Shown here: positions 1 to 64,000 of the stretch, one piece after another
Numbering within the stretch: position 1 is the first letter of the stretch
Layout: every line of letters begins with the position of its first letter
From: Azolla caroliniana
Lineage: Eukaryota; Plantae; Polypodiophyta
Assembly (NCBI GenBank): GCA_043228905.1
Contig: JBHGNT010000006.1
Span: forward strand, 17,298,001-17,362,000
Length of the DNA stretch: 64,000 bases
Direction: 5' to 3'
The notes under the pieces: generated by a model
The model's input: only the letters and a program-made list of their open reading frames with translations
Database searches by the model: none
What the model was told of the DNA's origin: nothing
Position numbers and translations under genes: made by a program

Positions 1-1420
1 ATTTAAACCAACTATTTGTAACTTAGTTACTGTTGGATGTAATTTCATTTTTTCCACTAATACAACTTCTTGTTCTAAGCTCTCTCTCTGGCTCTCTCCC
101 TCTCTCTGTTTTCCTTACGTACACTCACACTCACACATAACTCGCTTCCGTTGCACAACACCACCTACGTCTTTCATTCTTTCTAATTGAGCTTTTCCAA
201 TTGTGTTGAGCTACACAACGATGATCAACAGAACTAGTTTAAGCAACAGAGAATAATTCAACATCATGAACACTCAGATGGGAAGCGCTCTTCCTACAAA
301 GAAGCTTGATAGAACAAACTTCGCATCTTGGGAGTACAAGATGCATCAATACCTTGTCGGACAAGGCTATTGGAGCTATATTGAGGGAGCTCACGAAACG
401 CAACCCAACCCAACACACGCAAATTACCTAGCATGGGAGCAGGCCACAAGCCGCGTGTTGTATTCATGATTCAACCACCCGGTTTTGGATCGAGTAAACA
501 CTTGAAAGTAGTCTGCCGACTCAGGAAGCCTCTATACGGCCTCAAGCAATCACCCAATATCTTCACCGAATTGGCTTCCGAATGTGGAAATCGGACAATT
601 CTCTATATATTCGAAACAAGTTAGACAACCCGATTGTCATCATCCTATATGTGGATGATCTGGTCATCGGAGGAAAGGATCTCGTCAACATTAATAAGGT
701 CAAAACGCTCCTATCCGACAGATTCAAAATGAAAGATATGGACGAGCTCCATTACTTCCTTGGTATCGAAGTAATTCGTACACCAGTCGGGATATTGATC
801 TCTCAACGAAACTATATTCTTCACTTACTCTACAAGTTCAAGATGATTTAGTGCAAACCTGTGTCTACCCATTTCGATCGAAATCTCAAGCTTGATGCCA
901 ATTCGGGAACAAAAGATTGCAAACCGACTCAGTATCATCAACTGATCGGTAGCTTAATCTAACCATTACCCGACCTGACCTCAACTATTCGGTTTGTCTA
1001 CTTAGCCAATTTATATAGAAACTTCGGGATTGTTAGGAATAGTACTGAGACAGAGAAGAAATTAGTACAAAGAGAGGAATATTAGTACTAAGAGAAATAG
1101 AGGGTGTAGAACACTCGAGAGAAGGAGAGAGAGAGAGAGAGAGAGATCGAGGGAGAGAAAATGATGATGACAACGATATATTATGTGAGAAGAATATACA
1201 AGGAAGGCTAGGATGCTTAAGATTGGTGTTGAACCGATTTGGTTCGAAATAATGCCTCGTGCCTCCTTTTATAGTGTTCTCAGGAGTAATCCTGAAGCTC
1301 CTAGAATGTTCCAGAGAAATTTGGAATATACATTAATTTTCTATAGTAAAACTTAAATAAAAATAATATCCTACGTATTACAATAGATAGTGTAATGGTC
1401 AAGAGCTTGACCCATGTAAC

Positions 1421-2874
1421 AACCCGGTTTATCTGGATATTGACGATGGAAGTCTTCAAGAAGAGCACGAGCATTGGTCACATTCTCTATTGGTTCCCAA
1501 GTATGCTTGCTGGGATTATATCCTAGCCAATCGCCTAAATAGTAGAGCTTGTTGCGAACAATCTTAGAATTGAGGATGGCGGCAACCTTGTACTCAGGTC
1601 CATCTTCAAGTTCGATCGGGGTTGGAGGTTGTGGAATACGTCCTAGGATGGTGCTGTCTTGATAGGGTTCGAGGAGAGAACTATGAAACACTGGATGTAT
1701 GCGAAGCTGGGGGGATAGATCGAGATGAAAAGCGACATCATTAATCTTTCTGATAATACGGAAAGGACCTAATCGCCGATAATCCAACTTCTCGCATGGG
1801 CGAGTAGTCTTGTTGTGTCGTCGTAGTAGCCATACTCGATCTTCAATGTTAAAACTGGATGGAAGCCGATGACAATCGGCGTAAACCTTGTGTGTTTGTT
1901 GAGCTTGTTGTAGATGAGTAGATAAATCTGCTTGTATCTTGCGTAACCGCTCCAAACAATCCTCTGCGCAAGGATTTGTGGGTAACTCTAGGGTTTCAAA
2001 TACACACCACGGGGGGTGACAACCCGTATAAGCATAAAATGGAGTAACTTTAGTCGATGATTGGATAAAGTTATTATAGGCAAATTCGGCGAAGTGGAGA
2101 ATATCCACCCAGTCATCCTGATGATAGCTTAGAAAGCACTGAAGATACTGCTCCAACGTTTGATTTGTTCGTTCTGCTTGGCCGTCGGTTTGCGGGTGGT
2201 AGCCGGAGGAGAGGTTACAAGTGACCTTTGAGCATTTTAAAAAGGTGCTTCCAGAATTTAGAGATGAACTAGGGTCCACGGTCGCTGATGATATTATCAG
2301 GAAGGCCATGATGCCGACATACTTCACACATGACAATTTCAGCGGTTTCTTCACTAGAGATTTCCTTAGTACACGGCAGGAAATGAGCCATCTTCGTATA
2401 TATCGATCTACTACTGTTAAAATCACATTGAATCCCTTAGAGATTGGAAGATCCGTGATGAAATCTAGAGCAATGGATTGCCATGGCTTGCCTTGAATTG
2501 ATAATGGTTCTAATAAACCACATGGATGATGCCTTGACATTTTTTCTCTACAACATGTATCATAAGGCCGAACAAAATCTTCGACAAATTGTCGCATACA
2601 AGGCCACTAGAATGATCGTTGTACTAAATCTAATGTCTTAGTACTACCAAAATGCCCAATTGCATATGTGTCATGACAGTTTTGGACTACTCAAAGGAGG
2701 CAAGAACCATTAGGAACATACAAGAGTTTCTTAAAGAATAGTAATCCATCATGACATTCGAATTGTCGATAGTTTGTACCTAGTTGTTGCGACTGTGAAC
2801 AAGATGCTCGAGAGGGATCAATTTGTGCTAGAATGGCTTGGGCGAAAGCATCTGTCTTCAAGTCCTCACGTATG
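1421..2874 (-). pseudogene. B integrase and chromodomain (frameshifted)
   Basis: [36 protein letters not shown]...IHPVFHSSLL, then PEYKVAAIL..YLGDWLGY..TWEP. Confidence 0.9.
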
Positions 2875-2904
2875 GTATGTGTGATGTGTATACAAAACCC
2901 AATA

Positions 2905-2972
2905 AGGCTTATAGTGATTCGAACCCATGACCTCCTCAAAGAAGGCATACAACCCCATCCATTAGGATACAT
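2905..2972 (-). promoter_or_regulatory. tRNA-like Pol III A/B-box module in D LTR (antisense to the element)
   Basis: Minus strand TATCCTAATGGAT (from 2969) to GGTTCGAATC (from 2925). Second copy at 18650-18703. Confidence 0.65.
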
Positions 2973-3500
2973 CATATTGTACATATTAAATAATAAATTC
3001 TATTATATCAATAGGAAATACATATAATAATATTATTGAGATGTCGCCACCTTGCATAGGCTAACGCATGATTGCCAAGGGGCATGCTTGCATGAATGGC
3101 AAGTGGCGATCTATTGAGCGGCAAGCTCAACCGGAGCCGGATCGGCTGAATAAGCCGGAGCCGGTAAGCGAGACGGATCGGTATGACGGTGAGCAACCGA
3201 ACCGGCAAGCAGTGGAGGCCGGGTGCAATCCGTAACCGGAAGTCCAATCGGAAGCCTAGTATAGGATAAACTACTAGGTAGCTATAGTCTCGTAGTAAGT
3301 GTCAGATGCTCGTGTGAGCATTGAAGTACATGGTACTTCTGTCAGTCCCAAGAGGACTTGTATAAATAGTGCTACTTAGCACAGTGTATATACAGAGTTT
3401 TGATATAATTTTGAAATTGTGTTCTGCTCTCTCTGTCTCTCTGTCTCTCTCTCTCTGTGTTGTTCTCTGTTTTACGCCTCCGCAAACACTTACATTCTCA

Positions 3501-3512
3501 TGGTATCAGAGC
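3501..3512 (+). promoter_or_regulatory. PBS of C (initiator tRNA-Met)
   Basis: TGGTATCAGAGC directly after the 5' LTR. Confidence 0.95.
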
Positions 3513-3587
3513 GTGAGGGTTGAGAACCTCTGCTGCAGACATTTACTCTTGAGAAGAAAACTCTAACAGGTCGAAAACAGACACAGT

Positions 3588-6500
3588 ATGGATAGAGGCA
3601 TGGCTACGTCACTCCCGGTGGAGAAGCTCGACAGGAGAAACTACGCATCCTGGTCTTACAAGATGCACCAGTACCTGCTTGGACACGGGTACTGGAGTTA
3701 TGTCGAAGGAGCGAATGATGCGGCACCCGACTCGGCACACAAGGACTTCCCGGTATGGGAACAGGCGGCAAGCAGGGTGATGTACTACTTCGCGTCCAGT
3801 GTCGGCGATCAGCTGCTCAGCCACATCCGTGACGCCAAGACACCGAAGGATGCTTGGGGGAACCTGAAAAAGGTTTTCGCCGCAAGCACCACTGCCCGGA
3901 AGCTGCAACTCAGACAGGAGTTGAGCAATGTTCAACAGAAGAACATGTTCGTGGCAGACTACACGGGCCGGATAAAGGAGATTTGCGACTCGCTCGCCTC
4001 TATCAATGTTACCGTAGAGGAAGACGAGATGGTGCAGGTATGTCTCGGAGGCCTGGTGTCCAAGTTCGGAGCGTTCCGGACTGCGGTGTGTACAAGGGAG
4101 AATACCCCCTCATTCTTCGACTTACAGTCGATGCTCCTTGTAGAGGAGAACCACGCCGGTGCATCTACCAGTGCATCCCCGGACAGCCGAATGCTGTACA
4201 CGGGAACGGATCGGTTCCGTGGGCGTGGTGGAAGAGGTGGGTCGGCACGCAATGGAGGCGGCCGGCAAGAGCAGGAACGGAGGCACTATGAACGTGCTGA
4301 CAGCAGTTCCGGGACTTCCACAAGCAGGGGGAGTCAAGGCGGTGCCGGAGGCCGGCAAGACAAATCTGCTACGGAATGCTGGTACTGTGGCAAAAAAGGC
4401 CACAGGGAAAGCGAGTGCTGGAGAAAGTGTGCCGATTCGGACAAATCCGGATCCGGCAAGACCGGTAAGGATGGCCGGCAAAACTCGCACTACGCAAACG
4501 GATCAGAAGGATCCGGAACCGGAAAGGCCGGTAAGGGGCCAGCCTTGGTGATGAATCACAAGGCAAACTCAATGAAGAAGACCACTTCCAAAATGGAGGA
4601 AGTGTGGTATGTTGATTCCGGCGCGTCGAACCACATGACGAGCCACAAAGAGTGGTTCTCCTTTCTGGAGAGACCGGATCAACCAGGAGTAGTCGAAACC
4701 GGAGACGACACTCCTCACCCAATCGTGCACGTCGGAGAAGTCCCTCGAAGCCACGTCGGACAGAAAGGGAAGCTGATGAACGTATTACACGTTCCGACGA
4801 TCACGAAGAACCTGGTGTCCGTTGGTCAGATTGTCAACCAGGGGATGCAGGTGCGGTTTATGCACCTCGGGTGCTTCATTGAGGATGAGGGCGAAGTCAT
4901 TGCGCAAGGGCGCAGAGACGGGAGGATGTTTATCCTCGACACCAATGACTTTGGCACCGCTCTGTTCGCGAAACGACAGAAGGTCGAGTCGGACATCGAC
5001 CTGTGGCACAAGCGGATAGGCCACGTCAACTACCGGAGGCTTCAAGATCTGCAAACGAAACAAGTCGTTTTCGGTTTGCCGAAGTTCAGCGGCCGGAGAG
5101 CCGAAATTTGTGAAGCCTGCCAACTTGGGAAGCAACACCGGCTTCCATTCCCCACCAAACGGAACCGGAGCCGTAACAAGCTCGATCTCATCCATTCGGA
5201 TGTGTGGGGACCGGCACAAAGTGTAAGCCTTGGCGGGAGCCGATACTTCGTCTCCTTCATCGACGACTATACTCGGCATACTTGGATCTACCTCATTGAG
5301 CGGAAGAGTGAAGTCTTCGACTGTTTCCGGAGCCTCCAGAAGATGGTGGAACGGGAATCGGAGAGGAAGATCAAATGCCTTCGGTCGGATGGCGGAAAGG
5401 AATATTTTTCCGGCCAATTCACTAGTTATCTGCAACAGAAGGGAATTTGGCAAGAGTTCAGCTGCAGATACACACCGGAGCAAAACGGTGTGGCCGAAAG
5501 GAAGAACCAGACACTCGTCGAAGCGGCAAGGGCAATGCTGGAGGAAAAGAGCATGCCCCGGTTCTACTGGGCAGAGGCGGTTCAGACGGCTGTCTACATA
5601 CAAAACCGCATTGGTGACAAGGTGTCAGCTCATGAGCTGTATTTCGGGCGCAAGCTGAACTTAAGACACCTTCGGATATTCGGCAGCATAGCGTATGTGC
5701 ATGTGCCGGATCAGAAGCGGAGAAAGATGGATGCAAAATCGGAAAAATGCATCCTAATCAGTTATGCTCAAGAGCAAAAGGGGTATAAGTGCTATAACCC
5801 TCGGGCGAAGGAAGTCCGAGTTAGCCGGGATGTCGAGTTCAACGAATCGGCATCCTGGTACTCCGTACCGACTCCGACTTCCGATCCCGACCCAATGCCG
5901 GAGGATCAGGCCAGTGAGCCTGAATCAGCCCTGACAGAGGATGATGAAACCGGGACTCAAGATGAGAGTCCGGAATCGTTACGGTTGAGTGGACCGAACG
6001 AGCGACTGAGTCGGTTGGACCAGTCAGATGAAGAGACGGCAAGTGGTGGAGACTCTGCCGTGCTCTCCCCGCGCAAGGAACCAAGGAAACGGTTCACGCG
6101 CAAAGAGAAGGGGAAGAGGAAGATGCCGGAATTCGAAACCGGCAACGATGAGTCGGATCGGTGCGTATCCGACTCCGGAAAGGAGAAAGGCGGATCTTCG
6201 GCAACGAAGACCGAACTGGCCAAGAAGGACCTCAAATCAGGTGACGGTGCGTTGCGCCGATCAACTCGCCAGAAGGATCCCGTCATGCGGTACGGATACA
6301 ATGAATACATGGCGCATCATTATGCGTACATGACTAAGGTGACAGAAGTGCGTGAGCCGGAGAGCTACGCAGAAGCGACAAAGGACGCCACTATGGACGA
6401 AGAAATGCGGGCACTCGATGCCAACAAAACTTGGGACCTAGTTGATCCCCCCCGTCAGTGTAAACCGATCAGATGCAAGTGGGTGTACAAGGTCAAGTAC

Positions 6501-8594
6501 AACGCCGACGGTTCTATTAACCGGTACAAAGCCCGGTTAGTGGCGAAGGGATACGCGCAGACCCACGGAATCGACTACGACAAGACCTTCGCTCCCGTGG
6601 CAAAGATGACGACGGTTCGTGTGGTACTGGCGGTTGCTGCGGCAAGGGGTTGGCATCTTCACCAGATGGATGTGAAGAACGCCTTCCTTCAAGGAGAGCT
6701 TGAAGAAGAAGTCTTTATGACTCAGCCCCCCGGATTTCAATCGGAGATGAACAAGTCGGCGGTATGCCGACTGAAGAAGTCGCTTTACGGCTTGAAGCAA
6801 GCCCCCCGAGCTTGGAACGCGAAGATCACGCACCGATTGCGTAAGCTGGGGTTTGCTGTCTCTAAGTCGGACTCTTCGTTGTTCATCCGGCAAGGCTCTG
6901 ATGGTCCGGTATGTATACTCTTGTATGTGGATGATTTAGTCATCACCGGACCGGGTCTTCCCGAAATCAACCGCGTCAAGTCCCAGTTGTCGGACGCATT
7001 CGAAATGAAGGACCTGGGGGACCTCCATTATTTTCTTGGGATCGAAGTGATCCGGACCCCCGACGGCATATTGCTCTCACAACGACATTACGTGTTGAAT
7101 ATGTTGTATAAGTTCGGCATGACGGATTGCCGACCTGTCTCCACACCCCTGGACCGGAACCAGAAGCTCTGTCCCAACTCCGGACCGGCCTGCAATGAGA
7201 AACGGTTCCAACAGGTTGTCGGAAGCCTGATCTACTTAACCATCACCCGACCCGACATCAGCTATCCGGTCAGCATGGTAAGTCAGTTCATGCAGAAGCC
7301 AACCGTGGAGCACCTTTAGTGTGCGCAACGAATATTACGGTATGTCAGCGGCACTAAGGACCGGGGACTGCTATACCGTCAAGGTATACCCGAAGAGCTT
7401 GTCGGTTACACAGATGCTGACTGGGCCGGCGATGCGTCTGATCGCCACTCCACTTCCGGATACATGTTCTCCATAGGTAGCGCGGCCGTTCCGTGGAGCA
7501 GCAAGAAGCAGCCCATAGTGGCTTTGTCAAGCACTGAGGCTGAGTACCGGGCCGCTACCGTTGCCACTTGTGAAGCCATCTGGCTTCGGCGACTGCTGCG
7601 AGACTTGCGGATCGAGGTACCGACCCCGATCCCGATTTACTGCAATAACATGAGCAGCCTGCAGCTCGCCAGGAACCCTGTGTTCCATGCTCACACAAAG
7701 CACATTGAGGTGCACTACCACTTCGTGCGTGAGCGGGTCCTCAGCGGTGAAGTTGACCTACGGTATGTTCATACGGATCGGCAAGTTGCCGACATCTTCA
7801 CCAAGCCACTCGGATCGGACAAGTTGCAGCACTTTACCGACATGCTTGGTATTCAGCATCTCGACGTGCCGCACTTGAGGGGGAGAAGCAAGGGCAAAGA
7901 CTCTATCGAAATGGGCAAAGGCCAAAAAACTGTTGAACCCATCGGTAAGAGGAGAGCCGGAAGAAGAGGAGACAAGAAGATGAAGGAAGCCGAGTCGACG
8001 AAGGAAGTCGACACATCCGAACAGGTCGGAGCAAGCGGCTGTGAAGAAGAGTTGTGCACTCAGGAAGAGAAGTGCATGCTGTGCGGAGGTCATCACGACG
8101 GTACTGACCATGATACAGAGTCGAATGAAGAATTCGATTTCGGTTCACCGGCTGAAGAAGCCGAGGGAAGCATGGAGAAGGCCAAGACTCGGAAGTGGTC
8201 CGATGTGGTGAGAGGCCTGAAGCCGGAAGTCGAATCGGAGTGTACCGATTCAGACAAGAGCTGGAACGAGTCGGAGACAGCTGACTCGGATCAACAGATG
8301 GATCCGGATGAGTCGGATCGACTGAAGGCCAAGGGGACACAGACACAACGGAAGTCGATGCCATCGTGGGAGAACCGACGGATTGGCAAGCGCCGGAGTC
8401 ACAGCAACGTGAGTACTGAGATGGGCCTATTGAGCAGACATGCCGACCGAGAGGGTCGAGGCGCGCAGAACCAAAGGGGTCGTGGCAAACGGGACCGGAC
8501 CGGACGAGGAGCGCGAGCAAGGCGGAGTGACGCCAGGAGAAGTCGGTTGGAAGAACCGACTGCCACAGAGGTCGACACTACGACCCCACCTTAG
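3588..8594 (+). pseudogene. C gag-pol polyprotein with one in-frame TAG (7317-7319) and a ~235 aa C-terminal extension
   Basis: Zn knuckle CWYCGKKGHRESEC, protease WYVDSGASNH, integrase LWHKRIGH/CEAC/RSDGGKEY/QNGVAERKN, RT YKARLVAKG and LYVDDL, RNase H DADWAG and STEAEY. ORFs 3588-7319 and 7464-8594 share one frame. Confidence 0.95.
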
Positions 8595-9275
8595 GTTGAG
8601 CTTGAGGGGGAGTGTTGAGCGGCAAGCTCAACCGGAGCCGGATCGGCTGAATAAGCCGGAGCCGGTAAGTGAGACGGATCGGTATGACGGTGAGCAACCG
8701 AACCAGCAAACAGTGGAGGCCGGGTGCAATCCGTAACCGGAAGTCCAATCGGAAGCCTAGTATAGGATAGACTACTAGGTAGCTATAGTCTCGTAGTAAG
8801 TGTCAGATGCTTGTGTGAGCATTGAAGTACATGGTACTTCTGTCAGTCCCAAGAGGACTTGTATAAATAGTGCTACTTAGCACAGTGTATATACAGAGTT
8901 TTGATATAATTTTGAAATAGTGTTCTGCTCTCTCTGTCTCTGTCTCTCTCTCTCTCTCTGTGTGTTGTTCTCTGTTTTACGCTTCCGCAAACACTTACGT
9001 TCTCACGATCATACGTGCCTATGAGGTGGCGAGCATGCATGTATCCAAACCATGCTATATAAACATGTATTTGACTATTGATGAACCATTCTGGTTCAAC
9101 GCCAGTCTTCGGCATATTCTTGTAAACATTGCTCTCGTTGTTAATACATTATCAAATTCTTCTTATCTCTCTCATATCTTTCGCTTCTCATTCTCTTCTT
9201 CATTTTAAAACTCATTCCTAACTTTGGCCCTGACAGTTTGAACCAAAATCTTCCTCCCTTCTCTCTTTCTTCCTT

Positions 9276-9319
<44 letters not shown>

Positions 9320-9401
9320 TGTCTCTTTCACTCTCTATCGCTTTCTCTCTCTTTTCCTTCCTTCCTTCTCCTTGAGAATCTTGCCAAACGTTATCCTCTC
9401 C

Positions 9402-12059
9402 ATGGAGTCAGTTAGTAAGCAAGAGTATGTTTGCGTCGTCTCTGAACTAGAGCATCTCGCAAATAAGTTTGTGGCGTTAGAACAAGAGAATCAATGATTG
9501 CTTCGAGATTTGCAACAAGTAAGCATAGAAAAGACACAACAATATGATGATTCATCAACACGTGTATTGTAACTCGAAGCAATATTGCGGTCTCTTCATC
9601 AACAAGCTTCAATGCAACAAACCTCTCCCAAAGAACCGAAGATTTTTTTGCCTGGGAAGTTCGATGGCAATCGATCACTGTTTTGAGGGTTTCTAAACCA
9701 AGTACGACTAGTAATTCATATGCACCCTAATAGGTATCCAATTGATGTAGCTCAAGTTGGACTAGTTGGGACCCTCTTAATAGGAACTGCATGAGTGTGG
9801 TTTGCACCACTACTAGAAAAGAAATTTCCTCTTCTCCAAGACTTCAAAGGTTTTATTAGAGAATTTCAAGAAAACTTTGGAGACACTGATAGTGTTAGAA
9901 CAACGATTAACAAGATTCGAAGATTGTGTCAAGGGGACCGTCCTGCCTCTGCCTATGCCACAGATTTCCGCCTCCTAGCTTGTGATATTCTGTGGGGTGA
10001 AGAAGCCTTAATGGATCAATTTCGCTATGGACTAAGAAATGATGTAAAGGATTTGCTATTAACTTTTCATAAAGATCCAAGATCACTTACAAAAGCGATA
10101 AGTCGTGTAGTGCGATGTGACAACCGCTTATTCGAGCGACGTTCGGAGCATCAATTAATGTCATGACCAAGAACGGATCAAACATATGCTTCGGTAGTAG
10201 GCTCAACACCTATGAGCACTACCCAAACTTCACACATGATTCCATCAGGTGGTCCAAGTCCAATGGAGATCGATGTAACACGTCGTCGAGGGCCTTTATT
10301 TGAAGCGTCGAGCAAAGCGTCTATGTTTATATTGTGCTGGTCCAGGACACATCGTGATCACATGACCACATAGACCAAAACGACAAGTAAATCAAGTAAG
10401 TATTAGTGAGAATCTTCATTCCAATTCTCTAGTTAGATCGTCTAGCCCTAGTAGTCCCACATGTCATGGTTAGTCCAATAGTTTTGAAGTCTTGAGTCAA
10501 CTTGATGAAATATTAAATGAATAAGTCCAACCAAAATCGGAGCCATTTGGTTGGACAATCTTGAATAGGTAAAGTCAACCCCAAGTAGTGGTTCCATTTG
10601 ATCGAATCATGTTAGCAGAGTTTTTTCAGCACAAGTGGAGTTTAGCACTTCTAGATGTCCTCGAGTTCTTGCCTCTGCTCTCTTAGATTTAGGAGCCAAC
10701 TCTAGTTTTATGGACAAAGAATTTGCTTTATCCGAGAAAATCCTATTGAAAAAACTCCCTTGCCTTGCATCTATTGTAGTCATTGATGGTCGCCCTATTT
10801 CATCCGGGAATATAGTTGAAGAATTTGAGCCAATTTGAGTAGTTCTTGGTAGCTTTACTTGCATGATTTCCCTCAATATAATTAGTAGCCCTGAGCATCC
10901 GGTTATCCTTGGTTTGCATTTGTTTGAACTTCATAATCCTGAAATTGACTGGAAAAATCAAACAATCAATGATTTCCAGCAGAAACCTGAATCTAGTTGC
11001 CTTGTTACTACCAACCAAGATTCAAAACCTCACCAAATCTCGCCCATCTCTCTACAAAAATTACGAGAAGACGGGCAAACAAATGAAATGTTTGTCTTTG
11101 CAGTAATAGCAAACCCATCCTCTAGCTCACAAGGGGTAGGTACTCCCCTCCCTACCAAGTACTTGGATTTGGAAGACATCTTCAGCAAAGCTAAAGCTAG
11201 TTCTCTCCCAGACCATCGGCCTTATGATTGTCCTATCAATCTACAACCTGGGAAAGAGCCACCATGGGGCCCAATATATAATCTATCACCTTTCGAACTC
11301 AAGGCCCTTCGAGAGTATATAGACGAGCACTTAGCAAATGGATTCATTCGACATTCTAAAAGCCCTGCTGGTGCACCCATCTTCTTTGTCAAGAAGAAAG
11401 ATGGATCTCTACGACTGGTCGTGGACTATCGAGATCTAAACAAAATCACAGTTCGAAATAGATATGCTCTACCCTTGATTTCGAGTTTACTAGAGCATCT
11501 TAGTGGAGCGAAAGTTTTCACGAAGCTAGATCTTGGAGGTGCATATAACCTTGTTCGGATACGTCCAGGAGATGAATGGAAGATAGCATTCCGTACTCGA
11601 TACGGACATTTTGAGTACACGGTTATGCCTTTTGGTCTCACGAATGTGCCCGCGGTTTTTCAACACATGGCGAATGATATTTTCCACGATTTTTTGGATT
11701 CATTCACCATAGTATTTCTTGATGACATCTTGATCTACTCGAAAACTCAAGACGAGCATGACATACATGTCCGCCAAGTCTTCCAACGCTTATGAGAATA
11801 TGGGCTCTTTGCCAAACTTGAGAAATGTAGCTCTGATCAAAACCACGTGGAGTTTCTGGGGTATGTGGTTTCACAACAAGGTATATATATGGATCCATCT
11901 AAGGTTTAGATAGTTCTGAACTGGCAACCACCTCGTTCAGTGCGTGATGTTCAATGTTTCTTAGGATTTGCGATTTTTTACCGCAAATTTATCAAGAATT
12001 ATTCAAACATTGTGATGCCTCTCACAGAGCTTACACGAAAGAAAAAGTCATTCACATGG
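9402..12059 (+). pseudogene. D gag, protease and RT
   Basis: [57 protein letters not shown], with several stops and frameshifts. Confidence 0.9.
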
Positions 12060-12064
12060 AGTTC

Positions 12065-15000
12065 TGTTGAGTGACAAGCTCAACGTTGGGTGCGTAACAT
12101 AGTGCAGTGCGTAACCCAGTGCGTAAAACATTACGCATAACGTAAGCCATAATGGTGCGAACACTGCGAGGCCGTTAGAAAGATATTCCTTGAAAGGAAT
12201 AATTTTGGGAGTGAGTGTAGCGGCTCATTTATGAGCGTCAAGTACTGTCAGTACTTGTGTCAGCCCGATTGTCAGGGCTTGTATAAAAGGTGCTCACTGA
12301 GCACGGTGTATGTACATAGAGAGTCATTATTTTGAATTTGAGTTTTCTGTTGTCTGTCTCTCCCTCTCCCTCTCCATCTCTGTGTTTTCTGTGTTTTACC
12401 GAACTGTCTTATTCCTCCGAACTGTGTACTCTGTGTTTCACATACGCTTCCGTACACGCTATTCTTTTACATGGTATCAGAGCGCAAGGGTTGAAGTCCT
12501 CTGCAGCCGACAAGAAAAGCTTGTGACAAAACAGAGTTGAAGTCGTTCTTCGTTTTTTTTCGGAAAAGTAAAAGACAACAATATGGACAGAGGTATGGGA
12601 AGCTCGCTACCGACCGAGAAGCTCGATAGGAGCAACTATGCGTCTTGGTCGTACGAAGGAGCTAATGATGTAGCACCCGATTCGACACACGAAGATTTTT
12701 TGGCTTGGGAACAAGCGGCAAGCAGATTTCTCTACTGCTTTGCATCCTGTGTGAGCGACCAGGTATTGAGCTATATTCGGGATGCTAAGACGCCAAAGGA
12801 CGCGTGGGCGAATCTCATAAAGATTTTTTCCGCAAGCACAACGGCCAGGAAGCTGCAGCTCAGGCAGGAGCTTAGCAATGTCTGGCGAAAAGATCTCTCG
12901 GTGGCTGATTACACATCCTGAATCAAGGAAATCTACGATTCTCTCGCTTCCGTCAATGTGAACGTTGAGGAAAATGAAATGGTGCAGGTTTTCCTTGGTG
13001 GGCTAACGTCTAGGTTCGGAGCCTTCCGAACAACGGTCTGTACGAGGGAGAATACGCCTTCGTTCTTCGAGCTTCACTCAATGTTGCTCGTGGAGGAAAA
13101 TCACACGGGTGCTTCGACGAGTATGCACGCCGACGGCAAGATGCTGTACACGGAGGAAGATAGGCCCCGTGGTCGTGGTGGACAAGGAGGATAAGCACAC
13201 AATGGAGGTGGCCAACAAGAGCAGAACAAGCGGCATAATCGATGTGTCGACAACAGTTCCGGACCCTCCACAAGTAGGGGGAGTCTTGGTGGCACCGGAA
13301 GCCGGCAAGAGAAAGTCGCGTCAGAATGATGGTACTGTGGCAAAAAAGGACACAAGGAGAGCGAGTGCTGGAAAAAGAGAGCCGATTCAGACAAAGCCGG
13401 ATCGAGCCGAAGAGACGCAGAGAGGCGTCAGAGATCGCACTACGCAGAAAGCTCTGAACGAGCCGAAAACAAATCAGGCCCAGCCTTCGTAATGAAGCAT
13501 AAGGCCAATTCTATGGCCGTGAACACCTCGAAATCGAGCGATGTATGGTATGTTGATTCCGAAGCGTCAAATCATATGACATGTCACGAGGAATGGTTCT
13601 CGTACTTGGAGAAACCGGAATCGCAAGGAGTGGTCGAAACGGGAGACGACACTCCGCATACCATCAAACATGTCGGAGAAGTTCCCCACAGCCATGTCGG
13701 GCAGAAAGGGAAACTCATGAACGTATTGCATGTCCCGACAATAACCAAGAACCTTGTGTCGGTCGGACAGATCGTCGACCAAGGTATGCAAGTTCGATTC
13801 ACGCATCTCAACTGCTTCATAGAAGAGGAAGGCAAATTGATCGCACAAGGGCGCCGTGAAGGGAGGATGTTTATCCTCGACACTAATCAAGCCGGCACCA
13901 CGTTGTACGCGAAAGGACAAAAGGTCGAATCGGATATCGACCTGTGGCACAAGTGATTGACTAGTAAATTTCCCATGGCTTTGTGAGATGCAAACAAAGA
14001 ACATTGTTTTCGGCTTGCTGAAATTTCGGGGCCGTAATGGCCAAGTCTGTGAAGCCTGTCAGATGGGAAAACAACACCGACTTCCATTCCCCAATGAGCG
14101 TAATCGTAGTCGAAGTCCGCTGGATTTGATCCATTCGGATGTGTGGGGTCCGGCATAGAACGTGAGTCTCGGTGGAAGCCGTTACTTTGTAACCTTCATC
14201 GACAACTTCACTCGGCACATTTGGGTATGCACAATCGCGAAGAAGAGCGAAGTCTTCGTATGTTTCCTGAAGGTGAGAAAGACCAAATGCTTACGGTCCG
14301 ATGGCGGGAAGGAGTACTTCTCCGACCAGTTCACAAGTTATCTACAGAAGGAGGGAATTCGACACGAATTCTCGTGTAGATACACGCCGCAGCAGAACGG
14401 CGTGGCCGAGCGGAAGAATCAGACGATTGAAGAAGTGGCCAGGGCACTGCTTGAAGAGAAGCATATGCCGAAATTCTATTGGGCTGAAGCCGTGAAGACA
14501 GTTGTCTACCTGCAGAATCAGACTTCTGTTAATGGAGGAGTGTCGCCACATGAGCTGTATTTCGAGAAGAAGCTGAACTTGGCACACTTGAGGATTTTCG
14601 GCAGCATTGCGTATGTGCACGTGCCGAAGGAGAAAAGGAGGAAACTGGATGCTAAAGCTGAGAAATGTATCTTGGTTGGCTATTCAGATGAGCAGAAAGG
14701 GTATAAGTGATTATAACCCTCGAACAAAGGAAGTACGCGTAAGCCGCGACGTCGTGTTCGACGAGTCCGCTTCGTGGTACTTGCCTTCACCTCCAGTACC
14801 TGAAGACTCCATTCCGAATTCTGAGGAAGAAGTCAGTGAGGTTGAGATGCCTCTGCATGATGAGGAAATCGGAGCTTTGAGAGAGAGTCCGAACTCATTT
14901 TAGCTAAGTGGGCCAAATGAGGGGTTGGGCCGAAATGGCCAACCTATTGAAGAGACGGCGAGTAGTGGAGACTCAACCATGATGTCCCCGCGTAAAGAAT

Positions 15001-16513
15001 CGAGGAGAGGGTTTATGTGCAAGGAGAAGGGCAAGAAGAAAATGCCGGAATACGACTTCGGCAATGCGGAGTTAGATCGGAGCGAGTCTGACTACGGGCA
15101 AACTGAAAAGGAACCTCCACGGAAGAGGTCGACAGTAGTCGAAAAGGTCATGAAATCGGGTAATCACGAATTATGCCGATCTACCCGCCAGAAGAACCCC
15201 GTAAAGAGGTACAGGTATAATGAGTACATGGCGCACCATTACGTGTACATGACACGAGTAGCGGAAGTGCGTGAGCCGGAGAGCTATGTAGAAGCGGCGA
15301 AAGACGCGAACTGGCGTGCCGCAATGGAGGAAGAGATGGGCGCATTATCGGAGAAAGAAACCTGGGACCTAGTTTACGCACCAAAGGGTGTAACACCGAT
15401 CAGATGCAGATGGGTGTATAAGGTGAAATACAACACCGATGGCTTTGTCAACCGCTACAAGGCTCGTTTAGTAGCGAAAGGCTACGCACAGAAGCACGAC
15501 GTGGACTATGACGAGACCTTCGCGCCTATCGCGAAGATGACTACTATGCGAGTCCTACTGTCAGGAATAGTACTAAGCAGAGAGAGAATTAGTACTAAAG
15601 AAGAGAAGCACTATTAGTACTAAGAGGACGGGACTACGTAAGATTCCTCGAGAGAAAGAGAGAAGAGGAGAGAGAGATAGCGAGATGAGAGAGAGGGATG
15701 ATGATAACAACTAATATATTATGTGAAGGATAAGTACAAAGTGGCTAAGAGGCTTAAGACTGGCGTTGAACCAATTTGGTTCAAAAGAATGTCTTGTGCC
15801 TCCTTTTATAGTGCTCTCAGGAGTAGTCCTGAAGCTTCTAGAATGTTCTAGAGAAATCTGGAATATAAATTAATTTCTTATAATAAAACATAAATGAAAA
15901 TAATATTTTACAAATTACAATAGATGGTGTGATGGTTAAGAGCTCAACCCATACCCATAAGGTCATGGGTTCGAGTCTTGCCATATCATAACACCTACTA
16001 GTCGTAGCAGTAACAAAGGGGTGGCACTTACATTAGATGGATGTAAAGAACGCGTTCCTGCAAGGTGATCTTGAGGAGTAGGTGTACATGGTACAACCCC
16101 CTAGATTTCTATCCAAACAAAACACCTCGGCAGTTTGCCGATTGAAGAAGTCCTTATATGGACTAAAGCAAGCCCCGCGAGCTTGGAATGCAAAGATTAC
16201 GCAACAGTTGGGTTTGCACCGTCGAAATCAGACTTTTCTCTATTTGTTCGGTAAGGTCAATATGGACCGGTCAGCCTGCTCTTTATGAGCGTCAAGTACT
16301 GTCAGTACTTGTGTCAATCCAATTGTCAGGGCTTGTATAAAAGGTGCTCACTAAGCACGGTGTATGTACATAGAGAGTCATTATTTTGAATTTGAGTTTT
16401 TTGTTGTCTGTCTCTCCCTCTCCATCTCCATCTCTGCGTTTTCTGTGTTTTACCGAACTGTCTTATTCCTCCAAATTGTGTACTCTGTGTTTCGCATACG
16501 CTATTCTTTTACA
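12065..16513 (+). mobile_element. Ty1/Copia element E (related to C, decayed) inserted in D pol
   Basis: 5' LTR 12065-12471, PBS TGGTATCAGAGC 12472-12483, gag-pol fragments 12583-16281, partial 3' LTR ~16282-16513. Perfect TSD AGTTC at 12060-12064 and 16514-16518. Confidence 0.93.
15559..15993 (-). mobile_element. Solo LTR F (B/M family) inserted in E RT
   Basis: TGTCAGG...CATAACA termini, TSD CCTAC at 15554-15558 and 15994-15998, homologous to 22391-22818. Confidence 0.93.
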
Positions 16514-16518
16514 AGTTC

Positions 16519-18600
16519 TAGTGCAACCAAAGTTTTTGAAAGCCTAAAGAGAGCATTCACTTTTGCTCCAATTCTACTTCATGCTGCCCTAGAAAAACCG
16601 TTTATCATCGAGGTGGATGCATCTGATTTTGCACTAGGAAGTATCTTGTCACAATTAGGAGATGATGGGAAGCTACATCCAATTGCTTTCCATTCACGGA
16701 AATTCGAAGCCGCAGAGATCAATTACGAGATTCACGAAAAAAAGCTTCTAGCCATTATAGACTCGTTTGAACAGTGGAGACATTTCTTAGAAGGTTCTCC
16801 CCACCAAATCATTGTTTACAATGATCATAAAAACCTCACATACTTTCAAAGTGCTAGGGTCTTGAGTTGCCACCAAGCTCGTTGGGCACAATTTCTAACA
16901 CATTTTGACTTCGTCATCACATATTGCCCAGGAGTACAACAAGGAAAGGCAGATGCTCTCTCACGGCGATCTTATTTGGCTCCACAACCAGGAGAGCCCA
17001 CATTTGATCATCAAAAACAAATCGTCTTGGGGCCTAATCGGTGACGACTATTAACTATTAATGCCTCTCAAACATTTGAAGATTCAAGTCTTCTTGATTC
17101 AATCCGAACAGATATCATTTCTGATGAATTTGCTCAAGATATATTGAATCATATAATTTCAGATCACGCTTCTTCTTCAAGCTCCAAGAATCCTCGTAAA
17201 GATTATAACCAGTTTAAATGGGATAATGGTTTACTTTTTTGCAACACACTTTTGTATGTCCCAAATGGTTCGTCTCGATTTCAAGTAATGCAATATTGTC
17301 ACGACAACCCAATGGCCGGGCACTTTGGAATCCACAAAACTTTGGAGCTAGTTTCTCGAAACTATTGGTGGCTTCACCTTTGAGAGTTTGTTGAAGATTA
17401 TGTTCGTAGTTGTGATGTGTGTTGTCGGTCAAAGATTCCACGACATCGACCATATGGGTTATTACAACCATTGCCAGTTCCTATTGGTCTGTGGAAATCC
17501 ATCTCGGTGGATTTTATTACAGATCTTCCAACTTCGAAGAGTTTTGATGCTATTCTCACTATAGTAGATTGATTCACAAAGATGGCGCATTTTCTTCCAT
17601 GCACGAAAACCATCAGCAATAAAGAAACTGTAGACATCATTATGAAAGAAGTATTTCCGCTTCACGGTCTTCCAAATGACATCATTAGTGATTGTGGCCC
17701 ACAATTCATCTAAAAATTCTGGAAACACTTGCTTGAGATGCTCAAAATCTCTTGTAAACTTTCGTCAAGCTATCATCCACAAAGTGACGGTCAAACCGAG
17801 TGGACGAATCAAACATTAGAGCAATATCTTCGGTGTTTCATCAATTACCAACAGGATGATTGGGTGGATTTTTTGCAATTTGTAGAGTTTGCATACAATA
17901 ATTCAGTTCATTCCTCAATTGGGTATACTCCATTTTTTGCAAACATAGGATATCATCCTTGTTGGACAATGATGGCACATCCAGAAATCTCGAAGTTGCG
18001 TTGAAGATCGTCTGCGTCAACTCCAAGACGTGCCTGTTGCACTTTCTCAACATTTGCAAACTGCTCAAGCCACACACAAAAAAGCCACAGATCGTCACCG
18101 TCTCGACTCTTCACCAAAGGAAGTGAAGTTTCAAATGGGGGATCGTGTATGGTTACTATGACGTAATGCGAAGATTACTAGACCTTGTGACAAGTTGGAT
18201 TATCAATGACTTGGTTCATTTATTATCTCCAATCAGATTAATGAAGTTGCATTCCGCCTTGATCTACCTCCACAGATGCATCTACATCCGGTGTTTCATG
18301 TCTCATTGTTGGAACCCTACATTGGTAGTTCCATTCCAAATCGGGTTGTCCTACCCCCCACCTCTAGTTCAACTTGTTGATGGCCCAGAATTTGAAGTCA
18401 AAGCTATTTTAGACTCCAAGATAATACGTAAAAAGCTTTATTATCTCGTGGATTGGTTAGGATATACACCAAATGATCGTACTTGGGAGCCAGTTGAGAA
18501 CCTTGATAATGCCTCTGACTTGATGGCTGAATATCATCGCCAATATCCAGATAAGCCAAGTCCGAATTCATGCATTACGACTCGTGGAACTCGTCGTCAA
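16519..18600 (+). pseudogene. D RNase H, integrase and chromodomain
   Basis: [55 protein letters not shown]. Confidence 0.9.
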
Positions 18601-19075
18601 AGGAGAGGGATGGTGTCATGTGTATACAAAACCCAATAAGGCTTATGGTGATTTGAACCCATGACCTCCTCAAAGAAGGCATACAACCCCATCCATTAGG
18701 ATACATCATATTGTACATATTAAATAATAAATTCTATTATATCAATAGGAAATACATATAATAATATTATTGAAATGTTGCCACCTTGCATAGGCTAACA
18801 CATGATTGCCAAGGGGCATGCTTGCATGAATGCCAAGTGGCGATCATACGTGCCTATGAGGTGGCGAACATGCATGTATCCAAACCATGCTATATAAACA
18901 TGTATTTGACTATTGATGAACCATTCTGGTTCAACGCCAGTCTTTAGCATATTCTTGTAAACATTGCTCTCGTTGTTAATACATTATCAAATTCTTCTTA
19001 TCTCTCTCATATATTTCACTTCTCATTCTCTTCTTCATTTTAAAACTTGTTCCTAACTTTGGCCATGACAGTATT

Positions 19076-22000
19076 CATAACGTGGGAATCCAAGGGCATG
19101 TCGAAGACCTGTGTTGCTTGCAGTCGTGCCGGTCCCAAGATTACTTGCTTTTGGTTATCGAAAGTTGGTTCGCCGGGACACGATGCTAGATACGAAAACC
19201 GTGATAATGCATCTGCCTTCTCTTGGTGCTTCCCCGGACGATATGTAATTTTGAAGTCGAAATGTGTGAGGAATTGGGCCCAACGAGCTTGATGTTGATT
19301 TAACACATGAGCACTTTGAAAGTAGGCAAAATTTTTGTGATAACTGAATACGGTGACTTGATGAAAGGATCCCTCTAGAAAATGCCTCCATTGCATAAAA
19401 GAGTTCACTATTGCTAATAACTTCTTATCATGAATTTCGTAGTTGATTTTGGTGGCGTCAAACTTGCGTGAGTGGAAAGCCAAGGATGTAGCATTTCATC
19501 ATTACCTTGTTGTGATAGAATGCTACCCAATGCGAAATCCGACGCGTCCGCTTCCATGATGAATGGTTTTTCCGGATCAACGTGAGCTAGAATAGGAGCC
19601 GATGTAAATGCCTTCTTAAGATTCTCAAAAGGCATGTCCGCTTCTTTAGACCAAACGAACGATTGTCCCTTCTTAGTAAGTTGTGTGAGAGGAAGAACAA
19701 GCTTTGAGTAATCCTGTATAAACTTGCGGTAGAAATTGGCAAAGCCTAAAAATCCTTGCACATCTCGCAACGAACGCTGAGTTTGCCACTCTACCACCGT
19801 TTTGACCTTAGCTGGATCCATGGAGATGCCTTCCGAGGAGATGACATAGCCAAGAAATTCCATCTGGTTCCACCCGAAACTACATTTTTCCAGCTTTGCA
19901 TAAAGACCATGTTCTCGAAGTCGTTTTAGTACTAACAATACATGAGAATCATGCTCTTTTTGGGTCTTCGAATAAACCAGTAGATCATCCAAATAGATGA
20001 TCAAACAAACATCAAAGAGATCTCGGAATATATCATTTGGCATGTGTTGGAAGACTGCTGGTGCATTAGTGAGGCCAAATGGCATGACCGTGTACTCGAA
20101 GTGCCCATATCTGGTGCGAAACGCGGTCTTCTATTCATCTCCTGGTCGGATCCGTATGACGTTATAGGCTCCCCGTAAGTCGATCTTTGTGAAGAACCTT
20201 GCACCATCGATCCGTTATAAAAGAATTGAGATAAGGGAAAGTGCATACCTATTTCTGATGGTGACCTTATTCAAGTCACGGTAATCTACAATGAGACGAA
20301 ATGATCCATCCTTTTTCTTGACGAAGAAAATGGGTGCGCTGGCTGAAGGTTTCGAATGCCGAATGAAACCATTTTCCAAATTCTTCTCTATATAGGCTCG
20401 ATGGACTTCTAGCTCGGTTGGTGACAAATTGTAGATCGGTCCCCATGGTGGCTCTTTTTCAGGTTGTAAATCAATGGGGCAATCATACGGTCGATGGTGA
20501 GGAAGCGTATTGGCTTGTACTTTATCGAACACATCGGCATAATGATGATACTTCTTTCGAAGTTGAACAATGGACTCCTCTTTAGTGGTGTCGAAGGGTT
20601 TTACTGATATTGCGAAGAGAAACATTTCGTTCTTGCGTCCTTATTCTGGCAACTGATGTAGTGAAATGGTTGCAATCTTATGAGTAGATCCTCAGGCTTG
20701 TCGACACCAGATTTCTCTTGTTCTCCAATCTATGTCTGGGTTATGTAATTCGAACCATGGTAATCCTAACACAATGGGATGTTCTGGGATACTAATTATA
20801 TTAAATGATACTACACACGCTAGATTATCTAGGAAAATATTAACAGGCTTTGACTCTTGTATGATATTTCCAGACGCAATGGGACGACCATCAATGACTA
20901 TTATAGAGGCTGGACACAGGAGTTTTCTGAGAGATATCTAATGAGCTTGGGCAAAATTCCTATCCATGAAGCAAGAAATAGCTCCAGAATCTAGAAGTGC
21001 TAAGACATGTACTGGAGGGGTACTTTTAGTACTAATTGTTACCTGGGCTACGAACACATTGCTAACTTGCTTAGAGGGAATGGAACCACTAATGGGCTGC
21101 ATAGATCTAGGGCTGTCCAACCAAACGGCTCCTATTTTGGCTAGACTTAGTCGTTTAACTCTTCTTCTAACTGACTAAGGACATCAAATTTGTTCGCTAG
21201 ATTTGGGCTATTAGTACTATTAGGACTATAAGATATTCCTACTGAAATAGACTCGGGTTTAGTACAATTAGAACTAGCAACTATTTGGTTTACCTGTCTT
21301 CTTGGCCTATGGGGAGAATTTACTGCAATATGCCCTGGTTCACCGCAATAAAGACATAGTCGATTTGCTTGATGTCGCTACTTTTGTTCTTCTGATAATG
21401 GTCCGCGATGACGTGTAGTGTCAATCTCCATCGGAGTCGGAGTATTCACTGGAGAGGCATTATATGACCCCCTCGGAAAAGGTTTCGCTACCACTGAGCC
21501 GTAGGTGGGCTCTAATCTTGCCCTCGACATCTGGAATTGCCGTTCCGAATGTCGTTTGAAAAGGCGGTTGTGGCATCTGACCGCGCGGCCGATTGCTTCT
21601 GTTAATGACTTTGGTTCTTCGGGGAAGGTCAAGAGTAAATCCTTGACATCGTTGCGTAAACCATAATTAAATTGCTCCATCAATGCTGCGGAGGCTGGAC
21701 GAACACCTTGGCATAATCGTTAGATTTTGTTGATTGTTGCCCTTATGCTGTCAGTATCTCCAGAACATGCTTTAAACTCACTTATAAATTCTTCAAATTG
21801 TTTATTAATGGAGATTCCTTTTCTAACAATGGAGCAAACCATGCCAATGCTGAGCCACTAAGTAGAGTGCCTACTAGTCCCACTCGTGATGCATCAGTGG
21901 GATATCGAGAAGGATACATTTGAATCACTAAACGTACCTGATTTAGAAAACCTCTAAACTGTGATCGGGTCCCATCAAATTTTGCAAGAAGACCAATCTT

Positions 22001-22237
22001 GGGTTCTCTGTGAATCCCTTGAGTGCTTGATCCTTGTTGTTGTAGTGATACAATAGTCGCTTCAAGTTGTTGTACACGTAACGTCAGCTCCCCGTGTTGT
22101 TGTTGTTTTTCCATCGCTATTTGTTGAAGATCCCCCAAGAAACGGTGATTTTCTTGTTCTAGTGCTAAAAATTTCTCTTTTAAGTGTTGGAGCTCCGAGA
22201 AAACAGATTGGCATTCGTGAACGCTAACAGTTTCCAT
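19076..22237 (-). pseudogene. B gag, protease, RT and RNase H (fragmented)
   Basis: Gag EPKIG..KFDGTRSQFRGF, protease ALLDSGA, RT MPFGLTNAPAVFQ and IYLDDLLVYS, RNase H EADASDFALG and NYEIHDK. Confidence 0.9.
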
Positions 22238-22390
22238 TTTACTAGGGAGGATAAGGGGATTAGTATGAAGGGAAAAAAGGGGTAAGAAGATGAGGGAAAC
22301 TGGAAAGAAGACCGGAAAAAAGGGGATATGTAAGAAGATAAAAGGAAGAGGAGGAAAGGAGGAGACGGAAGGAGGGAAATCGGTTCAAAT

Positions 22391-22484
22391 TGTCAGGAAT
22401 AGTACTGAGACAGAGAAGAAATTAGTACTAAGAGAGGAATATTAGTACTATGAGGAATAGAGGGTGTAGAACACTCGAGAGAAG

Positions 22485-22543
<59 letters not shown>

Positions 22544-22818
22544 TGATGATGACAGCGATATATTATGTGAGAAGAATATACAAGGAAGGCTAGGAGGCTT
22601 AAGACTGGCGTTGAACCGATTTGGTTCGAAATAATGCCTTGTGCCTCCTTTTATAGTGTTCTCAGGAGTAATCCTGAATATTCTAGAATGTTCTAGAGAA
22701 ATCTGGAATATATATTATTTTCTATAGTAAAACTTAAATAAAAATAGATAGTGTAATGGTCAAGAGCTTGACCCATGTAACATAAGGTCATGGGTTCGAG
22801 TCTTTCCATATCATGACA
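22391..22818 (-). repeat. 5' LTR of B
   Basis: TGTCAGG...CATGACA termini. Minus-strand TATAAAA at 22649-22655. Homologous to 1031-1420, 15559-15993, 39665-40098 and 45132-45561. Confidence 0.9.
22749..22812 (+). promoter_or_regulatory. tRNA-like Pol III A/B-box module in B-family LTR (antisense to the element)
   Basis: A box TAGTGTAATGG at 22749, B box GGTTCGAGTC at 22793. Copies at 15925/15968, 40029/40073 and 45492/45536. Confidence 0.7.
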
Positions 22819-23577
22819 GGGACATACATCTCGATTGTGATAAGCGAGTACTCAAGTGCGTTCGTGGGACAATGGATTTTGGTATCATATATAAGTCAAA
22901 TACGATCATTGGGCTTGAAGGGTACATAGATGCAGACTGGGCCGGTTACAAAGCTCATCGACGATCCATGTCAAGATTCGTCTTGTCTCTCGGCAGCGGA
23001 GCGATCTCCTGGAGTAGCAAAAAGAAGCCCACAGTCGCATTGTCGAGCACAGAGGCCAAATACAAGGGCGTGACAGTTGCCGCATGCGAGGCCGTTTGGC
23101 TGAAGCGCATATTGAAGAATCTGGGCATTCCCATCAAGGATCCGATTCTCCTATAGTACAATAACATGAGTAGTATCTACCTAGCTCAGAAGCTCGTGTT
23201 CCACATGTGGACCAAGCATATTGAAGTGCATATCACTTCATCCGAGAGCGCGTTCACGCTGGAGATGTCGATTTACAACACATCAACACGAATCTTCAGG
23301 TAGTTGATATCTTTACGAAAGCCTTAGGAGTCGATAAGCCCAGACAATTTACATCGGACCTTGGCCTCACGATATCTACATTGATGAGCTTGAGGGGGAG
23401 TACTGAATAATAACCGACCAGTCGAAGTATGATGATGACAATCGAACAAAACAAGGCGTACGAAGCAATAGAGAGCCGAAAGCTGAACATTTGAATCGAA
23501 GTAATTCAAAAGTTGAAACCGATTCAGCCGAATCAAAGTTCAAACCAATTTTTAGGCATTCGGAAGTTCGAAGGGCA

Positions 23578-23871
23578 CGTTGAGAATCAAACTCAACGTT
23601 CCATAGAGATAGTGTTCACACTAGCCAGTGGACATCATACTAGGCTAGTTTTGTAATTAGTAAAAAGGGCACTTGCCCTTGACTAGTTGGTATTTAAACA
23701 AACTCTTTGTAACTTAGTTATTGTTGGATGTAATTTCATTTTTTCCACTATACAACTTCTTGTTCTAAGCTCTCTCTCTCCCTCCCTCCCTCTGTTTACC
23801 TTACGTGCACTCACACTGACACAAAAATCACTTCCGTTGCGCAACACCACCTACGTCTTTCATTCTTTACA
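23578..23871 (+). repeat. 3' LTR of Copia A
   Basis: Starts CGTTGAGAATCAAACTCAAC (compare TGTTGAG-N7-CTCAAC in LTRs of C and E), ends CATTCTTTACA, and repeats window positions 1-182. Confidence 0.75.
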
Positions 23872-23976
23872 AAACATATAGAAATAGATAACGCCTATTT
23901 TCTTAATGCGTTCGGTTTGTGAGTATATATCATACTAATGGTATCTCTATCTCTCTCTATCTCTACAAAACCTTTA

Positions 23977-24566
23977 ATCTACAAAAAGAAAACATGAATT
24001 AGGGTTACTAAAAAAGTATATGGTTTTGTGAAGGAAAATCTTAAAACACAAATTTACACTTTCAAAATGGGCCTTAAACCCTTTTTTGCCACCTCTTCCC
24101 AAGTGGGAAGCATGGCCCATGAGTATGAGAGCCGCAATGGTTTCCTATTTTAGGACACATAATCACCGAATTACTGATATGACATACTAGCATATAATGT
24201 ACAAGAAACTAAACTGACGAGCATGATAAATAATTGAGGATACATACATACCTTTTGTAGTGGGGATTGCACATCTACAAAAAGAAAACATGAATTAGGG
24301 TTACTAAAAAAGTATATGGTTTTGTGAAGGAAAATCTTAAAACACAAATTTACACTTTCAAAATGGGCCTTAAACCCTTTTCTGCCACCTCTTCCCAAGT
24401 GGGAAGCATGGCCCATGTGTATGAGAGTTGCAATGGTTTCCTATTTTAGGACACATAATCACTGAATTAATGATACAACATACTAGCATATAATGTACAA
24501 GAAACTAAACTGACGAGCATGATAAATAATTGAGGATACATACCTTTTGTAGTGGGGATTGCACAT
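23977..24566. repeat. Tandem duplication of a ~296 bp non-coding unit (2 copies)
   Basis: ATCTACAAAAAGAAAACATGAATTAGGG... starts at 23977 and again at 24273. Confidence 0.9.
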
Positions 24567-24691
24567 TTAAACACACTTCTTTACGAAAATGTGTCGAGAT
24601 TGCCTTGTTCGTAGATGATGGCCTTGTGACACCTTTTCTTAATTTTGTGATCCTATTGCTATACAAATAAAAACGTATGCTACATTGGTTC

Positions 24692-25031
24692 TATTGAAAA
24701 TCAAACTTAACTTCCCTTAGTGTGGGAACACACCTTAGGAATAGTCAAGTGTGTGAACACCCCACCACTTGTATGATAACTAGTGTGTCATAGAAGTTAG
24801 TCCTATGACACATAGTTACTAGGTAGTTAAGTCTCCACCTCCTTTCCAATAAGTGGTTGTAGTGAGAGAATGTAGAGAGAAGATGACTACATAAGCATCT
24901 TCTCCTCTTCTTTGTAACTATTGGTTGTTTTATTTTCTTAATACAGTTTTCTTGTTTTTCGTATACCATGTGTTTCTCTCTCTCTCTCTCTATCTCACAC
25001 ACAACCACAATGTGCACTCTTGATTGCAACA
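24692..25031 (+). mobile_element. Possible degenerate Copia solo LTR
   Basis: Begins TATTGAAAATCAAACTTAAC like the A LTR, has TTTGTAACT and (CT)n(CA)n blocks, ends TTGCAACA. No convincing TSD. Confidence 0.4.
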
Positions 25032-25873
25032 TTCATTGGTAAGGTTCTTGAACATCAAGAGTTGCTACTCACTTTCACACATATCACGTAAAATGTAATT
25101 TTTTTGTCTCATAGGTGATATTTGACCTTCGAAGATGATAATATAATATACTAATTGACGGCGTGTGGCCCATGTGACAGAAAATGCACTTAGGATGACC
25201 CTATGGAATTGTAATGGCGCACTCTGGGCACACCCCGACCGCCTAGAGGAGATACTAAAGGTATCTGATATACTTTTCTTGGTAGAAACACATCAGAGCC
25301 CAAATAGAGGACTCCCACGGGTCGAAGGATTCCGTTGGGAGTCCGCTTTAAGACAAACCTCACGTCGACACACTACTAGGGGATCTGGAGGTGTCGCGAT
25401 ACTGTTTCGTAGAGAGCTACATAATAGGATAGAAATAATGAAGATAGACCCAGAAGCTCGTTTTATGTGGGTGAAAGTCTCCACAAGCGAAGACCAAGCA
25501 GTATTTTTCGCCATTTGGTACTTTCCCCCAAAAGGATCCCGTTATAATATTGGTGGCTTGACGAGATTAGTCGATGAAGGAATGCCACATGGGCCTTCTC
25601 CATACGAACCCCTATCGGATGACATAATCCGATATTCTTCCCAAGGAGAAGTATTTCTTGTAGTAGACTTCAATGCGAGAACCCAATCCCGACAATGCAC
25701 AGTATTTCAGATGAATAGAAACCTAGAAATGGTAAATGTTGATCCTTTAGACATAGGCACCACACGTAGATCAAAGGATCAAGGTGCGGACACCACGAGC
25801 TTTGGCCATCATCTGCTCGAACTTGGCAGTCGGCACCGGATGTTCATATATAATGGTTTAGATAAGTGGCCGG

Positions 25874-27288
25874 TGTGGCGAAAATACGACGAGGATACGT
25901 GAACGTTGAGGCAAGACCCCGGGGCCTTTGTCTAGAGGATATCAAATTCGTGTATTTATGTACTAAGAATTAACTGAAATGAGAAAGATTAACAAATTTC
26001 ATTAATAAAAGGGAAAGAAAGATTACAATCAATCCCAAGATTGGGATTACAAAAGTTTTATCTTATGGAGATGATTAGAATAATAGATTAGAGGAAATAA
26101 GAGATTATGATTCTTGAGTGATATGGCTTTGACAAGGAATTTTGGATTTTGAGAGATTGCTTTCGTATGGAAATTATCGTTTACTTGAGAGATAGCTTCC
26201 GTAGGGAAGATTAGGGTTATTGGCTTCGATAAGATAAGAGAGCTCCCCAAAGAAAAGAAAAAAAAATTAAAATAATATGGAGAGTGAGTCCTAGTGTAGG
26301 AAAAAAAAGGAATAAATATGGAGTTCTCCCTTGATCATAACCTTTCCACTTTTTGTTGCATGGCCTCTACTTTTAGTTGCCTAGCTTTTTCTTTTGGTTG
26401 CATGTGACTGTCCACATGACCTTTACTTTTTCCATGCACTCCTTTAGTTGCTTGCGTCCACATGGCCTTTACTTTAGTTCTCTTCACTTTACTTTAGTTT
26501 GTTGCATGATCCAATCTTTCGTCCGTCCGTGTCCAACCTCGTCCGGTAGCCGGTTCCATTTTGCTTGCCGGTCGGTTCCGGTTCCGATTTTGCTTGCCGA
26601 CCGGTTCCGGTTTTGCTTGCCGGCCAGTTCTGGTTTGCTTGCCGGTTCCGGTTCGGGTTTTGCTTGCCGGCCGGTTCTGCTTTTGCTTACCGGCCGGTTT
26701 CTGGTTTTGCTTACCGCCCGGTTTCCGGTTTTGCTTGCCGGCCGGTTTCAGTTTTGTTTACCGGCCGGTTTCCAGTTTGCATACCCATTCCGGTTCCGGT
26801 TTTGCTTACCGACCGGTTTCCGGTTTGCATACCCGTTCCGGTTCCAGTTTTGCTTGCCGGCCGGTTCCGGTTCCGGTTTGCTTGCCGGCCGGTTCCGGTA
26901 TTGCATACCGGTCGGTTTCCGGATTTGCTTACCGGTCGGTTTCCGGATTTGCTTACTGGACCCGTTTTCTGGTTTTAGGGAAATTGGCCACCATCATCCA
27001 TCAAGACAAAGTGGCCAAAGTGCTCTTAGCACAAATGAAAAATGAGGGAGCTCAAGGTGTTTATATAGCCAGGGCCTTAACTTTCCTATCTATGTGGGAT
27101 AGTTCTAATTTCCCTATCTAATCAAACTTTATTTTCTCATAACTTGATATGTATTTCTCCATTTTGTATATAGTAAAATACATTTTGAAGCTCTTGAGTA
27201 TATCCATCTTTCTATAGTAAGCTACTAATCTAATCTATAATAATTATTTCATTATTTTTTTACATAGTGTGTGAAGATTCACACGACA
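25874..27288 (-). mobile_element. Long solo LTR S (1415 bp), termini resembling the Trp-type Gypsy LTRs
   Basis: TGTGGCG...CACGACA termini with a 4-bp TSD CCGG (25870-25873, 27289-27292). Strand is inferred from similarity of layout to 62201-62832. Confidence 0.82.
26546..26980. repeat. Degenerate CCGG-rich minisatellite inside LTR S
   Basis: Many copies of a ~23-30 bp unit resembling CCGGTTCCGGTTTTGCTTGCCGG. Confidence 0.9.
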
Positions 27289-27292
27289 CCGG

Positions 27293-30203
27293 GCTCGGAA
27301 GAGCTCACATGTTTCCCACATGGAGGGGAAAGCACAGTTGACTATCTAATAGGGCGCCCTGAAGCTACCCACATGATTAACTCCTTCCGAGTGGCCCCAT
27401 GCCCTATTGGCGCAGACCATAGTTTCTTATACTTCAAGCTAAAATGTGATATCTCTAAGGTCACCAAGTCTAGTCAACCATGCCATCACACCACAATACA
27501 TTTCACACATGAGCTCTCTGACATATACTCTCAACATGTTCAGGCCCATCTCCCCTCCCTTGATCCCTCCCTACCGTTAGAAAGCCTTAGTACAAAACTC
27601 ACACACATCCTTCACTCCGCAACAGCTAGCAGTTTCCCATATACAAAACACTCAAATCAAGGTAGATCAGGATCAATGCCACAAAATAAATGGTATGGCG
27701 AGGATTGTAGGGACTTACATAGACAACTTACAGTATCACAACTCAATGGTAGTATTACCTCCATACAAGCCCGCAAAGAAATGCGTAAGATGACATGTCG
27801 TAAGAGACGAGCGTGGGAGGCATCCCAATATTGGGAACTCTACCATATGCTCATGACTAGCGATTGCTCCACGGCATGGAAGAGACTACGGGAGCCAAGA
27901 CCACAAACACCCATCGAAGATCCTGAAACTTGGCACACATATACAGAGAGACTTTACCAAATCCCAAACCAACCACCCATTCCAATGCCTTCCACACCCC
28001 GGCCTACCACGGGGACACTTTTCACGACCTCTAGGGTCGTGAAGGTCATAAAGAAATTACAACATAGGAGGTCCATGGACCACACAGGATTGCGAGCAGA
28101 ACACATTATATATGCGAGAGAGTGCCTAGCTCCCTTGCTAACTCTAATCTTCAATCGTGCCCTTGCGGAGGGTTTTCCACCACAGTGGACTATGAATACA
28201 GTGGCCCCCATACATAAAGGGGGGGACCCCATGGACCCAAATACATATAGGACCATTATGATAGGCCATACCCTTGCTAAGTTATATGGTGCAGTAATGG
28301 AAGCAGAGCTTAGTGACTATATGGAGACCCTAAACCTTTGTGCACCTGAACAAGTTGGCTTTAGACGAGCCTTCTCCACTATTGATCATATCTTCACACT
28401 TAGATGCCTAATTGACCAAACTAAGGCTCGCAAGAAGAAATTATACTGTTGTTTTGTGGACTTCCGCAAAGCCTTTGACACAGTCCCTAGAGAGCAGTTG
28501 TTTGATAGACTTAAAAGCTTGAGCATACCAGATGATATGGTATGGGCCATCTACGCACTATATGAACAAGTGTCAGGGTGTGTTCGATGCCCAGGTGGCC
28601 TATCTAATCGTTTCACTAGCACTATTGGTGTAAAACAAGGTTGCCCCCTATCACCGACGCTTTTTGGGATCTACATTGATGAGATCACAGATTTTATTGC
28701 TCGTGAGGGAGGCACTGGAGTGGTCCTTGGGGATACGCAGGTTCGTATCTTGCTCTATGCAGATGACATAGTTTTGCTCTCGGAATCCGAACACGACCTA
28801 CAAAGGCACCTTAATGCCTTAGATGACTTTTGTGTACAACGAGGATTGGTAGTGAATCTAGGGAAAATGAAAGTCCTTATCTTCCACACATTGGCCCAAG
28901 TTAGAGCTAAGTGTCACCTAACTATCTCCCATAGCCTAGTCGAGGTGGTTGGATCATATGTCTATCTCGGAGTCACTTTTAGTGCCCACTCAGGTAAATT
29001 TTCGATGACACAAGCAGTGAAGGATAGACTCACGAGAGGACATGCATCCCTCTCACTCCTAGAGAGACAATGCCACCAAGCACACTTTCAAGAGCCACGG
29101 ACTAAAGGGTGGCTCTTTGACTCATTAGTGACCCCTCCCTCATGTATGCATCAATGGTTTGGGCTCCAGGATTACCATCTTTCATGTGGACACAATTAGA
29201 GAGACCATTGGTGATGATGCTATCACGCCAACTCCGAAGCAAATCGACTGTACCACATGACATTATTAGGGCTGAGTTCACGTTACCCCCAATGTTAGTA
29301 GAGGCACTTTTTCAACTTGTAGTCTTCATTCACAGGATACATAGCCAACCACATGATAGAATATCTCATCAAGCCTTTAAGGCCTCTCGATCATTGTATG
29401 AGTCCGGCTATACTAGCTCATGGTATGGCATGATGGTGAGTTGGCTTCTTGCGAATGGTCTAGACATTAATAACCTACCTCCCCTTAGGTACAACCACAC
29501 GAGTGATAACACTTTAATCTCTCATGAGGACTGCAATAAAGTAATACGCCAAGAAATATGGCAAATTTACACTCGGTGTAAATGGATCACCCCACTAGAG
29601 CCACTCCCATCTAAAATGTTGTACTATAAGAAACACTTCATGCACTTCTCTGAGTTAGGTTTTATCACGCGGCCAAAATATCTAGATGTATTCTTACCAC
29701 ATGCACTAAGGGTTGCCATTGGACAACTTAGAATATCATCTCACCAACTTGAGATTGAGAATGGCCGTACTAGTGGAGTCCCTAGGGAGGAAAGGATATG
29801 TAGGTTATGTCATATAGAGATAGAGGATGAGTACCACTTTACATGCAAGTGTCCAACCTATGCCGAGATAAGGGAAAAATACCAAGACATACTTGGTTCG
29901 TCTCCCACCCTCCCCAAACTATTAGATACTCTAGATATAAAGAAATTAGGCAAATACATTCTAGAGCTAAAACAACACAGAGAGAATAAGTTACAAAATG
30001 TTGACAATAATGTTGCTAATGATCACGAACATGTAACAAATGAAGTTTTTCAGGAACATGAGGAGACAACGAATGCCGACACACTTGCACCACTTGGCCT
30101 TTCCATTGATGAGGCAGAAAACCAGAGAAGAACCAGACGTCCTCGGGTGCCGGGTTTCAAAGCAACTCGACGTGATGTGGAAGCAATAAATAAGGGAACG
30201 TGA
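27293..30203 (+). pseudogene. LINE G ORF2 RT and Cys/His domain (frameshift near 29140)
   Basis: ORFs 27271-29199 and 29142-30203. Removing S restores the reading K-W-P-G-S-E across the junction. Confidence 0.9.
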
Positions 30204-30506
30204 GCTACACCGCCTAGAAGCCATGGCTAGGGCACTCTCTACATTGGAACCCACATCAAGACCCTTTGACCCCCCACTTCTTTTCGAGAGGCTTGGGTGG
30301 AAATAAAATTAGGCTTAGTGTATAGTCACTTTCGAGTATACTACATATTGTACACTACTAGAACTCTTTTAGTTTAAGTTCTATTTTTTACTTAATTTTA
30401 TTTTAGTTAGGATGACTGGATAAATACTCTTTTGTTGTAAACCAATTGTCTCATGGGCCAAATTTGGCCTTAGAAGACGTTAATATATCTTTCTTTCTTT
30501 TCTCTT

Positions 30507-30545
<39 letters not shown>

Positions 30546-30546
30546 C

Positions 30547-31379
30547 ACACACATATCTTCCGATGCTCAGAATCACATCCGATTCTTTACATGGTATCAA
30601 AGTGATTGGTAGCTTGATCCAAGCCCATCTACGCATGATGTGCTTATCCTGATGTTCACGAAGACCCGACCGATCGCTGTAGCAGCAACCGTGCACAGTT
30701 TGTATCATAGAGAAGAAGAAATCACAAGTCGACCATCATGGTACCTTGTTGGTCAAGGCTATTGGAGTTACATTGAGGGAGCACAAGAAACGTAACCCAA
30801 CCCAACACGCACTGACTACCCAACATCGGAAGTATGGGAGCAAGCATCAAGCCATGTGTTGTATTGCATTGCATCATGCATTCATGATCAGATGCTCGGC
30901 TACATCTGAGAGGCAAAAACGCCGAAGGAGGCATGGGGAAACCTCAAAAAGATCTTTGTGGACAACATGATTGCACGGAAACTTCAACTCTGTCAAGAGT
31001 TGAATAGTATTTAACAAAGGGATATGTCAATTAGAAACTACACCTTGAAGATCAAGGAATTGTGGGACTCCATTGGGTCGATCAATGTTAACATTGACAA
31101 TGATGAAATCATGCAAATATGCCTTGGCGGCCGGTTCGGCACAATAAGATCGACGGTACTTGTGAGGGAGAACCATCCTTCCTTCTTTGATCTCCAGTTG
31201 ATGCTACTGGTTGAAGAAAATCACGTCCGAACGAGGAGTGATGTACAAGAAGGACACATGATCTATTTGAATTCGGATGGAGAAAGGGAACACGACCGTG
31301 GAAGAAGAGGCCAATTTGGCCAAGGCCGACACAACCAAGGACAATCCCATGAACACAACCTCTACTTACATCAAGACGT
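30547..31379 (+). mobile_element. Copia fragment H (LTR end, PBS, decayed gag)
   Basis: ...GATTCTTTACA TGGTATCAAAG at ~30581-30602. Gag motifs VGQGYWSY, YTLKIKEL, SFFDLQLMLLVEENH. Confidence 0.85.
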
Positions 31380-32348
31380 TGTCGCGTAATTCCACACGGA
31401 TGTGTAGAAGTGGGGCAGGACCACGAGGGTCTTGAACCAAGGACTCGAGAAAAAAGGGAGGAATATCCCTCGCGTTGCGTACGCGTAGATCGTAGACAGA
31501 ATAGAGAGAGACAAGAGTGAGATGGTCATAGGTCACCGTTACATGGCGATATGATGAAATTGCAACACTAGACAATAGATTAGATTAATGGTATTAGTTA
31601 GAACGTGCACGTGATGTGTAGGGAGTACAACCGGTCTGAGCCGGGAACAAAGCTTCGAACTCCACAGTAGACGCACGTAGAGTGATGATCCTCTGGTTGA
31701 GAGCACGCGTGCGTCTGATGCGAGTAAAGGATGCACCTTCCGGAGTTTGGTCGTCGGTCATAATCAGAGAGAGAGAGAGCTTCGATACTCTGATCGGCAA
31801 CATTTCCTCCTCCTAAAACCTGGATCCCTAAAATAGTTTGGGGCCACCCCTTTTATAGCATAAGGGATGGCCGTTACATCAGGTCTAATGACCTTTTGGT
31901 TATCCTCCCCCCATTATTCTCCTTCACCTGCGTGACATTAAAGCACCTATTAAAGCCTAACTTCCTAGTAATCACCAAAATCCTACTGTTACTTAGTATT
32001 TACATATGCTAGTACAAAAGGGGGTGCACTTGTGCACACCCGCGTTCACACACATTTGGTTATGTTTCCCCTTATGGCCTGAAATCTTCACGACATCCAC
32101 CCCCACCAAACCACACATCCTCTGGTATGTGCCAGGTATTGAGTTTAGTGGAGGATTTCCGGGACAACCTTTACTCGTCCGAGATGTTGCCTTTGGTCCC
32201 CACTGCCGGGTCCAGTTCCGCGTCATGCTGCTTTTTAAAGGCCTTTATCTGCTTCCCTGCTACTAGTGTCGCTATTCGGGTCCCGTCGAGCTCCGCGAGG
32301 TGGTATGTCGAGTTGTCTTTTGCATTGGTCACTACGTATGGCCCGAAC
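31380..32348 (-). mobile_element. 3' end of non-chromovirus Gypsy I1 (3' LTR 31380-32095, PPT, integrase tail)
   Basis: TGTCGCG...TTCACGACA termini, PPT complement TCCACCCCCACC, and 32100-32348 homologous to the P integrase end at 51285-51560. Confidence 0.85.
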
Positions 32349-32529
32349 TGTCATGGACACAGCAAGTGTGGAGTAGGATGGAGCACAGATGATGGGGCTA
32401 CGAGTGACGGATGAACTTGGAGCTAGATGTGACGCGGTTAGGAACTCTAGATGTTGTGTGCGACATGAAGGCACATATGATGGGGCTATGAGCGACGGAT
32501 GAACTTGGAGCTAGATGTGATGAGGTTAG

Positions 32530-33308
32530 TGACGGGAACTCAACGCTCCTTATGCACAAAGCTCGGCCACAACCGAGATTCTTTTCATACACAGAAACCA
32601 GGAAACGAAAACACGACACAAAGGAGAGGAAGATACACAGGAGGTTAACGTGGAAAACCCCAAACTAGGGGAAAAACCACGGCAGCCCACAGGCTGCAAA
32701 CTGTCACTATGTATGAATGTACAAAACAGTGAGTTCACGGAGGCAACGACCTCGGACTCACGATCTTCGCCACAGGCGGCGGTTACAACAGAGGCAACGA
32801 CCTCTTTCTCTCTCTCTCACTCTGTACAACGTTACGTGCTCTCTCTTCTTCTTGCACCAACAAAAACAACATATTAGTTTGCCCTAAGTCATATTTATAC
32901 TAATATGACTTTTCGACTATTTACAAATATAGCCACTATGGGCTCTCAGAAACATATTTACGAATATGTCTCTTCCTTCGGTTCATACCGGGTCTGCACC
33001 ATCCGGCTCTTCGTAGCCGGGTACTCCTCATCCGGTTCGTACCGGGCCTGCACCATCCGGCTCTCCGTAGCGGGGTACTCCTCATCCGGTTCATACCGGG
33101 TCTGCACCATCCGGCTCTCCGTAGCCGGGTACTCCTCATCCGGTTCATACCGGGCCTGCACCATCCGGCTCTCCGTAGCCGGGTACTCCTCATCCGGTTC
33201 ATACCGGGCCTGCACCATCCGGCTCTCCGTAGCCGGGTACTCCTCATACGGTTTCGGCCGAGGCACTGTTCTTCTCCCTTCCCATCCGAAGGGACCTGTC
33301 TCCCAACA
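32530..33308 (-). mobile_element. Solo LTR J (related to Copia Q LTR)
   Basis: Minus strand TGTTGGGA...CCCGTCA, TSD GTTAG at 32525-32529 and 33309-33313, shares TATAAATATGACTTAGGGCAAAC and GGGTTTTCCACGT with the Q LTR. Confidence 0.92.
32978..33250. repeat. 54-bp tandem repeat (5 copies) in U3 of LTR J
   Basis: Unit CGGTTCATACCGGGYCTGCACCATCCGGCTCTCCGTAGCCGGGTACTCCTCATC, visible as an 18-aa periodicity in the ORF track. Confidence 0.93.
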
Positions 33309-33984
33309 GTTAGGAACTCTAGATGTTGTGAGCAACATAAGGGCTAAAGACAAAAATAAAGATCAAGGAGACAAAGATGAGGCGAAACGAGAATACTAGA
33401 TTGATGTGTCAATGACTGGTGTTGAATCCCTTGAAAGGGACCGAGGATGTTACAAGTATTTATACAATTTTCAAGATTGAATATCTCTAGAATATACTAA
33501 CGACCAGAATATTCTCGAATTTATTATACACTAACTCTACAACATATACAAGTTCACAATCGAATGTGGACAGTTCACAAGAGTTTCCATATGGTTAACA
33601 CAACACAATGTATTGTGTGTGTTAAAAGTTAGAGGTTCGAGTCTAGAAAGTGACATTATCCCCCTTTTTACATTGCCTTCCCAAACCGGTCCTTGGTTTA
33701 AGGGGATACTGTTGATGAAAATCTTAGACCACCTCCAAAGTATTTCGTATATCCTAGAGAAGGAGTAACCCTTCTAGAAGACGAGGTATTGAACACAAAC
33801 AAGCATGAGCAACCTTCCCCAAGACTGGAACACGAATACCAACAGGTGTGAGCGACCATGTGTGGTCCTCACGGGGAGCATGAACACCAACGGGCATGAG
33901 CGACCATGTGCGGTCCTCGTCGGGAATTGGAACACGAATACCAATAGGCGTGAGTGACCATGTGTGGTCCTTACGGGGATTACC

Positions 33985-36265
33985 AAGGCGGTCACCCTAT
34001 TGCTTTTGAAAGTAAGAAGCTTGATGCTGGTCAATCTCAGTATTCAGTTCAAGAGAAAGAGTTGTTTGCGGTAATACATACACTTAAAACATGGAGGCAC
34101 TATCTTTATGGAAATAAATTTGTGGTTACAACAAACCATCAATCATTGAAGTATTTTTGTGACCAGCCAGATCTTGTTGGTCGTAAAGGCCATTGGGCCG
34201 ACCTTATGCAAGATTTTGATTTTTCCATACGGTATCGCAAGGGTTCTATGAACACTGTTGCGGATGCTCTTAGTCGCATTAAAGAAGTTAACATGCTTAG
34301 CTTCACGGAAATAAAATCTGATCTTTTAGATCACCTTCGAGGGAAATACCTTGATGACAGTTATTTTTCGAAATACTGGACGAAAGCCGAATTTGTTTTA
34401 GATGCCGATACTAGCACCCTACCCTCGAAGGCGACCTTTCACATTACAAACGGTTTGCTCTACCGTAGTGGAAAGGTCTGTGTTCCAGATTTACCAAACG
34501 TAAAACAGAAAATTCTTCATGAATGTCATGATGCACCATCTGCTGGTCATCCTGGAATACAACGCACACTTATTCTCATCTCGAGTACTTTTTTCTGGCC
34601 TAAGGTGCGCACTGACGTGCATAAATACGTAACTCAATGCTTACAATGTCAAATTAATAAGTTGGAACGACTTAAAGCTGTTGGTCTTTTACATCCCTTA
34701 GATATTCCCAACAAAAAATGGGAAAGTATCTCGATGGATTTTATTGTTAGTTTACCTCATACATAGAGGGGTCATGATGCCATTTGGGTTGTCGTTGACA
34801 GACTAACAAAATTGGCTAGATTTATTCCTACCAAAACCACGGTAACCGCTCAACTATTGGCTTATCAATTTGTTGATGAGTTATTTCGTTTTTATGGATT
34901 ACCAATGGATATTGTTAGTGATCGAGATTCCAAGTTTACTAGTGACTTTTGGACTCAAGTCTTTAAGAAACTAGAAACTACATTGAGCATGAGTTCCGCA
35001 GATCATCCTCAATCTGATGGACAAATTGAACAAGTTATTCAAATTATTGAGGACATGCTTCGAGCTTATGTAGAAAAAAACCCCTTCTAAGTGGGAGCAA
35101 TACCTTCCTATCTTAGAATTTGCCTATAATAGCTCTAAACATACATCCACTGGATATAGTCCTTTTATGTGGATGTATGGTTCTCAGCCACGTGCCCTAG
35201 TTGATGTCACGGTTCATCGTGATACATTAGACAGTACACACAATTTTTTGCAAGACATGAACCAAATGTTGCATATTGCCAAAGAGAATGTCAAGACAGG
35301 TCAAGATCGTGCTCGATTTTATGCTGCTCAGGATAGACGTCCTCGTGCATTTAGTATTGGTCAAAAAGATTTTTTGCATGTCCCTACTGACTCTACGTCA
35401 TTGTCTACGAGCAAGTGCGCTAAGTTAGCCCCACGATATTGTGGCCCATTTGAAATCCTTAAGCGGGTTGGGTCATCTGCTTATCACCTTGCCTTACCCC
35501 GTAACGTTGATATTCATCCTGTTTTTCACATCAGTCGTCTAAAACTATTTTTAGGCTCTAGTGATAACACCATCACAATCCAAGATCTTGTAATGTTAGA
35601 GGATTTTTCTTACAAACCTCATGTTCCTGAACGAATTCTTGATTCTTGTACTAAATGTTTATGTTCTAAAGAGATTCAGCTATTCAAGATCAAATGGATG
35701 GATAAACCTATTGATGATGCCACATGGGAACACGAGCATACTCTTAAGGCACAATTTCCTCACTTTATATTGCAAGAGTGCAATCTTTTGAAGTACGGGA
35801 GTATGTTATGTACACATAACATTGGTGAGGGTAGGTCACCAATATTTACATTAGTGAAGGGTATGTTCACTAATGTTAAAAAGGGGACTAATGATTGGAT
35901 AGAAGGAATGATAGGTGCATGCACCTATCATGATTTGGACAACCAATGAATGGAGAGCCTTTTAGAAAGGCACATCTATTCAAGGGGCCTAGGAAAAGGT
36001 ATAAATATGAGGCTTAGCTACCCTCATAATCACATTACGTCGAAAGGCTGTTGTCTTAGACACCGGTGGTGCGGGCAAGGCTTTCGTGTTTATCTCTTCC
36101 AAGGTATTAGTCATCCTAATATCCGGTGGTATGGGACGTCGGTGATAGGTTGGCTATGTCTAGATCATAGCTCGGGGGTGGTCGGGTGGAACGGGTTCTT
36201 CTATCCATTCTATTTTCCTTCTTTTACTTTAGTTTGGTCTATTGATTAGTAATAGACTCTTAACA
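33985..36265 (+). mobile_element. 3' half of Gypsy chromovirus L (RNase H, integrase, chromodomain, 3' LTR 35804-36265)
   Basis: HPIAFESKKL..EKELFAVIH, HDAPSAGHPG, WESISMDFI, HPQSDGQ, GPFEILKRVG..HPVFHIS, KIKW..DATWE. LTR TGTTATG...CTTAACA. Confidence 0.85.
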
Positions 36266-36324
36266 CGTAGGGCCCACATAGATGTCCGACTACAAATATC
36301 TCTTCTTGTCCGAATGCCGATTTT

Positions 36325-36656
36325 TCTCCGGAGAGTGTTAGTTGCACATCTTCTAACTTTCGTAGCACTTTCTCAGAATCGCAAATATGGTCAACCACGA
36401 ACTTTTGGCATCCTCGATCATCCATAGTCTCATCTTTTTCTTCCACTACACACCCTTTAATCAGAATGTCATCTAGGAACGACATTGTTATCTCCGGAGA
36501 GTGTTAGTTGCACATCTTCTAACTTTCGTAGCACTTTCTCAGAATCGCAAATATGGTCAACCACGAACTTTTGGCATCCTCGATCATCCATAGTCTCATC
36601 TTTTTCTTCCACTACACACCCTTTAATCAGAATGTCATCTAGGAACGACATTGTTA
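36325..36656. repeat. 166-bp perfect tandem duplication in I2 RT
   Basis: TCTCCGGAGAGTG... at 36325 and 36491, with TCTCC microhomology at the junctions. Confidence 0.92.
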
Positions 36657-39600
36657 TCTCCTGAATGTAGTCCCGGAGCACCTTGTTCATTGCATTCATA
36701 ATATGTGCAACAAAATTTGTCGCTCCTTGTGGTAGCGTGCACATCTGAACTAATCCAATCGGTGTTCGCATTGTAGTAATGTCCTGGCTATCCATAGCTA
36801 ATTGGAATTGGTCATATCCGGAATATAGGTCTCCGATAGAGTATATCGCACGTCCGGCAAATGCCTCTGCAAATTCATCCACTATCGCTCCGGAATTCCA
36901 GATCATGACCTTGTTCACCGGTTGCAAATCTTGAATGAATCGGAGTGACCCATTCTTCTTAGGAACCGTAAACCATCGATTTGAGTATGGAGCATTTGAT
37001 GGCTCTAGAATCCCCATCGCCATCTTTTCCTTGACCAATTCAATGATTTTCGGAATATGCGCTTGTGGCAACTGAATTGGCTTCACCTTCCATGGCACAT
37101 GATCAATCGTGAAGATCACCATCGGCTTCATTATATTTGGATCAACACACCTATCTCTTTTGGTGTGAATGCGAATGGTTTTCCATGCTGCTCCAAGATC
37201 TCACGAAATCGTTCTTCTTCATTCTTTAAGAGGAACCTGCCTCCACCAATCCGGAGTTTCTTTCGGGTCTCATCAGTAAATGTATGTTCAATATCCATGG
37301 AATTCTGAAGGGTCGGATCTTTCGAGACTTCTTTCATCTTTTGTTCACTATTGGTGGGTAACGGTCCCGTAGATAGTTTCACCTTCTTTTCCACGGTCTT
37401 ATATTTCGTACATTCCATTGCTTCTTCTTTGTGGAGTGCATCCGGCTCCATTTCCGCAATGATCTTCTACATCTCGACCGATTCCACCGGAACTACCCGG
37501 TCTTCATGGTGATTCTCTTCTTCAAACTCTTCAAGCCTTTGCAATGTGCTTCTGTAGAACACTTCTTCAATTACTCCAGTGATTTCTTCATCTTCTTTTA
37601 TGATTGATGTTGACCGTAGCTCATCTTGCATCTTCCGGAATTCTTTTCTCATTACTCCTATCACGGCCATGTACGTAGATGCCCCATCCGGACTAGTTCG
37701 CACTTGTTTCGCTTCGAGAGGTTTCTTCCTGTGTGGGGTATCAGGGCTTCTCGAACTATCACTTCCCCACTCCGCAATAGTCCGCTTTAAAAATCCGGTT
37801 CTGTTTGGGACAAGAGCTCTCTCTTGTTCCTTTCGTGATTCGATGGCACAATGAGGAATTGGACAGTTTTCCCTCCACTTTGGCTCCGAATTCGTGAAAA
37901 AGCTGCTCCACTATCGAGCACCTTCATTTCCATCTGTGATGCCATGATAAAGGGTTGCTCAAGGATCACGGAATGTGAAATCTCATCTTGCACGAAGAAA
38001 TTTTGGTCAATCTCCACATCTTTGATCTTCACTGTCACATCCAGACAAGCCGCAAATAGATCTTTCGTGACTTTTTTGGTTGGCCGGATCTTCCATCCAT
38101 GGCTAGAGTTTATAGGCCACTTCCCCTTCTGGTAGAACTCCTTGGACATCAAAGTGATCTCTGACCCGTGATCAATCAATGCTAGTACGGGATCTTTGAT
38201 GTTTCCGATTCAAATCGGAGTCTCCGTAGTTGCGCGTGCCCAGTTTCGCCTTGTGTAGTGGGAGTTCGGAATTTCATCCTCTACTTCTATGTCGTTCATT
38301 TGAATGGTATTCACATTCACCCTTGGAGCATTTTCCTCCGTAGTTTGTCTCTTTCTTTTTACGAGATCCACAAGAAGGTGATGGAACTCCTTCTTCACTA
38401 TTAAGTAATTCCCGGAGAGAAAATTCCACCCGACTATCAAGGATTCTCTCTTCGAACACCTTCTTTAGGTCCGTCAGTTGTTCGATGTCCGAAGCGAGTT
38501 TGAATGCCAGAATTGGTTTTCCTTTCCCCTTCCCTTAGGAGTTCCAGCTTTCCGGCGTCTTTGATGGCTCGACTGCATCATCCGTGTGCCGTCGCTTCTC
38601 GTCTACATACACTTCATGCAATTGACATAAGGCATACACGCTATTCTTATCTACGGGGCACTCCCATCCCATAGCTTCCCGGATACCTTTCGTAGTACTC
38701 AAGATGTTATCAAAGTCGGCTTTCTCCGAGATTTCTAGCACTTTTGGCCAAAAAGATGTCTTTGCTCTAGATGACTCCCCCACACGTATTCTCGTGGTTG
38801 TCGCATAATTGCTTTTTGCTGCTATCTCCTCCTCTAGGACCTTCTTCATGCCGCCTTTCGGAAGTCCGTCCGGAGTGGGTTCCTAGATTCCATCGAATGA
38901 ATCCGATTTCCCTCGTAATAGATAAGATCCCGTCATAGCACCTCCTTGTGCTCATCGCAATCCTTGCGATCATGTTCAGTGCTATCGCACCATATGCACC
39001 GACGGTCCATATACTTGGAACTTGTGGGACGCTCTTCCGACTTCTTCACCACTACGATTTTCAGATTCTCCATCTCCTTCAGCAACTGCTCCACCGTGGT
39101 TGCGTCGATTCCCTTCTCGGTCTTAGTCTCCCGAGCCCATAGTTGATGGTCTTCCAATCTGGATATTGGTTTTGGAATTGGTTCTAAAATCCTCTTTTCA
39201 TCATTACCAAGCCATTGCCCCCTTTTTATGTATCGCACAATGATGTCCCACACAGTTTCCCATGTATTGGTAAGGCCACTCTCAGTAGATGTGTCTTCTA
39301 GAAGCACTACAAGGTCTTCCCGGTCCCGAACGTCCACGGCTTGTAATAACATGATCACTTTGTCCGGTGCAAGGATAGCTTGATCTCTCGCGGACAACAT
39401 CACGAATCAACTTTTGATGCCGAAAACACATCGAGGACCTTCAGCCCCTTGTCCGGCGTTTCCACCCAATCTTCGAATCCTCTCCACATTGCCTTGGATG
39501 AGTCCTCGATAGCGAACGTAGTCTTCAACACTTCCCATGTTGGATTTTGTTGTCATAACCTGCGGATACTCCCTTGAAGCCCGTCCGTAGCCACCCGATT

Positions 39601-40114
39601 GAAGGATGTCACTTGCAGTCCTTCCGATATTCCGCACCGTAGCATCTCCACCTTGTAGTCCCGTTGTCAGGATCAATACTAAGACAGAGAAGGAATTAGT
39701 TCTAAAAGATGAGGATTAGTACTAAGAGAGGCATAGAACTCTCGAGAGAAGGAGAGAGTGAGCGAGAGCGAGAGAGATAGAGAGAGAGAAAGGATGAGAG
39801 AATGATGATAAAAGATATATATTATGTGAAGAGAGTATACAATACTAGCTAGGAGGCTTAAGATTGGCTTTGAACCGATTTGGTTTGAAATAATGCTTTG
39901 TGCCTCCTTTTATAGTGTTCTTAGGAATACTCCTAAAGTTTCTAGAATGTTCCAGAAAAATTTGGAATATAGATCAATTTTCTATAATAAAACATAAATG
40001 AAAATAATATTTTACATGTTACAATGTATGGTCTAATAGTCAAGAGCTCGGCCCATGTAGCATAAGGTCATGGGTTCGAGTCTTGCCATATCATGACACT
40101 ATCCCCCCTTTAAA

Positions 40115-43100
40115 ACGACGAGTGTCATGAGTTGTTTTGGATGGAGGACCCGGTTTGTCTAGTTATTGACGATGGAAGTCTTCAAGAAGAGCACGAGCAT
40201 TGGTCACATTCTCTATCGGTTCCCAAGTACGTTTGCTGGGACTATATCCTAGCCAATCGATTAGATAGTAGAGCTTGTTGCGAACAATCTTGGAATCAAG
40301 GATGGCGGCAACCTCGTACTCAGGTCCATCTTCAAGCTTGATCGGGGGTGGAGGTTGTGTAATACGTCCTGGGATGGTGTTCTCTTGAGAGGGTTAGAGG
40401 AGAGAACTATGAAACACCGGATGTATCCGAAGTTGCGGAGGTAGATCGAGACGAAAAGCGACATCATTAATCTTTCCTATAATACGGAAATGACCTAATC
40501 GTCGATAATCCAACTTCTCGCATGGGCGAGTAGTCTTGATGTGTAATCGTAGTAGCCATACCCAATCTCCAATGTTAAAATAGGATGGAAGTTGATGACG
40601 ATCCGCATAAACCTTGTGTGTTTGTTGAGGTTGTTGGAGATGAGTAGATAAATCAGCTTGTATCTTGCGTAACCGCTCTAAACGATCCTGTGCGCAAGGA
40701 TTTGTTGACAACTCTGGGGTTTCAAATACACACCACAGGGGGTGAGGACCCGTATAAGCATAAAATGGCATAACCTTAGTCGATGCGTGGATAGAGTTAT
40801 TGTAGGCAAAGTCGGCGAAGTGGAGAATATCTACCCAGTCATCCTGATGATAGCTTAGAAAGCACCAAAGATACTACTCTAGTGTTTGATTTTGTTCGTT
40901 TTGCTTGGCCATCTGTTTGTGGGTGGTAGTTGGAGGAGAGGTTACAAGTGACCTTGAGCATTTTAAAAAGGTGCTTCCAGAATTTCGATACGAACTGGGG
41001 TCCACGATCGCTGATGATACTATCGGGAAGGCCATGATGCCGACATACTTCACGCATGACAATTTCAACGGTTTCTTCATTGGATATTTCCTTAGTACAT
41101 GGCAAGAAATGAGCCATCTTTGTATATCGATCTACAACTATTAGAATCGCATTGAACCCCTTAGAGACTGGAAGATCTGTGATGAAGTCTAGAGCAATGG
41201 ATTGCCATGACTTGCTTGGAATTGGTAATGGTTCTAATAAACCATATGGATGATGCCTTGGCATTTTTGCTCTACAGCATGTATCACAAGTCTGAACAAA
41301 ATCTTCGACAAATTGTCGCATACGGGGCCACCAAAATGATCGTTGTACTAAATCTAATGTTTTAGTGCTACCAAAATGCCCAACTGTATATGTGTCATGA
41401 TAGTTTTGGACTACTTGAAGGTGGCAAGAACGATTAGGAACATACAAGAGCTCATTAAAGAATAGTAACCCATCATGGTATTTGAATTGCCGATAGTCCG
41501 TACTTGGTGGTTGCGACTATGAACAAGATGGTCGAGAGGGATCAATTTGTGGTAGAATGGCTTGGGCGAAAGCATCGGTCTTCAAGTCCTCACGTATAGT
41601 ATCAATAACGTGGGAATCCATGGGCATGCCAAAGACTTGTGTGGCTTGCAGTCGTGTCGGTCCCAAGATTACTTGCTTTTGGTTATCAAAAGCTGGCTTG
41701 TTGGGCGCGATGCTAGGTACAAACGCTGTGATAAGGCATCTGCCTTCCCTTGGTGCTTCCCCAGACGATATGTAATTTTGAAGTCGAAACGTGTGAGGAA
41801 GTGGACCCACCGAGCTTGACGTCGATTTAACATAGGAGCGTCCTGAAAGTAGGCAAGGTTTTTGTGGTCACTAAATACGGTGACTTCATGAGAGGATCCC
41901 TCTAGAAAATGCCTCCATTGCGTAAAAGAGTCCAGTATTGCCAATAGCTCCTTATCATGAATTTCATAGTTGATTTCGGTGGCGTCAAACTTGCGTGAGT
42001 GAAAAGCCACATGATATAGCTTCTCATCATTACCCCGTTGTGACAGAATGCTCTCCAATGCGAAATCCGATGCGTCTACTTCAATAATGAATGGTTTTTC
42101 CGGATCGACATGAGCTAGAATTGGAGCCGATGTAAATGCCTTTTTAAGACTCTCGAAAGCCATGTCCACTTCTTTAGACCAAACAAACGATTGTCCCTTC
42201 CTGGTAAGCTGTGTGAGAGGCAGAATGAGCTTTGAGTAATCTTGTATGAACTTCCGGTAAAAATTGGCAAAGCCTAAAATGCATTGCACATCTCGCACCG
42301 AACGCGGAGTCTGCCACTCTACCATAGTTTTGACCTTAGCTGGGTCCATGGAGATGCCTTCTGAGGAAATGACATAGCCCAGAAATTCCACCTGGTTGCA
42401 CCCAAAACTACAATTTTCCAGCTTTGCATAAAGAGCATGTTATCGAAGTTGTTTTAGTGCTAATAGTACATGAGAATCATGCTCTTCTTGGGTCTTCGAA
42501 TAAACCAGTAGATCATCCAAATAGATGATCAAACAAACGTCCAAGAGATCTCGGAATATATCATTTGGCATGTGTTGGAAGACTGTTGGCGCATCAGTGA
42601 GGCCAAACGACATAACCGTATACTCGAAGTGCCCATATCTAGTGCGAAAAGTGGTCTTCCATTCATCTCCTGGTCGGATTTGTACGAGGTTATAGGCTCC
42701 CCGTAAGTCGATTGTCGTGAAGAACCTGGCACCGTTGATCCGTTCTAAAAGACTTGAGATAAGGGGAAGTGCATACCTATTTCTGATTGTCACCTTATTC
42801 AAGCCACGGTAATCTACAACGAGACAAAGTGATCCATCCTTTTTCTTGACGAAGAAAATGGGTGCACCGGCTGGAGATTTTGAATGCCAAATGAAACCAT
42901 TTTCTGAATTCTCCTCTATATAGGATCGCAGAACTTGTAGCTCGGTTGGTGACAAATTGTAGATTGGTCCCCATGGTGGCTCTTTCCCCGGTTGTAAATC
43001 GATGGGGCAATCATACGGTCGATGGTGAGGAAGCGTATTGGCTTGTACTTTATCAAACACATCAGCATAATGATGATACTTCTTTGGAAGTTGATCGGTG

Positions 43101-44480
43101 GACTCCTCTTTAATGGTGTCTGAGGGCTTTATTGCTATTGCGAAGAGAAACATTTCTTCCTTGCGTCCTTCTTCCCGCAACTAATGTAGCGATATGGTTG
43201 CAATCTCATGAGTAGACCTTCGGGCTTTTCGATACTGGATTTCTCTTGTTCTCCAATCTATGTCTGGGTTATGTAATTTGAACCATGGTAATCCTAAAAC
43301 AATGGGGTGTTCTAGGATGCTAATTATATTAAATGATACTACACATGCTAGATTATCTAGGACAATATTAATGGGCTTTGACTCTTCTATGATATTTCCA
43401 GAAACAATGGGACGACCATCAATGACTACTACAGAGGCTGGACTCGGGAGTTTTCTGAGTGATATCTGATGAGCTTGGGCAAAGCTCCTATCCATGAAGC
43501 AAGAATTAGCTCCGGAATCTAGAAGTGCTAAGACATGTATTGGAGGGGTACTTTTAGTACTAGCTGTTACTTGGGCTACGAACACATTGCTAACTTGCTT
43601 AGAGGGAATGGAACCACTAATGGGCTGCATAGATCTAGGGCGCATTATATGACTCCCTCGGAAAAGGTTTCGCTACCACTAAGGCGTAGGTAGGCTCAGA
43701 TCTTGTCCTTGGCATCTGGATGACGTTCGTAACGCCGTTCGAAGAGGCGATTGTCACATTTCATTGCGCGACTGATTGCTTCTATTAATGACTTTGGTTC
43801 TTCGGGAAAGGTCAAGAGTAAATCTTTGACATCGTTACGTAGACCATAATGAAATTGCTCCATTAACGCTTGATCATCCCAGGGGATATCGGAGGCGAGT
43901 AGGTGAAAATCTGCAGCGTATGCGGAGGCTGGATGATCGCCTTGACATAGTTGTTGGATTTTGTTGATTGCTATCCTTATGCTGTCCTTATGTTGTCAGT
44001 ATCTCCAAAATAGGCTTTAAACTCACTTATAAATTCCTCAAAATTGTTTAGTAATGGAGATTCTCTTTCTAACAGCGGAGCGAACCATGCCAACGCTGAG
44101 CCACTTAACAATGTGCCTACTAAACCCACTCGTGATGCATCGGTGGGATATCGGGATGGATGCATTTCAATAACTAGTTGTACCTGATTAAGGAACCCTC
44201 TAAATTGCGATCGCGTTCCATCGAATTTCATGGGAAGGCCAATCTTGGGTTCTTTAGGAATCCCTTGTGTTGCGGGTCCTTGTTGTTGCATCACTATGAT
44301 GGTAGCTTCGAGTTGTTGCACACGTAACGTTATCTCCCCGTGTTGTTGTTTTTCCAGTGCTATTTGTTGAAGATCCCCCAACAAACGGTGATTTTCTTGT
44401 TCTAGTGCTACAAATTTCTCCTTTAAGCACTAGAGCTTCGAGAAAAAAGATCGGTATTCCTGAGCGCTAACAATTTCCAT
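40115..44480 (-). pseudogene. M gag-pol (gag/pol junction deleted near 43640)
   Basis: ALLDSGANS, IYLDDLLVYS, EVDASDFAL, WQSIALDFITDLP, HPQTDGQ and a chromodomain, with multiple stops. Confidence 0.9.
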
Positions 44481-44489
44481 TTTACTAGG

Positions 44490-44979
44490 TGTTGTCCATA
44501 GGCCATAAAAATAAATTAGTTAAATGTAATACGCCGGTAGGTAAGGCTAGTAGGTGAGGAAGGTAGAGTTTAGGAAAACGCTGAGCTTCGAGCCTCACAG
44601 TCAGCCGACGGCTCGGCTGTGTATGAAGATAAATTATATAAACCGAGGTCTACGTACCTCGGCAGGAGAAGATATCTATAGGATAGGCGAGGTCGTTTTC
44701 ATAGTTATAAGAGCTCTGTAAGGTCATCGACTGTGAGCCGTGTTTTGTAATCATCGATAATTGTTTGTAGTAATACATATCTATTAGCTCTTATTGTTTT
44801 CATCTGTGTTCCGTCGTTCCTACGATCTCAACTATGTTTATGCCCCGGGTTATATTCCGGGTATGCTCTCTGTTCTCTTCCCCTAATGATGCCTCTGTGC
44901 ACAAGTCTTCACGTTACACTTCCCTTGATACCGATAGCCTGTAGGCATATCGAAGGTGTTTCCAACGGAACGAATAACA
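44490..44979. mobile_element. Solo LTR N (unrelated family) inserted just upstream of the M gag ATG
   Basis: TGTTGTCC...CGAATAACA termini, TSD CTAGG at 44485-44489 and 44980-44984, absent from the homologous site in B. Confidence 0.9.
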
Positions 44980-45732
44980 CTAGGGAGGATAAGAGGACTA
45001 GTATGAAAGGAAGAAAGCGGTAAGAAGATGAGGGAAACCGAAAAGAAGACCGGAAAAAGGGGATATGTAAGAAGATAAAAGGAAGAGGAGGAAAAGAGGA
45101 GACGGAAGGAGGACAGAAAATTGGTTCAAACTGTCAGGATCAGTACTAAGACAGAGAAGGAATTAGTACTAAAAGATGAGGATTAGTACTAAGAGGTGTA
45201 GAACTCTCGAGAAAAGGAGAGAGTGAGCGAGAGAGAGAGATAGAGAGAGAGAAAGGGTGAGAGAATGATGATAAAAGTTATATATTATGTGAAGAGAGTA
45301 TACAATAATAGCTAGGAGGCTTAAGACTGGCGTTGAACTGATTTGGTTCGAAATAATGCCTTGTGCCTCCTTTTATAGTGTTCTCAGGAATACTCCTGAA
45401 GTTTCTAGAATGTTCCAGAGAAATTTGGAATATACATCAATTTTCTATAATAAAACATAAATGAAAATATTATCCTACGTATTACAATGTATGGTCTAAT
45501 GGTCAAGAGCTTGACCCATGTAGCATAAGATCATGGGTTCGAGTCTTGTCATATCATGACACCCGTAAATAACGTGACACATCTTTCTCGTTGAATTGCT
45601 CGTTCCGTTGCACAAGCCGCTCTACTGCCGCCGCAATCTCAGACATCGCGCGTGGTTCTTGTAGCATCCGCTTGAACATTGTCATCATATTGTTAGTTTC
45701 TTGTTGATTTTCCATCTCCTTGCCACCCAGTT

Positions 45733-45748
45733 TCACGTTGGGTTCACC
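45733..45748 (-). promoter_or_regulatory. PBS of I2 (tRNA-Trp type)
   Basis: Minus strand TGGTGAACCCAACGTGA next to the LTR, complementary to the plant tRNA-Trp 3' end (CACGUCGGGUUCACCA, recalled from memory) with one mismatch. Confidence 0.75.
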
Positions 45749-46212
45749 AAATGTGTCGTGCCTTTCGGCGCCGGATCGTTTGCGTGAGTCGGGTGGGAAC
45801 CGTTGGGGTTTTGAACTAGGAGAGGAAGAATACGAGATATGTGTAGTTATGAATAGGTTGTAAGAAAGGAAGATATGAAATTCATGAATACCACGAGTAT
45901 AGCATATTAATTAATGTTTTAGGAAAGAATATGAATTTAGATTGCAAGAGAGAAATAGACGGAAAAACGTGAAATCCCCACGAATATAATATATTAATCA
46001 AACCTTCAAACAAAGTCCACAAATCCCTATATACATCTTTCTCTCTTTCGTATATAGTGATGTGAGAGTCTTTACAATCCATGCTTTTCGATAGACTATA
46101 TGCTTTCTCTAACATGCTTTTTTTTATCTAACTATAGCTTTTTTTATTTAGAAAATATACATGAAATAAGCTTTCTATGTGGGATATCTATTTAATAATA
46201 GTTATGATATGT

Positions 46213-46276
46213 TAGTGTAATGGTAAGGCTTTACATTATAAACATGGATGTACAAGGTTCAAATCTTGCCTTATCA
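46213..46276 (+). promoter_or_regulatory. tRNA-like Pol III A/B-box module in I2 LTR (antisense to the element)
   Basis: TAGTGTAATGGTAAGGC at 46213 and GGTTCAAATC at 46256. Confidence 0.6.
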
Positions 46277-46378
46277 ATGTGATATATATATTTATATTTT
46301 CTTCTATTTCTTCATATTTATGGAATCTAACACTATACACGTTTTTCGTGTAGTGTACGAAGTACACTACGACAACGT

Positions 46379-46410
<32 letters not shown>

Positions 46411-46695
46411 CTCAAAGCTTGTTTCCGTTGCATAGCATTGCCTAAGTCTCTCACTTTTTACAAGGCAGTTATATTTTTAGGAGTTAGTGTCAGTAGCTCA
46501 GTTATGAGCACTGAAGTACTTGTCTATACTTCTGTTAGTCCTTTTAAGAACTTGTATAAAAGTGCTCTCAGAGCACATTCGTATGTATAGAGCATTATTA
46601 TATTTTAATTGAGTTTTCAGTCTTTTGCTCTCTCTCTCTCTCTCTCTGTCCCGCGTACTATTCTTATCTTCATTCTCTCTCTCTCTCTCTCTCTG
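46379..46695 (+). repeat. Two Copia LTR remnants with (CA)n and (CT)n microsatellites
   Basis: 46379-46461 ends TTCCGTTGC...TTTTACA like the A LTR. 46470-46695 has CTTGTATAAAAGTGCTC..GAGCAC like the C and E LTRs. Confidence 0.7.
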
Positions 46696-49600
46696 TAAGT
46701 TCACTCCGACCATCGTTTTCTACGTTCTATAGCTTTGTTGGAAAGCTCTTTCAGAGAGCTTCCTAAGGAATGTTCATTTACTTAATTCCATTATCGTGGC
46801 GAGAAGTTATGAGCATTTTCATATGCAGCCATCTTTGCCCCACGGTTCCTCAAACGCAAGGTAGATTTTGAAGCCCTAATTCGAGTGAAAGGTACATTCT
46901 CTCTCCTTCCCTCTTTGTCTCTCTCTTCCCGTAGGGTTTGTCCCTACAATGGCAAATACTCGTAAAGCCGCCACAAAGTTCGGGGGTATGATTGATAATG
47001 AGCTGAGATCACCAACAAATCTCGATTCCAATGCAGTAAACACAATTGACAAAATGCTTATGAGGTACTTGACTTCTCTTCAAGAAACCATAAACAAGCA
47101 AGGTGAAGAGATTAGGACATTAATGATAGAGAATGCTAAGCTCCAAAGTGTTGTCATTGAGAATGAAAGTCTTAAACAAGTGGTTGCAAAACTTCAAGAA
47201 TAGATTCAAGAATGTAAAAGAGCTTCTTTCGAAACAAATGAACGCCTTAACAAGTTTGAGTTAAACGAAGCATTAAAAGAAGAAAAATTGGACACGATGA
47301 GGCGGGGGATGTAAGTGAGATGAAAAATGTATGTACAACGAAGTCATGGGCCGATGTATGCGGTGGGGATGTGCTATCAAACTCATCTAATATGCATGTG
47401 ATGTATCAAGAGAAGAATATAGAAAGCATAGATGTCTGAGAATTGAAAGAACGTGAATGACAATCAAAGAACATTGTCGTCTGTGGGATTAAAGAAGAGA
47501 GTATGGAAACACCCGCATCCCTTGGAAAGGCCATTGGTGAATTTTGTAGCATGCATTATGGGAAGTCAGATGTGAATGTATATGGGGCACACCGAGTTGG
47601 GAAACATGGTGTTACTCGCTCCAGAGAAAGGCCTATTGTATGCACAATTACAGATGATACAAAGCGGCGGATCATACTCGAAAATAGTTGGGTATACCTC
47701 AAAGGTACACAATGCTTTGTGAGTGAAGATCGTACTATCTCACAACAAAATGCTCGCCGTAAAGCATATGAAGAAAGATTGAAAAATAAGGTTAAGGATG
47801 TGCCTAAAGATGGAAATTTAGGCAAATAGGGACACGTAATCTATGAGACTAACCCACGCCTTTTACGACTATGCTTTTGGAATTGCTATGGATACCCATG
47901 GAATGTGGGATTTGGCATAGAGGAATTCACCGATGACTCGTATATCACACTTCTTGTTGAAACATGGGAGCATCATACTCAAAGGATTCAAGGTTTAGGA
48001 AACTATAATGTACACTCTTTGATATGGAAAAAAAATCCAAGACAAAGAAGACGACAACGAGGGTTGGCATGTTTGATTAAGAATGAAATAGAGAAATATG
48101 TGTCAATCATAAAAAGTGATGAACATAAATGCTACATATGGCTCAAAATAGAAACACCTAATGATTTGCCGACTTTTGTCGTTGGATGTTACATTCCTCG
48201 TCAAGATTCTAACTTTTATGCTTGTTTGGATAAAGATAAACCTTTTGTCAATCTAGAAGATGATATTGCTTATTTCAAATCCAAAGGGGAAGTTATTGTC
48301 TTTGGTGACATGAATGCTCGTACAAGAAGTTTCTAACTTGATTCACAAGAATCTTTCATGCCACATATCTTAAGGATGAAAGAGGATATGAAAATGTGTA
48401 GCCGCTCTTCTAGCGATGAAAAATATCCGGACCAATTTGGGAAGTTACTCCTACAAATGTGCAATAGTAGCGGATTGCTTATTGCAAATGGTATTTCCTT
48501 ATGGCCCAACACTAATGGTTTTACATGTGGAAAACCCAACGGAAATAGTGTGATTGACTATGTGTTACTTTCCGAAGGTATTTTGGATCGTATACATAAA
48601 TTCTCACTTGCTGAATGGACACCAGAATCTGATCATGGCCCTTTATGTCTTGATCTCAAATGTATGAATAGGTTTGATTGTGAGAAGGCTATTGAAGATA
48701 ATAAACAACCGCACTTGAGCATAAACCTTCAGCGAGCACCCATGTATTCCAAGATGGTTGAGGATATGTTACAAATGGCAAAGATACAACATGGTGCCAG
48801 ACTAGAATGCAAATGGGAAGCTTTCAAGAAAATCATTCTCTCCTATACAAACAAATGTTTTTTGACCAACCGCACATCTTGGAAATGCAGCCAGAAACTT
48901 AGGAAAAAATGGTTTGATAAAGAATGTCATGAAGCTTGAAAGTGCCTTATGGCTTTGAATGTAGTTAAGGATAAAGAGAATTACCAAAAGCATTTGCATG
49001 AGTATAAAAGGCTTATTCAAAGAAAGAGAAGAATATGGGAAGTTACTCAACAATTTATCCAAACGCAATAGAAAACACATGCATGTGCTAAATTTTGGGG
49101 AAATCTGATTGGGAAACGTGTTGAGAGTTATGTTGACTTAACTCTTCACGACTTGTCTATGCATTGTAAGAATTTATATGAGTTATCTTTTACCGAAAAG
49201 ATGATGTGTTATGGTTCCCTTTTACATATGCCTCCCTTCTTTAGAATGGAAGATATATGCATAGGACTTAAGAAATTGGCCTCTCGAAAGGCAAGTGATC
49301 TTCAATGTATAATGACTGAAATGCTCAAATGGACGGGAAAGGAAGCACATATATGGATAAGAGATATGTTTAATGATGCATTGTAACATGGTATGCCATA
49401 TGATTGGACTACAAATTGGATCAAACCTTTACATAAAGGAGGAGATGTAAATAATGTAAACAACTATCGAACCATCATGGTTGTCTCATTAATAGCAAAA
49501 CTATTTGGATGTATAATGGAATCAAAGATAAGTGTATGGGCTTCAAGAAAGGTTTATATTGTTGCTTTGTAGACTTCAAGAAAGCTTTTGATATGGTATT

Positions 49601-50752
49601 TCGTGACCATCTTTGGAGGCGAATGGAAGAACTTGAGGTGCCAAGTAAAAATATGCTTGCAATTTCCCGAATTTATGAGAAGGTTATATGTTGTGTGCGC
49701 ATGAGAGATAAACTTTCAGATTTTTTCAAAAGCACTATTGGTGTTAAGCAAGGATGCCCACTCTCACCAACACTATTTGGTCTATGCATTCATGAATTGG
49801 AAGAAATGGTTACCAAGTTTGCAAAGGAAGAATGTGTTGAAGAAGTTGCCATTGGGAATGTTGTGATTATGCTTTTGCTATATGCAGATGACGTAGTGCT
49901 TTTTGCAAAAGCACAAAAGCTTATGAAGGCATTGGAAAGATTTTGCATGCATACTAAATTAAGTGTCAATAGCTCTAAAACAAAGATTATGCTTGTGAAG
50001 AGCCAAAAAAGAGATAAACCATGCATTATGTACAACAATGAGGCACTTGAATGTGTGGAAAGGTTCAAATATCTTGGCCTTGAATTTCCTTGAAATCATA
50101 GATGGAATGAATGTGCTACACGCCGCTTAGAGGCGGGTAAGCGAGCATACTATGCATTTGAGAACACATGCAATCATGGAGATATTAAGTGTTGGGTCCT
50201 CAAGAAATATCTTTTCGACACTTTGGTGACACCGGTTCTTCTCTATGGGGTGGAAGTATGGGGCGGTACCATCCGTAAATCTATGTGGAAAGAGTTTGAA
50301 AATGTCCAAAACCATTTTCTGACAAAGTTTCTACAAGTTAAGAAACAAACGCCCTACACCCTCCTCCTTGAGATGGGATCGCTTCCCATTAAGATCATGG
50401 CCATGGGGTTGTTAAATATATGCTTAAGGTTCAAAAAAGTCCCTCACATCAACTTCCTAGAATTGTGTGGGAAGCAAGCAAAAATATCCAAAAGACACAT
50501 AGAAGCAAAATTTTGTATTTTGGTTGGATGCAAGATATAGAAAAATGGTTTGGTAGATGGGATGTGAGACACTTGCTTCATGATGTATCATTAGATTCCT
50601 CTGTAAATGAGGCCTTTTTGCAACGCCAATGTATCATGACATGGGACAAATGTGGAGGCTCACGCTTCACACATTTTACTACACATGTTGCATCTAACAA
50701 CAAAACTATATTCTTTGCGGAACGGGGAAATCGTACACATCGATACATGTTG
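46696..50752 (+). mobile_element. Non-LTR retrotransposon O (ORF1 plus APE-RT ORF2, RTEX-like), 3'-truncated
   Basis: ORF1 46949-47829 has a coiled coil, NIVVCGIKEE, AHRVGK, RPIV, LKGT..FVSED. ORF2 ~47860-50750 has FWNCYG, LVETW, GDMNART, SVIDY, SDH, FVDFKKAFD, GVKQGCPLSPTLF, LYADD. Confidence 0.88.
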
Positions 50753-52271
50753 ACCGGTTACGTATGAGCAAAGAAACACAGGGACACGGCCCGTCAACGC
50801 AGAAGACAGGAATGGACACAGAGACAGAGAGACATGAATGTTTGTATATTAACGAATGACAAATAAACAATAGAGCACGCGAGCGGTTATAACCGAACAG
50901 GCCGGCGAATAGATGTTGATGCCTGCTCGTCTGCGCACGAAAGGGGATAGGATGGAGGTGTTGCCGGAAGCACACGGGCGAGCCTCCCGAAAACCTACAG
51001 AGAAGAGCGATGGAGAACGAATAGAGGAGAAGCGTTCCATTTCGGTCCGACAACACTTCGTCCTCCTCAATGCGCTATCCCCTCTCCCCGCGTCTCCCTC
51101 TCTTTTATAGCTTCCAGAAGGGAGCCGTTTCCCTCATTAACTTCCTACCTACCGAATCTAACTACCCAGGATATACCTTTGTACCTAATTCTCTATTATA
51201 TACATTAAAGGGGGCGCACACGTGAAGAGCCGGTTCACGCGCGCTATGCACCGATTGCGCTAAGGGATGGTTTTCTTCACGACATCCACCCCCACCTAAC
51301 CGCGCATCCACCGGTATGCGCCAAAATTGGGTTCTGGTTGGAGAAAACCAGTCCGGGTTCTGGTCCCTCGTCCATCGGTTCGTCCTCCGTTTCGGACTGT
51401 TCGTCGTCGCTGTCCAGGCCTCTTAGATCCGGTTCGCCGTCGTGGCGCTTCTTGAACGCTTTGATCCGCTTCCCTGCTACCGATATCGCCATCCTCGTAC
51501 CGTCGAGTTCTGCCAGGTGATACGTCCCGTTGTCGTTGGCGCTCGTTACCACGTAAGGCCTAAACCACCGCTTTGCAAACTTCCATGTTGCCCGGTGCTG
51601 GTTGTCGAGGCTGCTGTCGTAGACTAGCACCCAGTCGCCTTCCTCGATTTTCTTTGGTCGGAGCCCGTGCGTTCGGTCGAACCGAGCTTTGTTCCTCATC
51701 CTCGCCGTCCGAAGTCTCTCCGCCGCTCGTTCCACGGCCGAACCGGGCCTCCGCTCGAGCTGCCGTATACGCGCCGCTAGCAGTTCTTCCCGGCTCATCT
51801 CGTCTCTCCAGTCCACTGTCGCCCAAGAGGAGATCGTCTGTTCCATAGGCATGATCGGCTTCTGTCCGAACATGAGCTCTGACGGCATGAACCCGGTTAT
51901 CGAACTGTGCGTTGTCCGGTCCGCCCACAAGGCATAAGGTAACAATCGTGGCCAGTTCCCGACCTGGCCTCAGCACGCCCGGACTAGCGCTTTGACGATC
52001 GGTCTGTGTCCGCGCTCCACCTTCCCGTTCGCCTCCGGATTGTACGCTGTGGTGAGCGAGAGCTTGACCCCTAACCAATAGAACAACTCCTCGGCCTCTT
52101 CGGCGTCCAACTCCCCGCAGTCAGCCACGATCTTCCCGACGCACTCGTATCGGCATATCACGTCCTCGATCAGGAACTGACACACGATCGCGATCGTTTT
52201 GTGTTGGGATTTCGGTCCCTCCGGATGGAATGTCCGGAGATGAATGACGGCAAGCCCGGTTGCGGTTACGG

Positions 52272-52420
52272 AACCGGAGGATGAAGAGTACCCGGCATGA
52301 AGCCGGATGAAGAGTACCCGGCATGAAGCCGGATGAAGAGTACCCGGCTACGGATCCGGATGATGAAGACCCCGGCTACGGAGCCGGATGATGAAGACCC
52401 CGGTTACGGAGCCGGATGAC
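52272..52420. repeat. Short tandem repeats (26-28 bp) in U3 of the Q LTR, also at 57072-57220
   Basis: GGATGAAGAGTACCCGGCATGAAGCC about 3 copies, then CCGGATGATGAAGACCCCGG 2 copies. Confidence 0.85.
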
Positions 52421-52916
52421 GAATGTACCCGGAGAGAGATCCGGATGCGGGGACATATTTGTGAATATGTTTGCCAAGGGCCCTTGAGGCTATATTTGTA
52501 AATAGCCCGAAAGTCGTTTGTGTATAAATATGACTTAGGGCAAACAGTTTGAATGTTGTTCATTTTCTGGTTTTCCACTTAGAGGGAGCTAAGTGAGCAG
52601 CCGAGAGATAGAGAGAGAGAGACGAAGAGGTCGTTGCCTCTGTGTATTACCGCCGCCTGTGGCGAAGACAGTGAGCTCAAGGTTGTTGCCTTGTAGCTTC
52701 ACCATTGTACATCCCTGTTTGTAGTGATAGTTGGAGTTTGAGGACTCCCGTGGTTTTTCCCATTTAGGGTTTTCCACGTAAACATACAGTGTACTCTTCT
52801 CTCCATTGTCTTTGTACATTTTGTATTTCCCGTTTTCTGTGAGTTGATCCTATTCCTCGGTTTGTGGCCGAGCACTGTGTTCGACAAGTGGTATCAGAGC
52901 GACGACAGTGCAGAAA

Positions 52917-55900
52917 ATGGAAGGCGGCAGCAGCGGGCAGCCGGGGATGATGGTGCTGAATGCGCAGAACTACGCCGACTGGAAGATAAAGATGGAGGAC
53001 CTGCTCATTGTTCGGGACCTGTATGAACCGATCGACAGGTCGGAAATACCCAAGGGGGTACTTGAGACGGAATGGAGGCTTTTGAACCGGAAAGCCGTTG
53101 CAACCATTCGGCAATACGTCGACGTGAGCGTTCTACAACATGTGGCGAACGACACCAACGCATATGAGATGTGGCGGAAGCTGTCGGGCCTCTACGAGAG
53201 GAAGAATGCGTTGAACCGGACCTCCCTGATGAGGAAGATAGTGAACCTCAAGTACCGGGACGGCGAGAGTATGGTGGAACACGTAAGCACGTTCATGGGA
53301 TTCGTGAACCAGCTTGCGGCGATCAAGTTCCCGTTGGAGGATGCAATGCAAGCCATCATCCTGATGTGTACATTGCCGGAAAGCTGGGAGAACTTGGTGG
53401 TGACTCTCAGCACCTCCTGCACCGAAGATAACTTGTCCCTACAAACGGTAAAGACAAGTATTTTGAACGAAGAAGCGCGTCGGAGAGATAAAGAACCGGC
53501 CTCCGATCCGAAGATGCTGCTTACAGAATCGGATCGGGGAAGACAACGGAACCGGAGTCCGCAAAGACGGGAGAAGTCGGGGACCCGGTCGCAGTCAAGA
53601 GGAAGGCCCACATGCTTCCACTGTGGGAAGCCGGGGCACTTCCGGAAGAATTGTCGGCATTACCGAAAAGACAACGGAGCCGACGACACCGATTCGAAGA
53701 AGTCACCGGAGAGAAACGGTGCATACCGGGGAGTCATGGACCGGAGAGGTCCGGATCGGCGAGGGCAGGACCGGAAAGGAACGACGGCACTCGCGGCAAG
53801 TGAAGAAGAGATAATGCTCATTACCGAAGAGAGGGAGTTGAACCTTGCCGGTGTAGAGATGACCTGGGTGGTCGGTTCTGGAGCGTCGTTCCACCTGACC
53901 CCGGAGAAGAAATACTTCTCATCCTACACAGCCGGTGAGCACGGCTGTGTCCGGATGGGAAATGAAGGCACATGCCGGATTGCCGGCATAGGAGACGTGT
54001 GGCTGATGACATCAACCGGATGCAAGATGCTGCTGAAGGATGTTCGACACGTTCCGGAGGTCCGATTGAACCTGATCTCGGCCGGGAGGCTAGACGATGA
54101 AGGCTACACAGGTAGCATCCGGAATGGCGTAATGAAGTTCAGCAAGGGGAGCCTGATAGTGGCTCGGGCCCGGAAAGTCAACACACTGTACCTTATGAAT
54201 GCCTGGTTGTGTCCGGAGGAGTTGAACGTGGCAGCCGACATTGCCGGTGAGCTATGGCACAAGAGACTGTGCCACATGAGTGAGAAGGGGATGAAGAGGC
54301 TTGCAGAAGACAACCTTATTCCAGTGAAGCATGTGCACCTGGAGAAGTGCACCGATTGCCTGGCCGGTAAGCAGAACCGAACCTCCTTCCACTCAAGGCC
54401 ACCGACGAGACGTAGCGCACCATTGGAGTTGGTGCACACTGACGTGTGTCAAGTAGAAACGAAGTCACATGGCGGAGCCCAGTACTTCGTGACATTCATT
54501 GATGACCACATCCGGAAGCTGTGGACGGCACCGTTGAAGACAAAGGACCAAGTGTTGTGCGTCTTCAAAGAACTCCACGCGAGAGTGGAAAGGGAATCCG
54601 GCAAGAAGCTGAAAGCGATACGAGCGGACAACGGAGGGGAATACCGGGGGCAGTTCAAGGAGTACTGTCGCTCGAAGGGAATCCGGCTCGAGTTTACTGT
54701 GCCGAAGACGCCGGAACTGAACGGGCTGGCCGAGAGAATGAACCGGACCATAATGGAGAGGGTCCGGAGTATGCTGGCGCATGCGAAATTACCCAAGGGG
54801 TTTTGGGCTGAGGCAATGTCGACGGCGACATACGTGATAAACAGATCACCCTCAGTACCTTTGGACGGAGACACGCCGCAAAAAGTGTGGACCGGTAAGG
54901 AAGTGTCCTACCGGCACCTGAAGGTGTTCGGGTGTCTCGCATACGTGCATGTGGCAAAGGACCGGAGAGGAAAGTTAGATCCAAAGACCCGGCCATGCAT
55001 ATTCCTCGGTTACGGCGACGACGAGTTCGGCTACCGAGTATGGGACCCGGTCGACAAGAAGATATTCAGGAGTCGAGATATCATCTTCATGGAGGACAAG
55101 ACACTCGCCGACTGGGAGTCGGAGAAGAAGATGAAGAGCTCCAAGTCGACCGGTGAGGATCAACTCTACGAAGAGCAGTCCCGACCGGCAAGGGACCGGT
55201 TAGCACTCGAGGATCCGGCCGAAGACGGTGAAGAAACAAAACCGGCCGAGGAAGATGAAACTGATACCGGAACCGACCCCGATCCCGAAATGGATTCGGA
55301 TGAAGAGGAAACGGAGGAGCCGGTTACCGAAGCTCCGGAACGGAGATATCCTCTAAGAGAGAGAAGGGCCCCCCGGAGATTTCCGGAACCAGGGCACGTG
55401 CTGCTAACCGACGAGGGGGAGCCGGAGAGCTTTGAAGAAGCAAAACTTGACACCCATAGCCGCAGGTGGTTAAGTGCCATGCAGGAGGAGATGGATTCCC
55501 TGCATGAGAACCACACATATGAACTTGTGGAGTTGCCGAAAGGAAAGCGGGCATTTCGAAACAAGTGGGTGTTCAAGCTGAAACCGGGAGATGCCGGAAA
55601 CCCCCTGAGATACAAAGCCAGGATCGTGGTGAAGGGGTTCCAGCAGAAGAAGGGCGTCGACTTCGACGAGATATTTGCCCCGGTAGTGAAGATGACCTCC
55701 ATCCGGACGGTGCTGAGCATAGCGGCAAGCATGGACCTCGAGGTAGAACAGATGGACGTGAAGACGGCATTCCTTCACGGTGACCTCGAAGAAGAGATCT
55801 ACATGCAGCAACCGGAAGGATTCGAGAAGAAAGGGAAGGAGCACCTGGTATGCCGATTGAAGAAGAGCCTTTACGGACTGAAGCAGGCTCCCTGGCAGTG

Positions 55901-56990
55901 GTACCGGAAGTTCGACTCTTTCATGACCGACGAAGGGTACCACAAAACGCAGTCCGATCACTGCGTGTTTGTGAAGAAGTTCGAAGGAGGAGACTTTCTA
56001 ATACTCCTCCTGTACGTGGACGACATGTTGATCGTCGAACGGGACCAGGTCAAGATACGGATGCTGAAGAAGGCTCTTCACCGAACCTTCTCAATGAAGG
56101 ACCTGGGTCCGGCGAGGCAAATACTAGGCATGCACATCATCCGGGACCGGAAGAAGAAGCAGCTGTGGCTGTCACAGGAGAAGTACATGACTAAGGTGCT
56201 TCACCGGTTCAACATGTCGGAAGCAAGACCGGTCGGGTCAACCCTCCCGGCAAACTGCAAGTTGTCCAGCAAGCAAAGCCCCAAGACAAAGGCTGAGAAG
56301 GAGGACATGATGAAAGTACCATATGCGTCTGCCGTCGGAAGCTTGATGTACGCAATGGTGTGTACAAGACCGGACATTGGATACGCAGTCGGAGTGGTGA
56401 GCCGGTATATGAGTAATCCCGGCAAGGAGCACTGGAACGCGGTCAAATGGATACTCCGATACCTGAAAGGGACAACAAACGTGTGCCTCCGATTCGGCTC
56501 CGGTAAGCCCGAACTCGACGGCTTTACCGATTCGGATATGTCGGCTGATGCAGATACCAGCCGCTCCACATCAGGGTATGTGATGACGTATGCAGGGGGA
56601 GCTGTTTCGTGGCAGTCGAGGCTGCAGAAGACAGTTGCACTGTCAACCACGGAGGCGGAGTACATGGCGGCTGTTGAAGCCGGCAAGGAAATAATATGGA
56701 TGAAGGACTTCATTAGAGAGCTCGGTATCCGGTAGGAGGAGTACCGACTCTACTGCGACAGTTAGAGTGCCATCCACCTTGCGAAGAACGCGGCCTACCA
56801 TTCCCGGACGAAACACATCCAGCGTAGATACCACTGGATCCGGGAAAGGATAGAAGACAAGGAGTTCGTGATGACGAAGATCCACACGGACGAGAACGGG
56901 TCAGATATGCTGACCAAGGTGCTCACACCCGACAAGCTGGAAGCATGCCGGAAGAGGATAGGATTAGAGAGACATCCCATGCCGAAGTGA
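52917..56990 (+). pseudogene. Q gag-pol with two late TAG stops and a protease active-site D-to-G change
   Basis: CFHCGKPGHFRKNC, WVVGSGASFH, LWHKRLCH, RADNGGEY, YKARIVVKG, LYVDDML, STTEAEY. TAG at 56733-56735 and 56763-56765; natural TGA at 56988-56990. Confidence 0.93.
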
Positions 56991-59900
56991 AGGGGGAGTT
57001 TGTTGGGATTTCGGTCCGTCCGGATGGAATGTCCGGAGATGAATGACGGCAAGCCCGGTTGCGGTTACGGAACCGGAGGATGAAGAGTACCCGACATGAA
57101 GCCGGATGAAGAGTACCCGGCATGAAGCCGGATGAAGAGTACCCGGCTACGGATCCGGATGATGAAGACCCCGGCTACGGAGCCGGATGATGAAGACCCC
57201 GGTTACGGAGCCGGATGACGAATGTACCCGGAGAGAGATCCGGATGCGGGGACATATTTGTGAATATGTTTGCCAAGGGCCCTTGAGGCTATATTTGTAA
57301 ATAGCCCGAAAGTCATTTGTGTATAAATATGACTTAGGGCAAACAGTTTGAATGTTGTTCATTTTCTGGTTTTCCACTTAGAGGGAGCTAAGTGAGCAGC
57401 CGAGAGATAGAGAGAGAGAGACGAAGAGGTCGGCCTTCCACCTGGTTCGTCAGGTCCTCCTAGACCAGCACTAGATATCGCATCTGCCCTACGCCCATCG
57501 GCATCGTCACCAAATCTACCATCCATTTGAAGTGGATGGCCGGAGGGTATGTAGGGTGAAGCTCGTCCCGATGTCGGACTGTGGAGTGTATCTGACAGCT
57601 CTCACAAGTTGTCACGAACCGATGCACGTCCCGGTACAGTCCCGGCCACCAGTACTTCCCCTTTAGTTTCTCGAACGTGGCCCACGTCCCACGGTGTCCA
57701 GCCCAGGGGCTGTCGTGGTAGGCCTTCAGCAACTCCTCTTGTTCCTCCTCCATCGCCACTACTCGGAGCGGGATGCCTTTTCTCTTCTTCGGGTGCTTCC
57801 ACAAGTATCCGTCCCAGAGAAAGAATCGGTATGCTTTCTTCCGGATCCGGTTGGCCACGTTCTTTGTCCATGACGCGCCTGGCGTCATCGTCCTCAAGAA
57901 TCCCCCAATCTGCAGCCACTCCCCGTCGTACTTGCTCTCATTGAAATCGTTAAGCGCCGGAGTGCTCCCCCCCTCGGTTGTTACGTAAGCCGCCTTGAAG
58001 AAGTCCACGCCGACTTCCTCGTCCTCCGAAACCATGCCGCGCTCGTCGTCGAATCGCACCCTCGAAAGCATGTCGGCCATGGCATTGTCTTTCCCGAAAA
58101 TGTGTCGTATTTGCGGATCCAGGGACTTGATGTATGCTATCCACCGGAGCATTGCCAGGTCTGGGGTTGCGCATCCGGAAACCATGCCGAGAATCGGCAG
58201 GCAGTCCGTCTCGATAATCACCTCTGTCCCGATCAGATAGTCTTTATCGGCCTTCACCGCCGAAACGATACCCCAGAGTTCGCGTTTAACCTGGGCGTAT
58301 CCTCGCTGTCGCTCGCTGAGGACCTTTGCGCCGAACCGGATTGGGAACCGAATGCCGTCCTCATCTTCTTAGTTGACGACCCATCTGATCCCAGTCGGAC
58401 TTGTATCTACCGTTATGTAGATGGGAGTGCCTTTCTCGTAGACAGCCTTCCGGAGTGCCGGAGCTGCAGCAAGAGCCTCCTTCATCTTTCGAACCGACTC
58501 CGTATGCTCGTCTCGCCACTCAAAATTTCGCCCCTTTTTCAGCAACCCGTATAGCGGCTCGGCAACGTGGGCGTAATGCGGGATCCATATGTGGTAGAAC
58601 GCGCATGCTCCCAAGAACCTCCGTACCTCCGTGACCGAGTTATAGTCGAGCTTCATTGCAGAGATGGCTTCCACCTTAGCCGGAGACGGTTTCCGGCCAT
58701 ACGGTTCGCATAGATGTCTGCCGACCATGATCTCTGATTGCCCGAAGGCCGATTTCTCCCCGGAGAAGGTGAGCCTCGCGTCCTCTAGCCTCTGCAGCAC
58801 CCTGTCGCAATCGTCAATGTGTGTCGCCACGAATTTCTGGCATCCGTCCGGTCCGATCGTTTCGTCCTTTTCCTCCACCGGACATCCCTTGATCGGGATG
58901 TCGTCCAAGAATGGCATGGTGATGTCCGGGATACAACCCCTCAGCACCTTGTTCATCGCATTCACCATGTGGGCCACCAAGTTCGTCCCTCCTTGTGGCA
59001 GGGTACACATCCGCACTAGGCCGAGAGGAGTCCGCATCGTCGTAATGTCTCTGCTCTCCACGGCTAGTTGGAACTGATCGTACCCCGAGTACAGATCACC
59101 GACCGAGTAGATCGACCTTCCGACGAAGGCCTCCGCGAACTCGTCTATCGTTGGTCTGATTCCTGCGTTCCGAATGGTCACTCTGTTGACCGGTTGCAGG
59201 TCTTGAATGAAGTGCAACGTCCCGTTCTTCTTCGGTACGGTAAACCACTGGTTCGAATATGGGGCACTCGACGGTTCGAGGATGCCCATATCGACTTTCT
59301 ACCTCAACAGCTCCATCAGGTCCGGGATGTGAGCTCTCGGTACCGGAATTGGTTTGAGATTCCACGGCACATGCGGTACCATGAATATCACCATTGGCTT
59401 CAGACTGTCGGGTCTACGCACCCGATCTCTTCCGGTGAGAATGCGAAGGCTTTCCCGTGCCTTCCGAGCATTCTCCGTAACCGGTCTTCTTCTGCCGGCA
59501 GTAGGAACCCGCCCCCACCGATTTTGAGCTCCCGTAGCGTTCTGTCGGTGAAGGTGTGTCCTATGCAAGCCGGATCTCGTAAACTGGGGTCCGACGCGAC
59601 CCCCTTGATTCGCAACTCACTGCCCTCCGGTAAGGGTGTCGCGACTGGCCTTACCTTCCGGTCCACAGTCTTGTACTTCGTGTTAACCCGGGCCGTCCGA
59701 TTCAACTCGAGCCCTCGACTAACGTCCGCGATGACTTCCTACATCTCTTCTGAACAAACTGGTATCGTCCGGTCCTCTTTAAGGCCCTCTCCGACCACCT
59801 CTCGCAGTATTCCCAAGGTATCGTCGAAGGAGACCGCCTCCACGGCTCCGTTGATTTCCTTGCTGGGCCCGAGAACTCCGCACGCCCGAAGTCGCTCTTC

Positions 59901-62179
59901 CGCCCTTGTCTTTTCTCGGCCAACGACGCCAACTATCGTACACCCTCCGTTGTCGGAGAAACAAAACTTCCTACTTATGATACAAGGTTTCTTCGGTTCC
60001 GCCTCTATCGTACATTTGTGGGGTTTTCCCGGAGTGTCCAGACTATCGCGGCCCCATGCCTTGACAACCCTCTCTAAAAATCCTCTCGGTTCTCGCCACC
60101 GAGGGACTCGCGGTTTCGCTTGTGGTTCGGTCGCACCATCAGGAACTGGATCGAATGACGCCCGTCCTGACTCTTGACCCTCGCGTAAGCCGACCCGTTG
60201 TCCAGCACCTTGGTCTCCATCCGTGCTGCCGTAATGTACGGTTCTCCCAGTATGACCGGGTGCGAGGACGTATCCTACACAAAGAAGTGTTGGTCTATCT
60301 CGACGTCGCTGATCTTGACTCGCACGTTTGGGCAGGCCCCGTGTAGTTCCTCGGTGGCGCGCGTCGCCGCCCGTATCTTCCACCCGTGCTTGGTGTTGAT
60401 CGGCCATTTCCCCTTCTTGTAGAAATCCATGGACATCAGGTTTATTTCCGAACCGTGGTCCACCAGCGCCACCACCGGTTCTTGAACATCTCCGATCTTC
60501 ACCAGGGTTTCCGTGGTCGCTCGGGCCCAGTGTGGCCTCAAATAGTGGCTCTCCGCCCACTCGTCTTCCAGCGCCATGTCTTCTATGTGCATCGTCCGCA
60601 CTTCCACCGGCCTTTCCGGTCCTGTCTCCGTCGACAGCCTCTTCCTCTTTACCAAGTCTACGCTTGAGTCGTGGAACTCCTTCTTGGCGATTCTGAGCAC
60701 CTCCCGCAACGACAGTTCCACCTTGCTGTCGAGGATTCGTTCTTCCAGGACCTTTCGTAGGTTTGTGGTCCTTTCAATCTCCGTGCCCAACCGGTATCCG
60801 CCCTTCTTGTGGTTATCCCGGGCACTGGTCTCACCGGCCTCATTCCGTTTCAGCCCGAATCGGGTTTCGTATCTCTGTGAGGGTCCGGCCCCTCCGGTTT
60901 TACCTACCCATTTGTCTTCAACCAGAGCTTCGTAGTTCTGGCAAGCTGCTTCGATGAAACCCGTCTTTTCTTCGACCGGGTCACTCCACCCAATTACCTC
61001 CTGGACCCACTTCTCTGCGCGGTCCGCCTCGTCTTTCCTTAGTCGGGCACCGGCGAGGCCTTCCAGCATCGTCGACCAGAACCCGGCTTTGCTCTCCTTC
61101 CAGGCCTCGCTGCCTCCGACCCGAATACCGGCTGACGCCGAGTAGTGGACGGTCTCCGCGTGCCGGGCCGCCGCCTCTTCCATCAGCCTTTTCATTCCTC
61201 CTCGCTCGTCGTTCCGGTTCAGGGCCCTCTGGGTCGCTGGCATGCACACATTCCTCCCCACAGTCTTTCCGGATGTGGCCGACCTCGTCGCACCACATGC
61301 ACCTATTTCCTGCCGGAGGCCGTCAGTCACGAGCCTGTTCGCCGCCTTCCCTCCGAGCATGGGCGATCTGGAGATCCTTTACCGCCCGTGTCAACTCCTC
61401 CAAAGCTGTTCCCCCGAACGAGCCTCTAACCACGCCGGTCGAAGCCGAACTGGTTTCGAGCCACTCCCGGGTCTCTTCCCCTCGTACCTATGGTATCGGT
61501 TCCAGCTTCCTTGTTGCGACAGGACCCGCCCCGGTCGCCCCTGTATCAGCCCACTCCCACCATTTGTCAAAACGGCCGCAGACTCTTTTTACCGCAGCCC
61601 AGTCGGCCGTTAGCCCGTCTTCGGTTTCCAGTAAGGAGCCCACTTGCTCCCGATCCCGTGCGTCAACCGATTTGACAAACAGTAGGACACGACTTGTGTC
61701 CAGAACGGTCCAATCGAGCGCCGAAAGGCGCGCAAAGCGTTCCTCAAACTCCCTGAGGAGTACCGACGCATTTCTTCCTTTGTTGGGGAACTCCACCCAC
61801 TCCATGAAGCCCCGCTTCGAAAGCCGAAGCGCGTCATCCATCCCGTATTTCTCCAGGAGCCGTACTTCGAACTCCTCCCAGGTCCGACTCTTCGCCCGGA
61901 CCTCGAGCACCTCCGCATGGATTCCCGACATCGCCCCTCGAGGGAATCCGGCAAGACGCCTCTCTTCCGGAATATCCCTCATCAACATCTCCGCCCGGTA
62001 GGACGCCAAATAACTCATGGCAGCCTTTCCACTGAACCGGCCGATCGTATCGATGATCGCCTCAATAGCCCTGCCAAGGGCGCCGGTGCCCTCGCGCGCG
62101 CTCACTATCCGGTCCATGGCCGAAGCCATGGCCTCTGCAAGATCCGACCCCCTCATCTTCTGCTCCTCTACCGCCTTGT

Positions 62180-62196
62180 TCACGTCGGGTTCACCA
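62180..62196 (-). promoter_or_regulatory. PBS of P (tRNA-Trp type)
   Basis: Minus strand TGGTGAACCCGACGTGA, 4 nt from the LTR. Confidence 0.8.
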
Positions 62197-62836
62197 AAGA
62201 TGTCGCCTTACTACGCGTGTGCGTGGAGAAACGAGGCGGGACCACCGGGGTCTTGAACCGAAGAGCAGGTGATAGAAGGGGAAAGAGAAAGAGAGAGACG
62301 CCCGGTTACGTATGAGCAAAGAAACACAGGGACACGGCCCGTCAACGCAGAAGACACGAATGGACACAGAGACAGAGAGACACAAATATTTGTATATTAA
62401 CGAATGACAAATAAACCACAGAGCACGCGAGCGGTTACAAACGAACAGGCCGGCGAACAGATGTCGATGCCTGCTCATCTGCGCACGAAAGGGGATAGGA
62501 TGGAGGTGCTGCCGGAAGCACACGGGCGTTCCTCGAAGCAGCGCGAGCCTCCCGAGAACCTGCAGAGAAAAGAGGAGAAGCGTTCTGTTTCGGTCCGACA
62601 GCACTTCGTCCTCCTCAATGCGCTATCCCCTCTCCCCGCGTCTCCCTCTCTTTTATAGCTTCCAGAAGGGAGCCGTTTCCCTCATTAACTTCCTACCTAC
62701 CAAATCTAACTACCCAGGATATACCTTTGTACCTAATTCTCTATTATATACATTAAAGGACGCGCACGCGTGAAGAGCCGGTTCACGCGCTCTATGCACC
62801 GATTGCGCTAAGAGCCGTTTGTCTTCACGACAACGT

Positions 62837-64000
62837 ATTCTGGACCGGAGGCATTAGTAGAAGTAGAGGGCAACATAGAATTCGCTCTATGTCTCATGAC
62901 GAACATTCCGCCGCAATCGTCATAGTCGGAGTTGATGGCGTAGTTGGTGAGTTGTCGGCTGGTGGAAGCCGACTCGCGTATCTTCTTACGACATTCTTCT
63001 TTGTGGTGGCCAACTTTCCCGCAATATCCGCATTCGATTGAGGTTTGTCGGCTCGGACCGGAACGGGGGCTCCCCCTTCTTCAGAAGGTTCCCCGATGGC
63101 TTCCATCTTGTTGCCGTAATTGAGAGTCAATTTTGTAAATCGGTCCGCCTCGTCCTTGGCCAAATCGGCTTCTTCTTGCCCGGCCGCATCCTCTTGCTCC
63201 GTCCGAATGCGTGTAGAGCATTTGGCCATTCGAGGCGCCACCAGTCCGCATTGCGCCGAATCTTGGTGCAAGGCCACCGAGGCATATTTGCACCATCTCG
63301 TCATCCTCCACGTTTACGCTTATCGAGCCGAGTGAATCACAAAGCTCCTTGATCTTCAAGGTGTAGCCCGTGACGGACATATCCCTTTGTTGGATATTAT
63401 TCAACTGTTGGCGGAGTTGAAGCTTTGTCGCGGTAGTGTTGGTGGCAAAAATCTTTCGTAGATTCTCCCACGCTTCCTTCGGCGTCTTGCCTTCTCGAAT
63501 GTACCCCAGCATGTGGTCGTGAACACATGTCGCCAAGCAATACATCATTGGGCTTGCCACTTGCTCCCATGTTGCATAGTCGGCATCTTCCAGGTTGGGC
63601 CGATTTTCTTGTGCTGCTCTGATGTAGCTCCAATAGCCTTGTCCGACAAGGTATTGGTGCATCTTGTACTCCCAAGATGCAAAGTTGTTGCGATCCAACT
63701 TCTCGCTAGGGAGACCGCTCCCCATTTGAGTATTCATTGTCCATGTAGATTTCTTCCTTCTTTTCTTTTCCTTCTCTCTCGAACAAGAGCTATGTAGTCG
63801 CACTACGATAGCGATGAGCCGGTTCTTCTTGAATGTCGGCGTAGAGCACAACACACGATCACGATGAGGCGAGCTACCAAATCAGTCTGATACGATGTAA
63901 AGAATCAATGGTGATTCTTGTGTAGCGGAAGAGATGTGTGTTATGTGTATGTGTGAGAGGAAAGAGAAGAGGAGAGAAACACAAGATAGATAAGAGACAA
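62837..64000 (-). mobile_element. 5' part of Copia R (A/H family): LTR end 63896-64000, PBS 63886-63895, gag
   Basis: MNTQMGSGLPSEKLDRNNFASWEYKM, close to A gag. Minus strand ...TTCTTTACA TCGTATCAGA (decayed iMet PBS). Gag is cut by the P LTR at 62832. Confidence 0.88.

What the first reader, a model, noticed from the sequence alone, without database searches (positions are those of the whole stretch)
22749..22812. Antisense tRNA-like Pol III promoter module near the U3 start of four dissimilar Gypsy LTR families
Seen: the B/F/M LTRs carry TRGTSTRATRG followed by GGTCATGGGTTCGAGTC. The D LTRs carry TATCCTAATGGAT...GGTCATGGGTTCGAATC (2969-2916, 18703-18650). The I2 LTR carries TAGTGTAATGGTAAGGC...GGTTCAAATC (46213-46265). 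K carries ATGGTTAAC...GGTTCGAGTC (33591-33643). A-box start to B-box start is 44 nt in B, M (both LTRs) and D (both LTRs), and 43 nt in F and I2. All copies lie within ~160 bp of the LTR 5' end and point opposite to the element, while the sequence between the boxes is not conserved across families. Established: 43-44 nt is the T8-to-G52 spacing of intronless tRNA genes, TFIIIC-bound boxes can act as chromatin barriers, and Cassandra TRIMs carry 5S-type Pol III promoters in their LTRs. Inference: autonomous Gypsy elements of two clades keep a tRNA-type promoter as an insulator against silencing or as a source of antisense RNA. I do not know of a description of this, but novelty is unchecked.
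Basis: partly seen in the sequence, partly recalled or inferred. Interest (0 to 1): 0.85.

Follow-up and report, generated by a model that had tools for sequence, protein, structure and literature searches.

The report
Backwards tRNA promoter capping retrotransposon ends
Many full-length Gypsy jumping-gene families of one probably non-seed plant lineage carry a back-to-front tRNA-type promoter at the outer edge of their terminal repeats, and it likely binds the RNA polymerase III factor TFIIIC to keep the element's own promoter open inside silenced chromatin.

Summary
An antisense A box plus B box sits at the U3 start of LTRs B, F, M, D and I (7 window hits; shuffle mean 0.23). K has a B box only in register.

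It is not local. Among relatives picked by integrase sequence, 10 of 16 scorable LTRs from one assembly series carry it with 2 mismatches or fewer, against 0 of 42 others and 0 of 16 on the sense strand. Carriers include two Tcn1-like chromovirus subclades and a non-chromovirus Gypsy (RT 28% identical to M).

Across families the tRNA-invariant bases and the 43-46 nt spacing persist, while the cloverleaf and terminator do not. That favours a DNA-level TFIIIC site over a functional RNA. Best reading: a barrier keeping the Pol II promoter open (0.45, untested).

Against: within the B family the boxes are no better conserved than the rest of U3, and some families lack them.

Closest known: Helenus TRIMs, which are non-autonomous and sense-oriented. 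My searches found no description in autonomous elements. This scan earlier noted two looser fungal cases, one judged a decaying relic.

The parts
22391..22818 (-). 5' LTR of chromovirus B
   Evidence: TG..CA ends; followed by a PBS complementary to the R start
22749..22803 (+). Module in B 5' LTR: A box 22749-22759, variable-loop AGGTC 22785-22789, B box 22793-22803, 15 nt from the LTR edge
   Evidence: 0 mismatches, spacing 44
1031..1421 (-). 3' LTR of B; A box kept, B box and PPT deleted
   Evidence: TSD GTCCC/ATCCC
15559..15993 (-). Solo LTR F (B family); module at 15925-15978 on +
   Evidence: 5-bp TSD GTAGG; 1 mismatch, spacing 43
39665..45561 (-). Full-length, decayed chromovirus M; LTRs 45132-45561 and 39665-40098; gag, PR, RT, RH, IN
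   Evidence: Pfam; TSD ACGGG and LTR identity 403 of 430
45492..45546 (+). Module in M 5' LTR
   Evidence: 0 mismatches, spacing 44
40029..40083 (+). Module in M 3' LTR
   Evidence: 1 mismatch, spacing 44
2880..19070 (+). Chromovirus D with nested Copia insertions; 5' LTR 2880-9235 split by a Copia, 3' LTR 18614-19070
   Evidence: RT, RH, IN and chromodomain; TSD GTATG/GTATT, LTR identity 444 of 459
2915..2969 (-). Module in D 5' LTR
   Evidence: 2 mismatches, spacing 44
18649..18703 (-). Module in D 3' LTR, with a T4 run 17 nt after the B box
33591..33655 (+). K: B box 33634-33644, 11 nt from the start of a PPT-preceded LTR on -; A box out of register
   Evidence: TATA and R motif like the other chromovirus LTRs
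46213..46266 (+). Module in the LTR of non-chromovirus Gypsy I
   Evidence: 0 mismatches, spacing 43; depth peak in 4 of 4 DNA runs
45751..46374 (-). 5' LTR of element I (5' end inferred), followed by a tRNA-type PBS; its internal region runs to about 36300 with M inserted
   Evidence: RT 71% identical to Riccia protein P0145 and 28% to M
22591..22700 (-). Pol II core of the B LTR inward of the module: HSE-like repeats, TATA box, R start (self-primer)
   Evidence: 'HSE' is a recalled consensus

Best explanation
The LTRs carry a tRNA-derived A box and B box that face outward at the U3 edge, and these likely bind TFIIIC, probably with TFIIIB, to form a chromatin barrier that would keep the element's own Pol II promoter, 90-190 bp further in, open inside heterochromatin. 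Shown: position, orientation, spacing, presence in both LTRs, retention across diverged families, loss of the cloverleaf. Inferred: origin by capture of a tRNA or SINE head into U3 (1-3 events, with at least one independent capture or transfer between clades), then copying to both LTRs at every retrotransposition, so the module travels with each new copy. Also inferred: selection acting on DNA-binding positions, TFIIIC occupancy, and barrier function. The outward orientation would place TFIIIB in the AT-rich stretch between module and TATA box and send any Pol III away from the Pol II start.
For: Relatives chosen by integrase, not by motif: module with at most 2 mismatches in 10 of 16 scorable LTRs of one assembly series (L002 and L003 are near-copies), 14 of 16 at most 4. 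Among other LTRs, 0 of 42 at most 3 and 1 of 42 at 4; on the sense strand 0 of 16 at most 4. Whole-locus scan: 12 hits in 21 loci (78 kb) against 0 in 58 loci (333 kb); 10 of the 12 lie right after the PPT. In 11 family representatives T8, A14, G19, G53, T54, T55, C56, A58 and C61 are kept in 10-11 of 11. A44, G46 and T47, which were not in the scoring pattern, are kept in 11, 10 and 11 of 11, while neighbouring spacer columns reach 0.27-0.73. MAFFT finds the same columns. Acceptor, anticodon and T stems pair no better than across families (0.34 v 0.37, 0.40 v 0.40, 0.57 v 0.58). U3 between module and TATA aligns between families only in short patches. In I-like copies of 4 DNA runs, 2 of 22 box positions vary against 32 of 94 others (p 0.015). 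The B box lies 11-48 nt from the LTR edge in chromoviruses, while the A-box-to-TATA distance varies 92-186 nt: edge-pinned, as a boundary would be. The chromodomains of B and D keep the three aromatic positions that bind methylated H3K9 in Tcn1 (PMC6317226, passages). tDNA barriers need TFIIIC and Pol III in fission yeast (PMC2040200, abstract).
Against: No binding, chromatin or Pol III transcript data. Within 7 LTRs of the B group the boxes are not better conserved than the rest of U3 (mean pairwise difference B 0.15, A 0.31, rest 0.19). Position 62 is mostly T, not the canonical C, and I allowed that after seeing the sequences. L025 and L008 of the same series, and the sister clade L013/16/17/18/45, have no module, so it is dispensable. 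L027 scores 6 and K scores 4. The yeast barrier is orientation-independent (PMC2040200, abstract), so a barrier does not by itself explain the fixed antisense orientation. [quoted passage not shown] Retention of A44/G46/T47 and a borderline D-stem signal (0.70 v 0.60, p 0.05) are not predicted by a pure A/B-box model. The contigs mix families and count private changes of the window copy.
Confidence: 0.45

Rival explanations
1. The module is a divergent upstream activator: TFIIIC loads TBP-containing TFIIIB inward of the A box, and this helps start the sense transcript, like the divergent tRNA-like boxes upstream of trypanosomatid snRNA genes.
For: Same divergent geometry; mutating boxes A and B of the tRNA-like sequence almost abolishes Leishmania U2 transcription (PMC4950102, abstract). 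AT-rich stretch inward of the A box; a CAA within 14 nt upstream in 11 of 21 rows (no background computed).
Against: The A-box-to-TATA distance varies 92-186 nt. The LTRs have their own TATA and HSE-like repeats. The precedent drives a Pol III gene, not a 5-6 kb Pol II RNA.
Confidence: 0.15
2. Pol III makes a short antisense RNA; from the 3' LTR it would run over the PPT into the integrase end and tune copy number or seed siRNA.
For: Both boxes and the spacing are kept. The variable-loop bases and possibly the D stem are kept. A T4 run follows the B box in 7 of 21 rows.
Against: 14 of 21 rows have no T4 before the LTR edge, so a 5'-LTR transcript would run into unrelated flanking DNA. No shared fold: only B and M are unusually stable (z -3.6, -3.1), as a non-tRNA hairpin; 6 others have z -1.65 to 0.41. 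Antisense RNA would be expected to promote silencing of the element.
Confidence: 0.15
3. The module is a neutral relic of one or a few old SINE or tRNA insertions into U3, carried along because U3 is copied.
For: No excess conservation within the B group. Losses in L025 and L008, and degenerate copies in K, L010, L024, L027 and L038. An earlier unchecked note (e1-9852194) judged a fungal case a passenger.
Against: Only box and variable-loop positions survive where stems, spacer and flanks have diverged. Box positions vary less in I-like copies. Spacing stays 43-46 nt while the U3 length around it changes.
Confidence: 0.12
4. The sequence acts during reverse transcription or integration: the sense RNA pairs with a host tRNA or with the self-primer to aid strand transfer, or TFIIIC bound near the cDNA end tethers the integration complex.
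For: It sits next to the PPT and the att end. The sense strand of the B box resembles the self-priming PBS of B, M and D. HIV-1 U3-R and Ty3 have RNA-level tRNA-pairing sites (recalled; search did not list the primary paper).
Against: These chromoviruses self-prime: the PBS matches the R start in B, M and D. In L003 the PBS and R start change together while the U3 B box does not follow. Conserved bases are two separated boxes, not one contiguous complement. Element I uses a tRNA-type PBS yet has the same boxes.
Confidence: 0.1

Closest known systems
Helenus (TRIMp3; Kojima 2024, PMC10886601; parts 1-4 of 6, searched passages and 4 supplement passages read)
   Same: tRNA-derived sequence in both LTRs, conserved around boxes A and B, not a functional tRNA. 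Several of the supplement LTRs I saw also keep the variable-loop AGGTC.
   Different: Helenus is non-autonomous, 311-1263 bp, and in the passages seen its tRNA part is sense and followed by a T run, so it can drive the element's RNA. Here it is antisense, at the U3 edge of 5-6 kb gag-pol elements that have their own TATA box. The paper argues that autonomous partners must use Pol II. It also says 'not a few' Repbase LTRs hold tRNA-like parts but analyses only TRIMs, so unanalysed cases may exist.
Cassandra and Ajax TRIMs (as described in PMC10886601)
   Same: Pol III internal promoter carried inside LTRs.
   Different: 5S-type, sense, non-autonomous; Cassandra's promoter transcribes the element itself.
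tDNA/TFIIIC chromatin barriers of yeasts (PMC2040200, abstract; PMC13578239, passages)
   Same: A/B boxes at the edge of a domain; proposed mode of action.
   Different: Host loci, orientation-independent, not described in plants, not carried by a mobile element.
Divergent tRNA-like promoter elements of trypanosomatid snRNA genes (PMC4950102, abstract)
   Same: Non-coding tRNA-like A/B boxes facing away from the gene they may serve.
   Different: They serve a Pol III gene at a host locus.
Tcn1 chromoviruses of non-seed plants (PMC6317226, PMC2864245; passages)
   Same: Carrier elements B, M and D: chromodomain with aromatic residues, self-priming PBS, fungal nearest named relatives.
   Different: The passages read mention no Pol III boxes in Tcn1 LTRs, and most Tcn1-like relatives outside one assembly series lack the module.

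Membership tests
Helenus / TRIMp3 | tRNA-like A and B boxes inside the LTRs | tested here: met
Helenus / TRIMp3 | Short non-autonomous element without gag-pol | tested here: not met
   M, D, B and I carry gag/pol domains
Helenus / TRIMp3 | Promoter in sense orientation, able to transcribe the element | tested here: not met
   Antisense in every carrier, 0 of 16 on the sense strand; sense in the Helenus passages seen
Pol III type-2 promoter | A box and B box at tRNA spacing | tested here: met
   Spacing 43-46 in the carriers other than K; consensus recalled, C62 relaxed
Pol III type-2 promoter | Downstream T-run terminator | tested here: inconclusive
   T4 inside the LTR in 7 of 21 rows
Pol III type-2 promoter | TFIIIC occupancy and Pol III transcript | not testable with these tools
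   Only sparse poly(A) RNA reads were available
tRNA gene | Cloverleaf with paired stems | tested here: not met
   ARAGORN and Rfam negative; stems at cross-family level
Dispersed SINE insertion | Own TSD, A-rich tail, copies outside LTRs | tested here: not met
   All 7 window hits and 10 of 12 locus hits sit at the U3 start with no tail; the whole genome could not be searched
Tcn1 chromovirus (carriers B, M, D) | Chromodomain with aromatic cage | tested here: met
   PF00385 in B and D; aromatic positions present; M's chromodomain lies outside the ORFs scanned
Tcn1 chromovirus (carriers B, M, D) | Self-priming PBS | tested here: met
   PBS complementary to the R start; covaries in L003
Tcn1 chromovirus (carriers B, M, D) | Placement with REXdb Tcn1 references on an RT tree | not testable with these tools
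   No reference set held; nearest named integrase hits are basidiomycete
Phygy/Selgy-like non-chromovirus (carrier I) | RT outside the chromoviruses, tRNA-type PBS | tested here: inconclusive
   RT 28% to M and 71% to a Riccia protein; PBS starts TGG (Trp identity recalled); no reference tree; 3' end truncated

The most novel reading that the evidence does not exclude
Autonomous Gypsy retrotransposons of one plant lineage have repeatedly captured, and passed between distant clades, a portable TFIIIC insulator. They mount it at the LTR edge to stay transcribed in the heterochromatin that their chromodomains target. This would be the first tDNA-type barrier in plants and a new anti-silencing strategy that needs no element-encoded protein.
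Probability: 0.3. Interest if true: 0.85.

Novelty: new variant of a known kind. Interest (0 to 1): 0.68.

Why it matters
Chromoviruses are thought to aim at heterochromatin, which leaves open how their promoters stay active there. A conserved, outward-facing TFIIIC site at the LTR edge gives a concrete, mutable candidate. [quoted passage not shown] These LTRs offer natural carriers and non-carriers (L025, L008, B 3' LTR) to test it. If the sites are bound, abundant solo LTRs such as F would scatter TFIIIC sites across the genome and could shape chromatin domains. It also extends the TRIMp3 idea to autonomous elements in a geometry where the promoter cannot be making the element's own RNA.

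Tried and rejected
No whole genome is held, so copy-number-wide tests in the host were not possible. ARAGORN on the window and 39 of 79 loci, and Rfam on the window and two short stretches, found no tRNA. Viral contigs held no relatives of either clade and no match to the module pattern, so the source tRNA isotype is untested; a resemblance to tRNA-Val is recalled only.

No RNA holder was listed. Poly(A) RNA runs gave 26-29 reads each, mostly partial matches, with unverified strandedness, and such libraries miss Pol III RNA: uninformative.

The careful tree did not finish; the quick tree is used. Its label test compared carriers only with 5 series rows, 3 of them simply too short to score, so I draw nothing from it. 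Spacer similarity could not settle one versus several origins (I v L036 z about 4.5, I v B about 3). A placeholder Fisher test printed is not used.

A W-box explanation for the variable-loop bases was rejected because C48 and position 49 vary. Two GGTTC hits at 20756 and 43284 are protease coding sequence on the sense strand. Copia LTRs and J score 4-7 mismatches. The fern-genome paper's text and 9 held supplements gave no passage on tRNA-like repeats. The host was not identified beyond 'probably non-seed plant'.

Full report
OBSERVATION. The window is a nest of plant retrotransposons. M is a full-length, decayed Gypsy on the minus strand (45561-39665; TSD ACGGG; LTRs 403 of 430 identical). 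B is a relative whose 3' LTR lost its first part. F is a solo LTR of the same family. D is a second chromovirus family on the plus strand. K is a PPT-preceded LTR of a third family. I is a Gypsy whose RT is 28% identical to M's and 71% to a protein named from the liverwort Riccia. A scan for an A box and a B box 42-46 nt apart with at most 2 mismatches gives 7 hits, all antisense at an LTR 5' end, against a mean of 0.23 and a maximum of 3 in 60 shuffles. The consensus is recalled, and I relaxed position 62 to C or T after seeing the window sequences. K has a perfect B box, but its A box scores 4 at tRNA spacing. Copia LTRs and J score 4-7.

CARRIERS. B and D have a chromodomain with the aromatic positions. 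In B, M and D the PBS is complementary to the start of R, which means self-priming. Both are traits of the Tcn1 clade of non-seed plants (PMC6317226, passages). Named integrase hits are basidiomycete. Named hits of the I/N clade are Riccia (queried with the related element N). The host is therefore probably a non-seed plant; it was not identified further, and no genome is held.

RELATIVES. An integrase-chromodomain alignment fetched 79 metagenome loci. A PPT rule found the LTR start in 65 loci; 14 had none by the rule and 7 were too short, leaving 58. Sixteen belong to one series of assemblies whose elements are closest to the window's. There the antisense module has at most 2 mismatches in 10 of 16 and at most 4 in 14 of 16, with L008 and L025 negative. 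Of the other 42, none scores 3 or better and one scores 4. On the sense strand none of the 16 reaches 4. L027, added by hand, scores 6. Scanning all 79 loci whole gives 12 hits in the 21 series loci (78 kb) and 0 in the other 58 (333 kb). On a quick tree the carriers fall in two groups (17 rows, support 96; 6 rows, support 97), the second sister to five module-less elements from other assemblies. The module is thus lineage-restricted. It was either gained more than once or lost elsewhere.

WHAT IS CONSERVED. In 11 family representatives the tRNA-invariant positions T8, A14, G19, G53, T54, T55, C56, A58 and C61 are kept in 10-11 of 11. This is partly circular, since rows were anchored on the best match and T54-T55 were required. 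A44, G46 and T47 were not scored, yet are kept in 11, 10 and 11 of 11, while neighbouring spacer columns reach 0.27-0.73. A plain MAFFT alignment recovers the same columns. The acceptor, anticodon and T stems pair no better within than across families; the D stem is borderline (0.70 v 0.60, p 0.05; p 0.04 with 18 sequences). No shared fold exists. A T4 terminator follows within the LTR in only 7 of 21 rows. Contigs of 4 DNA runs (4 organism labels, 3 studies) laid on the I module peak over it, for example 49-77 thousand summed depth in X1 against 2-9 thousand upstream. There 2 of 22 box positions vary against 32 of 94 others (p 0.015). These contigs mix families: loose ends show another family whose LTR seems to end about 20 nt after the B box. 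Against selection, within 7 LTRs of the B group the boxes differ as much as the rest of U3 (B 0.15, A 0.31, rest 0.19). Decayed copies mostly record post-insertion change, so this test is weak, but it gives no support.

GEOMETRY AND MECHANISM. In the chromoviruses the B box ends 11-48 nt from the LTR edge, and the A box starts 92-186 nt outward of the Pol II TATA box. In I the B box is about 108 nt from the inferred edge. The module cannot transcribe the element, since it faces outward. Kept boxes and spacing with lost stems point to recognition at the DNA level. TFIIIC recognises these boxes and recruits TFIIIB to an AT-rich upstream region (PMC13578239, passages). In fission yeast a tDNA with TFIIIC and Pol III blocks heterochromatin spreading (PMC2040200, abstract). 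For elements whose chromodomain is expected to read methylated H3K9, a barrier between flank and promoter has an obvious use. I rate this 0.45. Binding and barrier function are inferred, not shown. Rivals are an upstream activator as in Leishmania U2 (0.15; PMC4950102, abstract), an antisense Pol III RNA (0.15), a neutral relic (0.12) and a role in reverse transcription or integration (0.10). The last is weakened because primer and PBS covary in L003 while the U3 B box does not follow. The retained A44/G46/T47 are unexplained; several Helenus LTRs keep them too.

COMPARISON AND NOVELTY. The closest known system is Helenus, TRIMs with tRNA-derived LTRs (PMC10886601; parts 1-4 of 6, passages and 4 supplement passages). 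Helenus is non-autonomous and, in the passages seen, sense-oriented, so this is not a member. That paper notes other tRNA-like LTRs in Repbase that it did not analyse. Eight full-text searches (listings, with passages read in PMC2864245, PMC3601003 and PMC6786969) showed no description of an antisense A/B-box module in autonomous Gypsy LTRs. The library lacks most subscription papers and Repbase Reports, and bioRxiv supplements are closed. Two earlier unchecked notes of this scan describe tRNA-like captures in fungal Gypsy elements; no look-alike of this LTR was on record.

VERDICT. A real, lineage-wide and apparently selected feature; a new variant of Pol III-promoter-bearing LTRs with a different geometry and probably a different job. 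Interest 0.68.

Noticed in passing
L003 1062-1010 and 6386-6334 (- strand): A second antisense A+B module (2 mismatches each) lies in frame inside the protease-RT linker of two tandem elements that are 84% identical. B, M and L001 keep only an A-box-like word there, and no other linker of the 36 examined scored better than 4.
   Followed up: partly
window 22660-22710; L002, L010, L036, L048 U3: Arrays resembling heat-shock elements (recalled consensus) lie between module and TATA box: 4 in B, 11 in L002, 8 in L010, none in D or I. These families may be heat-inducible.
   Followed up: partly
window 46267-46324: Loose ends suggest an abundant LTR family that ends about 20 nt after an I-type B box; element I may have acquired the module as the captured 5' end of that LTR.
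   Followed up: partly
window 62810 and 51262 (- strand): Both LTRs of non-chromovirus N have a perfect sense-strand A-box match starting 22 nt into the LTR stretch scanned, with no B box.
   Followed up: no
window 22753-22808 and 45488-45560: In B and M the module folds into a long, family-specific hairpin (z -3.6 and -3.1), unlike a cloverleaf and absent from six other families.
   Followed up: partly
L013, L016, L017, L018, L045, after the PPT: The module-less sister clade carries tandem repeats at the U3 start instead.
   Followed up: no
L003 4200-4640: One LTR is shared between two different (84% identical) elements in tandem; it could be a recombinant or an assembly join.
   Followed up: no
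window 3112-9005 and 52202-57432: Two young Copia elements (LTRs 96% and 99% identical) with long open frames of 1250 and 1295 aa; the first is inserted in the D 5' LTR about 140 bp inward of the A box.
   Followed up: no
literature (PMC13578239, passage): The fern Azolla is credited with more than 7500 tRNA genes. LTR-borne tRNA-like modules could inflate such counts, but the modules here are not called by ARAGORN and the host is not shown to be a fern.
   Followed up: no
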